From positions 195,656 through 259,655 of the forward strand of contig CAYMZG010000001.1 of NCBI GenBank assembly GCA_964394925.1: a DNA stretch of 64,000 bases, given 5' to 3'. Shown one piece after another: positions 1-64,000 of the stretch (position 1 is the stretch's first letter; every line of letters starts with the position of its first letter). The translations under genes and the position numbers were made by a program. A model generated the notes under the pieces. It saw only the letters and a list, made by a program, of their open reading frames with translations. It made no database searches and was not told the DNA's origin. This DNA comes from an uncultured Candidatus Saccharibacteria bacterium (GTDB lineage: Bacteria > Patescibacteriota > Saccharimonadia > Saccharimonadales > CAYLGV01).

Positions 1-101
1 ATATGCCCGTGACTATCGAGCGGAACATTATAGTCAACGCGTACCATCACTCGCTTACCTTTTACATTAATGTCACGGATCGTTTTTTTATTGAAGCTCA
101 A
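1..101 (-). CDS. pgk: phosphoglycerate kinase, N-terminal fragment running off the left edge
   Basis: Minus-strand reading from TTG (101-99) gives [33 protein letters not shown], the conserved PGK N-terminus (RVDxNVP). A GAGGGTGGGA SD-like element lies just upstream. Absent from the ORF track because it is open-ended. Confidence 0.8.
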
Positions 102-232
102 GCGGTCCCACCCTCATTATTCGCTACTTGTAGGTATTATCTCGAACTAGTGAGTAATACGCAAGCTGCTCACGCTTATCTCGTTAGCGAAAAACTACTG
201 GGCGAAGCATCTTTGGCAGTACACGTGGTAAT

Positions 233-1660
233 CTATTCAAGAACACGCACTTTAATGGTATCTGTAGATCCAACCACACCAGGATAGCGACCGCTCACCA
301 TAACGACCACATCGCCCGATTTTAGCAAACTTGTTTTACTGAGCCAGTTCACCATCTTAGTGGCTGCAAATTTATCATCTGGCCGAACGTAACTTTTAAC
401 TCCGTAGACAATTGACAGTTGATTGGCAACATTTACGTCTGATGTTACCGCCACAATTGGTGTATCCGGTCGATAGGCAGAAATGTGCATCGCTGTAGCC
501 CCCGACTTAGTTTCGGCGACAATCGCTGTGGCCTTTATCTCTTTAACCAGGTCGATGATTGAGTGAAAAATTGCCGCTTGCCTGGTGGTTTGTTTTCGGT
601 TGTTCTTAAAGGTCACATCGATAGGAGAGTTATTCTCGGCATAACGAATGATTATCTTCATGGTACGTACGGCTTCAACCGGATACTTACCACTGGCAGT
701 TTCGTCACTCAACATCACGCAATCTGCACCCATCAAAGCTGCTGTAGCTACATCAGACACTTCTGCACGTGTTGGTTCTGGTGAATCTGTCATGCTAGCC
801 ATCATATGCGTGGCCACAATTACCGGTGTAGCGTAGAAACGTCCAAAACCAATGATCATGCGCTGTAGGATTGGTACATACTCATGTTCCGTTTCTATCG
901 CTAGATCACCACGAGCTACCATTACAACATCTGCTTCTTGCACAATTGCTTCCAGATTATCAACGGCTGGTTTGGTCTCAATTTTGGCAATGATCTTCGC
1001 ATGACTACCAAGATTTTTGAGAAGATTACGAAGAATTACAATATCTTGAGCTGATTGCACAAATGAAGCCGCCACGTAATCGACGCTTTGTTCGGCACCA
1101 AAGCTAATGTCTTTTTTGTCTTTAGCCGTTAAAATGTCACCCTCAAAGTCGGTATCGGGTAAATTAATGCTTTTGCGTTTTATTAAGATGCCTTCGTTCT
1201 CGGAACGAACATAGACAATTCCCTGGCTTACGCTGGTAACAACCGTTCTAATCTTGCCGTCGGCAAAGTAAATTTTGTGGCCACGCTTTACCTTCTTGCT
1301 TAAGTCATATTGCGTGGGCAACAGGCCAGCTCGCGAAAAGTCAGCGTTATACTGTAGGCCAATTGATTGCCCAACCGACACCGTAAAAATACCTTCAAAA
1401 TCCCCTAAACGAATCTTGGGCCCTTGAATGTCTTGGATAATGGCAACTGGTTTTTTGAGCTCTTTAGAAGCCTTACGCACCCACTTAATTTGCTGGGCTT
1501 TTTCTTCGTGTGTACCATGGCTAAAATTGAGGCGAATCCCATTAGCTCCTGATTTGATCAATTCCAAGATAGACGCATAGCTGTGCGTCGACGGGCCGAT
1601 TGTCACGACCATCTTCACGCGCTTGAATTCGGAACTGTGACTGATTACGCTTGTTGCCAT
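233..1660 (-). CDS. pyk: pyruvate kinase
   Basis: 475-aa ORF with KMVVTIGPST, RLNFSHG and QGPKIRLG motifs and full-length PK architecture. TAG stop. Confidence 0.93.
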   Translation of the reverse strand: MATSVISHSSEFKRVKMVVTIGPSTHSYASILELIKSGANGIRLNFSHGTHEEKAQQIKWVRKASKELKKPVAIIQDIQGPKIRLGDFEGIFTVSVGQSIGLQYNADFSRAGLLPTQYDLSKKVKRGHKIYFADGKIRTVVTSVSQGIVYVRSENEGILIKRKSINLPDTDFEGDILTAKDKKDISFGAEQSVDYVAASFVQSAQDIVILRNLLKNLGSHAKIIAKIETKPAVDNLEAIVQEADVVMVARGDLAIETEHEYVPILQRMIIGFGRFYATPVIVATHMMASMTDSPEPTRAEVSDVATAALMGADCVMLSDETASGKYPVEAVRTMKIIIRYAENNSPIDVTFKNNRKQTTRQAAIFHSIIDLVKEIKATAIVAETKSGATAMHISAYRPDTPIVAVTSDVNVANQLSIVYGVKSYVRPDDKFAATKMVNWLSKTSLLKSGDVVVMVSGRYPGVVGSTDTIKVRVLE

Positions 1661-1687
1661 CTAGCTACCATTATTCATTGGTTATTT

Positions 1688-4060
1688 TTATGAGTGGTGG
1701 AGTTTGTCTTCGGTATGTTTTAGATCAATCGTGGTCTTTACTACTGTGTCGGGAGCCAGTGAAATGCTGTCAATCCCTGTTTCCACGAGGAAACGAGCAA
1801 ATTCGGGATAGTCAGACGGGGCTTGTCCGCAGAGGCCTATCTTAACATGCTTTTCCTTGGCTATTTTCACCACGTGACGGATAAGTTCTTTAACCGCTTC
1901 GTTATTTTCATCGTAGACATGGGCCACGGTATGATTGTCGCGGTCTACGCCAAGGGTTAACTGTGTTAAGTCATTAGAGCCGATTGAAAAACCGTCGAAC
2001 AGTTCAGCAAACTGCTCTGCCAAAATAACATTAGCTGGAATTTCCACCATCATGTAAGCCTGGAAGCCATTTTCGCCGCGACGCAGACCGTTCTCGGCCA
2101 TAATGCCAAGTACTTTGTGAGCTTCGGCCAATGTTCGACAAAACGGTATCATAGCCTTTACATTGGTCAGGCCCATATCATCACGAACCTTACGGAGGGC
2201 ATGACACTCGAGCTCGAAAGCTTCACGATAGCGCTCGTCGTAGTAACGACTTGCACCACGCCAACCAATCATAGGGTTGCGCTCCTCCGGCTCAAACTGC
2301 GTACCACCAATCAGGTTGGCGTACTCATTAGAACGAAAATCACTAAAGCGGATAATCACATCGTTCGGATAAAACGCCGCTGCAATGAGGCTTATACCTT
2401 CGGCTAGTTTGTCGATGAAATACTGCGCCTTATTGTCGTAACCCTTGGTGAGATCATTAATCTGGGCACGTACGGCTTTGTCTTTCAGCTCGCTAAAGCG
2501 TAGTAGCGCAAGCGGGTGAATCTTAATGTGTGAGTCAATGATTAACTCTTCGCGAGCCAGACCCACGCCATCGTTCGGAATAAGCGAGTACGCAAAGGCG
2601 TGGTCAGGTGAGCCAATGTTCATCATAATCTTGGTCTTTGGTCGCTCCAGATTTTTTACGTCAGTGCGCTCAATATCGAAGTGCAGGATTCCGTCGTACA
2701 CCGTACCCTCGTCACCACCACCACAAGCGACGGTAATTTCCTGACCATCATGAATCAGCTCAGAGGCATTGCCGGTGCCAACCACGCAAGGAATACCCAG
2801 TTCACGAGACACGATCGCTGCGTGACAGGTACGACCACCCTTGTCGGTCACAATAGCGCTGGCAATTTTCATAATTGGCACCCAGTCGGGATCAGTCATC
2901 TCCGTTACCAAAACATCGCCTGGCTTAAAGTCATCGATGTCTTTAACGCTCATAATCTTATTCGCCTTACCCGCACCAATGCGGTTCCCAACGCTGGTTC
3001 CTTTCACGATCACATTGCCACCAGAAGCTAAACGATACTCTTCGATCACCGTTTCATCACGGCGTGACTGAACTGTTTCGGCGCGAGCTTGCACAATATA
3101 GAGCTGACCATCGTCTTCGTCGAGCGCCCATTCAATGTCCATGGGGTGACCATAGTGTTGCTCAATCAGTATGCCCCACTGGGCGAGCGTGCGCACTTGG
3201 TCGTCATTTATCGAAAAGCGGTTCTGGTCATGCACACTCACCGCAATATTTTTAGTGCGGTTAGCAGCTGAAGGAATCATTTTCATCTTCTTAGTGCCTA
3301 GGTGGCGCTTCAAAATTGCCATTGTTGGCTTGAACACAATAAATTCATCGGGACTCACGTGCCCCTGTACGATGTTTTCACCGAGGCCATAAATAGAGCT
3401 CACCACCACGGCATTCTTAAAGCCGGACTCGGTATCGATGGTAAACATCACACCTGCACACTCTGAACGTACGGCTACCATCTGTTGAATACCCACCGAC
3501 AGGGCGACTTTCATATGGTCGAAGCCATTGGTTACGCGGTACACAATGGCACGATCCGTAAATAGGGACGCAATACATTCTTTAACTGAACGAAGCACAT
3601 CATGTTCGCCGCTGATGTTCAGGAATGTGGCTTGCTGCCCGGCAAACGAGGCGTTGGGTAGATCTTCGGCAGTGGCCGATGAGCGAATAGCAACAACCAT
3701 ATCCGCAGCGTTATGGCCACAGCGCTGACACAAATCTGCGTAACCACGCTTTATTTCATCTTCAAAGTCAGCTGGCAAAGTAGCTTTTACGATCATGTCA
3801 CGAATGGCAGCACCACGGTGTGCGAGATCATGCACATCATCAACATTTAAGCCTTCGAGGGTTTGTGAAATACGGTCATTCAAGCCAGCTTCCTGCAAGA
3901 AATATCGATACGCGTCTGCCGTGGTTGCCACGCCATTTGGTAAATTAACGCCTTGCGGCCTGAGATGATGAAACATCTCACCAAGCGATGCGTTCTTGCC
4001 GCCAACCTGCGGAATATCGCCAATGGAAAGTTCTTCAAAGAATTTTAAGTATTTGTACAT
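1688..4060 (-). CDS. ppsA: phosphoenolpyruvate synthase (pyruvate, water dikinase)
   Basis: 790 aa. N-terminal VGGKNASLGEM ATP-grasp region, phosphohistidine region GGRTCHAAIVSRELGIPCVVG and a C-terminal PEP-utilizer barrel. AAAGGGTGG SD upstream. Confidence 0.92.
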   Translation of the reverse strand: MYKYLKFFEELSIGDIPQVGGKNASLGEMFHHLRPQGVNLPNGVATTADAYRYFLQEAGLNDRISQTLEGLNVDDVHDLAHRGAAIRDMIVKATLPADFEDEIKRGYADLCQRCGHNAADMVVAIRSSATAEDLPNASFAGQQATFLNISGEHDVLRSVKECIASLFTDRAIVYRVTNGFDHMKVALSVGIQQMVAVRSECAGVMFTIDTESGFKNAVVVSSIYGLGENIVQGHVSPDEFIVFKPTMAILKRHLGTKKMKMIPSAANRTKNIAVSVHDQNRFSINDDQVRTLAQWGILIEQHYGHPMDIEWALDEDDGQLYIVQARAETVQSRRDETVIEEYRLASGGNVIVKGTSVGNRIGAGKANKIMSVKDIDDFKPGDVLVTEMTDPDWVPIMKIASAIVTDKGGRTCHAAIVSRELGIPCVVGTGNASELIHDGQEITVACGGGDEGTVYDGILHFDIERTDVKNLERPKTKIMMNIGSPDHAFAYSLIPNDGVGLAREELIIDSHIKIHPLALLRFSELKDKAVRAQINDLTKGYDNKAQYFIDKLAEGISLIAAAFYPNDVIIRFSDFRSNEYANLIGGTQFEPEERNPMIGWRGASRYYDERYREAFELECHALRKVRDDMGLTNVKAMIPFCRTLAEAHKVLGIMAENGLRRGENGFQAYMMVEIPANVILAEQFAELFDGFSIGSNDLTQLTLGVDRDNHTVAHVYDENNEAVKELIRHVVKIAKEKHVKIGLCGQAPSDYPEFARFLVETGIDSISLAPDTVVKTTIDLKHTEDKLHHS

Positions 4061-4162
4061 GTTGCCACCCTTTTATTGCATTCCCTTAAATGATACCACC
4101 AACGGCGGCCTTCGTCAGCAAAATACTTACGTTTTTATGAAATTCATACTGGAAGGTGCCAG

Positions 4163-4171
4163 TGTTATAAT
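4163..4171 (+). promoter_or_regulatory. extended -10 element (TGtTATAAT) 6 nt upstream of ATG 4178; candidate leaderless promoter
   Basis: TGTTATAAT at 4163-4171, then the 6-nt spacer caacgc, then ATG. No SD in the spacer. Confidence 0.45.
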
Positions 4172-4177
4172 CAACGC

Positions 4178-4792
4178 ATGAACGATCATGCAATTTCAGA
4201 CCTTAAAACCTGGCTTGGCCAAGGCTCGATTAACTTCTTTGGGCCACCATTTTCCGGCAAAGACACGCAAGCTAATAAAGTCGCCGATGTGGTTGGTGGC
4301 ATAGTTGTCTCTGGTGGCGACATTTTGCGCAAGGCGCAAGACAAACCAGATATCCAGGCTATCATGGCAGCCGGAGGTGTTATACCATCGGAATTATTTT
4401 TGGGAATCATCCCCCCTTTCTTTTCGAGTGATTCTTTGCACGGTAAGCCTTTACTGCTCAGCTCAGTCGGGCGGCTGATGGACGAAGTGCCAACCGTCGA
4501 GTCGGCCACAGCGGGTTCGGGCCACCCCATTAAAGCGGTGGTGGTACTTAATCTCGACGAAGCGTCGGTGTGGCGACATTTTGAGCTCTCTAAACAGCGC
4601 CAAGACAGAGGTGCGCGTAGTGATGACACTGCCGAAGCCCTACACAAACGCCTTGAAGAATATCGTAGAACGCAACCTGTGATTGAGCACTACCGTGCAA
4701 AGGGCCTCGTAATCGATATTGATGATGCTAAAGACATAGATCAAGTCGGTGAAGATATCATTCAAGCGCTGATCGCTTTTTCGCGGGTGTAA
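4178..4792 (+). CDS. adenylate kinase-family nucleoside monophosphate kinase (atypical P-loop)
   Basis: 204 aa. The P-loop is GPPFSGKDTQ versus canonical GPPGAGKGTQ. VSGGDILR and a C-terminal helical region are typical of short-form Adk. Confidence 0.65.
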   Translation: MNDHAISDLKTWLGQGSINFFGPPFSGKDTQANKVADVVGGIVVSGGDILRKAQDKPDIQAIMAAGGVIPSELFLGIIPPFFSSDSLHGKPLLLSSVGRLMDEVPTVESATAGSGHPIKAVVVLNLDEASVWRHFELSKQRQDRGARSDDTAEALHKRLEEYRRTQPVIEHYRAKGLVIDIDDAKDIDQVGEDIIQALIAFSRV

Positions 4793-4826
4793 GATTGCTC
4801 AAACTTCATTATGTCAACGCAACTAC

Positions 4827-6485
4827 TTACGCGTTTGGCGGTTCAATCTCTATCGCTTTGTCACTACGTTTAAGCATATGACCGAGCTCATCTACCTCAT
4901 ATGTAACAATTGTCCCAAAGAGCATCTCGAGCTTATTCACTGCTTTTTCATCAAGATTCTCAATGTATTTCATAAGCGCTCGGATACTGTTGCCGTGCGC
5001 CACTATGAGCACATTTTTTCCAGCGTTTAGAAGTGGTACAATTTGCTGTTGGTAAAAAGGCGTCACGCGCTCATACACCGTACGTAATGTCTCACCGCCC
5101 GGCACTGGCTCATCCCAGCCACGACGTACTGCGTCAAACTTTTCTTCGCCAATAAGTTCGCGCACTTCCCACTTATTCTTGCCCGTGTATTCGCCATAAT
5201 CCCGTTCATTAATAGCCGACGAACGAGTTATCGGTACATCTAGTTGCTGTGAGGTATCGAGGATGCCTCGCAAGGTTTCGAGTGTTCGCACTTGCTCAGA
5301 ACAAAAAGCCTGGTCAATATGAATGTCCATACTTTGCAGTAGTTGGCCAAGTTTGCCCGCCTCCATAAAGCCATTCTCGTTAAGACTAACGTCGGTCACG
5401 CCCGTCCATTTGCCCTGAGCATTCCAGACGCTTTCGGTATGACGCACGAGCAGTAGTTTGCCACGTACTTTAGCAGGCGCTTTTACTTTGTTCGGCACAT
5501 CGTTATACCAGAAGTTCTTCATATTATCGGTCGTCGTGGTGTTAATACGATGCACTGCCTCGATGGTATTGAAGGCGTTATGCGGTGTCACGATAACATT
5601 TGGCATTTTGTGTAGTACCAACAGCTCAACGCTGTGTTCCATAAGCTCCAGTGGTTTGCGCTCAGATCGAAGCAACATAACTTCTTCATTGACGTGCATG
5701 AGTTGCTCGCCTTCAAGTACATCCAAGCCGGCGCCCGCAATACGGTGCTCTTGCAGGGCTTCTGTGAGAGCACGCGTGTCTACTAGCTCACCGCGAGCTG
5801 TGTTAATCAGTATGGCCGTGGAGCGCATGAACCGAATATTTTCGGCATTAATAATGTGCTTGTTGGTGCCTACATATGGTGCGTGTAAGCTGACAAAATC
5901 ACTACGCCGCAGCAAGTCATCGAGTTCAACAAAAGTAAAGCCCAATTCCTCGGCTAGTTCAGGCTTAGGAAACGGATCATAGGCCAGTACTTCCATGCCA
6001 AACCCTTTAGCAATACGAATGGCATGCTGTCCAATACGACCTGCACCAATAATACCCATGCACTTACCGTTTAAATCGGTGCCCATGATTTGCTGGGCAT
6101 CTATCTCTTCATCAAAGCTTTCAAGGGTCTTGGTGAGCTTTCGGGTTAAGGTTAAGAGCAAACTAAAAGCATATTCGGCCACTGTTGATTCACCGTAGGT
6201 TGGTACATTTACAACCGTAATACCACGTTCTTCGGCAGCAGCCATATCAATGTTATTGTAGCCAGTTGAACGACAAGCAATCAGGCGCAAGCGCGGCAAA
6301 GCTTCGATAATCTCAGTTGTAACATTACTGCTTACGAATACCGAGATGACTTCAGTCTCGGGGTTAAGATTATCACGAGAAATTGTCTCGTCAACAAAGT
6401 GCCACGTATGATCGGTGTCACGCAGACCATCAGAAATCTGTTGCTTATCCAGTTCAGTGGAATCGTATATGTATATCAGTGCCAT
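4827..6485 (-). CDS. fusion protein: D-isomer-specific 2-hydroxyacid dehydrogenase (N-terminal) plus cofactor-dependent phosphoglycerate mutase/histidine phosphatase (C-terminal)
   Basis: Single uninterrupted 552-aa ORF. The N-terminal ~335 aa carry GIIGAGRIGQ (NAD Rossmann), INTARG and VTPHNAF. The C-terminal ~215 aa start LLLVRHTESVWNAQGKWTG (RHG-type phosphatase motif) and include VAHGNSIRAL. Confidence 0.8.
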   Translation of the reverse strand: MALIYIYDSTELDKQQISDGLRDTDHTWHFVDETISRDNLNPETEVISVFVSSNVTTEIIEALPRLRLIACRSTGYNNIDMAAAEERGITVVNVPTYGESTVAEYAFSLLLTLTRKLTKTLESFDEEIDAQQIMGTDLNGKCMGIIGAGRIGQHAIRIAKGFGMEVLAYDPFPKPELAEELGFTFVELDDLLRRSDFVSLHAPYVGTNKHIINAENIRFMRSTAILINTARGELVDTRALTEALQEHRIAGAGLDVLEGEQLMHVNEEVMLLRSERKPLELMEHSVELLVLHKMPNVIVTPHNAFNTIEAVHRINTTTTDNMKNFWYNDVPNKVKAPAKVRGKLLLVRHTESVWNAQGKWTGVTDVSLNENGFMEAGKLGQLLQSMDIHIDQAFCSEQVRTLETLRGILDTSQQLDVPITRSSAINERDYGEYTGKNKWEVRELIGEEKFDAVRRGWDEPVPGGETLRTVYERVTPFYQQQIVPLLNAGKNVLIVAHGNSIRALMKYIENLDEKAVNKLEMLFGTIVTYEVDELGHMLKRSDKAIEIEPPNA

Positions 6486-6535
6486 TCTTGGAATTATTAT
6501 GGCACAAACATAAGCAATATGAGAACATTACTTAT

Positions 6536-7804
6536 ATGGAAATTGAGCATATCGATACGCGGCAAATCCTCGATTCACGTGGCAACCCAACTGTTGAGGC
6601 CGACGTCTGGCTAAGCTGCGGGGTATTTGGGCGAGCCGCGGTACCTTCGGGTGCCTCCACTGGTAGTCACGAAGCCCATGAACTACGTGATAACAATAAA
6701 GCTTTTCACGGCATGTCGGTGTATAAAGCCCTGTCATCAATTACTGATGAAATCATACCCTGCCTGAAAGGCATTCGCGCCGATGACCAGTTTTTGCTCG
6801 ACCAACGCATGATTGATCTTGACGGCACTGAAAATAAGCAGCGCCTGGGGGCTAATGCCATTTTGGCCGTGTCTTTAGCTTGTGCACACGCAGCTGCCAA
6901 GGCACGCAACGTACTACTTTATGCGCATATCAGCGACATTGCCGGTAATCCGCATAAGAGTTTGCCGATGCCGATGATGAACATTCTAAATGGTGGCAAA
7001 CACGCCGCACACTCAACAGACGTGCAAGAGAGCATGGTTATACCTATTGGTGCCGAAACATTCAGTGAAGCAATTCGAATTGGCAGCGAGGTATTTCACT
7101 CGCTCAAAGATACGCTCGAAGCCAAAGGTTATGCCACGACGGTTGGCGATGAAGGTGGCTTTGCGCCCGCAGTTAAGCACGGCAATACCGAAAGCTTGCA
7201 GCTGCTCACTGAAGCCGTAGAGAAAGCTGGCTACAAACCCGGCAAAGATGTGGCTTTTGCCCTCGATGTTGCCTCGAGTGAAATTTATACTGATGCTACC
7301 TATAGCTTTACGGCCGACAAAAAACACTTCTCATCTGCCCAGCTCATTGCTTGGTACAGCGACCTCGTGGAGCGCTTCCCTATTTTGTCGATCGAAGATG
7401 GCATGGCCGAAGATGACTGGGATGGCTGGACGCAACTTGCCGACAAACTCCCGAACATACAGCTGGTGGGCGATGATCTGCTCGTAACAAACGTGGAACG
7501 TATCCAAAAGGCCATTAACTTGCGCGCTGCTAACGCAGTACTTATTAAGCCGAACCAGGTTGGCACTTTGACCGAGACGATTCGAGCCATCCAGCTTGCA
7601 AAAAATAGCGGTTGGAACACCGTCATCTCGCACCGTTCGGGTGAAACTGAAGATATCACCATTGCCCACATTGCCATTGGCACGGGTGCAGGCCAAATCA
7701 AAACCGGTAGTTTGTCACGCGGTGAACGTACCGCTAAGCACAATGAGCTGATGCGCATCGAAATGATCGATCCAACCCTCCGGTTGGTTAATCCATTCAA
7801 ATAG
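6536..7804 (+). CDS. eno: enolase
   Basis: Start moved to ATG 6536, because MEIEHIDTRQILDSRGNPTVEADV is the enolase N-terminus. SHRSGETED and KPNQVGT motifs are present. The ORF-track start at 6383 overlaps the divergent gene. Confidence 0.93.
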   Translation: MEIEHIDTRQILDSRGNPTVEADVWLSCGVFGRAAVPSGASTGSHEAHELRDNNKAFHGMSVYKALSSITDEIIPCLKGIRADDQFLLDQRMIDLDGTENKQRLGANAILAVSLACAHAAAKARNVLLYAHISDIAGNPHKSLPMPMMNILNGGKHAAHSTDVQESMVIPIGAETFSEAIRIGSEVFHSLKDTLEAKGYATTVGDEGGFAPAVKHGNTESLQLLTEAVEKAGYKPGKDVAFALDVASSEIYTDATYSFTADKKHFSSAQLIAWYSDLVERFPILSIEDGMAEDDWDGWTQLADKLPNIQLVGDDLLVTNVERIQKAINLRAANAVLIKPNQVGTLTETIRAIQLAKNSGWNTVISHRSGETEDITIAHIAIGTGAGQIKTGSLSRGERTAKHNELMRIEMIDPTLRLVNPFK

Positions 7805-7855
7805 GCTTGTATTTGACCAACTAAAAAGCCCGACCATGAAGTCAGGCGCTTTAGT

Positions 7856-7930
7856 TGGTGATCTCAAGGGGAATCGAACCCCTATTGCCAGGATGAAAAC
7901 CTGGTGTCCTAACCGTTAGACGATGAGACC
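7856..7930 (-). tRNA. tRNA-Glu (anticodon UUC), CCA encoded
   Basis: The reverse complement folds as a cloverleaf: acceptor GGTCTCA/TGAGATC, anticodon stem CCAGG/CCTGG, loop TTTTCAT, T-loop TTCGATT. Confidence 0.9.
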
Positions 7931-7975
7931 GAGCGAGGAATACATAAAGGATACATGCTTTATGTTTCCGAACGA

Positions 7976-8004
7976 GGTCTGATACCCCGCAGGGGTATGA
8001 GACC
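7976..8004 (-). terminator. strong stem-loop (12 bp, one mismatch, 3-nt loop) downstream of the 8108 gene; no U-tract
   Basis: GGTCTGATACCCC-GCA-GGGGTATGAGACC, lying between the end of the giant-protein operon and tRNA-Glu. Confidence 0.4.
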
Positions 8005-8107
8005 GAATGCTACCAATAATTGGCGACCGCGATAGTATACCACAACAGAGGTAAAAAAGAAACAGTCGCCTTAGTTTTTCCTAAATGATTATGATGTATT
8101 TTATGAA

Positions 8108-8395
8108 TTATTCTGATTTTTCAGCTGAAGCATCCGTTGCTTCTGATTGTGCAGCTGGCTCAATCTGAGAGAGTTCAATTTCTTCAAGTAGCTGCATCAA
8201 GGCAGAACCTTTATAGCTTACATCTTCTATGTTTTTTGCTGCGTTAAATGCAGCCTCTAGTAAGGTAGTGTCGCCGGTATTGGCGTAACGAGCCATGACA
8301 AGCTCATACTTTTCAACTGGATCAAGCCCTTCGCTATCTGTGATTGTAATAAGCTCATCGAGTACGCTGTTCTTAAGTGTTCCTAAATCTGCCAT
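8108..8395 (-). CDS. small acidic hypothetical protein (last gene of the giant-protein operon)
   Basis: 95-aa ORF, 26 nt downstream of the 1495-aa gene, with an AAAGGGGGTGG SD. No recognisable motif. Confidence 0.6.
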   Translation of the reverse strand: MADLGTLKNSVLDELITITDSEGLDPVEKYELVMARYANTGDTTLLEAAFNAAKNIEDVSYKGSALMQLLEEIELSQIEPAAQSEATDASAEKSE

Positions 8396-8421
8396 AATCC
8401 ACCCCCTTTATCTTAGTTCTA

Positions 8422-11400
8422 TTATACCTGCTGTGCCTTGATTAAGCGTGGCGTTTTTCCAGCAGGGAAGCTTCTTCGCCTGGTTGGGGTTCCATAATTA
8501 ACACGGAGCCGCCTACTGCCCAAAGGATCAAATTGTCCACGGTTATTGCGAGTCATTCGTTTCTTGAGTGTCTCTTTCCCCTTCTTGGTGAAACTGAAAT
8601 TCACCGTTCCATCTGCTTCAGTCACAAGTTCGTAATCCGGCTCTTCGCCTTGCTTTGTCGGGAATGAACGTCTCAGTTCCATTTCGGCGTGACGTGGATC
8701 TACGTGCCAACCGTTGAAAACACCATTAATCTGGAATTGAATACGTTCAACAATCTCATCAAAATCTTTCGTTAATGATTCGGCTGGTTGATCAGCTGGT
8801 AACGAGGCAGTTCGGGCTTGATAGCCACCACTGTCAAAATCATTCCATGCTGCTGAGATAGGTCTTCCGTTACGATATTCACCTTCGAGACGACTCACAT
8901 CACTATCAATTGTAGCCCCATTAGCGATAACAATCGTATCGTCATCCGAGCTATCGTCGGTGCTTTGTGTGTAACTTGTTCTACTTATCCAGTTAAATAA
9001 TCTCCTACTGCCATACCGTTCAGCTGATAATCGTCTGTGGAGTGGTGAAGCGATTCTGCGAACGGCTTTTATTCGACTACCGACACTTAGATCGTCAGAA
9101 CCCGCGCCAGTATCTTCACCAAAGCCGATACTACCTACGGCAGCAAGCGTCGACAATCGTACGGCTGTATTAGCACCGCTTGTCTGAATATTTACGTCGA
9201 TGCCTTTATTACGAGCTCGTTGTGCAGAACCACTGACGCCAGCAAGCACCTGTAGCGCGACCGCTAGGCCGGGAAGATCTTTGGTCTGTTCGATACCAAA
9301 CCGCAAGCGGCCAACTGCAGCATCTGCGCCATCATTTTCTACAGCTGATACCATGTTCGCAATATAGTTTTGAGAAATACCTTTTGCGTCTGCATCATTA
9401 CGAATAATAACAACCTCGTGATCTGGCTCCATACGACCCTCGTCTATGGACTTCTTTGTAGCTAGGATGGCCGTATCAAATAACCTGCGTACTACATGCC
9501 CAATAATACCTTTGTCTACTTGTTGTTGCGTTAACTGACTTTGTACAACGGCAATACGTAAGCTTGGGTAAGCTTGCTGAGCTCGTTCGATCTCGGCCAG
9601 TGTATGCTGAATTTTTTGCTGCGCCTCAACTGTGCGTCCAGCAGTTTCTGGCCAGTTAACATTAAGAAGGATCTGCGTACTCGCTTGATCTTCCTCTGGT
9701 TGTTGTCCATAAAGACTAAGTGCTTCAAATATATTGTCGCCTTCATTAATACCCGCCACTGGCATAACGACTACGGCACGTGTGTTGTCATCTAAACTCG
9801 ATAGCTGCGGTGAATTATTGATCTGCTCGCGTATTGAGTTAACATATTCTTCACCCTGACGCTCAGCAACAAGATCATCGTACCAATCGACAGCTTCAGC
9901 AGTTTGAACTCGAGCGCGTGGATTGTTGAGCAATGTTGGCAGTGTGTCAGCAATTAATTCATCGATTTCTTCAGGTGTTTGAGGCCCGTAGCGTCCATAC
10001 TCATAACGTACGCGAGGGTCTATCGTGCGCGGGTTAATCGTACCCTCCAGGTTCCTGCGAGCATAGATTGGTATAACTGGAGATGCTTCGACAAGCTCTT
10101 CGGTAGGTATTTCACCATTGAAGACAATTGTTTGAATTGTTTCAGGCGCAGGATGAATGTCAAGTGACGTCATATGAACGGCGCGAGTTGTCGTAATAAC
10201 GTCTGTTAAATTACCGGGATTGTTTGTTCCGACATAGGTACCCAAAACCTTGACCTGCTCGCCAGAAGGATCAGTGACACCAGTGTGCTCCATAACTTCA
10301 AAATAGCCACCCTTGAAAACACGATGACCATCTTCAATGGCAAAAAGTTGATGTATGGGGCTCGTCGGAGGAATGGTGGCAATAACGCGACCCTCAGGAG
10401 AGGTTGTAAATTGAAAATCAAAGACGCTGTTCTGTGAATCTTTTGTTGCCGAAATTGCTAGACTTAATTTGCCCTCAGAAACAAGTGCGTGTGGATTAGC
10501 CGACTGATTAGCCCAAAAGGAACCATTCGGTGTCATTGGAGTGATATCAAGCCTCACATTACCGTCAGCATCAAACCAACTATCGTTAGCCCCACCCGCG
10601 TAGGTTCGTAGTTCATTAAGGTCAAATATGTTTGGCGTGTTGTTGTTATACCACAATGTTCGATGAACTTGGTGCGTATCTGCGAGGTGATGTTGCACGA
10701 AGTCATCAGGCGAAAGATTAACCGGCTCTTTGCTTTCGATTAAACTCGTTACGTCATTTACGCCAATGCCACCGGCACGCAATTCCGCAATACTATCATT
10801 GGTAAGACTACCATCTGGATTTAGATGAAGGGCATGCACAACACCACCGTGTTGATCAAGAATACTCCAATTACCTGGGCTTACTTCTTTGATTGCGTAC
10901 TCATTAGCAAGAGAGATGGTATTACTTCCAATAACCACATGCTCTTGTACACCTGAAAGTGTTGGAGTTTGGAATGTTTCATCAACTCGGAAGCCAAGGC
11001 TGGCAAGGTTTTGTTTGCTCTCGCTCGTTAATAGGCCTTTGTCATCATATGCAATACCTATCGTCTTGCCAGTGGATTGTTGTTCAATGATCCAGTGCCC
11101 CTGCGCATCTTGCTTTGTAATATAACCATTTACATCAGCAAACTTTGAGTGTGGATTGAGTTCTGTTATCGTGCCGGTTAGATCACTATGGGGTGGTTGG
11201 CCGTGGATGAGCTCTGACAGCTTATTAAAGGCTCCGTTCGTCATGGTAGACCGGGCACCAGCAGGGGCCTTACCCTCTCCGATCCCATACAATTGATCAC
11301 CGATAACTGGCATGTGAGCAATTGCTTCTTGCGTAGCTGCACCCAAGATAATTCCAACGGTTCCGCCGATCAAAGCAGCCTTGAGCACATGTTTGCGATG

Positions 11401-12909
11401 AATATGCTTAAAGATTTCATCTTTGGCCGTCACGTCACCTTCAATTTGTGCAACAACTGCCCTGTCCATTAGCTGAGCTATGACGTCGAGGGAGTTGATA
11501 TTTTCATGTAAGCCTACTTCCTGACGCAGCCAGTCTAAGCCGCCTTTTTCTTCGAGGAATTGTTCCAAAGCCGTTTCAGCATAAATGGTAGTGAGTGCGA
11601 GCGTCAGGCGTTCTTCGGCAACATCTTCAGCGTGCGAAAAATGAATCAGGTCAATGTCGCGCTGATCAGATAAACGATTACGGGCTTTTATCTGGGCAAT
11701 TACCCCCATAGCATCCAAAAAGCCTTCGGGAGTAAGTTCCCGAAGTTTACGTAAGCCATCTTCACCTGGTTCACTATCAGCAAACAGTGCATCAAGGTTC
11801 TCGGCGAGAACGCGCGCACTTACGGTCTCATACTGAGCTGTTTCTAGCTCTTGGCGTCGTGGTGCATTAACGTCAAAGACTTCACCCATTGCTCGTTCGC
11901 GAGCATGTTGACGTCGATCTTCACGAATGTGCTTTGACTCACGCGCACCAGCTATAACAGCACCACCCGCTCCAAGCACGCCAGTAATGGCTGCCGCTCG
12001 AGCAACACCCTTTTGTACTGTAAATCTTGTGGCAGAGGCGATAATCGAAACAACGGTCGTCACTGTTGTTTCGTTCAACCACTGACCAACTTTTGTCTTT
12101 TGGATAGTCTCAATGAGCTGATCGGTTTTTCCAAAATGAGCCTCAGTACGAACGCCGGTCTTGAAGTGCCCCACATCAATCTGCGCTTCCGCGAGAATAG
12201 CATCAACACCCCTGTCATGGCGGACCATGCCACGCACGTTTTGAGCAATTTCTAGGAGGTTATCAGCAAACATAAGACCTTCACCCAGAAGCTCAGGGTT
12301 CTGTTGAGCCAACATGGTCAATCGACGGTTTTTCTCTTCTTCAAAGTTAGCATCGTCTAAGTCGCCACGGCAATAGCTATCAATAAGGTCACGAATCTCG
12401 TGCTTAATGGTGACCGCTTGTTCATCTTGTGCATTGTCGATACGAGCATAGGCTTCACCCGCATCTTGACTTGTCAGCTCATCAATATGGGTATGTGTTA
12501 ATCGTGTTACGACCGAACCAAGCGTTTCATCTGAAGCAGCCCTGTCGAGACCCTGATGCACATAGAGATTACCGCTTTCAACAATCTCTTCTTCTGCTTC
12601 CCGATGGTACCTTTGTTGATAGTACTCACGAGCAATACTGCCCTTCCAAATTCGTCTGAGCAAACCCCTAAAACCACCACCTTGTGTTTCAGCATTGAGT
12701 CTAGCATCGGCTGCATCTCGGGCCAAGGCACGAACATCTTCAATGCCACCAATGGCAATATGTAGCGAGGCGGGATCGGCCTCTTCCAATTGGTGCTGCT
12801 GATTTAGAGCATCTATCTCGGCTTGACGCTGCTCAGGTGTTAGACCTAAGTCGTCATGTATACCTTCTTCTGGTGGTGAAGGTACGTGCGTTACGGTAAT
12901 CTCTGTCAT
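8422..12909 (-). CDS. giant membrane protein with C-terminal GT-A (GT2-like) glycosyltransferase domain
   Basis: 1495-aa uninterrupted ORF. Hydrophobic segments lie near aa 290-335 and 520-545. The C-terminal ~400 aa carry AVVVMPVAGINEGDNI, a DxD-type VVIIRNDADAKG, and IQTSGANTAVRLSTLAAVG...GEDTGAGSDDLSVGSRI, laid out like GT2 enzymes. Confidence 0.7.
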   Translation of the reverse strand: MTEITVTHVPSPPEEGIHDDLGLTPEQRQAEIDALNQQHQLEEADPASLHIAIGGIEDVRALARDAADARLNAETQGGGFRGLLRRIWKGSIAREYYQQRYHREAEEEIVESGNLYVHQGLDRAASDETLGSVVTRLTHTHIDELTSQDAGEAYARIDNAQDEQAVTIKHEIRDLIDSYCRGDLDDANFEEEKNRRLTMLAQQNPELLGEGLMFADNLLEIAQNVRGMVRHDRGVDAILAEAQIDVGHFKTGVRTEAHFGKTDQLIETIQKTKVGQWLNETTVTTVVSIIASATRFTVQKGVARAAAITGVLGAGGAVIAGARESKHIREDRRQHARERAMGEVFDVNAPRRQELETAQYETVSARVLAENLDALFADSEPGEDGLRKLRELTPEGFLDAMGVIAQIKARNRLSDQRDIDLIHFSHAEDVAEERLTLALTTIYAETALEQFLEEKGGLDWLRQEVGLHENINSLDVIAQLMDRAVVAQIEGDVTAKDEIFKHIHRKHVLKAALIGGTVGIILGAATQEAIAHMPVIGDQLYGIGEGKAPAGARSTMTNGAFNKLSELIHGQPPHSDLTGTITELNPHSKFADVNGYITKQDAQGHWIIEQQSTGKTIGIAYDDKGLLTSESKQNLASLGFRVDETFQTPTLSGVQEHVVIGSNTISLANEYAIKEVSPGNWSILDQHGGVVHALHLNPDGSLTNDSIAELRAGGIGVNDVTSLIESKEPVNLSPDDFVQHHLADTHQVHRTLWYNNNTPNIFDLNELRTYAGGANDSWFDADGNVRLDITPMTPNGSFWANQSANPHALVSEGKLSLAISATKDSQNSVFDFQFTTSPEGRVIATIPPTSPIHQLFAIEDGHRVFKGGYFEVMEHTGVTDPSGEQVKVLGTYVGTNNPGNLTDVITTTRAVHMTSLDIHPAPETIQTIVFNGEIPTEELVEASPVIPIYARRNLEGTINPRTIDPRVRYEYGRYGPQTPEEIDELIADTLPTLLNNPRARVQTAEAVDWYDDLVAERQGEEYVNSIREQINNSPQLSSLDDNTRAVVVMPVAGINEGDNIFEALSLYGQQPEEDQASTQILLNVNWPETAGRTVEAQQKIQHTLAEIERAQQAYPSLRIAVVQSQLTQQQVDKGIIGHVVRRLFDTAILATKKSIDEGRMEPDHEVVIIRNDADAKGISQNYIANMVSAVENDGADAAVGRLRFGIEQTKDLPGLAVALQVLAGVSGSAQRARNKGIDVNIQTSGANTAVRLSTLAAVGSIGFGEDTGAGSDDLSVGSRIKAVRRIASPLHRRLSAERYGSRRLFNWISRTSYTQSTDDSSDDDTIVIANGATIDSDVSRLEGEYRNGRPISAAWNDFDSGGYQARTASLPADQPAESLTKDFDEIVERIQFQINGVFNGWHVDPRHAEMELRRSFPTKQGEEPDYELVTEADGTVNFSFTKKGKETLKKRMTRNNRGQFDPLGSRRLRVNYGTPTRRRSFPAGKTPRLIKAQQV

Positions 12910-12912
12910 TGC

Positions 12913-13212
12913 TTATGATCCTAAATATGCCACCCTGAACTTGGTCATGGTCTCGGTGAGAATATCTTGAACCGGGACATCATTGTCTGTGAAGAATGTG
13001 CTCAATTTTTCTGTGTCTTCCTCATTAACAAGCTTTTCGAAAGTCTTGAATTGTTCATCGTTCAGAGCATCGATAAGGGCTCGGTTAATCTGGTCTTCGA
13101 GTCGACTCGTCAAGTCATCTGCCAGCCGATCTAGTATTTCATCGCTGACACCAGAAAGCTTCTTCTCCTGAAGCATTGCTTTAACGAAGTCTTTTAGGGC
13201 CTGATTGTTCAT
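12913..13212 (-). CDS. small acidic helical hypothetical protein (first gene of the giant-protein operon)
   Basis: Start set at ATG 13212 (MNNQALKDFVKAML...). The longer ORF-track start at 13275 would run through the promoter and the upstream terminator. The stop lies 1 nt before the giant gene start codon (intergenic base 12910). Confidence 0.65.
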   Translation of the reverse strand: MNNQALKDFVKAMLQEKKLSGVSDEILDRLADDLTSRLEDQINRALIDALNDEQFKTFEKLVNEEDTEKLSTFFTDNDVPVQDILTETMTKFRVAYLGS

Positions 13213-13240
13213 ACTGTCTATCTCTATTACGCTTAACCAT

Positions 13241-13269
13241 ATAGTAACAGTGGAAAGGTTGTAGTGCAA
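13241..13269 (-). promoter_or_regulatory. sigma70-type promoter of the giant-protein operon (TTGCAC-17 nt-TGtTACTAT)
   Basis: On the minus strand, -35 TTGCAC is at 13269-13264, followed by a 17-nt spacer ending in TG and -10 TACTAT at 13246-13241. It lies about 29 nt upstream of ATG 13212. Confidence 0.6.
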
Positions 13270-13273
13270 ATAC

Positions 13274-13301
13274 AAACCCCCGGTGTGTAGACCGAGGGTT
13301 T
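13274..13301 (-). terminator. intrinsic terminator-like hairpin after the LPXTG-protein operon
   Basis: Minus strand AAACCCTCGG-8 nt loop-CCGGGGGTTT, a 10-bp stem including one G-U, followed by a T-rich stretch. Confidence 0.55.
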
Positions 13302-13401
13302 GTGAAAGTTTGAGCGGCCAGTCAGTGCTCGTTACTGTCCTAACCTTAGCACATTTTTTACAATTGCGCTAGTGGCTTATCCACAGTCTTTTGTACTATT
13401 G

Positions 13402-14955
13402 TTACCCATTGATACGATGAGTGAAGATGTAGTGTGCAGCTGCACCTACAGCACTCACTGCCGCGAAGATAGCAACCATGCTACCAGGGCCGGTGTTTGG
13501 CAGGACCGTTGGTGTTGTTGGGGTTACTGGCTTGTTGGTTGTCACTGCTGTCTTACATGCAGAACCAACAACCGTTTCGTCTTTGCCATTTACGGTGAAA
13601 ACGAGTGAAGCCTGGGTTGTGTACGTACCGTCTTGGGTGTACTGGTGCTCAACCGTTGTTTGGTCAGTTAGTTTTGGTGAAGAGTTATCACCAAAGTTGT
13701 AGCTGATTGACTTGAGCTGAGCTTGCACAGCAGTGTACTTAACCGTAAAGCTGTATTTGCGATCGCCAAGGCTTGAAGCCGTCAAGAGATCACAGGTGTA
13801 AACAGGCTTATTCGGGTTACAGTTCTGACGTGTGATGACGACATCAGCCGTATCCTGAGTTTCAGGTGTTTGGTCTGACCGTACATAACCAAGGTTACGT
13901 ACACGCACCTCACAAGGATCAAAGTTACCTTCAACCTTGGTTGAGAACATCATGTAGAAACCACCGCCAGGGGCAAAGTTGCCAACATTGATACCACCAT
14001 CAAACAGTGGCTTGTCGGTCTGTGCAGTTGAACCGTTAACGGTAATGAACTTTACAGAACCGCTGTCGAGCTTCACGTTTGGCGGCAAGACATCACGAGT
14101 CACTATGTTGTTTAGATTAGATGGACCAGTGTTTTGCGTGGTTAGCAACCATTCAACCGTATCACCAGGCTTAGTAGCTACCTCTTTGTGCCAGGTAGAT
14201 TCACCCTTCATACGCACTTGCTTAGTAAATTTAACACTCGGGGTTGCCTTAACAACTACCTTTACGCGGATCTGTACAACGGCTTCGTAATCAAAGCAGC
14301 CAGGGAAGTTACCGTTAAGGGCGTCATAACCAACTGGTGCACCTGCGGTGCTAACAATACTGTCAGACAACTGGGTGCCATTCTTAAATGGACCATTGTT
14401 GTACAGAATTGCAGAACCAGGAATATATTCCACTTTGAATGCTTTGTTATCCACAAAGTCCACCGTATCTTCTACCATTGCAGCGTTGCTCGCACTGATA
14501 TAGCCACGAGCACGAAGGCTTGAGGCTTCAGCTGTAGGCAAAGCAATACGTACATTGGTGTTACGGGCAATACCAAGGCCGCTTGCGTTCGTTGACTGGT
14601 TGGCATTGTTGTGCACATACATACGTACCACAACTTCTTTGGAGCCACCTGTCACATCTTCCAGTACATTCTTGTAACTACCTGAGGCAGTTTGATCACT
14701 ACGACGAGCATCTAAAAAGGCTCGCTCATCACCATAGCTTGGCGTATTAATGAATGAGTTGAAAACGGGGCCATTTAATGAACCTACACGTTGATCAAGA
14801 ATGTTGTAATCGTACGTAGGACGATTAGGGTAAAACTCGGCAACGGTGACAGCAGATGCGCTAACGGCAGCTACTGCGCCCACCAAAGCGACACCAACGA
14901 GGACACGCTTAGGAAGTTTTTTTGTTAGATCTCGAAGTTTGGTAAAAATCTTCAT
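13402..14955 (-). CDS. LPXTG-anchored cell-surface protein with DUF11-like and PKD-like repeats
   Basis: Start at ATG 14955 with a GGAAGAAAGGA SD. It has an N-terminal signal/anchor (KRVLVGVALVGAVAAVSASA) and a PKD-like segment (YSFTVKY...YNFGDNS...HQYTQDGTY). The C-terminus is LPNTG, then a hydrophobic stretch, then HR (sortase signal). Confidence 0.8.
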   Translation of the reverse strand: MKIFTKLRDLTKKLPKRVLVGVALVGAVAAVSASAVTVAEFYPNRPTYDYNILDQRVGSLNGPVFNSFINTPSYGDERAFLDARRSDQTASGSYKNVLEDVTGGSKEVVVRMYVHNNANQSTNASGLGIARNTNVRIALPTAEASSLRARGYISASNAAMVEDTVDFVDNKAFKVEYIPGSAILYNNGPFKNGTQLSDSIVSTAGAPVGYDALNGNFPGCFDYEAVVQIRVKVVVKATPSVKFTKQVRMKGESTWHKEVATKPGDTVEWLLTTQNTGPSNLNNIVTRDVLPPNVKLDSGSVKFITVNGSTAQTDKPLFDGGINVGNFAPGGGFYMMFSTKVEGNFDPCEVRVRNLGYVRSDQTPETQDTADVVITRQNCNPNKPVYTCDLLTASSLGDRKYSFTVKYTAVQAQLKSISYNFGDNSSPKLTDQTTVEHQYTQDGTYTTQASLVFTVNGKDETVVGSACKTAVTTNKPVTPTTPTVLPNTGPGSMVAIFAAVSAVGAAAHYIFTHRING

Positions 14956-14980
14956 ATTATTCCTTTCTTCCATTGCAGCC

Positions 14981-16072
14981 TTATGGCTGTCCTGGCATGC
15001 CTGTCTGAGGTTGAGTTGTTGATGGAGCCGTAACACGTACCGGTGGCTGAGTGTTAGTAGGCTGAGGGCCAGTACTTGCTGGTGTACTATTAGGTGATGT
15101 TGTAGGAGCTACATATACCGTTGTAGGAGCAGCAGTTGGCTTTGGTTCCTGTGGTAAGTAGCCGTCAGGGTTGGGTGTTTGACCCGCTGGGCCAACTCCC
15201 GGCTTATCTGGCGTACCATGATCTTGATCAGCTGGTACATTTGGATTACCCGGAAGACGACCGTCGTCATGCTTGAGTGGAATGCTAGGAACAAATGGAG
15301 GCTGGTCAGTTGGACCTTCTGGCAATGGGACATTTGCTGTTGGAGGAAGTACAATGTTGCCACAGCGAGCAAGTATGTAGAAAGTCTTTGAGCCATCTTT
15401 GGTGTCAATATTTACACGAATACCTTTGCGGTCACCAGAGATACCATTTTGACCAGAGACAACGACAGTGCCATCAGAGGCGGTGCCGGTATTCCTGCCG
15501 TCTGCAGGCACGTCTCCAACCTGTGGGGCCTGATCACCAGTACGTATAACCGAAGCTTTGAGTTGGGTGCTTAACGCTTGTGCTCGTGGAGTCGCACACT
15601 TACCTTCGGCATCTTGAAGCTCAGCAGGTGTTACGTTTACGTTCAGTAATGCGTTTGCTGTGCCGGCTAGTAGCTCGGGATCAGCTTCAATAAGATTAAA
15701 CCAAACATTTACACCATTCTCAGCGTCTGGGCTTGAACCTGCTTGAGCGTTCTTGATAGCGGGGACACCTTCGGCATAATATCGATTCGTATCGCCAGCA
15801 TTTGCTTGCACAATTGGATACGTACCAGGGCATGCTTCAGCCGGTGCTGTACCGGTTGTTAGGGTTGTGCCTGAGGTACCAGGAGCACCTTCAGTGCCAA
15901 CTCCAGTTGCACAGCCACTCAAAGCTAAACCGCCGACAACAGTCACGGCCGCTATATCTCTTTTTCGCTCTCCTACCCAGTCAGCAACACGGTTTATTGT
16001 GTTGTGCAAGGCATCGTGCACTGCTACCAATACGGCAGGCTGTGACTCAGGAAACTCGTTAGCTCGTTCCAT
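14981..16072 (-). CDS. proline/threonine-rich putative lipoprotein
   Basis: Start at ATG 16072 with a GGAGG SD. A lipobox LSGC follows the hydrophobic segment AAVTVVGGLA. The C-terminal third is a P/T/Q-rich low-complexity tail. Confidence 0.65.
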   Translation of the reverse strand: MERANEFPESQPAVLVAVHDALHNTINRVADWVGERKRDIAAVTVVGGLALSGCATGVGTEGAPGTSGTTLTTGTAPAEACPGTYPIVQANAGDTNRYYAEGVPAIKNAQAGSSPDAENGVNVWFNLIEADPELLAGTANALLNVNVTPAELQDAEGKCATPRAQALSTQLKASVIRTGDQAPQVGDVPADGRNTGTASDGTVVVSGQNGISGDRKGIRVNIDTKDGSKTFYILARCGNIVLPPTANVPLPEGPTDQPPFVPSIPLKHDDGRLPGNPNVPADQDHGTPDKPGVGPAGQTPNPDGYLPQEPKPTAAPTTVYVAPTTSPNSTPASTGPQPTNTQPPVRVTAPSTTQPQTGMPGQP

Positions 16073-16103
16073 ATATACCACCTCCTCAGGCTTATACCGT
16101 AAC

Positions 16104-16132
16104 AATTTAACATAAAAGGTAAAATATGTCAA
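16104..16132 (-). promoter_or_regulatory. sigma70-type promoter (TTGACA-17 nt-TGtTAAATT) for the lipoprotein/LPXTG operon
   Basis: On the minus strand, -35 TTGACA is at 16132-16127, followed by a 17-nt spacer and -10 TAAATT at 16109-16104 preceded by TG. It lies about 31 nt upstream of ATG 16072. Confidence 0.6.
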
Positions 16133-16243
16133 TAATTTCTGCAATAATATTAAATAAACGCAAGCATTTTAGGAAGATGACACTACTTGATGATTCTAAG
16201 TACTACTTTTATTTACTTGCGCGTATCTGTTAAAGATGAAGAC

Positions 16244-18532
16244 TTACGTTGTTTTTGTCGTTGCAGTACTGCCTACTTCTGATACATCAGAATTTGGTTC
16301 AGTTTTTTTCTTTGTTTGAGTACTACTAACCTCGCTGGTATCACCTTCTCGTTCAGCTAACGCCGCTAACTTCGATTTTTGGAAACTAAAACCAAAGGTA
16401 CTGCCCTTGCCCGGGTCACTCTTAAAGATAATGCTGCCCCCCTGGGCCACCACCACTTTTTTGGCCATGAACAGGCCCAGGCCGGTGCCATCGGGGCGCG
16501 CCTTTTTGGCGTTGGCGGCACGATAAAACTTGGTAAACAGGTGATGCTGCTCGGCTTTTGGCACCCCAATTCCATCATCAGATACGGTGTACTCAATGAT
16601 GTCACCCTTGTCTTTAAGCTCTACATTAATGTGACCATCGTCTTTACTGTAGTAAATGGCGTTATCCATGAAGTTCATGATAACCTGGCGAATCTTAGTT
16701 TCGTCGATCATCACCGTTGGGAAGTTTTCTGGCTTTTGATATGTAAGTGTTAATCCGCGTGCCGTGGCAGTATCGATAAGCTGGTGCACTTCACCCTCGA
16801 CCACGTCGGCCAGATTAGATGACACGGCCTCAATCACAAACTTACCGGTGCGCAAACGCGAGACATTCAAGAGGTCAGCAATCAGGTAGACCATACGCTG
16901 CGAGCTAATAAAGGCCTGGTCAAGCAGCTTGTGCTGCATCTCGTTAATTTCACCAGCATCACCCTCCAAAACCATGCTCAGGTAGCCCTTTACGCTTGTA
17001 AGTGGTGTTCTGAGCTGGTGAGAAGCCATGCTAATGAACTCATCCTTGGTCTCGTCCATCTGTTTGAGCTTGTCATTGATCTTTTTCAGTTTTCGTGTCG
17101 CATCGTCTACTTTATCTTGTAGAGTAGAGTTAAATTTCTCAATCTCTTCGAAGCGAAGACCGTTTTGTATGGCAATTACTAGTTCGTTGGCGATAATTTC
17201 AAGATTTTGTATATCTTGCTTATTGTATGGATTTCCACTCTTTTTTTGTCCAAAGATAATACTGCCTACCCCTTCTACATCATAATCAAGGGTTGCTACA
17301 AGCCTAACCAAAACGGCAATATCATTTTTTATTAAGATGTCTTTTAAATCTTTGTGATCTTCCTCTAGAAAATCTGATACGATTACTTTTTCTCGCATGT
17401 GAATTGCTTGTTTGTTGATAACGCGTATGTCATCTTCTGTTATTCCGATACTTGAATCACTGATAATCCTTCGATCAAAATACGAAGTTTCTCGGATGGA
17501 GAATAGCGTAAAACTTGCTTTTAAATTGTCTTCGATAACTTTTGTTACTTCAGTAAGTAACTTGTTGATCTCAATATTTTCTACCAATACATTATTCAAC
17601 CTATCAAGGAATGCCTGCGTATCATATGCATCACGATAAAATATTCGCCTAGTAATTCGATCAAAGAATAATTTAATGGATTGAAAAGTGAATGCCATAG
17701 CAATAGCTGTTGCAGTAAACACAAATTCCTGCATCGTTCTTGAGGCACTATCTAACACAAAGTTGTTGATTACCAAGAAGACAACCGCACCATACGCTAG
17801 ACCTAACGTAAGTATCGACAATATATAGCCAATTGAACGTGCTATAATCAGGCGAATATTAAAAAGACCATGTTTTACAACGCTATAATATAGGCCAAAA
17901 ACCATTATGGACATTGGTAAAATACCAATGTTAGTTAAGCCGAACCAGCCAGTTACCGCCGGTAACAAAGATTGCGTAACCATAACTAACGTCAAAGAAA
18001 TATACATACTCCTGAAGAGAACTCTTAGGCGTGCTTTTTGTTTGCCCTCTGAGACTCTTATATTTCGCCACAGGATATACATTGCGTTTACTAACAATAA
18101 GAGTAGAACTACAAAATATACATAAATGAATGGACCGAAAGTAACTGCATATAATTGATCTTGTTTAACAGATCCTTTGACAATTAGGGGCGTAAAAGCG
18201 CTTACACCAACCAACAGAAGCGGGATATAGCACTTTTTAATGATCGAAGCGGCTTTTTTATCGCCAGTCAGTATGATGACAAACTTATTTAGCAAGAATG
18301 CAGCCGCAAAACTAAAGCCAAATACAAAGTAAGTTGCTACAGTCGCTACTTGTGGCGGATTGTGTAGATCATTACTAATATAGTTAGCCATTATCCAAAC
18401 ACTAATGCAAATACAAAAAACAATGAATATCCGGTTTAAGACTAAATAACGATTTTTTAAAAACGTAAGTAAGCCAAGAGCAATCAAAGCAATAACAACA
18501 AATAAATCAATAAGGAAGTAAATGTTTAGCAT
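16244..18532 (-). CDS. sensor histidine kinase with N-terminal multi-TM (7TM-type) sensor domain
   Basis: 762 aa with about 7-8 N-terminal TM helices and a coiled coil. H-box MASHQLRTPLTSVKGY, HATPase boxes NFMDNAIYYS, DDGIGV and GTGLGL, and a C-terminal S/T/K-rich tail. Confidence 0.88.
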   Translation of the reverse strand: MLNIYFLIDLFVVIALIALGLLTFLKNRYLVLNRIFIVFCICISVWIMANYISNDLHNPPQVATVATYFVFGFSFAAAFLLNKFVIILTGDKKAASIIKKCYIPLLLVGVSAFTPLIVKGSVKQDQLYAVTFGPFIYVYFVVLLLLLVNAMYILWRNIRVSEGKQKARLRVLFRSMYISLTLVMVTQSLLPAVTGWFGLTNIGILPMSIMVFGLYYSVVKHGLFNIRLIIARSIGYILSILTLGLAYGAVVFLVINNFVLDSASRTMQEFVFTATAIAMAFTFQSIKLFFDRITRRIFYRDAYDTQAFLDRLNNVLVENIEINKLLTEVTKVIEDNLKASFTLFSIRETSYFDRRIISDSSIGITEDDIRVINKQAIHMREKVIVSDFLEEDHKDLKDILIKNDIAVLVRLVATLDYDVEGVGSIIFGQKKSGNPYNKQDIQNLEIIANELVIAIQNGLRFEEIEKFNSTLQDKVDDATRKLKKINDKLKQMDETKDEFISMASHQLRTPLTSVKGYLSMVLEGDAGEINEMQHKLLDQAFISSQRMVYLIADLLNVSRLRTGKFVIEAVSSNLADVVEGEVHQLIDTATARGLTLTYQKPENFPTVMIDETKIRQVIMNFMDNAIYYSKDDGHINVELKDKGDIIEYTVSDDGIGVPKAEQHHLFTKFYRAANAKKARPDGTGLGLFMAKKVVVAQGGSIIFKSDPGKGSTFGFSFQKSKLAALAEREGDTSEVSSTQTKKKTEPNSDVSEVGSTATTKTT

Positions 18533-18606
18533 TTACTTATATTCTACTAGTTTAGTGCCATAACCGAAATATAAAACAATACATTTGCGGTTGGATTGAA
18601 GACATA

Positions 18607-19551
18607 CTAGTTATTTTCGGATACTGCGGCTATGCGCCGATCACGATCTTCACGCGTGAAGCTTGCAGTTGGGTTCATGCCAAGCTTTTCACGAGCAAGC
18701 ATTGAGCCAAGGCGTCGGTAGAAAGAAAGTCTAGGCATACGAGATGTACCGCCCTGCATAGTATAAGCATCCATCCATGCAAATTTTGGCGCCCAGACAA
18801 TACCCTTTCTCTTGTTGCCGTTTCCATTGGTCATATGCAAAAATCCTTGCGAAGCCCCCATTGCTGATGCAACATCAACACCTTGTGCAATTGATGGGAG
18901 TGGCGCATCTTCTTCATTTGCTACTGCCATCAATGTACGGCTATCTGCATAGGTCGGTAAATAGGGTAAACAACGTGAAATATCAAGTTTTTGCTCTCTC
19001 ACTTCGTCAATTGGCATATCTTTAGGTAAGCCCATCATGGTACGAAACGTGTGTTTCCCATCTGGATGGAATGATGTAATCTGTCCTGCAAAGCCAACGT
19101 TCATTAGAAAAACCGTAGGAATACCCCGTCGATGTGCTTCGTCTGATATCATTGCACCCAAATCAAGGTGAGTTAATTCAGTCTCATCAAAAATAAGTGT
19201 TGAGCGACTGAGGAAATCTTCAATATTTTCCTCGGTGACCCCATCTGTAAATATCCTTACATCTGCTGCGGGATTAATCTCATGTACCATGTCTCGAAAT
19301 ACTTCCGCTTTATTTCTGCCATAAGTATTCGTAGTTGCACCTGGTACACGATTAACATTTTCTGGTTCAAAAACCTCCGGGTCAGCTACATCAAACGTGC
19401 CTACACCCATACGAGCTAACTTTTGGCCAAGTTGGAACCCATCTCCTCCAACCCCGGCAATGGATACACGTGCTGCCATTATCGCTTGCTGTTCAGATTC
19501 ATTCCAAAAACCGTAGTTTCTTGAGAATTCTGGACTATTAACAGATAACAT
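18607..19551 (-). CDS. ThiF/MoeB/E1-like adenylyltransferase family protein
   Basis: 314 aa. Rossmann motif IAGVGGDGFQLGQKLARMGVGTFDVADPEVFEPENVNR and downstream LIFDETE...GIPTVF match the E1-like nucleotide-binding fold. The C-terminal ~120 aa are unassigned. GAGG SD. Confidence 0.7.
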   Translation of the reverse strand: MLSVNSPEFSRNYGFWNESEQQAIMAARVSIAGVGGDGFQLGQKLARMGVGTFDVADPEVFEPENVNRVPGATTNTYGRNKAEVFRDMVHEINPAADVRIFTDGVTEENIEDFLSRSTLIFDETELTHLDLGAMISDEAHRRGIPTVFLMNVGFAGQITSFHPDGKHTFRTMMGLPKDMPIDEVREQKLDISRCLPYLPTYADSRTLMAVANEEDAPLPSIAQGVDVASAMGASQGFLHMTNGNGNKRKGIVWAPKFAWMDAYTMQGGTSRMPRLSFYRRLGSMLAREKLGMNPTASFTREDRDRRIAAVSENN

Positions 19552-19571
19552 GTTTACCTCAAACTTCCTGA

Positions 19572-20408
19572 TTATGCTGCTCTGTTGCTACCTTTATTAC
19601 TAGGCGCAACATCTTCAACAGTTAAATAACGCATACTTCTCTCGTTTTGAGCAATTTCTTGAAGTGTACCGGGTGAAACAAGCTCAATAAGCTCTCCTAA
19701 TTTATCCGTATCAATTGAGATACCGATGTTTTCAGATGCATATTCTGGTATGTGTTTTAGGTCTGTGACACGCTCGATGGGAACAAGACGCTTTTGCAGA
19801 CGATGCTCCAGAAATGTCTCAATAACACCGAATGTAGGCCTTATGTCATGACTTAAGATGTAAGAGGCTGAGTTAAAGAATAGTGGCCATGTTAAATTAC
19901 CCGCTATTCGTGGTTCTTCATGACGACAGATATAACGTGAGACTTCAGTACTATTTAATGCAACTGGGTTTACGTCAAAAACCTCTGGAAAAAAATCCTC
20001 AATTGGGAGCTTTCGTGCATCTTGCATGGATTTAATAATTAATCGCATACTTGCGACGACACGGCCGTCGCCTTGTTCCACATTTTCAATAATTCCAAAA
20101 TGCACAGACCTAACATCATTTGCATCAGTTTCTGTACCATCAGGGTTTACATGATCCTTGGGAATAAACCCGGCCTGTTCAGCATATACGTTTGCACGAA
20201 GCCTAAGATAGCCTTGGTGTTCTCGTTCCAACCCGGGAAGTACTTCGTTACCTGTTGCCAACATCCCAACTGCGAAACGTGCTTCAGGGTGATCGGCAAA
20301 CAAGTCGGTTTCTATCCTCGGGATAACCGATTCATTCGTTATTGGTTGAGTAGCATTCGACATAATTGATTCTGCCATTACATTATTTACTTTGAATAAA
20401 AAAGACAT
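19572..20408 (-). CDS. GNAT-superfamily acyltransferase of the LuxI/FeeM (autoinducer synthase / N-acyl amino acid synthase) type
   Basis: YLRLRANVYAEQAGFI...DGTETDANDVRSVHFGI...GRVVASMRLII...EVSRYICR follows the pattern of LuxI/FeeM-fold enzymes. The start is uncertain: ATG 20408 is the first AUG after the predicted TSS, and ATG 20378 is the alternative. Confidence 0.5.
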   Translation of the reverse strand: MSFLFKVNNVMAESIMSNATQPITNESVIPRIETDLFADHPEARFAVGMLATGNEVLPGLEREHQGYLRLRANVYAEQAGFIPKDHVNPDGTETDANDVRSVHFGIIENVEQGDGRVVASMRLIIKSMQDARKLPIEDFFPEVFDVNPVALNSTEVSRYICRHEEPRIAGNLTWPLFFNSASYILSHDIRPTFGVIETFLEHRLQKRLVPIERVTDLKHIPEYASENIGISIDTDKLGELIELVSPGTLQEIAQNERSMRYLTVEDVAPSNKGSNRAA

Positions 20409-20476
20409 CGTCACCAACAATCAAGCTGCAGTTGATTGCCAATGACGATGTCTGATCTACTAAAGTACTGTGCAAC

Positions 20477-20505
20477 ATTCTAGCAAATCACCCAGTACTT
20501 GTCAA
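20477..20505 (-). promoter_or_regulatory. near-consensus sigma70 promoter (TTGACA-17 nt-TGcTAGAAT) driving the acyltransferase/E1-like (and possibly kinase) genes
   Basis: On the minus strand, TTGACA is at 20505-20500, followed by a 17-nt spacer and TAGAAT at 20482-20477 preceded by TG. Confidence 0.65.
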
Positions 20506-20535
20506 GATAATTGATCCTCACCGTAAGTAACAAAT

Positions 20536-20563
20536 TTGTAATTAACTAGCTCCGTACTACAAT
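20536..20563 (+). promoter_or_regulatory. candidate promoter (TTGTAA-16 nt-TACAAT) for the REC-only gene array
   Basis: TTGTAA 20536-20541, 16-nt spacer, TACAAT 20558-20563. Divergent from the 20477-20505 promoter. Confidence 0.4.
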
Positions 20564-20606
20564 AACCAGCAAGGAATCACATAACTAGCAGACAAAAAGC
20601 ACAAAT

Positions 20607-20990
20607 ATGAAAAAAATTACCATTGTCGAAGATGATCATGCCATTTCCAGTATGTACAAGTTTAAGTTGGAGAATGCTGGCTTTACGGTGACAACCGCGG
20701 CCGATGGCCGTGAAGGCCTGGAAATTATTGAGCAAGCTCGCCCAGATCTCATCCTGCTTGATCTGCGCATGCCTGTTATGAGCGGCGATATAATGCTTGA
20801 AAAACTACGCGCTAAAGAGTGGGGTAGCGACATTCGCGTGGTGGTGCTCACCAACATCAGCCGTGATGAAGCCCCAGCTAACCTCCGTTTTTTGCATGTA
20901 GATCGCTATATTGTAAAAGCCCATCACACCCCTGCTCAAGTGCTCGATATTGTGCATGAAATTCTAGCCAAGAACACCACAGTACAATAA
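20607..20990 (+). CDS. single-domain response regulator (REC only), copy 1
   Basis: 127 aa with EDD acidic pocket, LILLDLRMP phospho-acceptor Asp, VLTN and YIVKAHHTP Lys. No output domain. Confidence 0.88.
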   Translation: MKKITIVEDDHAISSMYKFKLENAGFTVTTAADGREGLEIIEQARPDLILLDLRMPVMSGDIMLEKLRAKEWGSDIRVVVLTNISRDEAPANLRFLHVDRYIVKAHHTPAQVLDIVHEILAKNTTVQ

Positions 20991-21027
20991 CAGCAACATA
21001 ACCCTGGTCATGAAGCAGATTTACAGG

Positions 21028-21033
21028 CATAAT
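21028..21033 (+). promoter_or_regulatory. -10-like hexamer CATAAT 6 nt upstream of ATG 21040 (leaderless candidate)
   Basis: CATAAT, then aaagct, then ATG. No SD. Confidence 0.35.
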
Positions 21034-21039
21034 AAAGCT

Positions 21040-21429
21040 ATGAAAAAGATCGTACTTGTCGAAGATGACCAAATGCTGGCCGAACTATACCAAACACGTC
21101 TTGAATTGGCGGGTTATACCTGTCTGGTTGCTAATGATGGCTTGTGGGGTTTGTCTCTAATTGAAAAAGAGTTGCCTGACTTGGTGTTACTTGACCTCAT
21201 GCTGCCCAATCTGAGTGGAGACGAAATCCTGCGCGCTATGCGCAGTAGTGACTGGGGCAAAAACATTAAAGCTATTTTCCTGACGAACATCAGTGAATCA
21301 GAGGCCCCCGAAGGTATTCAAGAGCTCGGTTTTGAGCAGTATATTATAAAAGCTAACCTGGTAAATGATCAGCTCGCCGAGATTGTTCGAAACTATGTAA
21401 CGCCTGATTCACAACCGAGTCTGGCCTAG
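21040..21429 (+). CDS. single-domain response regulator (REC only), copy 2
   Basis: Start at ATG 21040 (MKKIVLVEDDQ). LVLLDLMLP, FLTN and YIIKA motifs. Confidence 0.88.
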   Translation: MKKIVLVEDDQMLAELYQTRLELAGYTCLVANDGLWGLSLIEKELPDLVLLDLMLPNLSGDEILRAMRSSDWGKNIKAIFLTNISESEAPEGIQELGFEQYIIKANLVNDQLAEIVRNYVTPDSQPSLA

Positions 21430-21467
21430 GAATATGTGAGCTAATTTGCCTCGAAACCTAAAAGGAG

Positions 21468-21475
21468 TGTAGAAT
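21468..21475 (+). promoter_or_regulatory. extended -10 (TGTAGAAT) 6 nt upstream of ATG 21482 (leaderless candidate)
   Basis: TGTAGAAT, then tctgtt, then ATG. The nearest GGAG is 14 nt away, too far to act as an SD. Confidence 0.4.
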
Positions 21476-21481
21476 TCTGTT

Positions 21482-21850
21482 ATGCCAAAGGTAGCCATCA
21501 TTGAAGACGACCAAGCTATCTCCCAAATGTACCGCATAAAGTTTGAGGCGGAAGGCTTTGAAGTTGAAACCGCCGAAAACGGCCGTTTGGGCCTAGAACT
21601 TGTTGAAAAAATGCGCCCCGACATCATCTTGCTTGACTTGATGATGCCCGAAATGACTGGCGACGAGATGTTGCAAGAACTCCGTACCAAAGACTGGGGC
21701 AAAGACATCACCGTTATTATTTTGACCAACATGGGCGAACAAGAAGCCCCTGCCATCGTACGTCAACTCAACGTGAAACGCTTTATTGTTAAAGCCGAAA
21801 TGACTCCTCGCCAAGTCGCCGAGATGGTCAAAGCTGAACTCGGCGTTTAG
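21482..21850 (+). CDS. single-domain response regulator (REC only), copy 3
   Basis: 122 aa with IIEDD, IILLDLMMP, ILTN and FIVKA motifs. Confidence 0.88.
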   Translation: MPKVAIIEDDQAISQMYRIKFEAEGFEVETAENGRLGLELVEKMRPDIILLDLMMPEMTGDEMLQELRTKDWGKDITVIILTNMGEQEAPAIVRQLNVKRFIVKAEMTPRQVAEMVKAELGV

Positions 21851-21854
21851 CCGG

Positions 21855-22592
21855 CTAGAGAACTTTTAGTAGACGCGTCTTTATGTAGCTACTTTCTTCC
21901 CTTGATACTTCAATCAAGGGCTCAGAGAAAGTAGTCGGTTCTCTATTAAGTATTACCGTCTGGTGAGCTTTGTTGACTCGCAACGAGTTGAATGAAAGCG
22001 TTGCTACTAAGGCTTGCTGTTCAATCGTTGGTCGATGGAAGACATCTGCTTTAATGTGGTGCATGCTGCCTTGTGTGACTGTACGTGGTTTGATTGATGT
22101 CACCTTTACTGGTTTGTTAGAAACGGGTGTAAGGGTTTGACCGACTGTACTTGGAACAATGTAAAAATCGTGGTTCATTTGGTGTGAACCAATTTCAGCC
22201 TGTCCGCCATCTTGCTCGTTTCGTTCAGGGGTTACCAGAATGTCGCTGTATGTGCCCACAATTGCCAGAGATGCAATGTGTCGAATATGGTCATGTGCAA
22301 CTTCTTGCGTAAGTATACGTGATTCGTCGCCAGGCCAAACATGAAGCTCCAAGTATCCTATCCTTTCATGGATACCAATTCTATAATTCATAAAGCCTGT
22401 TGGATCCCAATTACCATGGAAGTCCTCTAGGCTAGGGATAACTTCTGTTGCAAAACGATCCGTAATTGCTGGTAAGACATCGTAGGCATGTGCAAAGAAT
22501 ACTTCCGGATCAGTCAAACCAAAGTCATCATAAAAAGCGGCCTCAGGTCTGCCCAACACGGAAGTACCAAATTTTGCCTCCAATACTGACAT
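21855..22592 (-). CDS. hypothetical protein
   Basis: 245-aa ORF with no antisense competitor. It has His-rich patches (HDHIRH, HQMNHD) but no family is recognised. Confidence 0.55.
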   Translation of the reverse strand: MSVLEAKFGTSVLGRPEAAFYDDFGLTDPEVFFAHAYDVLPAITDRFATEVIPSLEDFHGNWDPTGFMNYRIGIHERIGYLELHVWPGDESRILTQEVAHDHIRHIASLAIVGTYSDILVTPERNEQDGGQAEIGSHQMNHDFYIVPSTVGQTLTPVSNKPVKVTSIKPRTVTQGSMHHIKADVFHRPTIEQQALVATLSFNSLRVNKAHQTVILNREPTTFSEPLIEVSREESSYIKTRLLKVL

Positions 22593-22606
22593 AGTATTGT
22601 TTTATA

Positions 22607-22900
22607 CTAATCTGGTTTTATTTTCAACTGTTTACTTTTTGGTCTTTGTTTTTTACGTTTTTCAAACTCAACAACACATACTGTACCCGCGAATGCCCCT
22701 AATGATAGTGGGATTAGATAAAGCTTGTTATCCACGTAACTTAGTATTCCAATTGCACTAAGAAAATAGATGAAAGAACTTAATGCGCCAGCTCTTAATG
22801 ATTTATGCTTCATGACAGCAAAGGTATATGATGCATAGACAGCATCCAACAACCCTGCCAGACAGAACAAGAGTAAGGCATACCACAGATTAAATTGCAT
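22607..22900 (-). CDS. small integral membrane protein (3 predicted TM helices, basic tail)
   Basis: 97 aa with three hydrophobic segments and a C-terminal KRKKQRPKSKQLKIK. Confidence 0.55.
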   Translation of the reverse strand: MQFNLWYALLLFCLAGLLDAVYASYTFAVMKHKSLRAGALSSFIYFLSAIGILSYVDNKLYLIPLSLGAFAGTVCVVEFEKRKKQRPKSKQLKIKPD

Positions 22901-22940
22901 AACTATTACTATAGCATCAGTTACGCTAGAAGCACTGTGT

Positions 22941-24641
22941 CTAGACTGATTCCATCTTGCCGTCGGGCATCTTTAAAACGTCTGTGATTCCGATTGCGTT
23001 GAGGAAAGATACATCGTGTGAAATTGTAAGTAATGTGCCCTTGTAACCTTGTAGCGCGGTAATCAGCCGTTCTTTATATTTCGGACTCAGGTATGATGTT
23101 GGCTCATCGAGCGCCAGAAAGTTAGCATTTTTTAGCATTAGTGACGCAAATAAAATACGCGTAATGACGTCGTGAGATAAGCTGCTAGTCATAGGTTTTT
23201 CTAGTAGATTTTTATCAACCCCCCAAAAATCGAGCACTTCACTTATCCCAGGTGATTTCTTTGATTTTGCTTCATGCAGAAAATTCCTAAGTGTCAAACT
23301 CCCATCGTTTGGTAATTTTGCATCTGGCCCGTACCACCCAAGCACTACACTTGGCCCCAGCGTGATGGCTTCTGAAGCATCTATTTGATCCGGGGCTACA
23401 CCAAATGCCACCTTCATCAATGTACTTTTACCACTTCCATTCAAGCCTACAGCAGCAACCCGTTGGCCTTTGAATATCTCAAAATCTGGTATATGTATTA
23501 TTTTATCCGGCTGTTTGCGATAGCTGACATTAATGCTGGGCACGCTCAGTACACGCTGGCTACCCTGTTCATCTATTTCAAATATTAAGGATTTGTGCGA
23601 TCGCTCCGCATCTGATAATCGTTTACCAGGCATACGTTCATATGCATCCTGGAGCTTTATCAATTTACTCTCTTGAACATCTTTTCTGCGCGCAAGTGTC
23701 TCGCTATTTTGGGCTGCTTGACGCAACCTCTGTACATCATTTTTTAAATGATCAATCTCATCTCGTACCCGATCAGCGTCAGCAAGCCACTCTTTAATTA
23801 TCCGTTCTCTTTCTCTTGAGAAGGTTTGCATATCACCTCTTATATTTATGAAGTTGCCAATATTGAGTATTTCAACTACTTGTGTTGCGACCTCCTCAGC
23901 AGTAAGCATGTCTGAAGTGGCCAAGACAAGTGCTTGTTTTGTTGCCTTAATGTAACTGATAAGCCAATCCCTTGATGGGACATCAAGGTGAATATCAGGA
24001 TCCTTCAGTAACACAATATCTGACTTGGAGTATAGTGCCCTGCCGAGTGCTAGTTTTATATATTGGCCACTACTCACGTCGGAAATATTGCCATCAATAT
24101 CAATAGGCTGTTCGTTATCTGCGACTATGTTAAGGCCCATCAGTATCTGTTCAATCTCATTTTGAGCACCCCAACCATTATTGTCGTCCATGAGGGCCTG
24201 AAATTTACCGATTTCATCAGCTAGATCTGGATTATCTCCAAGCCCCGCATAGAGCTCCATGAGCTTTTCTTCAACCCCGTCTAGTCCACGAGATGAAAGG
24301 TAGAAATCCTTAATGGTAAGCTGGTCTGGTTCTGCTGATTCTGGTTCTACCAAACTAAATCTTGTCCGATTTGATGCGTGAACCTTGCCCTCAAACCCTT
24401 CCCCGCGAGAAAGTATGCCGTCCACTAATGCGGCACGAGCTTCTGCCATATCACTTACTACAACCACAGCATCTCCTGGCATAATAGTGAGATCGATCGG
24501 CTCGAAATATTCACAAGACAAACCTTCCAAGGCAACTGAGTAATGACCCTGGCCATATCTCTCAGCAAGTGATGCCTCCTGCATGCGTCGACCAACATCC
24601 TCCGGACGGAATTTCTCAGACATACGCCTATTATATTCCAT
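22941..24641 (-). CDS. ABC-F-type tandem ATPase with one degenerate nucleotide-binding site
   Basis: 566 aa: two ABC domains joined by a charged coiled-coil linker and no TM domain. NBD2 has Walker A GLNGSGKST and Walker B FLALDEPT. NBD1 lacks Walker A and has Walker B LLKDPD. Confidence 0.75.
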   Translation of the reverse strand: MEYNRRMSEKFRPEDVGRRMQEASLAERYGQGHYSVALEGLSCEYFEPIDLTIMPGDAVVVVSDMAEARAALVDGILSRGEGFEGKVHASNRTRFSLVEPESAEPDQLTIKDFYLSSRGLDGVEEKLMELYAGLGDNPDLADEIGKFQALMDDNNGWGAQNEIEQILMGLNIVADNEQPIDIDGNISDVSSGQYIKLALGRALYSKSDIVLLKDPDIHLDVPSRDWLISYIKATKQALVLATSDMLTAEEVATQVVEILNIGNFINIRGDMQTFSRERERIIKEWLADADRVRDEIDHLKNDVQRLRQAAQNSETLARRKDVQESKLIKLQDAYERMPGKRLSDAERSHKSLIFEIDEQGSQRVLSVPSINVSYRKQPDKIIHIPDFEIFKGQRVAAVGLNGSGKSTLMKVAFGVAPDQIDASEAITLGPSVVLGWYGPDAKLPNDGSLTLRNFLHEAKSKKSPGISEVLDFWGVDKNLLEKPMTSSLSHDVITRILFASLMLKNANFLALDEPTSYLSPKYKERLITALQGYKGTLLTISHDVSFLNAIGITDVLKMPDGKMESV

Positions 24642-24692
24642 AAATTTACAAATAGCCTACGATGTTTTACTATTTACTTATTTGAGGCCATT

Positions 24693-24914
24693 ATGAGAGA
24701 AGTATTGGATAGCAATGAGAATGAACTGCAGCTTGAAAATATTGCTGCGTTTTTTGAACAAATCGAGCATTTGCCCATAGATGAAATCTTAGCCGGCATC
24801 GAAGGTATCAAACTAGAAGAGGAGCACAGACTAGCTCTAGCGAGTTCGGTGCTTGGTGATAGAGTTGCAATAGATAGATTACTTCGAACGGGAACCAACC
24901 CAAAAGTTTGGTGA
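24693..24914 (+). CDS. small acidic hypothetical protein
   Basis: 73-aa ORF with a GAGG SD 7 nt upstream. Confidence 0.5.
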   Translation: MREVLDSNENELQLENIAAFFEQIEHLPIDEILAGIEGIKLEEEHRLALASSVLGDRVAIDRLLRTGTNPKVW

Positions 24915-24940
24915 ACGTGGATGATTCGCTAGGAAGTAAT

Positions 24941-25882
24941 ATGCGGTTTGCTTGGATGGTTGGTGAGACGGACGAACTTGGATCACAGATTCAAGAAGAA
25001 GCTCGAGAGTTACATAACGCTGCGATGCGAAGCGACACACTAAAACCCAGAGACGGATACCCGCAGCTGGCCACCCCACCAATCATATGGGTGAAACCAC
25101 ATCATAGCTCAGCTATGCCACGTCCTCAAGTGGAAGATGGTGCTGATGAGTTCTATATTTTCCAAACCCCAAAAGCACCAAATGAGGAAGTGATTGATGA
25201 TTACGAGCAAGAGCTTGTCATAAATGGGGAGCTAGTAGATAGACTGGCTAAAATTGGGGTTGAGAGATTAGTATCAATCTTCGAAATTGAAAATGATAGC
25301 ATCGATGAGCTTTCGGCACACTCGGACTACTATGCTCGTCTGCATCTTGAAGGTCATAATCAGGGACATTTTATTGGGCCTTGGCCTCTCGACAGAATCA
25401 AGAAGGATCATGAGTCATATGACTTTATTGAAGAGTTACGAGCATGTTTAGTGGCGGTGGCTATGTTTGATGCTCGCGATGATACAACGCCAAAGATGAC
25501 TCAAGCATTGGCATTACAGGTTTTAGCTACTCGTTTGCTCGTTCATGGCAAAACCGCCTATGATTTGGACAGTGCATCACGTTCAAGACAGCAAGTTAGG
25601 GAAATTATTGTACCGACAATCCTCGTTGAACGAGCTATCCGCGATGAGGCTATTATGCAAACTCCTCATGGCTTCAGAATATACAGCGATCGTCTTGTTG
25701 CAAGCATGCTTACATTCCTCGGTGAAATTCATGAGAACGAAACTAGAGCACGTGACTTAATGAGCAATAAACGTTTGCATGAATTCACCACGACAATTCT
25801 AAAGCAAAGTTTTCCTTCGGGCGACTACAGCCCACATATTAAATTCTTGCTTGAAAACGCTGATACTAGAACATATAATTAG
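24941..25882 (+). CDS. hypothetical protein
   Basis: Start preferred at ATG 24941 (AGGAAG SD). The ORF-track TTG at 24908 is also possible. No family recognised. Confidence 0.55.
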   Translation: MRFAWMVGETDELGSQIQEEARELHNAAMRSDTLKPRDGYPQLATPPIIWVKPHHSSAMPRPQVEDGADEFYIFQTPKAPNEEVIDDYEQELVINGELVDRLAKIGVERLVSIFEIENDSIDELSAHSDYYARLHLEGHNQGHFIGPWPLDRIKKDHESYDFIEELRACLVAVAMFDARDDTTPKMTQALALQVLATRLLVHGKTAYDLDSASRSRQQVREIIVPTILVERAIRDEAIMQTPHGFRIYSDRLVASMLTFLGEIHENETRARDLMSNKRLHEFTTTILKQSFPSGDYSPHIKFLLENADTRTYN

Positions 25883-25904
25883 GTTACAAATAAGGAGGAG
25901 TGTT

Positions 25905-26144
25905 ATGGGTACGGAAAAACTAGGGGATCTGACGCCGTTTACAGACGCCGAACTAGGAAGCACACCGCAACTTTCGCGTGGCAACCTGCTTGGTGGTGCC
26001 GCTCTTGAGGCGACAAAATCTTCAGATGAAAGTCTTGAGGGGTTGACGCCGTTTACAGACGCCGAACTAGGAAGCACACCGCAACTTTCGCGTGGCAACC
26101 TGCTTGGTGGTGCCGCTCTTGAGGCGACAACTGATCAAGAATAG
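25905..26144 (+). CDS. 79-aa protein made of two 38-residue units
   Basis: Strong AAGGAGGAG SD before ATG 25905. Sequence: MGTEKLGD-[LTPFTDAELGSTPQLSRGNLLGGAALEAT]-KSSDESLEG-[same 29 aa]-TDQE. Confidence 0.6.
   Translation: MGTEKLGDLTPFTDAELGSTPQLSRGNLLGGAALEATKSSDESLEGLTPFTDAELGSTPQLSRGNLLGGAALEATTDQE
25930..26130 (+). repeat. perfect 87-nt direct repeat (25930-26016 and 26044-26130) separated by 27 nt; period 114 nt
   Basis: Base-by-base comparison shows identity over 87 nt. The flanks diverge immediately on both sides. Confidence 0.9.
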
Positions 26145-26351
26145 TTCTAGATCTAGCCTTGATTACAGTAAGTCATTCGCTACCAGTTATTAAGCAGTTC
26201 TGGATGGCCTTGTTTGGCATGTACGTATACTGGTGTTAGTTACTGCCTGATTAAGATGCCTTTGAAGAAGAAGCCTGCTGACGACTATGGTCGTATAGTG
26301 ACCACGCCCATTTTGCTGAGTAATTACGTTTATCGTTTAGTTGTTCCAACC

Positions 26352-26360
26352 TGTTAAAAT
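26352..26360 (+). promoter_or_regulatory. extended -10 (TGtTAAAAT) 7 nt upstream of ATG 26368 (leaderless candidate)
   Basis: TGTTAAAAT, then agacctc, then ATG. No SD. Confidence 0.45.
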
Positions 26361-26367
26361 AGACCTC

Positions 26368-27711
26368 ATGAAGATAGCTCTGCTTGGTTTTGCGGCCGAA
26401 GGTCACGCGGCTTATGAATATTGGAATCGGGATGGCAATGAAATCACCATCTGCGATCGAAATACTGAACTCCAGATACCAGACGGGGCACACAGCCAGC
26501 TCGGCGACGACTATCTAAAAAACCTTGGTCGGTTTGATATTATCGTGCGCACTCCGGCTCTGCATCCGCGCCTAATCATAGAAGCCAACCCCGATACACC
26601 TTCAATAACGGATAAAGTTACGACCGTAACCAATGAGTTTTTGCGGGTTTGCCCAACCAAAAACGTTATTGGCGTGACGGGCACCAAGGGCAAAGGGACT
26701 ACCTCTACCCTTATTGCAAAAATGCTCGAAGCTGCCGGTAAGCGCGTGCACCTTGGGGGGAACATCGGTATCCCAGCACTTGAACTACTGCAACACGGTA
26801 TAGCGGCTTCGGATTGGGTGGTGCTTGAGATGTCGAACTTTCAATTAATCGATATTCGGATAAGTCCAAGCACGGCGGTGTGCGTAATGGTAGTTCCGGA
26901 ACATTTGGATTGGCATACTGATCTGCCAGAATACCTGCGCGCTAAACAGCAATTGTTTGTACACCAAAAAGCTGATGACCGAGCAATTTACTTTGCTGGC
27001 AGTGAGCTTTCGAAACAGGTTGCGTCAGCAAGCCCCGGGGTGTTAACTGAATATTTTGCACCCCCAGGAGCCTATGTAGATGGTGAGAACATTGTCATTC
27101 AAGATACAATTGTTTGCCGAACCAGCGACGTTAAACTGCTCGGCGCGCATAATTTACAGAACGTCTGTGCCGCCATTACTGCCGTGTGGCCGGTTATTCA
27201 AGATGCAGCGCCAATTGTAGAGGTTGTGAGTACATTCACCGGGTTGGAGCACCGTCTTGAAAAAGTTCGTGAGTTTGAGAGTGTTACTTACTACGATGAC
27301 TCATTTGGCACCACACCCGAAACTGCCATGGTTGCGGTTGAAGCCTTCAAGCAGCCCAAAGTCGTCATTATGGGTGGTTCCACTAAATATGCTGACTTTG
27401 AGGCACTGGCCAAGGTGGTCGCCAATAATAACGTTCGGAGAGTCGTATTGATTGGTAACACCGAAAATCCTCAGCATATTTGCGATACGCCAAAACTTGA
27501 AGCTGCCCTAAGAGCCGCTGGTTTCAGCACAATTACTTCTCTGGCAAAACCAGGTGGTGCAACCATGCAGGAAATTGTAGCAACTGCACGTGACGCAGCA
27601 GAGCAAGGTGATGTGGTGTTATTATCGGCGGCCTGTGCCAGTTTTGATCTGTTCAGAGATTATAAAGACCGCGGCAACCAGTTCAAGACTGCCGTGCAAG
27701 CACTCGCCTAA
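26368..27711 (+). CDS. murD: UDP-N-acetylmuramoyl-L-alanine--D-glutamate ligase
   Basis: Start at ATG 26368 (MKIALLGF). Mur ligase P-loop GVTGTKGKGTTS, an MurD-type N-terminal Rossmann domain, and C-terminal SFD.F..Y..RG. Confidence 0.85.
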   Translation: MKIALLGFAAEGHAAYEYWNRDGNEITICDRNTELQIPDGAHSQLGDDYLKNLGRFDIIVRTPALHPRLIIEANPDTPSITDKVTTVTNEFLRVCPTKNVIGVTGTKGKGTTSTLIAKMLEAAGKRVHLGGNIGIPALELLQHGIAASDWVVLEMSNFQLIDIRISPSTAVCVMVVPEHLDWHTDLPEYLRAKQQLFVHQKADDRAIYFAGSELSKQVASASPGVLTEYFAPPGAYVDGENIVIQDTIVCRTSDVKLLGAHNLQNVCAAITAVWPVIQDAAPIVEVVSTFTGLEHRLEKVREFESVTYYDDSFGTTPETAMVAVEAFKQPKVVIMGGSTKYADFEALAKVVANNNVRRVVLIGNTENPQHICDTPKLEAALRAAGFSTITSLAKPGGATMQEIVATARDAAEQGDVVLLSAACASFDLFRDYKDRGNQFKTAVQALA

Positions 27712-28372
27712 GCTGTCGAATAAGGGCTGGCTCGGGCTGAATAACCGTAGCTTGGTATTCACCGGCGATGGCTTTGATTTCTTCTTCGATCCAGTGGTAA
27801 TGAGTACAGCCCAATACAATGGTGTCAGCGCCATTGTCGCAGACTGAGCGGATTGTTTCTGCAATCTGGGCATGGTCAATCTCGTTATCTTCAATCATGC
27901 GCGACCAGTTGGAGCAGTCTGGCTCCAGCACGGTGATAGCTTGGGCATAATCGTGCTTGAGGGTAGCATAACGCTTGCTGGCCAGGGTTGTTGGCGTGGC
28001 GCACACTGCAATTACCCCTGTTTTGGTGGCCTCGGCGGCAGGCTTAACCATTGGCTCGGTGCCAATGAGCGGTACGCTAATAATCTCGCGAAGCTCGGTA
28101 ATAAGCGTGGTAGTTACGGTGTTGCAGGCAATCACGATTGCTTTGCAGCCTTCGTTTAACAGCGCCTCAAGAATGGGCACTACAAAACCTTTGATCTCTT
28201 CAGGTTCTCGATTGCCGTAGGGAATGTGCTCGTGATCATCGGCATACAGCACTTCTAGTTCGGGCATCGCCTCTTGAATCGCTTGTGCCACCCCTGCCCC
28301 ACCGACACCGGAGTCAAACACCCCAACTTTTATTGGCGCAGCTTGCTGTTGCTGAGCTGGTTCGTTACTCAT
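27683..28372 (-). CDS. murI: glutamate racemase
   Basis: GVFDSGVGG, ACNT and GCTHY catalytic-Cys motifs. Its 3' end overlaps the murD 3' end by 29 nt. Confidence 0.88.
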   Translation of the reverse strand: MSNEPAQQQQAAPIKVGVFDSGVGGAGVAQAIQEAMPELEVLYADDHEHIPYGNREPEEIKGFVVPILEALLNEGCKAIVIACNTVTTTLITELREIISVPLIGTEPMVKPAAEATKTGVIAVCATPTTLASKRYATLKHDYAQAITVLEPDCSNWSRMIEDNEIDHAQIAETIRSVCDNGADTIVLGCTHYHWIEEEIKAIAGEYQATVIQPEPALIRQLRRVLARQS

Positions 28373-29193
28373 GCCTCCCGCTCTTCAACCACGCGCAGTG
28401 CCGAACGGATGACGTTATCAAACAGGGCACACACCGTTAGTGGCCCGACCCCGCCCTTTTCGGGGGTGATTTTGATGTCTGTTAGCTCTCGGACATCTGG
28501 TGCTATGTCGCCAACCAAGCCGTTACTATCGGTAGCGACACCCGCATCAACAATAACAGCATCTGGCTTGACCATATCTTTAGTAATAAGCCCGGGTACC
28601 CCTGTTGCACAAACAAGGATATCTGCGTTTCGGGTTAGCTCCACAAGTTCTTCGTGTGGTGTTTTTCGATCTGCCACCTGCACTAGTAGTTCAGATTGCT
28701 CCCACATACTCACAAGCGGTCGACCAACCAGCCTGCCATAGCCAACCACCACGATTTGCTTACCAAGTAAGTCAACATTGTAGCCAGCCAGTAGCCAGTT
28801 GATCGCCATGGGCGTAGCTGGATCGAATGTCGTTTCTGCCGCTAAGCCATCTACGTCTTTTTGAGCCGCAACCGCATTTAACACTTCGGTAGTTTGCAAT
28901 GGGTCGGGTAACGGAATCTGCACAATAATCCCGTGCACCGAATCGTCCTGATTCAGCTCTTGGATACGTTGAATCGCCTCAGATTGGTCGATGGTATGCA
29001 CGTCTACCTCAATGCCAATGTCTTCCCCGTAACCCTGTTTTAGGCGCATGTAACTGTCTACTACAGGGTCGGGATTGGTACGAATAATTGCCAGCTTAGG
29101 CTGAACGCCGCGCGCCTGCACCAAGCCTCGCACCTGATGCAGCTGCCGTTCTTTAATGAAATCGGCCAAGTCTTTACCATTTAAGAGCTTCAT
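28369..29193 (-). CDS. folD: bifunctional methylenetetrahydrofolate dehydrogenase/methenyl-THF cyclohydrolase
   Basis: 274 aa. MKLLNGKDLA, VQIPLP, DVDG and PGGVGP-like (EKGGVGPLT) motifs. 4-nt overlap with the murI start. Confidence 0.88.
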   Translation of the reverse strand: MKLLNGKDLADFIKERQLHQVRGLVQARGVQPKLAIIRTNPDPVVDSYMRLKQGYGEDIGIEVDVHTIDQSEAIQRIQELNQDDSVHGIIVQIPLPDPLQTTEVLNAVAAQKDVDGLAAETTFDPATPMAINWLLAGYNVDLLGKQIVVVGYGRLVGRPLVSMWEQSELLVQVADRKTPHEELVELTRNADILVCATGVPGLITKDMVKPDAVIVDAGVATDSNGLVGDIAPDVRELTDIKITPEKGGVGPLTVCALFDNVIRSALRVVEEREA

Positions 29194-29344
29194 ATGTCGC
29201 TATTATAACAGAGGTAATGTGACATGTATGCAGCAATTTTATGTATGAACACGGCGGCCGTATGTATGAATTGTTAGTTTTCTCATAGTGGCGAGCCAGC
29301 GTTGCTACTATGCTGAGGGAGTTAACTAATCGAAGGAGGTGCGA

Positions 29345-29458
29345 ATGGCAATAAGCAAACGAGGTTTTGCAAGTATGGACAAGGAAAAACAGCGTGAGAT
29401 TGCGCGCAAAGGCGGCCAGGCTAGCCACGGTGGCGTTGGCAGCAAGAAGAAGACCTAA
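29345..29458 (+). CDS. small KGG-repeat stress-induced protein (37 aa), missing from the ORF track
   Basis: GAAGGAGG SD followed by ATG. MAISKRGFASMDKEKQREIARKGGQASHGGVGSKKKT matches the KGG stress-protein repeat (RGFASMD..KQREIA.KGG). A terminator follows. Confidence 0.75.
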   Translation: MAISKRGFASMDKEKQREIARKGGQASHGGVGSKKKT

Positions 29459-29507
29459 AACCTAATTGCATAGTATTTATCCGTTCCGATTTTTCCAACC
29501 ACCCAGA

Positions 29508-29537
29508 ACGGGGGCTTTTATTCGAGCCTCCGTTTTT
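29508..29537 (+). terminator. rho-independent terminator
   Basis: ACGGGGGCT-8 nt loop-AGCCTCCGT, a 9-bp stem including one G-U, followed by TTTTT. Confidence 0.7.
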
Positions 29538-29636
29538 CAATATAATCTTTGAGCATTTTTGGCTTGCAAAAACAGGGGTATTCTGCTAAAGTTCCCCTGT
29601 TGCTTTTAGTATTTAATGTAATGCTAAAACGCTATT

Positions 29637-29713
29637 GGGCCAGTAGCTCAGCTGGTTAGAGCACCTGCCTCTTAAGCAGGGTGTCGAGAGTTCAAGTCTC
29701 TCCTGGCCCTCCA
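29637..29713 (+). tRNA. tRNA-Lys (anticodon CUU), CCA encoded
   Basis: Cloverleaf: acceptor GGGCCAG/CTGGCCC, anticodon stem CCTGC/GCAGG, loop CTCTTAA, T-loop TTCAAGT. Confidence 0.92.
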
Positions 29714-29731
29714 AACATAAGCACTATAAAC

Positions 29732-29759
29732 GACTTCTCGGCAGAGGAGTCTTTTTTTT
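29732..29759 (+). terminator. rho-independent terminator after tRNA-Lys
   Basis: GACTTCTC-GGCA-GAGGAGTC followed by a T8 run. Confidence 0.7.
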
Positions 29760-29805
29760 AGTCAGTCCCCACACCCCGGGCATAGCAGCACCCTCTGTCC
29801 AGGCA

Positions 29806-31203
29806 TTAGTACTGGGTCATAACTGGCTGTTCTTTGGTATCTGGGTTGAGCCTCACATAGCCCTTAAGACCATCAGACGCAAAATCTAAAACAATCCGAC
29901 CCATACTATCTTCATCCATAACAATCTTGGCTAATTTTTCTTTCACGTCCTTAGGTATCATAGCTTCGTAGGAGGCTTTACCTAAGCTAAGAGCACTGGA
30001 TGGCTTAAACCACCGGCTTCGGACTTCGTGTCCCCCATCCGCCATACCAGCGTAAACTGCCCTGCAGCTCCGACTGGTAATATGAGCAACTCGATCTGGC
30101 GAGGCAAATTCAGTTAACCCTATATCGTAATGAAAATCAAAAGACGCCTCTTCCGGGCCGCTCAACATATATGTTGGTGTATGAGAGCCCGCTCGGCTTG
30201 GATACCAAAGTGCAGTTTTAAGTGTCACGAACGAGCCGAGTGCACCCCGTACACCATCAGCTTTAAACCAACCCTCGGCTTTGGGGTAATCACTATCGGA
30301 TAACCGTTCGTTAGAGGGCCTAAATGGACGAGCTTTGTGATACTGCAGAAACTAAACAGTCCCGTCGTCCGCTTGTTGGAACTCCATGATTGGGCACTGA
30401 CGAGTTGAAAATTTTGGCAAGTTGCGAACTTTTTCGTACTGTTTGACGAGAGCAACCTTCGTACCTTGATCAAGCAAATTATCTGAAAGCTGGCCGGATA
30501 AACTTCCAGGCTCGTCAATTCCCTCCTGATTACCCACCCAACCACCTGCTTCACCCTTATCAAAGTTGATAGCAGTAATATGATACCGATCAGCGATAGC
30601 ATCATCTGCTACAACCATTATGTTCGTGCCTGGAATGTACTCCCAAAACGAATATGTAAGTTCTTGGTAAAAGTCACCTGGATTCTGGCCACTTAAATGT
30701 AGGAAACGTTCTATTGGCCAGCTACCAAAACCATTATGATAGTTCATGAAGGCTATATGCTCGGGTAAGCCTCTATCAATAAGTCCGCCAATTTCTTCTG
30801 CCCCTTCTCTGTCTACTACAACACTCTCTAAAAGGCCACTGAAGCGATCATACTCTTGCGGGTGTTCGCTCCTTAGGATTACTTTTTGCCCCTGCTTTGC
30901 CGCATGAAGCGCTTCATCAAGTGTTTCGTAGCGTTTTGGCACGTTGATGCCATGTGTTTCTACGTAATTCCCAATTTCCAATTTTGGCTGAACTATATCA
31001 CCCCAATCATCAGAGTCGCTTTGTTTACGAGCAATCTCCCGCAGACCCGAAAGATCATCATGCAAATCTGCTGATAAAATCTGTTCCCTAATATCCTCGG
31101 GAACGAAACCGCACATTAACTCTAATGCCTCTAGGAGAGGCACGTTAAGTGGTACGTTTGATGGTAGTTTTTCGGTCACTAGCTTCCTCTTGAAAATAAA
31201 CAA
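29806..31203 (-). pseudogene. 465-codon reading frame interrupted by a single in-frame TAG (30354-30352); product unknown, possibly ATP-grasp-like
   Basis: The 283-aa ORF (30352-31203) and the 140-aa ORF (29806-30228) are in the same frame. The 41 codons between them are stop-free and read as normal protein: FLQYHKARPFRPSNERLSDSDYPKAEGWFKADGVRGALGSF. Confidence 0.65.
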
Positions 31204-31543
31204 AATAATACCATTATTGTGTACAAAATCAAATACGGGATACTCTTGCCTTGTCAGTGGTTAAACGATCTCCTGCAATCTACCTACCACTGTTTTTGTG
31301 ATGCTCAAAAGGTCTTTTCAGCAATACTCGCCATCTCTTGAACTCCTCAAGGACGGGCTGAAACCCAACCTTGAGTGCACCTCAAAAGATACATCAACAG
31401 ATACCAGCTAGCCCCAATAACAGCACCACTGTTTTATAGGTACTAATTTATATTCGTTATTTAGTTCTGGTCTATTTTTAGCTCATGGCCATATTTGAAT
31501 ACATGACTAATGTTTCACAAAAATGGCGAGATATTGTGGGTAA

Positions 31544-32290
31544 TCAATTGGTATCGATCACCCGACGAAGTTCAGAAGCATGTTTTTCAGCAATATTCAG
31601 ACCAATGAGCCAAATGATTATGCTAATGATCAAGACAATGGCAACCGTCATAGCAGATTTTGAAATGTGAGGTTTATCTGCGATCAGATCAAATAATTTA
31701 AGCGGCAGAAGAATGAGCAGTGCGTAGCACGGCAGAATAATCCAGGGCAGACAGTACAGGATTATAAACTTTATCCAGCCCGGTTGCCGTTTTAGCACCA
31801 ACTTTGTTTCCATGTGATTGAATGGCCAATAAACAGACATGACGTTACAGATACCAAGCCAGCCCCAAACTAATGCCAGTGACGCAATTAAGCCAAAAAT
31901 TAGCTCAGACCATTTCCCAACAATAGCCACCATTAAAAGGCCAAAGATGAGACTTAATGGAATGCATACAATTACGATTGTTATGTTTCGAACGATTAAA
32001 ACTTGTTTTAGTTTTTGTTTAGTTTTCACCTGCTCTGCAGACCGTTTCTTGTCGTACATAAATTGGTTCGTAAGCGATGCATCAGCAAGCGTCCAAAGCA
32101 GAACAACAGTTGCTGCTATGGGTAAAACATTGGGGTTATTGGTCCCAAGCATCAAGCTGCCAACAAAGAAAACTAATGACACAAAACCATTTGTAATGAT
32201 GCTATTCAGTTGCTGACGAGGTGGACGCATCAACCACGCCAATTCCTGCTTAACATCTAGCCAGTACATTTTATAAGCCATATATACCAT
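31544..32290 (-). CDS. polytopic membrane protein (about 6 TM helices), function unknown
   Basis: 248 aa with multiple hydrophobic segments. Confidence 0.6.
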   Translation of the reverse strand: MVYMAYKMYWLDVKQELAWLMRPPRQQLNSIITNGFVSLVFFVGSLMLGTNNPNVLPIAATVVLLWTLADASLTNQFMYDKKRSAEQVKTKQKLKQVLIVRNITIVIVCIPLSLIFGLLMVAIVGKWSELIFGLIASLALVWGWLGICNVMSVYWPFNHMETKLVLKRQPGWIKFIILYCLPWIILPCYALLILLPLKLFDLIADKPHISKSAMTVAIVLIISIIIWLIGLNIAEKHASELRRVIDTN

Positions 32291-32430
32291 ATCTTACATT
32301 GTCAGTTGCAAAGTATAAACCTCTGAGGGTAGCTAATGAAGCAATGGGATTACTGACTAATCGGCTGCAACAATAGCAATTATAGTGGCCAATTGGGATG
32401 TATTTATATTGGGAAATCTGCCTCTGTTTT

Positions 32431-32439
32431 TGGTATAAT
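32431..32439 (+). promoter_or_regulatory. extended -10 (TGgTATAAT) 6 nt upstream of ATG 32446 (leaderless candidate)
   Basis: TGGTATAAT, then ttacat, then ATG. Confidence 0.5.
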
Positions 32440-32445
32440 TTACAT

Positions 32446-32706
32446 ATGTCAGAAAACTTAGGAAAACCTACGAATTTTATGAGAGTACACATGCTTCCGA
32501 GTGGGGAGGTTGCTGTTGATTTCATTGAATTGACACCAGAAGAATATGCTGCATTACCGTCTTCACCAGAGCCCGAGCTACCAGGTTTTAGCCTGAGTAC
32601 CACTGCCACAGATGAATCTGAACCTGAAACAGATCCGAACCTCAGAACAATGGCTTCGGAAGCAGCTATTCATGGCTTTGGGATAGACACGCACAAGCCT
32701 GAGTAG
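32446..32706 (+). CDS. small acidic hypothetical protein
   Basis: Start set at ATG 32446 because of the consensus -10 immediately upstream. 86 aa, P/E-rich. Confidence 0.5.
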   Translation: MSENLGKPTNFMRVHMLPSGEVAVDFIELTPEEYAALPSSPEPELPGFSLSTTATDESEPETDPNLRTMASEAAIHGFGIDTHKPE

Positions 32707-32716
32707 CTATTGAATC

Positions 32717-32725
32717 TGTTAGTAT
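32717..32725 (+). promoter_or_regulatory. extended -10 (TGtTAGTAT) 7 nt upstream of ATG 32733 (leaderless candidate)
   Basis: TGTTAGTAT, then ttgttat, then ATG. Confidence 0.4.
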
Positions 32726-32732
32726 TTGTTAT

Positions 32733-33230
32733 ATGCAGACGTTAATCATCCTGCGGGGCTATCCCGGTTCTGGCAAAACGACCATTGGCAAACAGCTTCA
32801 GTTCAATGGTCTAGGAAAATTTGTAGATCATAACGCCATCTTGGCGGCCATTTCTAAGATAGCTGGCAATGACACTGGCTTGTGCGATGCAATTAATGGG
32901 CTCGAACTCGCCATTACCGAAAAATTACTAGAAGAAGGTGAAAATGTTATTGTTGCGCGCGGTTTTAGCCAAGAAAAATCGCTCGCGCCTTATACTGAGA
33001 TCGCCCAGCGACTGGGGGCTGAGTGTCAGGTATATAGACTTGAAGCTCCGCTCACTGTTTTAGAAAAAAGAGTGACTGCAGCTGAACGCCACGAACAGCT
33101 GAATCCAACAACAACCAAAGAGGCGTTACATGCCTGGGTGCACGGCAATCCGTTGGAATCTGTTGAAGGTGAAATCATCATTGATTCGACTGCTGACATA
33201 GCTACTGTATTAAATAAAGTAGTGCAATAA
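32733..33230 (+). CDS. P-loop kinase-like ATP-binding protein
   Basis: 165 aa. Walker A at the N-terminus (LRGYPGSGKTTIG), with the size and layout of small AAA-type kinases. Confidence 0.65.
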   Translation: MQTLIILRGYPGSGKTTIGKQLQFNGLGKFVDHNAILAAISKIAGNDTGLCDAINGLELAITEKLLEEGENVIVARGFSQEKSLAPYTEIAQRLGAECQVYRLEAPLTVLEKRVTAAERHEQLNPTTTKEALHAWVHGNPLESVEGEIIIDSTADIATVLNKVVQ

Positions 33231-33328
33231 CATTTGCTATACTTTAGTCACTAGCCTTGCCGCTACGCGTACACGTTCGGACGAGCCGAACCGCTAACGC
33301 CTCTTAATTAATTCACAATGGAGGAATC

Positions 33329-33790
33329 ATGCAGGAAGCACGACGTGTCTGTGTTCGCGGTCTTATTTACAAAAACGGTAAGCTCTTTGGGCAAAAACTC
33401 CATAATTCCAAGGGGGATTGGTGGTGCACGCCCGGTGGCGGCATTGACCCCATGGAGTCACTGCACGACGCCCTGACCCGTGAAATAATCGAAGAAACAG
33501 GCGTGAGGCCAGTCATTGGTCGGTTGGTGCTGATACAGCAATTTGCAACAAAGGGCCACACCAGTCACGGTGAAGACGAGCAGTTAGAGTTTTTCTTTCT
33601 CATCGAGAACGCCGATGACTATGAAACAATCAACTTGGAAGCAACTAGCCATGGCGTGCAAGAAATTGCCGAGTTTGGCTTTGTCGATCCCGCGGAGAAG
33701 AACATGCTTCCTGAAATACTGCAAACGCCCGAGATCCTGGATGCCTTAGCTAATGAAAAACCAGTCATTTTCTACACCAATTTGAACTAA
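33329..33790 (+). CDS. NUDIX hydrolase
   Basis: Nudix box GGGIDPMESLHDALTREIIEETGV. GGAGGA SD. Confidence 0.85.
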   Translation: MQEARRVCVRGLIYKNGKLFGQKLHNSKGDWWCTPGGGIDPMESLHDALTREIIEETGVRPVIGRLVLIQQFATKGHTSHGEDEQLEFFFLIENADDYETINLEATSHGVQEIAEFGFVDPAEKNMLPEILQTPEILDALANEKPVIFYTNLN

Positions 33791-33818
33791 TACCCTTGTA
33801 AAGAAGAGTAAGCCTACT

Positions 33819-34700
33819 ATGCCCGAACAAACAACTGACCCAAAGATAATCGAAGCCGAGAGACAGACTATTCGAAGTGTCGCAGGATTACCAGAGAATG
33901 AAGAGATTAAACTGAATGAAACTGGCTGGGATAGCCGTGTATATTCATTCAACGACGGAAAGTACTTCTTCAAGTTCCCTCGCTCGACCAAGATTCAGGG
34001 ACGTTACGTATATGAGCTCGATGCAATTAAAGCAGCTGCCTCACTCGACGTACCCGTTCTTTTCCAAGAGATTTTATGGCAACACCCCGAAAATGCATAT
34101 TTTGGTTACAGAGGAGTACCCGGGCAGCCCCTCAGTGGCGTTGTGGAAGAACTCCCGTTGAGCGAGCTGCAAAACATCGGTGAAAAACTCGGTCATTTCC
34201 TAAAAGCCTTTCATGCCCTATCACTACCTGGCGCACGAAGAATGAGTCTCAACGACGAGTCAGACCAAATACAACGTTGGTATGAGCAAAATCATGCTCA
34301 ACTAAAGGTCAATTTTAGCGATCCTGAGCAAGCTGCATTACATAAACTTGTCTACGAAACCTGGCCCGCTAAACTTCATGAACTCGGTAGTGACCCCGTG
34401 CTCAGCCACGGCGACCTACACTCTGAAAACATTCTGTACGATGAAAGCGGTTCGGTTGGAATCATCGACTTTGGCGATGTGGCCTACTATGATCGTTCGA
34501 AAGATTTTCTTGAACTAGATGATAACAAGCATATATTTAGCAGTGTCATGCAGGCTTACAGCATTAATGACCCACAACTAGCTGATAAGATAGCCGTGCG
34601 ACAGGATATGATACAGATCATTAACTTTGGCTATCACGCTGGTAAAGGCAACCTCGAAAAGGCCAAAGAACACGCCGAAATAATCAGGACCATGTTATAG
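33819..34700 (+). CDS. aminoglycoside/choline-kinase-family phosphotransferase (APH fold)
   Basis: Catalytic loop HGDLHSENILY followed by IIDFGD, typical of the APH/ChoK family. Confidence 0.8.
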   Translation: MPEQTTDPKIIEAERQTIRSVAGLPENEEIKLNETGWDSRVYSFNDGKYFFKFPRSTKIQGRYVYELDAIKAAASLDVPVLFQEILWQHPENAYFGYRGVPGQPLSGVVEELPLSELQNIGEKLGHFLKAFHALSLPGARRMSLNDESDQIQRWYEQNHAQLKVNFSDPEQAALHKLVYETWPAKLHELGSDPVLSHGDLHSENILYDESGSVGIIDFGDVAYYDRSKDFLELDDNKHIFSSVMQAYSINDPQLADKIAVRQDMIQIINFGYHAGKGNLEKAKEHAEIIRTML

Positions 34701-34702
34701 CG

Positions 34703-34708
34703 TACAAT
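34703..34708 (+). promoter_or_regulatory. -10 hexamer TACAAT 7 nt upstream of ATG 34716 (leaderless candidate)
   Basis: TACAAT, then ggtaact, then ATG. This favours the MQKITPFLWF start over ATG 34707. Confidence 0.4.
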
Positions 34709-34715
34709 GGTAACT

Positions 34716-35177
34716 ATGCAGAAAATTACACCGTTTCTGTGGTTCAACAATAACGCCCAAGAGGCGATGAACTACTACACATCAGTTTTCAAAGACTCTA
34801 AAATAGTTCATATTGAAAAGTATCCTGACGAGTCGCTCGATAAGCATTTTGAAGGTATGGCCGGGAAAGTCATAACAGGTACGTTTGAACTAAACGGTCA
34901 GAGGTTTATGTGCCTTGACGGTGGCCCCATGTTTACGTTTAATGAAGCAATTTCGCTGCTCGTTTCGTGTGAAGACCAAGATGAGATTGACTATTTCTGG
35001 TCCAAGCTATCGCATGTTCCCGAAGCCGAACAATGTGGCTGGTGCAAAGACAGGTTTGGTGTTAGCTGGCAGATTATTCCCGCTAAGATGGGCGAGCTCA
35101 TGGGCGGTCGACCAGAAGCCATTCAAGCCATGATGAAAATGAAGAAGATCATAATTAAAGAATTGCAGGCTGCATAA
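34716..35177 (+). CDS. VOC/PhnB-like protein (3-demethylubiquinone-9 3-methyltransferase-domain family)
   Basis: KITPFLWFNNNAQEAMNYY...CGWCKDRFGVSWQI is the hallmark of this glyoxalase-fold family. Confidence 0.75.
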   Translation: MQKITPFLWFNNNAQEAMNYYTSVFKDSKIVHIEKYPDESLDKHFEGMAGKVITGTFELNGQRFMCLDGGPMFTFNEAISLLVSCEDQDEIDYFWSKLSHVPEAEQCGWCKDRFGVSWQIIPAKMGELMGGRPEAIQAMMKMKKIIIKELQAA

Positions 35178-35179
35178 AT

Positions 35180-35401
35180 ATGTCGTTTCAAGCGTATATC
35201 GATAACATTAAGGCAAAAACAGGCAAAACACCCGAGGAACTGAAGCAAGCCGCTGAAGAAGCGGGGGTTTATTCACCCGACATGAAAGCCAGCGAACTGG
35301 TGACTTTCTTGCACGATGAGTTTGACCTCGGCCATGGTCATGCAATGGCCATCTGGGCTGTTTTCAAGGACAAGGGCTGGGTCAACACCAAGAAAAAATG
35401 A
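35180..35401 (+). CDS. DUF4287-like small protein
   Basis: MSFQAYIDNIKAKTGKTPEE...HGHAMAIW pattern. 73 aa. Confidence 0.65.
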   Translation: MSFQAYIDNIKAKTGKTPEELKQAAEEAGVYSPDMKASELVTFLHDEFDLGHGHAMAIWAVFKDKGWVNTKKK

Positions 35402-35424
35402 TAACAAGATAAAGCCACAGCGTT

Positions 35425-35433
35425 TGCTATACT
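35425..35433 (+). promoter_or_regulatory. extended -10 (TGcTATACT) 6 nt upstream of ATG 35440 (leaderless candidate)
   Basis: TGCTATACT, then cgaacc, then ATG. Confidence 0.5.
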
Positions 35434-35439
35434 CGAACC

Positions 35440-36036
35440 ATGGAAACAGAACTTGAGGCAAAGTGGCTCAATATTGATATTGATGCAATGCGTGAAAAGC
35501 TACGAGCAATTGGCGCAAAACTTGAATCGCCCGAGCGCCTCATGACACGTAAGGTGTTCGACTATCCAGACATGAGTCTCGAGGCAATCGGTGGGTGGGT
35601 ACGCGTTAGGAATGAAGGTGACAAAATAACCCTTAGTTACAAGCAGCTCACGGATCGTTCCCTGCACGGAACTAAAGAAGTTACAGTAACAGTAAATGAT
35701 TTCGAGAATACGTGTGCCTTCTTAACGTCAATTGGGCTTGAAGCGAATTCATTTCAAGAAACGAAACGAGAAAGCTGGAAGCTCGGCAGTGCAGAGATTG
35801 AGCTAGACACGTGGCCCTGGATTCCTAGTTTTATTGAAATTGAAGCCAAAACCGAGGCTGCATTACGAAAGACTGCTGCATTGCTAGATCTTGACTTTTC
35901 GCAAGCCCTGCACGGGAGCGTCGAGACCGCCTACCAAGCGGTGTATGACATTACTGAGGAAGAGATCGATGCCTGGGAAGAAATTCTATTTTCACCAGTA
36001 CCCGAATGGCTCAAAGCCAAACAGAGAAAAGTGTAA
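35440..36036 (+). CDS. CYTH-domain protein (CyaB/ThTPase triphosphate tunnel family), paralog 1
   Basis: N-terminal ExExK motif (ELEAK). Size and beta-rich pattern match the CYTH fold. Confidence 0.7.
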   Translation: METELEAKWLNIDIDAMREKLRAIGAKLESPERLMTRKVFDYPDMSLEAIGGWVRVRNEGDKITLSYKQLTDRSLHGTKEVTVTVNDFENTCAFLTSIGLEANSFQETKRESWKLGSAEIELDTWPWIPSFIEIEAKTEAALRKTAALLDLDFSQALHGSVETAYQAVYDITEEEIDAWEEILFSPVPEWLKAKQRKV

Positions 36037-36040
36037 TCTC

Positions 36041-36049
36041 TGTTACACT
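36041..36049 (+). promoter_or_regulatory. extended -10 (TGtTACACT) 6 nt upstream of ATG 36056 (leaderless candidate)
   Basis: TGTTACACT, then gaaacc, then ATG, within the 19-nt intergenic gap. Confidence 0.45.
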
Positions 36050-36055
36050 GAAACC

Positions 36056-36625
36056 ATGCGAGAAATTGAAGTTAAGGCTCGGGTAAGAAACGCCGATGCA
36101 TTGCTGAAAGCCTGTGAACAACTCGGCATTACATTTGGTGAGGCTTTTGCCCAAGATGACACGGTGTATGAAACGACACTGCCGAAATCCGATCCGGCCT
36201 GGAATATTTTTCGCATCCGAAAGCAAGGCGATGCCATCATCCTCACCATGAAGTATGTCGCATCGAGTAGATCACGCGATAATCATGAACGTGAAACAAC
36301 AATTGACAATGCTGAGGAAATGGCCGATATGCTCGAACGTGTTGGCTATACCAAAGGTGTCAGAATCAATAAGCGACGTCGTGTAGCTCACTATCAAGAT
36401 CTAGAAATATGCTTCGATGAAGTGGATGACCTTGGTACCTTTATTGAGATTGAAAAGCTTGCCGAAGAAGAAGCCGATGTTGATGCTATCCAGGCAGAAC
36501 TATGGGGCATTCTGTTGAAGCTTGGCGTACACCCTGATGACCGCGTGCACAAGGGCTACGACACGCTCATGAAAGCGCAGCTTAAGGCAGAACAAGACAA
36601 ACTTAGCATCAAAAAGCGAGCCTGA
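36056..36625 (+). CDS. CYTH-domain protein (class IV adenylate cyclase/ThTPase-like), paralog 2
   Basis: Start at ATG 36056 (MREIEVKARV, an ExExK motif). The ORF-track start at 35891 overlaps the previous gene. Confidence 0.75.
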   Translation: MREIEVKARVRNADALLKACEQLGITFGEAFAQDDTVYETTLPKSDPAWNIFRIRKQGDAIILTMKYVASSRSRDNHERETTIDNAEEMADMLERVGYTKGVRINKRRRVAHYQDLEICFDEVDDLGTFIEIEKLAEEEADVDAIQAELWGILLKLGVHPDDRVHKGYDTLMKAQLKAEQDKLSIKKRA

Positions 36626-36631
36626 ATCCAC

Positions 36632-36988
36632 ATGAGCATTATTGATGATCTTTTGGTAAATACGCCCGAGCCGCAACGTAAGGCCTTGGAAAAAATTCGT
36701 CGGCGCGTACTTGCATTATGTCCCGATGCTAAAGAAGTACAGTCCTATGGAATGCCTGGCTTTAGTTATAGGGGCAAGTATTTATTAGCCTTTGCCAATT
36801 TCAAGGATCATATGAGCTTATTCCCTGGTGCTGAACCAATTGAAACATTCGCAAAAGATTTAACTGCCTACAAAACGTCGAAAGGTACTATTCAATTTAG
36901 CGTTGAGCAACCGCTCAACGATGAACTACTCGATGCAATTATTGCCAGTTGCATGAATCGTATTGATAACGCAGCTGGCAGTCGTTGA
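36632..36988 (+). CDS. DUF1801 (YdhG-like) domain protein
   Basis: 118 aa with PGFSYRGKYLLAFANFKDHMSLFP...KGTIQF pattern. Confidence 0.65.
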   Translation: MSIIDDLLVNTPEPQRKALEKIRRRVLALCPDAKEVQSYGMPGFSYRGKYLLAFANFKDHMSLFPGAEPIETFAKDLTAYKTSKGTIQFSVEQPLNDELLDAIIASCMNRIDNAAGSR

Positions 36989-37016
36989 CATAAGCAGTTA
37001 TACTCCTGGTAGTGTT

Positions 37017-38036
37017 ATGAAACAGGTAATCCGACGAGTTGGTTTATTAGTATCAATTGCTTTGTTGGCATTGTCATTCGGCAAAACGGCTTTGGCTGCC
37101 AGTTATGATGTTAGCGCTTCGGTGGCTTTCCCTGTGCCGACACAAGCAGCGGTTATTAATACTGCACTGAATAATGTTACGGTGCAAAATGCTGCTTTCC
37201 TACTTTCTGGAACCTGTCAGTCATTAACCCCGACAAGTGTGATTTCGGTGTGGCGAGGCGCAACGTCACTTGGCTCGCAAGTCTGCACAAGCAATAGTTT
37301 TAGCATTCAGATCAACCTTTCAGAAGGAGCGAATACACTAGTAGTACGCACTGCAAATGTGTCAAACGTATACGGCCCAGATAGTGCACCTATTACCGTG
37401 ACGCTTCGCACGCCAGTCGTAACCCCAACGCCACCCACACAGACACCACCCGCCGCCACCACACCTGGCGCTGCTAACCTAACGTCTAGTGATAATACTG
37501 CCTTCAATAATGCAGCAAAAAGCGGTCTCACGATTACACCGCCTGAGCCCTTCTCGGTATTACCGACCAACAACCAGGTACAGCTGAGCTTCTACATTGA
37601 TGGTGGCAGCACGCCGTATACGGTTGAATTAAACTGGGGTGATGGTACAACCGAAACAAAAGTGGTTGAAAAACCCGGGACCTACACGTTTACGCACCAG
37701 TATCGTAAAAGCGGAAACTATACCGTTAAGGGACGCATCAAGGATGTACTTGGTGCCGTCAGTGAGCTTAGTCATGCGGTGGTAGCGGTCAAGCCACTCG
37801 ATAAATCAGTCGGTGTGACGACCATACAGGCCAGCCCAACAAAGAACACGCCAATCACATGGCTAAGACAGCATGCCCTGGTAGTAACTGTAGGTAGTTT
37901 GGTCGTTGGTGTAGCTCTGGTGGCGTACTGGTTAGGTCAAAGTGCGGCTCTACATGGCGCAACGTCAGCTAATGCTAGTACTGGCAAAACGCGAGCACCA
38001 CGCAAAGCCAAAGCAAACCCAAAAGGTAAAAAATGA
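37017..38036 (+). CDS. secreted PKD-domain protein with C-terminal TM anchor and basic tail
   Basis: Start at ATG 37017 with signal peptide MKQVIRRVGLLVSIALLALSFGKTALA. PKD-like segment LNWGDGT...FTHQYRKSGNYTVKG, a C-terminal TM helix, and KAKANPKGKK. Confidence 0.75.
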   Translation: MKQVIRRVGLLVSIALLALSFGKTALAASYDVSASVAFPVPTQAAVINTALNNVTVQNAAFLLSGTCQSLTPTSVISVWRGATSLGSQVCTSNSFSIQINLSEGANTLVVRTANVSNVYGPDSAPITVTLRTPVVTPTPPTQTPPAATTPGAANLTSSDNTAFNNAAKSGLTITPPEPFSVLPTNNQVQLSFYIDGGSTPYTVELNWGDGTTETKVVEKPGTYTFTHQYRKSGNYTVKGRIKDVLGAVSELSHAVVAVKPLDKSVGVTTIQASPTKNTPITWLRQHALVVTVGSLVVGVALVAYWLGQSAALHGATSANASTGKTRAPRKAKANPKGKK

Positions 38037-38605
38037 AGAAGCGCTGGGTAGCCCTTACTATCATATTCATTATCGGCTTAGGTGTCTTTGGGGTTATGCA
38101 ATGGGCCAGTAAGCCAGCCAGCACTCAACGAAGCTCCGTTGGTGGACCATCGGATGCGGGTGTTCTGGGAAGTTCGAGTGAGCTCAAGCCGTTTAGTAGC
38201 CCCTACTTCAATACACAAGTCCCTGCCGACATGATTCTAAAAACCAGCAGCGAGAACCCACGAGCTGCCATTCGTGCGAGCTATTTATTTACGAATAGTA
38301 AGATGTCACCTGGAGACCAAGCAGCCATCACCGTGGGTACCATGGGCTTAAACCGCTTAACCGAGATTCCTGGCGTAAAACAGCGACTCAACGATAGCGC
38401 AAAATATGAAGCCATTACTATTCCGAATGCACCCGAAGGTGCAATGAGTTTTAAGAAAGTGAATAGCACCGAAGGCTATGAAACGGCTGTTTTTTGGCAA
38501 GAAAATGACTTGTCTGTGTCGTTAGTAGTCAGTGGCTCAACACTACGCCAAAGCGAGCTAGACCAAACGCTCCAGTCAATTCTTACAAACTGGTCATGGC
38601 GCTAA
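38033..38605 (+). CDS. N-terminally anchored membrane protein, unknown function
   Basis: ATGA overlap with the upstream gene. One TM helix (WVALTIIFIIGLGVFGVM) followed by a ~150-aa external domain. Confidence 0.6.
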   Translation: MKKRWVALTIIFIIGLGVFGVMQWASKPASTQRSSVGGPSDAGVLGSSSELKPFSSPYFNTQVPADMILKTSSENPRAAIRASYLFTNSKMSPGDQAAITVGTMGLNRLTEIPGVKQRLNDSAKYEAITIPNAPEGAMSFKKVNSTEGYETAVFWQENDLSVSLVVSGSTLRQSELDQTLQSILTNWSWR

Positions 38606-38643
38606 GCTAAGCGTTAGGATTACGTGGTACACTAAACGATAGT

Positions 38644-39687
38644 ATGCACAAAGTTCTTGGGACGGCACTAGTGTTGTTGTTCGCTGCTTCACCGAGCAGT
38701 ACCAATTACATTTTGCGTAATTACGACTGGGGGTCTGGTGGTACTGGCTCATCAAGTAGTAGCAACTATAAGCTGAATGGCGTGAGCGGCACGCAGACAG
38801 GAAACCTTCAGTCCTCGACCAACTATGCAATGCCAAGCGGCGAACAAAACGTACAGAATGCTGCAGTTCCCGCCTCACCTACCGTATCGAATCCTAGTAG
38901 CTACTATGACCGTCTGAAGGTTGTTTTAAACGTTGGCACTGCCCCGTCTGATACCAAATATCTGATCGCTGTTAGTAGCGATAACTTCGTAACAACCTAC
39001 TATGTGCAAACCGACAACAGCATTGGAACTGGCGTGAGTCTCACAAATTATCAAACCTACACCGCTTGGGGCGGAGCGAGTGGCTTTACCATGCTCGGTC
39101 TTTTGCCATCTACCACCTATCAAGTCAAGGTGAAAGCCCTACAAGGACAATTCACGGGAAGCGCCTACGGGCCCACTGGCTCAGCTGCAACCGTTGCGCC
39201 CAGTTTATCACTGTCTCTAACCACTACACTTACGTCCACACCCCCTTTCTCGGTGAACTTTGCTAGCCTTACAGCCGGGTCGGTCGTAAATGGTGGCGCC
39301 GACGCCCTCCTAGACATTACTAGTAATGCTGTTAATGGTGGTAGTATTTATGTCCAGAGTGTCAATGCCGGCCTATCAAGTAGTTCAACGGGTACAACCA
39401 TATCTTCTGCTTCTGGTGACCTATCAAGTGCAGCAAGTGGTTACGGCGCACAAGTAACGAGTACTTCGCAAGCAGCTGGGGGACCCCTAACAAGCCAGAA
39501 TCCTTACAACGGCGCTGGCAATAACGTTGGTGCATTAGCCAATACCCTGCAAACACTATTAAGCACTTCAGGCCCCGTTACCACCGGAAGTGCTACTGTT
39601 CGCCTCATGGCCAAGGCTGATGCTATTACACCAAGCGCGACCGACTACAGCGATACACTGACCTTCGTAGCTGCAATGAACTACTGA
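38644..39687 (+). CDS. secreted protein: SxNY repeats, an FN3-like domain, and a C-terminal WxL-like beta domain ending DYSDTLTFVAAMNY
   Basis: Signal peptide and three S(S/T)NY motifs. FN3-like segment (LLPSTTYQVKVKAL). The C-terminal ~165 aa are alignable with those of the next gene. Confidence 0.7.
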   Translation: MHKVLGTALVLLFAASPSSTNYILRNYDWGSGGTGSSSSSNYKLNGVSGTQTGNLQSSTNYAMPSGEQNVQNAAVPASPTVSNPSSYYDRLKVVLNVGTAPSDTKYLIAVSSDNFVTTYYVQTDNSIGTGVSLTNYQTYTAWGGASGFTMLGLLPSTTYQVKVKALQGQFTGSAYGPTGSAATVAPSLSLSLTTTLTSTPPFSVNFASLTAGSVVNGGADALLDITSNAVNGGSIYVQSVNAGLSSSSTGTTISSASGDLSSAASGYGAQVTSTSQAAGGPLTSQNPYNGAGNNVGALANTLQTLLSTSGPVTTGSATVRLMAKADAITPSATDYSDTLTFVAAMNY

Positions 39688-39712
39688 TTAATTTATTGAT
39701 CCAGATAGAAAA

Positions 39713-39735
39713 TTAATGTGAAAATTTCACATTAA
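39713..39735. promoter_or_regulatory. 23-bp perfect palindrome TTAATGTGAAA-A-TTTCACATTAA (contains TGTGA/TCACA half-sites)
   Basis: 11-bp arms with 1 central nt. It lies 26 nt after the 38644 gene stop and about 120 nt before ATG 39857. Confidence 0.5.
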
Positions 39736-39856
39736 CACCTTACGCAACTTGAGAACTATTTAAGTTAAAGCATGAGCATTGCTTTTATGCTAATACTGAT
39801 GCATACTTGTAACCATTAGTATTAACCTGTAATAAATACAAGGGTAACGAGGGAAT

Positions 39857-40900
39857 ATGCAAAAAACTCATGAACTGCGTGTGTCACCGTTGGTGCTCGC
39901 AATAATCTTTGGTGTGTCTATATTTGCAGCTCTGACTGCAGCCTTAAACCATGCCTCCGCCGCTTCATTAACACAAACATTTGTTCGATTTGACCGCATG
40001 AAAATAAGTACTGCAACAACTGGTACCGTTTGTGCCAAAGCTGCAACTACAGCCACAGAGGCGAGTGTCCAAGTTACGTTTCCAACAGGTTACACAGTGA
40101 GTACTACTTTAGCTAACTGGACCGTTAACACCACTAACCTTGCATGGCCTGCAGGTGCATCAGCATGGCCGGGTATTGGTACTGCGACGGCAGCCGCCGG
40201 TCAAGTAGTAACCTTCCCAAGCACCGACCTTACAGTAGGTACACTTTACTGCTTTAACTGGACAAATACCGCTGCATTAAGCATTAAGGGCACGGCAACC
40301 GCCTCAAACAGTGGCACCATTACTACTCGTGACAGTGTTCCTACAGCCATTGACACTGCCAACTTCTCAACCGCAAGCATTACTGACGATCAAATTGCCG
40401 TCAGCGCAACTGTTCCGCAAAGCTTTAGTTTCGCTCTTAGCGGTAACACAGATGCACTCGGCACACTGGCAACTGGTTCAGTAACGGTAAGCCCTACACC
40501 ACGTACCGCAACCGTTAACACAAACGCAAAGAACGGCTGGTACGTATGGGCGCAAGACAGCAGCACGGGGCTTAACTCACCATCCGCTGCAGCTACTATT
40601 GCCTCAACAACACCTGGCTCCAACAGCACATTGGTTGCTGGTACTGAAGGCTACAACACTGGTGTAACCCAATCACAAACCAGTGGTTCTGGTACGATTA
40701 CCGTTGCCACACCATTCGTTGGTGGTGCTACCGGTAAAGGTGGTGGCCTCGACACAACACTACGTACACTAGCAAGCTCAAATGGTACTGCTAATAACGC
40801 TGTACTGACACTAACAAACAATGCTGCAATCAGCTCCACAACGGCTGCTGCTTCAGACTACGCTGATACTATCACCGTGGTTGGCGCTGGCTTGTTCTAA
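39857..40900 (+). CDS. secreted T/A/S-rich surface protein with C-terminal WxL-like beta domain ending DYADTITVVGAGLF
   Basis: N-terminal TM/signal with a cleavage-like site ALNHASA. GAGGGA SD and a 170-nt AT-rich upstream region. The C-terminal domain is paralogous to that of the 38644 protein. Confidence 0.7.
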   Translation: MQKTHELRVSPLVLAIIFGVSIFAALTAALNHASAASLTQTFVRFDRMKISTATTGTVCAKAATTATEASVQVTFPTGYTVSTTLANWTVNTTNLAWPAGASAWPGIGTATAAAGQVVTFPSTDLTVGTLYCFNWTNTAALSIKGTATASNSGTITTRDSVPTAIDTANFSTASITDDQIAVSATVPQSFSFALSGNTDALGTLATGSVTVSPTPRTATVNTNAKNGWYVWAQDSSTGLNSPSAAATIASTTPGSNSTLVAGTEGYNTGVTQSQTSGSGTITVATPFVGGATGKGGGLDTTLRTLASSNGTANNAVLTLTNNAAISSTTAAASDYADTITVVGAGLF

Positions 40901-40957
40901 AGCTATACTAGACACGTAACCGCTTGAACTAATCAAGTGGACAGATTTAGGAAACAC

Positions 40958-42046
40958 ATGAGACATCTGCATATGCTAGGGGTGGTGAAACGACGATTGC
41001 TAACTATCCCCGTGGCAGCAGGTGTCTTTTTGATGCTATTGGCACCGATTGCACATGCCCAAACTCCCGAGGAAGGCTTCTCGCTACAAGTTACACCTTC
41101 ACCACTAGTTGCAACCGTAAAGCCTGGCACCATGACTACGCTTGACATGAGCATTCGTAATACGAATACAACACCACAAAAACTCAAGATGGGCCTAAAA
41201 ACTTTCTCAGTCAATGAATCCACCGGGGAGGTTTCACTGGGTACGACTGAGCCATCTGACACCAAAAACTTTGTTACCTTCTCTAGTCAAACCTTTTCGG
41301 TTGAAGCAGGAGCAATCTTTAACCAGAAGATATATGTGAACACGCCTGCGAATGCTGGCTTCACCTACAGCTTTGCAATAACCATCTCTCGAGACGAAAC
41401 GCCTCAACCGCAATCAACAACAGGTGCCAAGATAAAAGGTACGGTAGCAGTGTTTACGTTACTTACTGTTGATCGACCGGGCAGTCAACGAAAGTTTGAA
41501 CTAAGTGATTTCAGTGTTGGCAGAAAAGTATATGAGTTCTTGCCTGCCACGTTTAGCATCAAGCTTAAGAACACCGGTAACACACTCGTGCAGCCTAAGG
41601 GCAACCTCTATATACAGCGTGGCAGTAACGATCCAAACCCCATTGCAGTCATGCCTCTCAATAAAACAGATGGCTATATTTTGCCTGCTACAAGTCGCAC
41701 CTTTAACGCTGCGTGGCAAGATGGATTCCCTCATTTTGAAACCTTACCAAACAGCGACAAAAAACATCTTGTATGGGATTGGGGTAAGCTTTCACAGCTT
41801 CGCTTTGGTAAATACACCGCTAAAGTTGTCGCCGTTTACGATGATGGCCAGCGCGATGTTCCCGTAACTTCAGAGGTAAGCTTTTGGATTATTCCGTGGC
41901 GTATTCTAGCTGGTCTTCTACTGGTTGTATCATTACTGCTCGTGGGGATCTTCACCATTGTGCGCAAGACGACTCACTTAGCAAAAAATGTGCGCAATAA
42001 GCAATCTAAGGCTAAGACAGCTGATGAAGTTGAGACTGACGACTAG
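40958..42046 (+). CDS. DUF916/DUF3324-like surface protein (signal peptide, two Ig-like halves, C-terminal TM anchor), paralog 1
   Basis: AGGAAA SD before ATG 40958 and signal peptide ending AHAQ. FSLQVTPSPLVATVKPG...LDMSIRNTN...GKYTAKVVAVYDDG...VSFWIIPW, then a TM helix and a basic/acidic tail. Confidence 0.65.
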   Translation: MRHLHMLGVVKRRLLTIPVAAGVFLMLLAPIAHAQTPEEGFSLQVTPSPLVATVKPGTMTTLDMSIRNTNTTPQKLKMGLKTFSVNESTGEVSLGTTEPSDTKNFVTFSSQTFSVEAGAIFNQKIYVNTPANAGFTYSFAITISRDETPQPQSTTGAKIKGTVAVFTLLTVDRPGSQRKFELSDFSVGRKVYEFLPATFSIKLKNTGNTLVQPKGNLYIQRGSNDPNPIAVMPLNKTDGYILPATSRTFNAAWQDGFPHFETLPNSDKKHLVWDWGKLSQLRFGKYTAKVVAVYDDGQRDVPVTSEVSFWIIPWRILAGLLLVVSLLLVGIFTIVRKTTHLAKNVRNKQSKAKTADEVETDD

Positions 42047-43139
42047 CTTTCGACGGATAAGATATGTTGTTTGCGGTCTGTTGGCTGTAGCGTTATTTGC
42101 ACTTCTCCCTGTTGCTCATGGGCTGGCTGCCACTACAGCAAAAGGCGGCATCACTGTCAGCCCTGCAATTGTTAATCTGGCTTTACCATCTGGGCAACAA
42201 GAAGCATCCTCAACCATCACGCTCGCGAACACCTATGACAAAACCGTTCGACTGTCTGCTGATTGGCAGTCAATTGATGAGGCAACAGGTCGTTTAATTC
42301 CTTCTGGCCCGCTCAATCCAGCACTCGCTAACTCATTACGCATTTCTGAAACAGACATTTCTATTTCGCCCCAAACAAGTAAGCAGATACGCGTGGTCGT
42401 TCAAAATAATCCAAATTTAGCGCCCGGTGGACACTATGCAATCCTAGTCTTTACCGTACTATCTAGCGGTAAGGAAAAACTCGGTCTACAAAGTGCCTTA
42501 AGTGTTACTGTTTTTGTTATAAAGCGCGATGGTGCTAAAACGAGTATCAGCCTAAATGACATATTAGCAGTTCATAACCTTTTTACCCTACCATCTAAAG
42601 CACGCCTGACCATAACGAACACGGGCAATGTACATGTGGTGCCACGAGCTGCTATTACCATTGAACGAAAGCATGATGTTATAGCCAAAGCTATCGTAAA
42701 CCAGGCTTCCTCACCCTTGTTGCCAGGTAAAAAAGCCACGTATGACGTACGTTTCACGCAATATAAACGGATCTATTGGGCATCACGCTTACAACTTCGC
42801 ACCGTCTACCGGGTTGATCAGTCTGGTGAAATTCAAGAACGAACCTCACATTTTTGGTACATTCCACCATTCTGGCCCATCCTCATACTTAGTATCGGTG
42901 GCATAATGTATCTAGTTGCTCGGAAGAGCTCGGCAATTATCAAGAAACTTCGTGGTCGCATAAAGCACAGGAGCAATAAATCGGAGGTAGAAACCACCCA
43001 GATAATTAATAAAGATAATACATCGGTAGCAGGACTATCTAAAATAGCCGTTTCATCAGTAGAGATAAGCCCGTCGCATATCGTACCGGTTGAGCATGCT
43101 ACAGTGAGCAATAAAAAAGCCAAGAAATCAAAGAAATAA
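42024..43139 (+). CDS. DUF916/DUF3324-like surface protein, paralog 2
   Basis: Start at ATG 42024 (MKLRLTTSFRRIRYVV...AHGLAA), overlapping the upstream gene by 23 nt. GITVSPAIVNLALPSGQQEASSTITLANT, then C-terminal WYIPPFWPILILSIGGIMYLV and a basic tail. Confidence 0.65.
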   Translation: MKLRLTTSFRRIRYVVCGLLAVALFALLPVAHGLAATTAKGGITVSPAIVNLALPSGQQEASSTITLANTYDKTVRLSADWQSIDEATGRLIPSGPLNPALANSLRISETDISISPQTSKQIRVVVQNNPNLAPGGHYAILVFTVLSSGKEKLGLQSALSVTVFVIKRDGAKTSISLNDILAVHNLFTLPSKARLTITNTGNVHVVPRAAITIERKHDVIAKAIVNQASSPLLPGKKATYDVRFTQYKRIYWASRLQLRTVYRVDQSGEIQERTSHFWYIPPFWPILILSIGGIMYLVARKSSAIIKKLRGRIKHRSNKSEVETTQIINKDNTSVAGLSKIAVSSVEISPSHIVPVEHATVSNKKAKKSKK

Positions 43140-43191
43140 CTCCTATAATAATCTTGAGTGGATTGTGCTTAAGCAGTATAATTTATTCAGT

Positions 43192-45897
43192 ATGGGTATA
43201 GGGATTCGGAGGAAGTTCGCCTTTGGCTTTAGTATATTGATGCTATTAGCCTTTTTTTCTCTGTTACGAGCAGTACCTGCACACGCCGCAATCAATTCGC
43301 AGATTAACTTTCAGGGCAAGCTAACTAACCCTGATGGCACAAATGTCACCGATGGTACGTACTCAATCCGTTTTCGCATTTATAACAGTGCCTCGCTCGA
43401 CGGTGCTAACCCCTGTAGTGCGAATAGTTGTCTCTGGGAGGAAACGCAGGCCAGTGTCAGTGTGAGCGCTGGAATCTTTCAAGTTAATCTTGGTAGTGTT
43501 ACTTCACTGCCCGGAAGTGTAGACTTCAATACTAGTGGTCTTTATTTAGGCGTCAAAGTAGGGTCGGACGCTGAAATGACACCCAGAATTCAATTCACTG
43601 CTACGCCATATGCGTTTAACAGCAGTACACTCAACGGCTTAAGTTCTTCGGCATTTGGCCAGTTATCATCGAATCAGACCTGGACCGGTACGAATACCCT
43701 GCAGCCAACAACCAACATTACCTCGGCGATTATCAAGCAAACATCTGCAGGTTCACCAACAGCAGATATCTTGAATGTCCAGACCGCTAACGCAACCAAC
43801 ATCTTGCAAGTGACGGGTCCGACAGCAAACGAAGCAGCCGTAACACTCAACTCAGTTGGGGCAACAAGAGCTCTAACGCTCGATTCAGGATCCGGTACTA
43901 TTGTGCTCGGTACTAACACTACAACCCTACAAAAATCAGGTACTGCATTAACATTCGACGTCAACAGCTCTTCCAATTCAACACTTACCATTACTAATGC
44001 TGGCACCGGTGTGGCTAGCTTAGCTGTTGAAGGTGGAATAACTGCTACCGGCCTGAATACGGCTGCAGGTACCAACACCAGCCTTGGTAATTCAACGGGC
44101 ACATTAACAGTTGCTTCTGGTGGCACATCTGCCTGGACGAACACTTCCGGCAACTTGACTATCTCTACGGCTACATCTGGTACCTTAGCCGTCACCTCGG
44201 CCGGCGCCTTGACCGTAACTGGCGCAGCCCCATCGACATGGAGTACTGCTGGAACAAGCTCGAATCTTATTGTTCGTAGCGGTGCAACAACCGCTAATAC
44301 GGCTCTTACTATTGACACTAATGCCGTAGCAGGTGGTAGTGGTGGTCTAACAACCACCACAGGAAATGCCTCGGCCGGTGTCTCGGGTGCAAACAATATT
44401 TCAACAGGTAGTGGTACAACATCATCGGGTATTATCGCCCTCCTTACCGGTAGTGCCTCAACTGGAACGGCCGGCAATATTACCTTGGATGTTGGTACGT
44501 CATTCACTGGAAATGGCTCAATTCTCATTGGAAATGCAGCCCGCGCTCAGACGGTAACAGTCGGAAATACAACCGGTGCTACGGCGGTTAACATTCAGAG
44601 TGGCTCAGGCAATATTAATTTGTCTCCATCTGCTGGTAATGATGTTGTATTCTCGGAGGGAGCTGGCTCAAACATGCAAATCACTGCTTCTGCGGTACCT
44701 ACGGTTGATCAGTTTGCGATATCGAACGCTGGCCAAGGGGTTACAACAGCTGGAATCAATGGCTTTAGTGTGAATTATGTCGGTGGCAATGCGGCAGTTG
44801 AGTCCTCGGCAGTACATATTGACCTCACGCCTGGTGGCACTTCAGGTGGTACATGGAGCGGCCTGAGAATTGTCGCCAATGGCACAGGGCCAGTCTCTGG
44901 TGTAACGGAATATGGTGTCAAAGTTGAAGGACCTACTTCACCAGGAGCTGGTACTGAAACAGGTATGTACATTGGTACTGGCTGGGATACGGGGCTAGAC
45001 GTGCAGTCTGGTGGCCTTAACTTGGCTGGCTATACAAGCGGTGGCAATCCAGCCGATCCAGCTGCTCCAGCGGCTGACAATCTACGTGTGTATGCAAAAA
45101 AGGTTTCGGGCCGAATGTTGCTTAAGTTCATGGGGCCATCTGGCGTGGATTCCCCCTTTCAGCCCGCCTTATTTGGTAACAATATAGTCATGTACACTGC
45201 AACGAGTGGCACAACGGTGACCGGTGGTTTTGGAGCACTCTGGGCTAAGGGTAGTAGCGCAGGAACGGTTTCAACCCCAACTCCTGCAACTACCGCACCA
45301 GCTATGACTAACCAGATACACCGCACACGGCACCAAAACGTAGTAACTACTACCAACCAGGCTATGGGCATTAGATCCAATGCCGCTGATTCATACCAGT
45401 TTTGGACTGGCAATGCTGCTGGTCTTGGAGGATTCTTCTTTAATACAAGGTTTGATGTCGATTCATATCCTGCGGCGACTATAAGAATATTTGCCGGCCT
45501 AGCTTCATCAGCTTCGGGTGAAGTTGTAACATCTGACACGGTAGCAGGTGATGTGGTAGGTCTTTGGCACGATACCACCGATGCTGCTACAAAGTTTAAC
45601 CTTGTAACGCGAAACAACACAACAACCACTAAGGCGGCAATTAATCTGTCGAATGCTATTGCAGTAGGAAACACATATGATTTTTTCATGTTTGTTAAAC
45701 CAAATGACACAACAGTATATTATAGGCTCGACGATGTTGTAAATGGCGTGACCTATGAGGGGAATACATCAACTACCATGCCACGAAATACGGTATTCTT
45801 GGCACCACAGGTAGAAATGAGTAACGGTACCGCAAACACAGCCGTTGGTGGTACTGCGATTGGTGTAAACAGAATATACATTGAGTCAGATCACTAG
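43192..45897 (+). CDS. large secreted fibre/adhesin-like protein (about 900 aa)
   Basis: Signal peptide ending AHA. N-terminal INFQGKLTNPDGTNVTDGTYSIRFRIY module, then ~450 aa of T/G/S/A-rich irregular beta-helix-like repeats, then a ~270-aa globular C-terminal domain. Confidence 0.75.
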   Translation: MGIGIRRKFAFGFSILMLLAFFSLLRAVPAHAAINSQINFQGKLTNPDGTNVTDGTYSIRFRIYNSASLDGANPCSANSCLWEETQASVSVSAGIFQVNLGSVTSLPGSVDFNTSGLYLGVKVGSDAEMTPRIQFTATPYAFNSSTLNGLSSSAFGQLSSNQTWTGTNTLQPTTNITSAIIKQTSAGSPTADILNVQTANATNILQVTGPTANEAAVTLNSVGATRALTLDSGSGTIVLGTNTTTLQKSGTALTFDVNSSSNSTLTITNAGTGVASLAVEGGITATGLNTAAGTNTSLGNSTGTLTVASGGTSAWTNTSGNLTISTATSGTLAVTSAGALTVTGAAPSTWSTAGTSSNLIVRSGATTANTALTIDTNAVAGGSGGLTTTTGNASAGVSGANNISTGSGTTSSGIIALLTGSASTGTAGNITLDVGTSFTGNGSILIGNAARAQTVTVGNTTGATAVNIQSGSGNINLSPSAGNDVVFSEGAGSNMQITASAVPTVDQFAISNAGQGVTTAGINGFSVNYVGGNAAVESSAVHIDLTPGGTSGGTWSGLRIVANGTGPVSGVTEYGVKVEGPTSPGAGTETGMYIGTGWDTGLDVQSGGLNLAGYTSGGNPADPAAPAADNLRVYAKKVSGRMLLKFMGPSGVDSPFQPALFGNNIVMYTATSGTTVTGGFGALWAKGSSAGTVSTPTPATTAPAMTNQIHRTRHQNVVTTTNQAMGIRSNAADSYQFWTGNAAGLGGFFFNTRFDVDSYPAATIRIFAGLASSASGEVVTSDTVAGDVVGLWHDTTDAATKFNLVTRNNTTTTKAAINLSNAIAVGNTYDFFMFVKPNDTTVYYRLDDVVNGVTYEGNTSTTMPRNTVFLAPQVEMSNGTANTAVGGTAIGVNRIYIESDH

Positions 45898-45923
45898 AAT
45901 TTCCCTGAGGTTTATGTAATTCC

Positions 45924-46646
45924 ATGAAAAAGTCCAAGCAAAAATCGAAGGCAAGCGAACTTTTCCTAGACTTACGACCGGTTGCCACGTCTCAGAAAAA
46001 GACAATGACAGAGCGAATAACTGAGCGTAAAACCGTCCTCGCTGTTGCTTTAGTTGTGGTTGCTATGCTTATTATTGGTATAGTTAGTGTAACTTCTCGT
46101 GGCCACAAAACTTTAGGCAAGAAAGAACTAGCTGCAGCTAAAACTAGTGTTGGTAAACATATGATATTGCCTACTGATGAAGAGCCTACCCTCGCTCAAG
46201 TCGACGATAAAAAAGCAGTCAAAGATCCATTCATTGCACAGAAGTCCGATAATGGTGATCAAATTCTTATCTACAGCAAGAATAAGCTCGTTATTATATA
46301 CCGCCCCAGCATCGACAAAATAGTGGCTGCTGGTGACTTGTTCGCTGACCCAGCATTAACCGAAGCCGATGGTGCAACCGTAACCGTACTAAATGGTAGT
46401 AATGATGAATCAAAAACCAAAAGTATCATCTCAAAATTAACCGCCCTCTACCCAAAAATGAATGTTACAGATGGGGGAAAAACAAACAAACAAGACTTCT
46501 CGACGACTATTGTAATAAATAACAACAGCAATAAAGATAACCTGATTGAGTCGATAACCCAATCAATAGGTGCTAAACGTGGCATTGTGCCAATCTCCGA
46601 ATCGGCATCGCCAACTAATCTCATGATTATTGTTGGTAAAGACTAA
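45924..46646 (+). CDS. membrane-anchored LytR_C-domain protein
   Basis: One TM helix (VLAVALVVVAMLIIGIVSV). C-terminal VTVLNGSN...GG...STTIVINN...LMIIVGKD is typical of the LytR/CpsA/Psr C-terminal domain. Confidence 0.7.
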   Translation: MKKSKQKSKASELFLDLRPVATSQKKTMTERITERKTVLAVALVVVAMLIIGIVSVTSRGHKTLGKKELAAAKTSVGKHMILPTDEEPTLAQVDDKKAVKDPFIAQKSDNGDQILIYSKNKLVIIYRPSIDKIVAAGDLFADPALTEADGATVTVLNGSNDESKTKSIISKLTALYPKMNVTDGGKTNKQDFSTTIVINNNSNKDNLIESITQSIGAKRGIVPISESASPTNLMIIVGKD

Positions 46647-46685
46647 GTTGGCATATTTCATTAAATTAAAATGAAGTAGAGCTAG

Positions 46686-47159
46686 CTAATTTCGAATCCA
46701 ACGCTCAAAGCAGAAGTTAATACCATTTTCTTGTTGTGCATTTGATCGCTTAGCAAGCTTGAAGTCTTTTTCGAAAGCAGGGAAAAACTTAGTACATCCA
46801 AAGTCATCTTTTAAGCGAGTAAGGTAGAGTTCGTCGGCTAAATCAAGCGTGCTTTCATACAGCATTGCCCCACCAATGTTCCATATATCACCTTCAAATT
46901 GCTGCAGAAATTCATGAGCATCAGTTACTAAACTAAAACCAGGTGAAAGTTCAAAGTCGGCTGGTGCCGCAACATAATTATCTGAATTAGGATATGGTTT
47001 GTTTAGCTCCAGGTAGTGGCCAAGTCCCATAATTACTGGTGAACCGTGGATGTGCTCACGATATTGTTTAACATCAGTGGGCAGCTTGCCTAGCCAAGGT
47101 ATGCCTTTGTCATTGGCAATACCCCGTTTTTCATCAATGGCTGCAATGAAACGAATCAT
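46686..47159 (-). CDS. folA: dihydrofolate reductase
   Basis: 157 aa. MIRFIAAIDEKRGIANDKGIPW...VIMG...IGGAMLYE...LYLTRL pattern. 4-nt overlap with folC. Confidence 0.72.
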   Translation of the reverse strand: MIRFIAAIDEKRGIANDKGIPWLGKLPTDVKQYREHIHGSPVIMGLGHYLELNKPYPNSDNYVAAPADFELSPGFSLVTDAHEFLQQFEGDIWNIGGAMLYESTLDLADELYLTRLKDDFGCTKFFPAFEKDFKLAKRSNAQQENGINFCFERWIRN

Positions 47160-48457
47160 GCCTTTAGCATAAGCCCGCGAATGTTCGCAAGCAAGTAAAA
47201 TGAGCCAGTTACAATTGCAATTTTGGGTGAGTCATCAAGGATTAGCCTTAGCGCAGCCTCGGTGTTCGGCTCAATCACAATAGATTCAAAACCTATCAGA
47301 CGGGCTTGCTTAGCAATGGTATGCGGATCAATAGGTCGTGAACGAACATCTTGTTGAATCGTATACGTCGTAACAATAAGCTGGCTTGTGATTGGCTTGA
47401 GTAGTTCGAGCACCTTCAAGTATTCCTTGCCCGCTTTCATGCCCAGCAGAACAGGCACCTTTTGGCTCGGAAATGCCACTTGAAAGCTCTTTACAAAAGC
47501 GGCCATCTTTTGTTCATTGTGAGCCCCGTCCATAATCAAACAGGTTGTGCCAATCTGTTGCTTGTCCATTCTTCCCGGCACATACGTTTGCATACTTTGC
47601 TCAAGCTGCTCAGCGCTTAGTTGTGGTAAACTATCACGCTCCGCAACATATTTAATAACAGCATGTGCAAGCTGCCAATTACGTTTTTGAAACTCCGGCA
47701 ACTCCATAAAGATAGTGCTCTTCTGTAGATTGTGACTCGTTACCGAATCAACGTCATGCAGATCAGCTCCAACTCGGCGAGCGTAGGTTTTAAAAACCTG
47801 CATTACTTCAGTCGGCTGCTCGAAAGTAAACGCAACATTACCCTCATGCATTATGCCGGCTTTTTGGGCGCTTATTTGGGTTAGCGTGTTACCAAGCACA
47901 TGCATGTGATCAAAGCCAATATCGGTCAGCACACACACTTTATCAGCATTTTGGCAGATGTTACTCGCATCATGCAAGCCACCAAAACCCGTCTCAATAA
48001 CCGCGTAATCTACCCCTATTTTTTCAAAATACCAATAGGCCATTGCCATTAATAACTCAAAGTATGAAGGTCGTGGTTCAACGCCTTGTATGAGATCTAG
48101 GAATTCCGTCAGTACCACGCAAAATAGTGGTTCTGGCAAGGGCTCGAGATTAACCTGGAGACGCTCAGATAACACATCAATATGAGGCGACACCGTCAGC
48201 CCAACCGTCTGGCCAGCTTGCTGTAATAGACTTGCTATGTAGTAGGCAGTTGAGGTCTTGCCAGACGTGCCAGCCACATGAATGACTTTGAGCTTAGTCT
48301 GGGGATTACCAATTCGAGCCATCAGCGGTTGCATCCGATCAAGTGTAATATCTTTTCCGGTCATTTCTTTGACAATAGGGATATACGGAGCTAGCGCTGC
48401 TTCGGCCTCAGAAAAACTGCTTAATTGCCTCTTGGTCATAGCTTTAGATACTATCAC
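47156..48457 (-). CDS. folC: folylpolyglutamate synthase/dihydrofolate synthase
   Basis: Mur-ligase-type P-loop HVAGTSGKTST, ETG.GG and DGAHN motifs. Confidence 0.85.
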   Translation of the reverse strand: MIVSKAMTKRQLSSFSEAEAALAPYIPIVKEMTGKDITLDRMQPLMARIGNPQTKLKVIHVAGTSGKTSTAYYIASLLQQAGQTVGLTVSPHIDVLSERLQVNLEPLPEPLFCVVLTEFLDLIQGVEPRPSYFELLMAMAYWYFEKIGVDYAVIETGFGGLHDASNICQNADKVCVLTDIGFDHMHVLGNTLTQISAQKAGIMHEGNVAFTFEQPTEVMQVFKTYARRVGADLHDVDSVTSHNLQKSTIFMELPEFQKRNWQLAHAVIKYVAERDSLPQLSAEQLEQSMQTYVPGRMDKQQIGTTCLIMDGAHNEQKMAAFVKSFQVAFPSQKVPVLLGMKAGKEYLKVLELLKPITSQLIVTTYTIQQDVRSRPIDPHTIAKQARLIGFESIVIEPNTEAALRLILDDSPKIAIVTGSFYLLANIRGLMLKA

Positions 48458-48484
48458 GTATCTGTTAATTGTGCACAGAGGGCG

Positions 48485-49966
48485 TTACTGCAGGGCGGCA
48501 GTTAGGCGAGCAATATTATCTTTAAGCTGCGTACTGTAAGGACGTTTTTGCCACTTCTTAAGCGACAACTGATTGGACCTTTTAAGATAGGTTTCGGCAA
48601 CGGCGTGCAATTGCTTGGCAACCTTTGGATCATAAGCAACGAGGGTGACCTCAAGGTCTAAGTAGAATGAACGAAGATCAAGGTTGCTAGAGCCCACCGT
48701 TGCGATAGTGCCGTCAACCACAATAAACTTCGAATGCAGCAGAATCGGTGCCTTGTATAAGTGCACCTCTACTCCTGCCTTGAGCAGCATTTCATAGTAT
48801 GATCGTTGTGCGTGACCGACCATCCATTGGTCCATGACTTCGGAATTTATGAGCTTTACCCTAACACCTCGCTGTGCAGCGCTGGTAAGGGCCGTTAGTA
48901 GCGCATCATGCGGCACAAAATACGGATTTACCAAAACAACTTCGTTGTGCGCATTGTGAATCATACCGGTAAACAATTTAAGATTGTTTTCGTCGATGTA
49001 GCCTGGACCACTCGGCAAGATTTGCAGAACTGAGTCGCCTGCTTTTTCAACATTTTGTGGCTTTGTCTGCATGTCTTTGTGTTCTAGAATCTGACCAGTT
49101 TCAGAATACCAGTCGGTTAGAAAAACAGCTGAAAGTTGCATGGCGATTGGCCCTGCAAGGCGTACGACTAGCTCATCGTAGTAGATGTCATCTTTACGGT
49201 GGTAATTTCGCTGAACAAGGTTCTGGGAGCCGGTATAACCGATATGCCCATCGATTACCACAAGCTTACGATGATTACGGAGGTCGGGCCGTACATAACC
49301 CTTGCCGGGCATTTTCAGTGGCAGCATCGGCTCCGCATTAACGCCGTCTTGTTCAAAACGTGCCAACATGTCTTTCCACTTTGGATAGCGTTTTGTAGAC
49401 AGCGAATCGTATAACACACGCACCACAACCCCGCGGTCCACAGCCCGCTTTAAGGCATCAAAAATTGGGAGCGTAAGTTCATCCATGCAAATAATAAAGT
49501 ACTCAAGATGCACGTAATGTTTGGCTGCATCGATATCTTTGATGATATGCGGGATCACTTCGTTGTATTCAGGTAGAACGGTCACCTTATTGCCCGCAAA
49601 GGCCGGCAAGCCAGTTAGGGACTCACCGAGAACTGACAGCGCATGATAATCTTTAGGGACCTCGGCACTAAGTAGATTGTGCTTGTCGTACTTTTGCCGA
49701 TATTCTTTGAGTACTCCGCCAATGACTGAATCGAGGGTTTTTTGGGCATTTTGACGGCGGCGCGGCAACTTTGGATTACCAAAAATGAGGAATGCGATCA
49801 GGCCGAGGGTTGGAAAAAAGAAAATGAACAGCAACCAGGCTGAGCCAGACGAAGGACTTCGGTTCTTGGGCACAAAGAACAGAGAACCAATGCGAATACC
49901 CCAGTCAACGAGCCACCACAGGGCACCAATAGGTCCAAGAACGTCTGTTAGGAAATGACTAAACAT
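48485..49966 (-). CDS. cls: cardiolipin synthase (PLD family)
   Basis: Two N-terminal TM helices and two HKD motifs (HRKLVVIDG, HSKFIVVDG). Confidence 0.88.
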   Translation of the reverse strand: MFSHFLTDVLGPIGALWWLVDWGIRIGSLFFVPKNRSPSSGSAWLLFIFFFPTLGLIAFLIFGNPKLPRRRQNAQKTLDSVIGGVLKEYRQKYDKHNLLSAEVPKDYHALSVLGESLTGLPAFAGNKVTVLPEYNEVIPHIIKDIDAAKHYVHLEYFIICMDELTLPIFDALKRAVDRGVVVRVLYDSLSTKRYPKWKDMLARFEQDGVNAEPMLPLKMPGKGYVRPDLRNHRKLVVIDGHIGYTGSQNLVQRNYHRKDDIYYDELVVRLAGPIAMQLSAVFLTDWYSETGQILEHKDMQTKPQNVEKAGDSVLQILPSGPGYIDENNLKLFTGMIHNAHNEVVLVNPYFVPHDALLTALTSAAQRGVRVKLINSEVMDQWMVGHAQRSYYEMLLKAGVEVHLYKAPILLHSKFIVVDGTIATVGSSNLDLRSFYLDLEVTLVAYDPKVAKQLHAVAETYLKRSNQLSLKKWQKRPYSTQLKDNIARLTAALQ

Positions 49967-50109
49967 GTATGTATTAATGGTACCTTATGTGTCGCTAATT
50001 CGGGAAACGATTCAATCGGTCAGAAAGTTGTGCAATGTATAAGGAGCTTATGGGCTAATGGTTGTTTACTAATTTACGGGGTTGCAATAACGTATACGAA
50101 GTTAGTGTC

Positions 50110-50751
50110 TTATTTGTCGTACATACTTAATACATCTGCGGCATTTGAGGCTCTTAAGTCTAATATCGTTATTCTTTTTTTCTTCAATACTTCATCAACT
50201 AACCAAGTTCCGGTTCTGTATGCGATCCAGCGTTCATTTAATTCGGGGTGATAGAACTTCCATTTCGAATATACTCCTTCATCTGCGAAAGCTTCTGCAC
50301 TTAATTTCTTCAGTTCTTCTGCCCACTGCTTTAATTTTTCAATCGAGATCTGCCTATAATCGCCATACGGTTCAAGTACTCCAGCATATTCACGCTCGAA
50401 CACCGTGGCCATACCCTCGTAGATCGCATTGTCTATTGCTGAAAATGGACCGTCTTCTCCTGTAAATCCTTGGCAAATATGAAAAGACTCATGGAATACG
50501 GTTGGACGTATGTTTGCTTCCTGCTTTGCTGTATCGTCAAAATGTGGATCAAGTGAAATTGTTATGATACCACTCGAGTAAGCGTAACCCCCGATTCCAG
50601 TATCTTCAAGTATCCCGTAGTCAGAAAAATATATTTGGATGTCTTTTGGTAAATTGGGTAGCAGTTTACGAGCTTCCTCAAACGAAGAGGCAACAAGGGG
50701 GATAAACGGCAACTCATACGATTTATTCTGATAGTGTAATACTTCAACCAT
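50110..50751 (-). CDS. putative zinc metalloprotease (HExxH; DUF2268-like)
   Basis: [11 protein letters not shown] followed by YEGMATVFE, a gluzincin-like third ligand. Confidence 0.55.
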
Positions 50752-50806
50752 GGTCTAACTATAACAAAAGTAGCCGCTGCCCTGACCTCTACTAATCAAA
50801 TCCTAC

Positions 50807-50883
50807 TGGTACGCCCGACAGGATTTGAACCTGTGACCTTTGGTACCGGAAACCAACGCTCTATCCAGCTGAGCTACGGGCGC
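50807..50883 (-). tRNA. tRNA-Arg (anticodon CCG), CCA encoded
   Basis: Reverse complement: GCGCCCG acceptor, anticodon stem TTGGT/ACCAA, loop TTCCGGT, T-loop TTCAAAT. Confidence 0.9.
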
Positions 50884-50903
50884 GTGAAATCGTATTATAT
50901 CTG

Positions 50904-51533
50904 TTAGGAGCGGGTTATAAAAGGGGCCTGTTGAGTGTAGTTGTTGCTTTCAAGCACATCAACCATTGCTTTGGCTACGCTTTTTCGATGAATGGTTTCC
51001 CAAGGTTGTGGACGATGCTTGCCAAGTTGATAGGCCTCAGGATCACCCTCATTGTTCATTACTGGCGAGCGAACAACACTCCAGTCAAGCTCACTGCTAA
51101 TTAGTTGATCAAGGTGAGCTTCACCATCTTTCAATATTTTTGGTGCGAAGACCGAGAATAATGCATGACTAAGGTTATGTACAAACTTTTGCGTATCACC
51201 CGGAGCATCACAATCGGCGCCAGTCAACGAAACAATGCGTGAAACATGCTGTTCTTGCATGACAGGAATAATGTTTCGCATCCCCTCAGCAAGCACGTTC
51301 TTCTTTTTTGTACCCCAACTACCTAGGGTGCTCACAACAGCATCGTTCCCTATCATGGCCTCTTCAATTGACAACGCCTCATAAATATCACCCTTGATTA
51401 CTCGTAAGTGGGAGTTGCGAGGAAAATGGTAGGTCCCATGAACAAATGCCGTCACAGAGTGACCCCGCTTAAGTAGTTCATCCACGACTAATCTGCCTAC
51501 TTTCCCGTTTGACCCGAAGACAATTACTTTCAT
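50904..51533 (-). CDS. NAD(P)-binding NmrA/SDR-like oxidoreductase
   Basis: [17 protein letters not shown], a Rossmann GxxGxxG motif at the N-terminus. 209 aa. Confidence 0.75.
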
Positions 51534-51574
51534 ACGTTAAGCATACCAGATTTTAGATGGTATTATGGTACCGT

Positions 51575-51651
51575 GCCCGCGTAGCTCAGCTGGATAGAGC
51601 GTCTGTCTTCGGAACAGAAAGTCGGCGGTTCGAATCCGTCCGCGGGTACCA
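51575..51651 (+). tRNA. tRNA-Arg (anticodon UCG), CCA encoded
   Basis: GCCCGCG acceptor, anticodon stem TCTGT/ACAGA, loop CTTCGGA, T-loop TTCGAAT. Confidence 0.9.
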
Positions 51652-51698
51652 TACAGCCTATGCTTGTATAAAGCATTCTTTAATTAGAAAATAAGTAG

Positions 51699-52478
51699 AT
51701 GCAGGAGCATCAAGTATTTTCTGAACACAGTCGCACAGAAATAACCGAAGTATACCAAGAGATTTGGGTTAGTCTGCTTGACCTTACTGAAGCCGATTTC
51801 TACATTGAATCTGTTCGCATGCCCTCAACCGGACCCTTGGACATTGAAGCAACCGCAGAAGCCGTAGGAATACCCGTAACTTTTTCTGGTGATGTCATTG
51901 GTCACGCTATGATTCGAGGGCTAGATACTGAAACGGGACCAATAGAGGTGTTAGTTTATGATAGAGACGAAGAAAAAGCACTATCATTTAGTCATGAAAT
52001 TGGGCACTACCTACTTTATCTAACCGGTCAACACAAACGAAGAAGTCCGGAAATCGAAGAAGGTTTCTGTGAATATTTTGGACGCCTTATGTCAATGCCT
52101 GAAGTTGATGGCATATCGGAGAATCTTTTAACCGGCGAATTTGTAGAAAACGTTTGTGATGAATATCAGGTTAGCCCGCGAAGTTTCATTTTGTGGCTCA
52201 TGGAGAAGGGTGTATTACCCGAACGAGTAATCGTCGACACGCGCAACCGAATTACTCCAAACCCTGATTATTCGCAAAAAGTAAGAAGGTATGTTGTTTG
52301 TCTAGCCTGTGAGTATGGTGAGTGTACTTGGTCGGGAAATTCATACGACTCTGGACTGCCCGTGATTAACCTCACCGACAAAGAACTTTCTGACAGCTTC
52401 ACATTTACTCACGGTTTATTTGTTAAGCCTGGTGACGCGCAATTTGAGTTACTGCAGGAATTGTATAGTACACCTTAG
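51699..52478 (+). CDS. ImmA/IrrE-like zinc metallopeptidase-domain protein
   Basis: FSHEIGHYLL followed by EEGFCEYFGRLMSMP, which mirrors HExxH...E..AN.FA..LLMP of the ImmA/IrrE family. Confidence 0.55.
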   Translation: MQEHQVFSEHSRTEITEVYQEIWVSLLDLTEADFYIESVRMPSTGPLDIEATAEAVGIPVTFSGDVIGHAMIRGLDTETGPIEVLVYDRDEEKALSFSHEIGHYLLYLTGQHKRRSPEIEEGFCEYFGRLMSMPEVDGISENLLTGEFVENVCDEYQVSPRSFILWLMEKGVLPERVIVDTRNRITPNPDYSQKVRRYVVCLACEYGECTWSGNSYDSGLPVINLTDKELSDSFTFTHGLFVKPGDAQFELLQELYSTP

Positions 52479-52557
52479 GCACTAGTTAAGTTCTAACCTC
52501 GGCAACAATGCTGTACCACATAGAGAAGCAAGCATACGTTACAGGTCTGGATATTGT

Positions 52558-53775
52558 TTATTGCCTGACAGCGGCTTCTAATTGATAGAAGTGATCAAGG
52601 GCATCTTCAAGTTGAGTCTGGCTACCCACATCTCCATGATATGCGTTAAACAATGTTGCAAAATGATTATTTGTACCGGTAACAAATTGTCGATATAAAG
52701 CCAGGGTTACAAGAACTGGTATCCTATATGGAACTTCTTGGGGCACACTGATCTCACCACGTGCATTACTTACAAGCATTGGACGTGCTAACGAGTGCTG
52801 TGCTAGAAATTCTGTCATGCCTTCGTTCACATCAAGACCAGCATGTCCTACGACGAGGCCGCAGCGCAATCCCGCTTGCGCAGATGTAGCATGGTGTAGT
52901 TCATGAGAAATGATGTGTGTAGCGTCTTCATGGCTACGACTTTGTGCTCCTTGGCTTATGCTGCCCTCATACTGAACTTCGACACGCAATGTGCCTGGAG
53001 CATAATCACCTGCCACACCTGTATCATGAGAGGTAATAAGCCCATCGAGATGATCATTACTCCCAAATGTAGCTCGCTCCAGTTGACCTTGTGCCCGCTC
53101 TAACATATCGGCACGTAAACCTGTTTCTTGGGCGAAACCCTCAATAACAGTTGCAACCTCATGCTTTGAGGCATTCAATACATCACCATATTCATTAAGT
53201 AGTTTTCGTTCACCTACTAATGAACGACCTGCGAGATAGGTAGCCAATATAATTGTTAGTTCTTCGCCATTTGATTCAGTAATCGCTGCAAGTAAGTCAT
53301 CTTTTTCGTCGTACTGCTCTGGTGTATGGGCGATTTCATAAATGCTTTTTCCTAGGCGTTCAGTAAAGTATTTATCTAGGCGTTGTGCCCATGGAAAGTT
53401 AGCCTTAATAAAGCCAGTCGCGTTCACAAAAAAGTTATGACCAATCGTCTGATCCTGCGGACCAATCGTCACTCTTGAGTTAAGATTCTGTATTGGCATC
53501 GTCATAACATCTGGGTGGCTTCTAAATAGTTGTAGTTCTGTACCATCTTGATATGCTTCTAAAATGGCTTCACGCTGTCCACTTAGCATACGGCCCACAT
53601 CCCGAACATGCGTAAAGCCTTGGTCAAAATCTACAAGAATTGCTTCAACATTTTGTGGCTCCGAAAGCTCCTGTGCAAGCATTGCGGTATCAGTCACACC
53701 TTGTTCATACTGACCCCGAATTCGAGTCTGCTCAATAGTTGGTTGAAATTGATTCACCTTCACATTAAATATCAT
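52558..53775 (-). CDS. hypothetical protein with gluzincin-type HExxH motif
   Basis: 405 aa. ISHELHHATS followed about 24 residues later by NEGMTEF. Confidence 0.5.
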   Translation of the reverse strand: MIFNVKVNQFQPTIEQTRIRGQYEQGVTDTAMLAQELSEPQNVEAILVDFDQGFTHVRDVGRMLSGQREAILEAYQDGTELQLFRSHPDVMTMPIQNLNSRVTIGPQDQTIGHNFFVNATGFIKANFPWAQRLDKYFTERLGKSIYEIAHTPEQYDEKDDLLAAITESNGEELTIILATYLAGRSLVGERKLLNEYGDVLNASKHEVATVIEGFAQETGLRADMLERAQGQLERATFGSNDHLDGLITSHDTGVAGDYAPGTLRVEVQYEGSISQGAQSRSHEDATHIISHELHHATSAQAGLRCGLVVGHAGLDVNEGMTEFLAQHSLARPMLVSNARGEISVPQEVPYRIPVLVTLALYRQFVTGTNNHFATLFNAYHGDVGSQTQLEDALDHFYQLEAAVRQ

Positions 53776-53972
53776 ACAACTTTGATGTTACTTTGTAAAT
53801 TATTCTTCCCTGAATTAACACTCAAAACGCGAATCTCTCAAACTTGAAGAGCTATGGGTATTCCCCGCACACGCTAGTTACAATAAATAGGACCTATGAA
53901 TGCTTATGGTTATGGTAAGATTTAGACAATCATGTTTGTCATATTCCATAATCATCGTAAAGTAATTACTCC

Positions 53973-54797
53973 ATGATCATTACACTTATAATTAGTGTCA
54001 TTGTGGTTGGACTGGCTATTGGCATGTTTATTTTGTTTAAGATAGCTCGGCTCCCTAAAGTTCAGCCAAAGAAAATCGTACTGGAACATACTCAAGTCGT
54101 GAACAATCATCTGTTTACAGTTCGCCAACAATTACACAACTATCTGAGTGATGTTCTTAATTTCTACTACCAAGGAGATGATAGCGCGCTTACGGTACGC
54201 CGACAGCATATCGCGGATGGGCTTAGTGAGGCGCAAAAGAGTCTGGACAAATTCAAAGAGGGTTATGAGCCGTACACTTCACGCAGTAGCGAGGCACAAT
54301 TTACACAAACCGCCAGCGCCTATCACACGGCTGCTCAGCAATTTATTGGACAACTCAATGAAGTGCTTGAAGATCTACAGGTGTTGCATCAATTAACAAC
54401 GGGGTTGCGGTCAATTGCCAAGCAGGCCGAATCACTTTCTCAATTCGTCGATGAGACCGACTCGGCCAAAAAAACTCAACTCAGTGATCAACTCACTGTT
54501 GTAATTCGGGCTTGCGAAGACCTAGTAGGTAATCAGACGGGGTCACTCAAACTCCCACAAAGTAAAACGGTCTATGAATCATTGCAAAATGCTATCCAAA
54601 CGTTACATGCAAGCTATCTTTCCGCGAAGAATCAACTCAGCAGTGATCCCTCACAATATTTCAGCACTATTAATGCTATTGAACCCTCGCATGTAGTGGA
54701 TAGCTCGAGCTATATTGAACTTTTTTCGCACCTCATTCGAGATACGCAGCTTGAACCATATCAGCAGGCAATCGATCAGCTGTATTATCGAGCGTAG
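53973..54797 (+). CDS. N-terminally anchored helical hypothetical protein
   Basis: 274 aa. TM helix MIITLIISVIVVGLAIGMFILF followed by Q/L-rich helical sequence. Confidence 0.5.
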   Translation: MIITLIISVIVVGLAIGMFILFKIARLPKVQPKKIVLEHTQVVNNHLFTVRQQLHNYLSDVLNFYYQGDDSALTVRRQHIADGLSEAQKSLDKFKEGYEPYTSRSSEAQFTQTASAYHTAAQQFIGQLNEVLEDLQVLHQLTTGLRSIAKQAESLSQFVDETDSAKKTQLSDQLTVVIRACEDLVGNQTGSLKLPQSKTVYESLQNAIQTLHASYLSAKNQLSSDPSQYFSTINAIEPSHVVDSSSYIELFSHLIRDTQLEPYQQAIDQLYYRA

Positions 54798-54813
54798 ATT
54801 AAGAGAGAAGAAA

Positions 54814-55110
54814 ATGAGCCAGCAAAGTACGATAACCATGAAAGATATAGAAGACGGCAATGCTGTCATAACGGGTATTTATGCCGTTGCCCGAGATGGT
54901 GGCAGTGTGTATTTTCAGATGAAACTTAATGACATAACCTATAGTTTGATTCTTGATCATCGTATGTACTCGGAAACAGACTCTGAATTTTATATTGGTG
55001 GTGGGTTGGGCACAGACAGTGCCGTGTCCTTGGGTAAGAGCGAAAAGCTGTATTCAGCAGTCGAGGAAGCACTCAAACAAAAGAGATATCTCAAGGTCGA
55101 CTTCGGGTAG
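54814..55110 (+). CDS. small hypothetical protein
   Basis: Start at ATG 54814 (purine-rich AAGAGAGAAGAAA upstream). 98 aa. Confidence 0.45.
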   Translation: MSQQSTITMKDIEDGNAVITGIYAVARDGGSVYFQMKLNDITYSLILDHRMYSETDSEFYIGGGLGTDSAVSLGKSEKLYSAVEEALKQKRYLKVDFG

Positions 55111-55127
55111 TGTATATTTCGCCAGAA

Positions 55128-55790
55128 TTATTTTCTTACAGCAGGTATGTTTGAGCACTCCGGCAGGTGATCGGGAATAGTTATTGTGGTGGCTGTTTGC
55201 TCAGCGGGTAGTGGTGCGGCAACATTCTCTCCTTCTGGTGGTAGAATGGCAGGTTGGGTGGTAGTTGTGGTCGATTCAACTGTGGTAGTTGTGGTTGTGG
55301 TTGGGACTGCGCGAGAGAGATCGGTCAGTGGTCCAGTCGCATTCTCGAGTGGTTTGGCAACTTTATTGTCGAGCAGTTCAGAGGCTTTTTGATTCGCCTC
55401 TGCTATAAATCGCTGAGATGCCTCGGCGGACACAACCCGGCTATTTCCAAGCAAACAGTCTCCAATACGGGCCGCGTGATCAAGATTTTCCTGCGTAGCC
55501 CGGTCGGCCTCCTCGATTCGCTCACCCGCTCGATAATCCGCATAACTAATTGCACTAATCGATACGCCGAGCGCGGCAAGCGCCGATACCCCAATTATGG
55601 CTACCACTTGGTGGAAAGGCCTTCTCTCAATAACAATCCTTGTAGTTTCGCTACTGGCGTCTGTTGTTTTCCTGACTGATCTAACTACCACTTGGCTTGT
55701 GCCTCCACAGGTTTTTGTATGATGCTTAGTATGAAGTTTCGCACGTCCAGCTACAAGCATATGCACCATTAAACTACATGTTATTTTCAC
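55128..55790 (-). CDS. membrane-anchored hypothetical protein with poly-Thr tract
   Basis: 220-aa ORF with TM helix VVAIIGVSALAALGVSISAI and a C-terminal TTTTTTT-rich segment. The start codon is uncertain. Confidence 0.45.
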   Translation of the reverse strand: MKITCSLMVHMLVAGRAKLHTKHHTKTCGGTSQVVVRSVRKTTDASSETTRIVIERRPFHQVVAIIGVSALAALGVSISAISYADYRAGERIEEADRATQENLDHAARIGDCLLGNSRVVSAEASQRFIAEANQKASELLDNKVAKPLENATGPLTDLSRAVPTTTTTTTVESTTTTTQPAILPPEGENVAAPLPAEQTATTITIPDHLPECSNIPAVRK

Positions 55791-55951
55791 AATGTGTTAC
55801 ACTACCCCACGTTAACAATTTAAATATACAGAGTGCAGCGAGAGATCTAGCTCTATGACCTGCCAGCAACCTGCTTCTTGGTTTACATGCCACAGTAAGG
55901 TGCTCCATCTAGCCCGCACAAGTGAGCGGGAAAGATATGAACTCATCCTTC

Positions 55952-55985
55952 ATCCTTTCTTGCCCACAGCATGTGCAGAAAGGAT
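55952..55985 (+). promoter_or_regulatory. SD-sequestering hairpin in the metK leader (ATCCTTTCT pairs with AGAAAGGAT)
   Basis: Perfect 9-bp complementarity between 55952-55960 and 55977-55985. The 3' arm contains the AAAGGA SD, 6 nt before ATG 55992. A second CATCCTT copy lies immediately upstream. Confidence 0.4.
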
Positions 55986-55991
55986 ATTTTT

Positions 55992-56963
55992 ATGTCAAAT
56001 TATCGAACCGCAGAGAGTGTGAGCCCCAAACACCCCGACAAACTATGCGATCAGATTTCGGATGCCATCTTAGATGCATTTCTGGAGCAAGACCCAACCA
56101 GTCGTGTTGCCGTTGAGACGGTAGGCGGGCATGGCAAGGTTTTTATAACGGGCGAGGTTACCTCCAATGGCAACGTGGAAATTGAGCCGATCGTTAAAAG
56201 ATTAGCTGGCGACGTTGATGTAACAGTGCATCTGGTTCAACAAAGTCCCGAGATAGCCCAGGGGGTTGATACTGGTGGGGCTGGCGATCAAGGCATCATG
56301 ATTGGCTACGCTACTAGTGAAACACCAGAGCTGCTTCCGCTTGAAGTGGTGCTCGCTCGTAAGCTTAACCAGTTCATATATGAGACATGGCCATACGATG
56401 GCAAGACACAGATCACGCTGCAAGATGGCAAGATTGTTGCGGTGGTGGCAAGTTTTCAGAATGCACCGCAAGCAAAGTTACAGAAGCGAGTGAAAGCTTG
56501 GCTCGAATCTGATCCACTGGCCAAAGCGGAGCCTGGTGTTGACCTGCATATCAACCCAGCTGGCGACTGGCAGCAAGGTGGTTTCGACGCCGATGCAGGC
56601 CTTACTGGTCGCAAGCTCATCGTGGACAACTACGGACCGCGGGTTCCCATTGGTGGCGGTGCTTTTAGTGGCAAAGACGCCAGTAAGGTTGACCGTTCAG
56701 CCGCCTATGTGGCACGTAAAATTGCTGTGGATTACCTACGTAAACGGCAAGCTAAAGAAGTATTGGTCGAGCTGGCTTATGCCATTGGCTATGATCAGCC
56801 ACTCGAGGCCAGTGTAACTATAGACGGCAAACAGGAACTTATTGCAGGCTATGATCTGTCGCCGAAAGGCATCATAACCCTACTTGATCTACGCCGCCCA
56901 CAATTTGAACAGACCGCCCGTTATGGTCACTTTGGTCACGCCGAGTTTAGTTGGGAGGTGTAA
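55992..56963 (+). CDS. metK: S-adenosylmethionine synthetase (compact 323-aa form)
   Basis: HPDKLCDQISDAILD, GAGDQGIMIGYA, GGGAFSGKDASKVDRSAAY and ARYGHFG motifs. About 60 aa shorter than the E. coli enzyme. Confidence 0.88.
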   Translation: MSNYRTAESVSPKHPDKLCDQISDAILDAFLEQDPTSRVAVETVGGHGKVFITGEVTSNGNVEIEPIVKRLAGDVDVTVHLVQQSPEIAQGVDTGGAGDQGIMIGYATSETPELLPLEVVLARKLNQFIYETWPYDGKTQITLQDGKIVAVVASFQNAPQAKLQKRVKAWLESDPLAKAEPGVDLHINPAGDWQQGGFDADAGLTGRKLIVDNYGPRVPIGGGAFSGKDASKVDRSAAYVARKIAVDYLRKRQAKEVLVELAYAIGYDQPLEASVTIDGKQELIAGYDLSPKGIITLLDLRRPQFEQTARYGHFGHAEFSWEV

Positions 56964-57043
56964 AAGCTGCAGCAATTTGCATGAAACTGGGAACGGGTGC
57001 ATAATCAGCTGTGAGTGGTGGGGTACTAAATAAGGAGGCCAAT

Positions 57044-57478
57044 ATGGCAGCACAACCTACATATCAACGACCAGTTGGGGTTACCCTTCTGGAAATCTAC
57101 GGCTTTGTCGTGGGTGCAGCAAACATCCTCGGGGGTATTTTGCTGATCATCAACCGTAATGACGGAAGACTTTTGACCGAGAGTTTTAACAACTCTGGGG
57201 CTCTCGTAACAGCAGGCGTTTTGGCAGTTTTGTTTGGCGCCCTGCAGATTGTTTTGGCGTACTTCCTTGGCCATGCCAGCAACTTTGTGCGCATGGTTTA
57301 CGCTGTTGTGGCAACCTTTAACCTTGCAATCGGCATTTGGGCGGCCGTTGCTTTGCACAGCACACAGCGTGCTAGTGGTATCGTAACTTCCCTGTTTGCG
57401 GGCTTGGTACTGTACCTACTGTTTAACCATCGTGCCGACGAGTACTTTGGTCACCCATACAAGCACGATCAAAAATAG
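57044..57478 (+). CDS. small 4-TM membrane protein
   Basis: AAGGAGG SD before ATG 57044 and four hydrophobic segments. Confidence 0.6.
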   Translation: MAAQPTYQRPVGVTLLEIYGFVVGAANILGGILLIINRNDGRLLTESFNNSGALVTAGVLAVLFGALQIVLAYFLGHASNFVRMVYAVVATFNLAIGIWAAVALHSTQRASGIVTSLFAGLVLYLLFNHRADEYFGHPYKHDQK

Positions 57479-57496
57479 CGTTTATAGCTACCAACT

Positions 57497-57525
57497 AAAA
57501 AACCGGCTGCAACAGTCGGTTTTTT
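57497..57525. terminator. bidirectional rho-independent terminator between convergent genes
   Basis: AAAAAACCGGCTG-CAA-CAGTCGGTTTTTT: an A-run and T-run flank a 7-bp stem with one G-U. Confidence 0.75.
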
Positions 57526-57532
57526 AGTTATG

Positions 57533-59119
57533 TTATTTTAGTATTTTGTCTGGAATGCCACGTGACAATACAATCACTAAGAGCGATAAAATAACCAAGA
57601 AGAAGGCCGATTCTTTAAGACTTTTTAGCTGGGACTGACTATAGATACTGGCAATTTGAGCGGCCTCATCGCTGGAAGCACCCTTACTCTCCGCATAGTT
57701 TTGTACATCCTTGGCTGGAACTATTTGTGCTGTTTTTACATTCTGATCAATGTAGCTCTTAGTGCTCGCCGGCAGTGAGCTGGCACTAACACTCGACAAA
57801 AAGCCGGTCGTAAGAGACGCCACCAGAACCGATCCAACCAGTGCCGTGCCAAGTGAAGAGCCAAGATTTTGAGCTGAACCTTGCAGGCCTCCAACCTCAC
57901 TGGACTCTGTTTCGTTGACAGCCGACATATTGACATTGCCGAGCTGTGATGCCAATAACCCCAGACCAATACCAATAATAAACATTGCTAATGCAAAGTT
58001 AAGCGAGGATAGGTTTACGTCCATAGACATCAGCAGCAGTACGCTACCGATAACCAGCGCATACTGACCATATCGAACAATCTGCTTTGGTGTATAGCGT
58101 GCTATCATACGCGATCCCGCTAGTGATGCCAAGATTAAAGCAACCGATAGTGGAAAAATTTTCATACCTGTTTGTAGCGCATTTAAGCCCAATACCATTT
58201 GTAGGTATACCGGCACCATGAAGAACACGCCCGCGGTAATCATGTACTGCGAAAGCAACACACTCAGGCCTGACCGTAGCTGTTTGATTGACAGCATGCC
58301 AACGTGAAGCAGCGGGTTGCCACCGTTTGCTTCGAGCTTCTTCTGACGATCATAAAACCAGATAAGCACTGCAAAACCAATGATAATCAGCCAGGCGACC
58401 AGCGAGATACCAAGTGGTGCCACTTCATGACCAAAGATCACTGGCTTTACATCACTCGGTTGCACCCAGCCCCACACCTTACTTTGCAGCATGCCGAAGA
58501 CAACAGCCGTCATACCAATCGCTGACAGGAGCGCGCTCAAAATATCAATTGGTGGCGTTTTTGGTGTTTTACTTACCTCGAAGCGACGCGACAGAATCAG
58601 GACGACAATCATAACAATGGTTTCGATCGCAAACACATAACGCCATGATAAGTACGTAGTCATAAAACCACCGATAAGTGGTCCGGCGGCAGCGGCAGCG
58701 CCACTAATACCACCAATAATGGCATAGGCAGCTACCCGGTCCTTACCCTTGTAATGCACCGCAACCAGCGCTGCAATGGCTGGAATAACCAGCACCGCAC
58801 CAAGCCCCTCAATAATTGACCAGCCCAAGAAGAGCTGGTTAATGTTTTGGCTGAGCGCTGTCATAAGTGAGCCAACGCCGTACACAACTGACCCGATAGC
58901 AAAAGCACGAAGCAAGCCCCACTTGGCGCATAACTTGGCGCCGATCAGCATGAGAGCAGCCATGGTTAACGTATAAAACGTGATCGCAGCCTGCATCGAA
59001 CTAACGGTTGTGTTCAGATCTTTAACAACAGTCGAGATTGAAACGTTCATAACGGTACTGTCGAGCACCATCACGAACTGAGCCAACGCCAAAATTGCAA
59101 CTACACGCCATTTTTTCAT
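57533..59119 (-). CDS. MFS transporter, 14-TM DHA2 (EmrB/QacA)-like drug:proton antiporter
   Basis: 528 aa with about 14 hydrophobic segments. N-terminal LAQFVMVLDSTVMNVS is typical of the DHA2 family. Confidence 0.82.
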   Translation of the reverse strand: MKKWRVVAILALAQFVMVLDSTVMNVSISTVVKDLNTTVSSMQAAITFYTLTMAALMLIGAKLCAKWGLLRAFAIGSVVYGVGSLMTALSQNINQLFLGWSIIEGLGAVLVIPAIAALVAVHYKGKDRVAAYAIIGGISGAAAAAGPLIGGFMTTYLSWRYVFAIETIVMIVVLILSRRFEVSKTPKTPPIDILSALLSAIGMTAVVFGMLQSKVWGWVQPSDVKPVIFGHEVAPLGISLVAWLIIIGFAVLIWFYDRQKKLEANGGNPLLHVGMLSIKQLRSGLSVLLSQYMITAGVFFMVPVYLQMVLGLNALQTGMKIFPLSVALILASLAGSRMIARYTPKQIVRYGQYALVIGSVLLLMSMDVNLSSLNFALAMFIIGIGLGLLASQLGNVNMSAVNETESSEVGGLQGSAQNLGSSLGTALVGSVLVASLTTGFLSSVSASSLPASTKSYIDQNVKTAQIVPAKDVQNYAESKGASSDEAAQIASIYSQSQLKSLKESAFFLVILSLLVIVLSRGIPDKILK

Positions 59120-59144
59120 CTTGCTGTAGATTATAGCCTATTTA

Positions 59145-59705
59145 TTACTTTCTACCTTGAGCTTTGCTAGCATCGGTATCTGTTGCTTCGCCATTGCTTG
59201 TATCGTGCATGGAGAGTGTCTTTTGCAAGACTTCGAGCACGCTCTGGGCGTGTTCCTTGCTCATACCAACTCGAGAAACTGCCATAGGCTGATTATTGCT
59301 GCCGGCAGTCTGCATGAAATTCATAATTACACCGTAATTGTTAACCATAATGTGTACCATATCGGTGTACACAATCGGCACATCATGACTGGCCTGAACA
59401 ATACCCTGCTGCAATTCTTCTTGAAGTGCATTACTACCGTTTTGGGTCGGTAATTCATCTCGGTCGTAGCCAGCCAGCTCCCAGAGCTTGGTCGCCATAT
59501 CTTCCTTGGTAGCAAAATGGCTAATAAGCAGAAGGAGGATATCTTCTTGAGGACGGGTACTGCCTTCCTCGATTGCATGAAGCGCCTCAGGCTCTATTTC
59601 GACAGCACCCGAAACCTCAACTAGCGACTCTTTACGTTTCTCACGCAAACGCTTCAACTGGTTACCAAGGGTTTTAAAGGGTAGGTCTTGTTTGGGCTCA
59701 CTCAT
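59145..59705 (-). CDS. XRE-family HTH protein with additional C-terminal domain
   Basis: LGNQLKRLREKRKESLVEVSGAVEIEPEALHAIEEG is an HTH_3-like segment. Adjacent to, and co-oriented with, the MFS gene. Confidence 0.65.
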   Translation of the reverse strand: MSEPKQDLPFKTLGNQLKRLREKRKESLVEVSGAVEIEPEALHAIEEGSTRPQEDILLLLISHFATKEDMATKLWELAGYDRDELPTQNGSNALQEELQQGIVQASHDVPIVYTDMVHIMVNNYGVIMNFMQTAGSNNQPMAVSRVGMSKEHAQSVLEVLQKTLSMHDTSNGEATDTDASKAQGRK

Positions 59706-59788
59706 ATGTACATTTCATGGTACACCCCTGGATGAATCGAGACAAGTACCTCCGATGATTGGCCTTCCGTCTAAGTATAAAGATAGGG

Positions 59789-59794
59789 TACTAT
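59789..59794 (+). promoter_or_regulatory. -10 hexamer TACTAT 6 nt upstream of ATG 59801 (leaderless candidate)
   Basis: TACTAT, then acctgt, then ATG. No SD. Confidence 0.35.
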
Positions 59795-59800
59795 ACCTGT

Positions 59801-60829
59801 ATGTTCATTCAGGATAATGTCCCACTACAAGCCTACTCAACCATGCACCTCGGTGGCAAAGCTGCCTACTTAAGTGAAGTTAATGATCGTTTTGAGATCC
59901 CTCGCTTACTCGCGTGGGCGCATGAAAGAAACTTGCCCGTTATTATGATTGGTGATGGTAGCAATGTGGTGTGGCGTGATGATGGCTTCCCCGGTCTGAT
60001 TCTGGTAAACCGTATTATGCGTTTTGAAATCTTCAAAGAAGATGAAATGGTCAGCTACGTCACGGTAGGCTCTGGTGAAAATTGGGACAATGTTGTTGCA
60101 CGTACGGTTAGTCTGGGTCTTAATGGAGTTGCTGAATTATCGCTCATTCCTGGTACGGCGGGAGCAACACCCGTTCAAAACGTTGGTGCTTACGGTCGGG
60201 AGATACAAGACATCTTGGTGACGGTTGAAGCCTACGATACAGAGTCTCAACAATTTATTACTATACCCGCCTCCGAATGTGCCTTTGGCTATCGGACCAG
60301 TCGCTTTAAGACAACTGATAAAGGTCGTTTTTTCATAACCGCTATCACTATGATGCTCCGTCAGGAGAACGGCCAGCCACCGTTTTATGAGGCACTACAA
60401 GCATATTTTAATGAACATAACGTTACCAATCCGAGCCCCGAAGCTATTCGTAACGCCGTTATCGAAATCCGAAGCAATAAGCTGCCCGATCCAAAGGTAG
60501 TTGCTAATAATGGTTCATTCTTTGCCAACCCGATCATTAGCGAGGACCAGTTGTTCAGCTTGCGACAATCCTATCCTGCTATTAAAGCCTGGCCTACTGA
60601 TGATAATCGCTTTAAAGTATCGGCTGCCTGGTTGATTGAAGAAGCTGGGTTTAAAAACATGCACGACAGCGAAACAGGCATGGCAACCTGGCCAAAGCAA
60701 CCACTTGTACTCGTGAATGAACATGCCAATAGTACCGCTGACTTGCTTACATTTAAACAAAAAATACTTGATGCCGTTCTAGCAAAATTTAACATTACGC
60801 TTGAGCAAGAACCTGAATTATTACCATGA
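59801..60829 (+). CDS. murB: UDP-N-acetylenolpyruvoylglucosamine reductase
   Basis: Start at ATG 59801 (MFIQDNVPLQAYSTMHLGG). GDGSNVV, PGTAGATPVQNVGAYG, FGYRTSRFK and GSFFANP motifs. Confidence 0.87.
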   Translation: MFIQDNVPLQAYSTMHLGGKAAYLSEVNDRFEIPRLLAWAHERNLPVIMIGDGSNVVWRDDGFPGLILVNRIMRFEIFKEDEMVSYVTVGSGENWDNVVARTVSLGLNGVAELSLIPGTAGATPVQNVGAYGREIQDILVTVEAYDTESQQFITIPASECAFGYRTSRFKTTDKGRFFITAITMMLRQENGQPPFYEALQAYFNEHNVTNPSPEAIRNAVIEIRSNKLPDPKVVANNGSFFANPIISEDQLFSLRQSYPAIKAWPTDDNRFKVSAAWLIEEAGFKNMHDSETGMATWPKQPLVLVNEHANSTADLLTFKQKILDAVLAKFNITLEQEPELLP

Positions 60830-61100
60830 TCGCGAGTGGCTACTCACATAAGCCGGTCTTAAAAAGCGCGGATTTTGTACTGAGCACATCATTCGATACA
60901 ATAGAGTAAGGGTTACGGTTCAGCTGGCCAAAGCGAGCTTCAAATGTACCGACTGATCTTACCGAGCAAAGTTTTCAAAACATACTATTGCCGTTGGGAT
61001 GGGTTGATACCAAGCTCACAGCCATTGACCAAACTTGGAACGGCATAAAATTCTTACGCCGTCGCACATAAACACAAAGTAGAAAAACCAGGAGGTGATC

Positions 61101-61799
61101 ATGGCTTATGAAAGCATGGTTTGCGATGATATTGACGTCGATGTGATCGAATCAATTGAAGCACATTTAACAACTGATGAAATCGAACAATCTCGTGAAC
61201 GAGTTTTTAGAGGTATCGCGGCTCACTGGGTCCTAGAAGGACTGCAACTGCCAGAATCACTCGATGTACCTGGAGTGCTCTCTTGTGATAACTCGAGTGA
61301 GCTACCGACTGAAATGCCAGAAGACTTAGCCGTGGTAGCCTTTCAAGATTATACCTACAAACAGGCTGAAGCCGTTGCAGACGCACTAGCCGCTTTAGAT
61401 CAAAAAGATGATGAAGCAACATTGATTGCGGGTGCAGCTCAAGCGCTTTCCCTCGAAGCACATAAACGCCTCGGCGGCTTTGTCAGCATTCTTGATGCAA
61501 TGGATACGCCAAGCGATGAAGTCTTAACGCTTTTAGACTATGAACCACATCGGTATGCATATACCGTTACTTCTCTGGGGAACCATTTACGCGGTAAAGG
61601 TGTTGCCGATAGCGACGCACTAACTGAAGTCACCACGCAAAGTACACTCATCGCGCGGATGCAGATTATTACCGAACGAGATGCGACGAGCGATCTGTTG
61701 GCTGGCAAGCCAATGCAAACACCACTGCCACTGTTACCGAGCGAAAAGCCAAAGGGCATACGTGGTAGGATACGCAATTTCTTCACGCTTGAGGTGTAG
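61101..61799 (+). CDS. acidic hypothetical protein
   Basis: AGGAGG SD 5 nt (tgatc) before ATG 61101. 232 aa, no recognised motif. Confidence 0.55.
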   Translation: MAYESMVCDDIDVDVIESIEAHLTTDEIEQSRERVFRGIAAHWVLEGLQLPESLDVPGVLSCDNSSELPTEMPEDLAVVAFQDYTYKQAEAVADALAALDQKDDEATLIAGAAQALSLEAHKRLGGFVSILDAMDTPSDEVLTLLDYEPHRYAYTVTSLGNHLRGKGVADSDALTEVTTQSTLIARMQIITERDATSDLLAGKPMQTPLPLLPSEKPKGIRGRIRNFFTLEV

Positions 61800-61809
61800 T
61801 TACGGCTTA

Positions 61810-63069
61810 TTAGGCTGGTAGCGGGAACGCTTTAGCAAAGTCAACAATTGAGTTACGCAAATTCGCCAGTGCTTTGTCGTCATCATGATGCGCGATCGCC
61901 TCATTAATCCACGCTGCAATCTGTTTCATCTCGGTCTTTTTCATGCCTCGCGTTGTGAGGGCTGGCGTACCAAGGCGGATACCACTTGGATCAAACGGAG
62001 ACCGCGGTTCGAATGGAATGGTGTTTTTGTTGACCGTAATTCCAGCCTTGCCAAGGGCCTTCTCTGCCTGCTTGCCGCTCACCCCTTTGTTTGTAACGTC
62101 TATGAGTAGTAGATGGGAGTCGGTGCCGTCGGTAACGAGCGTAAAGCCATGTTCTTTCAAGGCGTCTGCGAGCGCTTGAGCGTTATCAAGCACTTGCTGT
62201 GCATACACTTTAAATTCTGGCTGCATTGCCTCTTTTAGTGCCACCGCAATCGCCGCCGTTTGGTGATTGTGCGGACCGCCCTGCAGGCCAGGAATAATCG
62301 CCCTATCAACAAGTGATGGAATATTCTCACGAGTGTGTTCTGGCTTCTTTAACGGGTTCGATGGATTGCCATTGGCAAGAATAAGCGCCCCGCGCGGACC
62401 GCGCAGTGTCTTGTGCGTAGTTGTGGTAACGACATCTGCAATGCCAACCGGGCTTGGATATACCCCGCCCGCCACCAAGCCCGCCACATGGCTCATATCT
62501 GCCACAAAAAACGCCCCGACCGAATCAGCGACTTCTTTATATTTGGCCCACTCATACACGCGGGGGTAGGCGCTTCCACCGCCAACGATAACCTTTGGCT
62601 TATGTTCTTTGGCAAGTTTGTACATGGCATCGATGTCGACGTAGCCCGCTTTGTTTACATGGTACGGTACGCTGTTATAGAACGTACTTGAAAAGTTTAA
62701 CTTCAAGCCGTGTGTCATATGACCACCGTCTGTTAGGCTCAAGCCCATTAAGGTGTCACCAGGCTCCATCAGAGCATAGTAGGTGGCCAAGTTGGCCGGC
62801 GAGCCTGAGTGCGCTTGTACATTGGCAAAGGTTGATCCAAATAGTTCTTTTGCTCGGTCACGCGCAATATTTTCAACCGCATCAACATTTTCACAGCCGC
62901 CGTAATATCGCATGCCAGGATAGCCTTCGGAATATTTATCGGTTAAGCGTGAGCCAAGCGCAGCCAACACTGCTCCCGACGTGTGGTTCTCACTCGGAAT
63001 CATCTCAAGCCCTTCGGCCTGCCGATCTACTTCAGCATTAATCAATCGTAAAATTTCATCATCGTGCAT
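61810..63069 (-). CDS. glyA: serine hydroxymethyltransferase
   Basis: 419 aa. IPSENHTS, YYGGCE and TTTTHKTLRGPRG (PLP Lys) motifs. GGAGG SD. Confidence 0.93.
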   Translation of the reverse strand: MHDDEILRLINAEVDRQAEGLEMIPSENHTSGAVLAALGSRLTDKYSEGYPGMRYYGGCENVDAVENIARDRAKELFGSTFANVQAHSGSPANLATYYALMEPGDTLMGLSLTDGGHMTHGLKLNFSSTFYNSVPYHVNKAGYVDIDAMYKLAKEHKPKVIVGGGSAYPRVYEWAKYKEVADSVGAFFVADMSHVAGLVAGGVYPSPVGIADVVTTTTHKTLRGPRGALILANGNPSNPLKKPEHTRENIPSLVDRAIIPGLQGGPHNHQTAAIAVALKEAMQPEFKVYAQQVLDNAQALADALKEHGFTLVTDGTDSHLLLIDVTNKGVSGKQAEKALGKAGITVNKNTIPFEPRSPFDPSGIRLGTPALTTRGMKKTEMKQIAAWINEAIAHHDDDKALANLRNSIVDFAKAFPLPA

Positions 63070-63195
63070 CTATAAATACCTCCAACATACATGTTTACTC
63101 GTGCTTTAGTTTCTCTTTCAGACATGTATGCGCGCTATATCATGTACTCATTCTAGCATAGAAAAACAGCTTGAAATTTATCCTTCTGGTGATAT

Positions 63196-63201
63196 CATAA
63201 T
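63196..63201 (+). promoter_or_regulatory. -10 hexamer CATAAT 6 nt upstream of ATG 63208 (leaderless candidate)
   Basis: CATAAT, then tgggca, then ATG. No SD. Confidence 0.35.
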
Positions 63202-63207
63202 TGGGCA

Positions 63208-64000
63208 ATGCAGACAACAAACGAGAAAATTGGTCAGTTAATTTACCAGATACGACAAGAGAGAGGCCTCACCCAAGCTGCCTTTGCTCGAAAGCTCGGC
63301 ACGAGTCAAAGCGCAGTAAACCGCATTGAGCATGGCAAGCAGAACCTCAGTCTTGAAACCCTTGGACGCATTAGTGATGTGTTAAATAAGCCGCTTATCT
63401 CTTTGAGTGGCAGCGCTGTTAATCTACGGGTTGAAGGTGGCCACGAACTCAGTGGCACCATTACCACAAGAACGTCAAAGAATGCCGCTGTGTGTCTTTT
63501 GATGGCATCACTGCTTAATAAAGGCACAACTAAGCTGAAAAACATGCCGAGGATCGAAGAAGTAAATCGGCTCATTGAAGTACTCACAAGTATTGGCGTG
63601 CAAGTTCGTTGGCTGCCTGGTAATGACCTAGAAATCAAGCCCCCAGAACGACTTGCTATCGAAAAAATCGATAGCGCGGCAGCCCGCAAGACTCGCAGCG
63701 TACTTATGCTACTTGGCCCCCTAATGCATCTGTTTGATGAATTCCGTATTCCTTACGCTGGTGGCTGTAAACTTGGCACTCGAACCGTCCAACCTCACCT
63801 ATTTGCGCTTGAGGAACTCGGTGTCGATATTGTAGCTAAGACGGGTTTTTATAATGTGAAGGTTAAGAAGCATGCCACCGACCAGATAGTTCTATACGAA
63901 TCTGGTGATACAACTACCGAGAACGTGCTGATGGCCGCCAGTCGTTTTGAAGAAGAGATTATTATCAAAATGGCGAGTGCCAACTACATGGTGCAAGATC
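63208..64000 (+). CDS. murA: UDP-N-acetylglucosamine 1-carboxyvinyltransferase with N-terminal XRE-type HTH domain (3' end beyond the window)
   Basis: Open frame from ATG 63208 to the window edge. Residues 1-60 are an HTH_3 (IRQERGLTQAAFARKLGTSQSAVNRIEHGKQN). The rest is MurA (LRVEGGHELSGTITTRTSKNAAV, LKNMPRIEEV, active-site GGCKLGTRTVQPH). Absent from the ORF track because it is open-ended. Confidence 0.8.
   Translation, partial: MQTTNEKIGQLIYQIRQERGLTQAAFARKLGTSQSAVNRIEHGKQNLSLETLGRISDVLNKPLISLSGSAVNLRVEGGHELSGTITTRTSKNAAVCLLMASLLNKGTTKLKNMPRIEEVNRLIEVLTSIGVQVRWLPGNDLEIKPPERLAIEKIDSAAARKTRSVLMLLGPLMHLFDEFRIPYAGGCKLGTRTVQPHLFALEELGVDIVAKTGFYNVKVKKHATDQIVLYESGDTTTENVLMAASRFEEEIIIKMASANYMVQD

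Follow-up and report, generated by a model that had tools for sequence, protein, structure and literature searches.

A candidate N-acyl amino acid synthase and ThiF-family cyclase operon with a membrane histidine kinase in Saccharibacteria

What might be made by a GNAT-like acyltransferase and an E1-like adenylating enzyme whose genes lie next to a membrane histidine kinase gene in an uncultured Saccharibacteria bacterium? The locus is located in a 64-kb stretch of DNA, which is called the window here, and consists of the following features.

16244..18532, minus strand: sensor histidine kinase, 762 aa (HisKA_7TM-type multi-pass domain at about residues 1-290, GAF-like region, coiled coil, HisKA, HATPase_c)
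18607..19551, minus strand: ThiF-family ATP-dependent adenylating enzyme, putative N-acyl amino acid cyclase, 314 aa (Pfam, NCBIfam, AF2)
19572..20378, minus strand: N-acyl amino acid synthase-like protein, LuxI/FeeM-fold GNAT, 268 aa (Pfam, NCBIfam, AF2 model, Foldseek)
20396..20451, minus strand: terminator-like leader hairpin, then CUUUUUUAUU (terminator scan; RNA fold)
20453..20470, minus strand: conserved leader motif CAGTACTTTAGTAGATCA, consensus AGTWCTTTAGYAGAT, beginning at about the predicted transcription start
20477..20505, minus strand: sigma-70-type promoter with an extended -10, TTGACA-17-TGcTAGAAT (11/12 positions matched)
20607..20990, plus strand: REC-only response regulator 1, 127 aa (Response_reg 70.5 bits, sole domain; 58% identical to REC3)
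21010..21429, plus strand: REC-only response regulator 2, 139 aa, likely shorter, from MKKIVLVEDD (Response_reg 62.1 bits)
21482..21850, plus strand: REC-only response regulator 3, 122 aa (Response_reg 78.2 bits)

The N-acyl amino acid synthase (NAS)-like gene, the ThiF-type gene, and the kinase gene form a three-gene operon opposite the three REC-only regulator genes. The six genes, the near-consensus promoter, and the intergenic gaps, which are exactly 20 nt (19552-19571) and 74 nt (18533-18606) in the ORF list, lie where an earlier note on this DNA had placed them. By analogy with known oxazolone pathways, the operon probably serves to produce a lipid-like small molecule and to respond to it.

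The first gene product is a LuxI/FeeM-fold NAS-like protein, judging from profiles and a structure model. PF13444 (26.5 bits; cut-off 22.4), which I take to be the family used for finding N-acyl amide synthases, is the sole Pfam family over its cut-off. The Pfam FeeM family scores 22.9 bits, under the cut-off of 27, and TIGR03694 of NCBIfam scores 39 bits. The top Foldseek matches of the AF2 model (pLDDT 93) are BjaI, RpaI, MesI, LasI, TofI, FeeM, and EsaI. Invariant alignment columns include R61, Y65, D85, D88, R112, E145, S147, and R148. At E<=1e-30, 191 representatives belong to the family. The motifs from which the earlier note had proposed a synthase of this kind are present and sit on invariant columns, and the LuxI/FeeM fold is borne out by PF13444 and by the structural matches to AHL synthases and FeeM. 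For the same reasons, an ordinary N-acetyltransferase identity was rejected. No BLAST-level similarity was found between this protein and the FeeM domain of the fusion protein described below. The ORF as called (19572-20420, minus strand) is too long, because its TTG start at 20420 falls within the 22-bp leader hairpin. The real start is the ATG at 20378 (the 268-aa form in the public collection) or the ATG at 20363, the latter from alignment to homologues starting with MS..D.

Is the second enzyme of the kind that works with such a synthase? It was confirmed to be an adenylating enzyme of the ThiF/E1 superfamily: it scores 104 bits on Pfam ThiF, and the GVGGDG Rossmann motif is invariant across the family, as are the ATP-binding residues R11, D57, N65/N67/R68, K81, and D122. 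The best folds for its AF2 model (pLDDT 92) are ThiF, AclA, PaaA, and MoeB. Its best NCBIfam profiles are PRK08223 (158.7 bits), PRK14851, and PRK14852, with ThiF proper at 76 bits; it is under the curated cut-off of every NCBIfam model, PRK08223 included (159 vs 266). The ThiF domain of a natural FeeM-ThiF-FDO fusion, that of Desulfovibrio vulgaris pDV, scores 354 bits on PRK08223, and the second protein aligns with this domain over its full length (30% identity, 287 aa, E = 1e-32). A relative with 36% identity (locus L079; PRK08223 173 bits) is found in a FeeM - Acg-type FDO - ThiF - MFS cluster. By the profiles and the pDV domain, the second protein is thus closest to the type of ThiF domain that elsewhere forms a fusion with FeeM and with a flavin oxidase (FDO) of the nitroreductase type.

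It is known that an NAS and a ThiF-like ATP-dependent cyclase produce N-acyl oxazolones in the OxzAB, TyzACB, and TrzAS systems (PMC10404671, PMC12856293, bioRxiv 10.1101/2020.06.11.147165). The ThiF part alone cyclises, as a cyclised, non-oxidised intermediate builds up when O2 is withheld or FDO is mutated (PMC12856293). TyzACB of Mycobacterium tuberculosis and OxzAB of Pseudoalteromonas rubra, which make N-acyl tyrazolone, resemble the window in having a LuxI/FeeM-fold NAS beside a ThiF-family ATP-dependent enzyme that acts, or in the window would act, on a small molecule; oxzAB also has the same gene order, synthase then cyclase. In contrast to these systems, the window has no nitroreductase-superfamily flavin oxidase, fused or adjacent, its ThiF protein does not reach the curated PRK08223 cut-off, and its operon adds a 7TM histidine kinase and faces REC-only genes. 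TrzAS (Rv1356c-Rv1355c), which makes N-acyl tryptazolone, has the same two-step logic, and the TrzS experiments indicate cyclisation by the ThiF part before and independently of oxidation. In TrzS (about 720 aa), ThiF and FDO domains are fused, while the proteins from Saccharibacteria (314-400 aa) consist of ThiF alone. The Rv1355c model gives just 55 bits for the window protein. In a second Saccharibacteria lineage (L086), the corresponding position of the kinase operon is taken by an Rv1355c/TrzS-type ThiF domain without FDO (252 bits).

In the proposed pathway, the NAS would N-acylate an amino acid with an acyl-CoA or acyl-ACP thioester as donor, as expected from its family membership. Fatty-acid synthesis is not known in Saccharibacteria, and this counts against the proposal on the side of the acyl donor. 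[quoted passage not shown] This would yield a saturated 5(4H)-oxazolone (azlactone) or else a different activated or cyclised derivative. No FDO was found in the 64-kb window or in the 6-10 kb flanks searched. Thus, desaturation to a stable tyrazolone or tryptazolone chromophore is not expected, and the absence of FDO at the window locus, the hallmark of the characterised pathways, counts against the oxazolone reading. Saturated oxazolones are labile, and the end product may therefore be a different compound formed from such an intermediate.

The kinase has HisKA and HATPase_c domains over threshold in the profile search and about nine hydrophobic segments in residues 1-290. PF16927 (HisKA_7TM) gave no match at E<=0.1 in the window kinase itself, but homologues at 33-45% identity carry it; the earlier label "7TM" is therefore valid as a family name and not as a domain detected in this protein. 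The kinase core is most like PnpS, WalK, and PhoR-type kinases. The three divergent receivers are paralogues, as had been described: they contain Response_reg only, share 43-58% identity among themselves (REC2 is 43% identical to both REC1 and REC3), and are the only REC matches in the window, where this kinase is the only kinase match.

Is the arrangement conserved? In a neighbourhood census, the NAS and ThiF genes are adjacent in 69/71 species-level loci, so the pair does co-occur elsewhere. A HisKA_7TM-type kinase gene lies directly downstream of the ThiF gene in all 24 Saccharibacteria species-level loci, and one to three divergent REC-only genes are found opposite the operon in 19 of the 24. 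Among 45 Actinomycetota loci, from Leucobacter, Herbiconiux, and others, about 41-43 have a divergent TetR-family regulator instead. Thus, both phyla link the pair to a protein of signal transduction. Relatives of the pair are present in Actinobacteria, the hosts of these tiny Saccharibacteria. Within the operon, conservation is highest for the ThiF gene. Mean pairwise identity is 37% for the NAS, 40% for the kinase sensor, and 32% for the GAF-linker, all of which evolve faster than the ThiF protein (57%) and the kinase core (61%); sensor domains generally diverge faster than kinase cores, which limits the weight of the fast divergence of the kinase sensor. The synthase cassette has been exchanged between lineages, while the kinase and REC frame was kept. 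The conserved surroundings include a Mur ligase, a glutamate racemase, and sortase-type surface proteins.

The conserved linkage suggests that the kinase of the operon may sense the lipid-like product, or the N-acyl amino acid formed by its hydrolysis, with a membrane or GAF-like domain. The kinase would then phosphorylate the REC-only proteins, and the output would be exerted by protein-protein contacts, not DNA binding. Co-transcription of an enzyme and a kinase does not by itself establish product sensing. I lean, if only slightly, towards this proposal as a whole, from the NAS and ThiF cyclase product to its sensing and relay. The earlier note had also proposed a small molecule linked to the phosphorelay; its acyltransferase/E1 pair and kinase/REC linkage stand, while it named no oxazolone precedent and its sensing step can be kept only as a prediction. 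Its statement that such a module was not described for CPR bacteria is wrong. Bernard et al. 2020 already list a Saccharibacteria LuxI-like gene at position 598 and a sensor kinase at position 600 (PMC7567580, Table S4) as a candidate complete quorum-sensing system, without mentioning the intervening gene.

A signal-synthase gene adjoining a polytopic membrane histidine kinase gene, with receivers lacking a classical DNA-binding output, is also a feature of LuxM/LuxN, CqsA/CqsS, and LqsA/LqsS/LqsR. Unlike in these pairs, the window synthase is not over threshold for PF00765 and has an obligatory ThiF-type second enzyme; no HPt protein or LuxO- or LuxR-type regulator was seen at the window locus, and the sensing link is a predicted one. 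In Microbacteriaceae, the homologous pair has a conserved, divergent TetR-family regulator beside it, a layout of synthase and receptor known from the AfsA/ArpA gamma-butyrolactone systems. However, the chemistry differs, and the TetR protein is long (about 285 aa) and unclassified in Microbacteriaceae and absent from the window.

Could the product instead belong to the envelope? The two enzymes might produce an aminolipid derived from an N-acyl amino acid, or an azlactone acylating an envelope amine, for a membrane or cell wall built from scavenged host lipids, with the kinase and REC proteins monitoring the envelope state and sensing no diffusible signal. PF13444 presumably also includes aminolipid synthases such as OlsB, and the Mur ligase, glutamate racemase, and surface protein genes nearby are consistent with such a role. 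The Mycobacterium oxazolone products are described as lipids in the literature. The likeness of the kinase to PnpS, WalK, and PhoR-type kinases points the same way, but it is limited to the generic catalytic core. The TetR-family regulator tied to the pair in Actinomycetota is a layout typical of small-molecule-responsive control, and a swapped synthase cassette within a constant kinase and REC frame fits signal diversification better than a housekeeping lipid; I consider the envelope role rather unlikely. A classical AHL system, in which a LuxI-type synthase takes SAM and an acyl thioester as substrates, the kinase acts as a receptor like LuxN, and the ThiF protein is an accessory that, for example, re-lactonises acyl-homoserine, seems quite improbable. 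The genes were filed as LuxI homologues by Bernard et al. 2020 (PMC7567580), and AHL synthases are the top solved folds; however, the structural neighbours of TyzA, for which N-acyl amino acid synthase activity is proven, are the same (Grigg et al.), so the fold does not discriminate between the two. The motif order R...Y, D..D, R, E.SR is kept in the family, and some homologues have weak PF00765 matches and are called "AHL synthetase" by JGI, but PF00765 gave no match at E<=0.1 in the window protein. The column that I presume to be LuxI-family Trp34, placed by eye from EsaI/LuxI numbering and not from a LuxI alignment, varies and is mostly Met. A SAM riboswitch and metK in the window indicate that SAM is available; yet an AHL synthase needs no ATP-dependent partner, and here the strictly adjacent ThiF gene is the most conserved one.

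In chemical terms, the C-terminal end of a protein is an N-acyl amino acid, and the ThiF-like enzyme could adenylate that of the NAS-like protein, as E1, ThiF, and MccB act on protein or peptide substrates. The NAS tail is disordered in the model, and an Ala end is found in 37 of 54 homologues (AA or VA in 34), against a background of 17/157 ORFs of at least 250 aa in the Saccharibacteria loci. The last residues are ...ER(A/I)A in Leucobacter-type proteins, ...GG or ...SG in those of Herbiconiux, and RRRAA in the diverged first gene product of L086. This enrichment weakens in more distant family members, and only 8 of 23 Saccharibacteria species-level proteins have an Ala end; many lineages with the ThiF and kinase genes lack the tail, several proteins stop right after the last strand, and in the natural fusion protein the NAS domain has no free C-terminus. 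An ssrA-like degron or a docking element would explain the tail just as well, and activation of a protein end is very improbable. Hardly credible at all is a defence or conjugation E1 module, which the earlier note had kept as an alternative, or a housekeeping ThiF/MoeB/TcdA enzyme beside a chance GNAT gene. The enzyme shares the Rossmann-like fold, the ATP-binding motifs, and the Arg finger/Asp catalytic set with this group, ThiF and MoeB being its best solved folds. PADLOC E1-E2 (Cap2) matches are weak (<=38.5 bits) and cover the Rossmann part, and TcdA is the PDB entry closest in sequence (E = 1.6e-10, 133 residues). TcdA itself was rejected at 41.9 bits (cut-off 304), and the ThiF and MoeB models give 40-76 bits (cut-offs 152-450), far under every curated cut-off. 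The family alignment has neither an invariant Cys nor a CxxC, so the enzyme lacks the catalytic Cys and the Zn-binding Cys pairs. No ThiS, MoaD, ubiquitin-like, or precursor-peptide gene and no GG-ending ORF was found among the ORFs of at least 20 aa in 18450-20660, the gaps being too small to fit one; the absence of such a partner, or of E2 or JAB, next to the E1-like gene had been noted correctly. A housekeeping enzyme is also not expected to pair so strictly with an NAS.

How might the proposed signal operon be expressed? The promoter (20505-20477, minus strand) is the best and the sole 11/12 site in 15900-22700, although the scan overall shows no enrichment (20 sites vs 15.1 +/- 3.5 in shuffles). 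Promoters are found at the equivalent position in loci L001, L012-L016, L018, L085, and L086. The stem of the leader hairpin (20405-20451) has 22 bp including 4 G.U pairs, with a fold of -39 kcal/mol (z = -5.7; 0/200 shuffles as stable), and a search of Rfam gave no family match. Hairpins divergent in sequence, with the position and the T-run kept, are found in L001 (two copies), L006, L011-L015, L019, L085, and L086. A strong promoter followed by a conserved leader motif and a terminator hairpin suggests control by attenuation or a small RNA. The leader motif occurs once in the window and is alignable over 10 leader elements of nine loci. In a PWM scan of 2.27 Mb, two extra copies outside the training set were found, L086:3766 and L085:4528, with the top off-target score far below; both precede the kinase operon.

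The locus consists of a minus-strand operon of three genes, encoding an N-acyl amino acid synthase-like protein with a LuxI/FeeM fold (NAS), a ThiF-like enzyme and a sensor kinase, and of three divergent genes encoding receiver-only proteins (REC1 to REC3). ORF calling placed all six ORFs exactly where an earlier note, made from the sequence alone, had placed them, and the intergenic gaps of 20 nt (NAS-ThiF) and 74 nt (ThiF-kinase) were as given there.

Features of the locus (window positions)
16244-18532, minus strand: ORF of the sensor kinase
18607-19551, minus strand: ORF of the ThiF-like enzyme
19572-20420 as first called, minus strand: ORF of the GNAT-like protein (NAS)
20470-20453, minus strand: conserved motif CAGTACTTTAGTAGATCA, beginning about at the predicted transcription start
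Between this motif and the start codon, minus strand: 22-bp hairpin with four G.U pairs, then a U-run (fold of -39 kcal/mol, z = -5.7)
20607-20990, plus strand: ORF of REC1, Response_reg only (Pfam)
21010-21429, plus strand: ORF of REC2, Response_reg only (Pfam)
21482-21850, plus strand: ORF of REC3, Response_reg only (Pfam)

The proposed promoter (TTGACA-17-TGcTAGAAT, 20505-20477, minus strand) matched 11 of 12 positions and was the top site of the 6.8-kb region; the scan as a whole gave 20 sites versus 15.1 +/- 3.5 in shuffled sequences, which is no enrichment. The NAS gene lies where it had been located, but its supposed TTG start at 20420 had to be abandoned, as this codon sits within the leader hairpin. 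The start is ATG 20378 (the 268-aa form of a public collection) or ATG 20363 (by homologue alignment).

The known systems closest to the window pair are the NAS and ThiF systems of oxazolone synthesis that have been studied experimentally: OxzAB of Pseudoalteromonas, TyzACB of M. tuberculosis, and TrzAS of M. tuberculosis, M. smegmatis, and Rhodococcus (PMC10404671, PMC12856293, bioRxiv 10.1101/2020.06.11.147165). In these systems, the NAS acylates Tyr, Phe or Trp with an acyl-CoA donor, the ThiF-like enzyme or domain performs an ATP-dependent cyclisation to an oxazolone, and a nitroreductase-superfamily flavin oxidase (FDO) carries out a desaturation. The cyclisation by TrzS is independent of the oxidation; the non-oxidised cyclic compound builds up under limiting O2 or in the R540A oxidase variant, while everything past acylation is abolished in the D217A (ThiF) variant (PMC12856293). 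The mechanism proposed for the window is taken from these systems. The NAS would make an N-acyl amino acid, and the ThiF cyclase would act without an oxidase to give a saturated 5(4H)-oxazolone or a derivative from the acyl-adenylate. The pathway to this N-acyl-amino-acid-derived molecule would be coupled to the 7TM kinase with its REC-only phosphorelay. Such an oxidase-less pathway is the best-supported reading of the analysis, and I regard it as somewhat probable.

The window pair shares the adjacency of the NAS with the oxazolone pathway, a LuxI/FeeM (GNAT)-fold synthase gene being present 20 nt upstream of the ThiF gene, whereas the fused or adjacent FDO of that pathway has no counterpart in the window. 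When jackhmmer was run with two FDO queries, homologues were found only in L079 (a Solirubrobacterales locus) and L081 (a locus of the pDV plasmid), and none in the 64-kb window or the other fetched loci, so that the oxidase is absent from every fetched Saccharibacteria and Microbacteriaceae locus. The precomputed Pfam tables of longer flanks contain none either. Thus, the window pair represents a variant that lacks the oxidase. A rough neighbour-joining tree of ThiF proteins places the oxidase-linked L079 enzyme and the pDV fusion protein outside the Saccharibacteria/Microbacteriaceae clade. The ThiF proteins of L077 (a Frankiales MAG) and of a Rhodococcus plasmid, which have no oxidase nearby, lie outside this clade too.

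As for the first enzyme, PF13444 Acetyltransf_5 is the sole Pfam family above its cut-off (26.5 bits versus 22.4), FeeM stays just under its own (22.9 bits versus 27), and TIGR03694 (exosortase-associated acyltransferase) of NCBIfam matches weakly. The motifs pointed out in the earlier note turned out to be invariant columns of the family (R61, Y65, D85, D88, R112, E145, S147, and R148). The putative equivalents of the LuxI SAM-pocket residues (R, Y/F, D..D, R) are likewise invariant among the NAS homologues. The position that I take to be the equivalent of Trp34, by a by-eye mapping onto EsaI/LuxI numbering, is variable, being F in the window and mostly M elsewhere. An AlphaFold2 model built with 33 homologues has a mean pLDDT of 93, and its top solved structures are the CoA-dependent AHL synthases BjaI, RpaI, and MesI, followed by LasI, TofI, FeeM, and EsaI. 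TyzA, a proven N-acyl amino acid synthase, has identical structural neighbours (Grigg et al.). Thus, the fold confirms a LuxI/FeeM-like protein, but AHL synthases and N-acyl amino acid synthases cannot be told apart by it. The family has 191 members at E<=1e-30 in a profile search against 1.84 billion representatives. By BLAST, the window NAS has no similarity to the FeeM domain of the pDV fusion protein.

The second enzyme belongs to the ThiF family (104 bits, Pfam). Its top three NCBIfam models are PRK08223 (158.7 bits, spanning residues 8-290), PRK14851 (110.9), and PRK14852 (95.9), with cut-offs of 266, 1170, and 1337, respectively. None of these cut-offs is reached, and the same is true of all its other NCBIfam scores. 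The ATP-binding set (R11, GxGGDG, D57, N65/N67/R68, K81, and D122) is invariant in 36 homologues. An AF2 model (pLDDT 92) has ThiF, AclA (9EGB), PaaA, MoeB, and MccB as its closest folds. AclA of Tenacibaculum discolor (PDB 9EGB/9EGC), a ThiF-like protein whose structure "in complex with substrate" was solved recently, ranks with the nearest matches in both sequence and fold, and possibly offers this clade its best structural template. Nothing useful was found in the literature on the function of AclA or on PRK08223, PRK14851, and PRK14852. The closest relative in the species scan is from a Saccharimonadia MAG (75% identity).

It was revealed by Pfam and NCBIfam that the 989-aa "ThiF family adenylyltransferase" of Nitratidesulfovibrio vulgaris pDV (L081:4059-7028), found by a plasmid search in a PEP-CTERM/exosortase locus and defining PRK14852, is a triple fusion of FeeM (43-198), ThiF (316-565), and an Acg/nitroreductase-type FMN oxidase (620-985). 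The entire oxazolone pathway is contained in this one polypeptide. Its ThiF domain scores 354 bits on PRK08223, above the cut-off, and the window ThiF is 30% identical to it over 287 residues (E = 1e-32), including the C-terminal half. The plasmid search found ThiF-FDO fusions on Desulfovibrio plasmids only. The L079 relative (36% identity) lies in a cluster of FeeM, Acg-type oxidase, ThiF, and MFS genes, and its 173 bits on PRK08223 are about equal to the score of the window protein. Judged by the sub-threshold NCBIfam profiles, the fusion domain, and the L079 protein, the window ThiF may belong to the clade of FDO- and NAS-linked cyclases. In L077:5989-7990, the gene of a ThiF relative is followed by that of a FeeM-type synthase fused to a cyclic-nucleotide-binding domain, which is another direct link of such chemistry to signalling.

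Is the gene pair conserved elsewhere, as the earlier note asked? One genome per species was taken, and 71 loci were annotated with profiles of the three proteins. In 69 of the 71 loci, the NAS gene immediately precedes the ThiF gene, one exception being a contig end; the pair therefore does co-occur. In all 24 Saccharibacteria loci, a kinase with a homologous membrane domain follows directly downstream, with a gap of 0-99 nt and in one case of 949 nt, and one to three REC-only genes are divergent upstream in 19 of the 24. The other 47 loci are from Actinomycetota (Leucobacter, Herbiconiux, Agreia, Cryobacterium, Rathayibacter, Microbacterium, Acidimicrobiales, and others) and have the pair without such a kinase. 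A conserved protein of about 285 aa is encoded divergently from the pair in about 41-43 of 45 Actinomycetota loci (e.g., L005:8123-8980, minus strand). As a single sequence it has no Pfam or NCBIfam match. Its profile hits TetR-family regulators in the PDB (E = 6e-7), and TetR_N matches five of nine members; by this profile, the protein is a TetR-family regulator, and it is a candidate receptor or repressor for the NAS-ThiF product. The 245-aa ORF beside REC3 in the window is unrelated to it. With TetR in Actinomycetota and a kinase plus receivers in Saccharibacteria, the pair is hard-wired to a signal-transduction protein in both phyla. This linkage is the strongest comparative argument for the sensing of the product or its precursor.

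Among Saccharibacteria, three distant loci show that the synthase cassette varies within an unchanged kinase frame. The kinase operon of L084 has a diverged NAS and a 352-aa ThiF. That of L086 (3872-5951) has an unassigned 280-aa protein, with no profile similarity to the NAS family, as its first gene product, together with a ThiF of 400 aa; on the Rv1355c (TrzS) model this ThiF reaches 252 bits, and the match (profile positions 12-340) spans the cyclase part without the oxidase. That of L085 (1845-5967) has neither NAS nor ThiF; it has a protein with an LPG_synthase_C domain, two unknown proteins, and four REC genes.

Mean pairwise identity over 20 species-level loci is 37% for the NAS, 40% for the kinase membrane domain, and 32% for its GAF-like linker, versus 57% for the ThiF enzyme and 61% for the kinase core. 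This pattern is that expected of a diversifying signal-receptor pair, and is weak evidence since sensor domains usually evolve fast. In a neighbour-joining ThiF tree without support values (L010-L084 and the window), Saccharibacteria and Microbacteriaceae are interleaved, with 50-57% identity across the phyla, which suggests that genes have been transferred between the epibionts and Actinobacteria of the host lineage. Saccharibacteria have a cultured host in Leucobacter.

The kinase exceeds the Pfam cut-offs for HisKA (57.9 bits) and HATPase_c (90.4 bits), and its H, N, G1, and G2 boxes (SHQLRTPL, NFMDNAIYY, DDGIGV, and GTGLGL) are readable. The window kinase has about nine hydrophobic segments and no match to PF16927 HisKA_7TM at E<=0.1, a family that is precomputed for many full-length homologues of 33-45% identity. 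With the sensor half as query, 356 proteins that share this architecture (about 730 aa) were retrieved, many with PF16927. All three receivers exceed the Response_reg cut-off with no other Pfam domain, in agreement with the three tandem REC-only regulators of the earlier note, and are 43-58% identical to each other. The acidic pocket, the phospho-acceptor Asp, the Thr, and the Lys are present, with EDD, LLDL, LTN, and (I/V)KA readable in all of them. REC1-3 are the only receiver matches in the 64-kb window, and the kinase is the only kinase match.

The leader (20396-20470, minus strand) consists of a 15-18-nt motif (AGTWCTTTAGYAGAT), a terminator hairpin of variable sequence, and a T-run, and is always found just upstream of a 7TM-kinase operon. 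Because of the G.U pairs, the stem is stable solely in the minus-strand transcript. An equivalent anatomy with unrelated stem sequences was found in L001 (twice), L006, L011-L015, and L019. Motif copies lie at L001:8964 and 9095, L006:9103, L011:4149, L012:5049, L015:5050, L019:5067, L085:4528, and L086:3766. The last two, which were absent from the training of the weight matrix, were recovered upstream of the kinase operon in a scan of 2.27 Mb that gave no comparable off-target match. In L012, L013, and L015, a second promoter lies past the terminator, which may make the element a small RNA of its own in these loci. A second promoter would not fit into the window leader, and transcription of the operon must therefore pass the terminator. 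The leader matches no Rfam family and is read as a putative attenuator or small RNA, so far undescribed, that goes with the kinase operon. The 31-aa ORF that overlaps the hairpin (20383-20478) is not taken for a leader peptide, since its ATG falls within the -10 element.

Could the operon do something else? A true AHL synthase would find SAM available, given the SAM riboswitch and the metK gene in the window. However, the window NAS has no match to PF00765 Autoind_synth at E<=0.1 (some homologues have precomputed or weak ones), the putative Trp34 equivalent of the by-eye mapping varies, and such a synthase would need no ATP-dependent partner, so that this role is disfavoured. An envelope-lipid role is unlikely; in its favour, the kinase core resembles PnpS, WalK, and PhoR, and the locus neighbours genes for a Mur ligase, a glutamate racemase, and sortase-type surface proteins. 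The defence or conjugation E1 module (CBASS Cap2, Bil, and 6A-MBL were considered), which the earlier note kept as its alternative, is rejected together with a housekeeping E1. No Ubl, E2 or JAB ORFs are present, no Cys is invariant across the 36 ThiF homologues and CxxC pairs are absent (the window protein has a single, non-invariant Cys), and PADLOC matches reach at most 38.5 bits over the Rossmann part only. A TcdA-type enzyme, against which that note had asked for a check, is rejected, NF011696 giving 41.9 bits versus a cut-off of 304 over residues 18-117 only. A sulfur-carrier enzyme of the ThiF or MoeB type is rejected as well: TIGR02356 (ThiF proper) gives 76.3 bits versus 275 and the MoeB models 40-57 versus 266-633, and there are neither CxxC pairs nor a small GG-ending ORF. 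Nor does any ORF of at least 20 aa near the ThiF gene resemble ThiS, MoaD, a ubiquitin-like protein or a precursor peptide, as the earlier note had remarked.

The ThiF enzyme might instead activate the C-terminus of the NAS itself. The NAS C-termini (19572-19590 in the window; homologues P0001-P0054, loci L021-L080) commonly have small residues after a disordered tail, and Ala is the last residue, mostly as AA or VA, in 37 of 54 homologues versus a background of 17 of 157. Leucobacter NAS ends in ...ER(A/I)A, and Herbiconiux NAS in ...GG or ...SG. Striking as they are, these tails are absent from many lineages that retain the ThiF enzyme and the kinase, and the natural FeeM-ThiF-FDO fusion has no free NAS C-terminus; the probability of such self-activation is low. 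Candidate roles for the tail are those of a degron, a docking element or an E1-type substrate end.

The observation of the earlier note is thus confirmed and its interpretation, a quorum-sensing-like module of an enzyme pair and a sensor kinase, is partly supported, but the module cannot be called undescribed for CPR bacteria. A CPR quorum-sensing survey by Bernard et al. (2020) lists 18 LuxI homologues beside a sensory kinase as candidate complete systems (PMC7567580). In its Table S4, the LuxI-like gene of one Saccharibacteria genome has position 598 and the kinase gene position 600, with no mention of 599 (PMC7567580). Judged from the layout here, position 599 is presumably the ThiF gene. 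Neither "ThiF" nor "adenylyltransferase" occurs in that paper or its supplements. Thus, the module had already been noticed and filed as AHL quorum sensing, and the filing of these genes as AHL synthases is corrected here. No paper was found that ties Saccharibacteria to oxazolones or NAS-ThiF pairs. New are the missing oxidase, the cassette swapping, the leader element, the obligatory tie to signalling (two-component in Saccharibacteria, TetR regulators in Actinomycetota), and the interleaved phylogeny of epibiont and host-lineage genes.

How the ultra-small CPR bacteria find and recognise a host and control the association is largely unknown. The locus is a compact, testable candidate, with two enzymes of biochemical precedent, one kinase, and three receivers, and is Saccharibacteria-wide with a counterpart in host-lineage Actinobacteria. 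It is conceivable, if quite improbable, that the operon is a channel for host recognition or cross-talk, in which Saccharibacteria and the parasitised Microbacteriaceae, whose NAS-ThiF pairs are closely related and interleaved, would make one family of N-acyl-amino-acid-derived azlactones, the host would read them via TetR and the epibiont via the 7TM kinase and REC-only proteins acting on, e.g., type IV pili, cassette swaps would tune the partners, and the leader would add a small-RNA or attenuator layer. The locus also suggests that ThiF-type N-acyl amino acid cyclases function without a flavin oxidase; if true, the oxazolone chemistry discovered recently would also include reactive saturated azlactones. 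The cultured TM7i-Leucobacter pair is a system for functional tests, and heterologous expression with LC-MS is indicated.

Several other features of the window were recorded. The 1495-aa ORF at 8422-12909 (minus strand) has no Pfam match at E<=0.001. Two proteins are encoded immediately downstream of the kinase gene. One, of 544 aa (13402-15036, minus strand), has weak, sub-threshold DUF11 and PKD matches and carries a sortase signal of the LPNTG type ahead of a hydrophobic tail. The other, of 387 aa (14981-16144, minus strand), is Pro/Thr-rich and without a family match. CLIPPER/DUF11 surface proteins occur at the equivalent position in L001, L008, and L086. No tandem repeats were found at 12-28 kb of the window. 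Between a 324-aa ORF and the Mur ligase gene, a 103-nt sequence is present in two direct copies (25914-26016 and 26028-26130; 93% identical, spacing 114 nt), which fold no better than shuffled controls on either strand. The SAM riboswitch (55821-55941, plus strand) exceeds the gathering score with 50.5 bits and lies upstream of the S-adenosylmethionine synthetase (metK) gene at 55971-56963 (plus strand), which is short at 330 aa.
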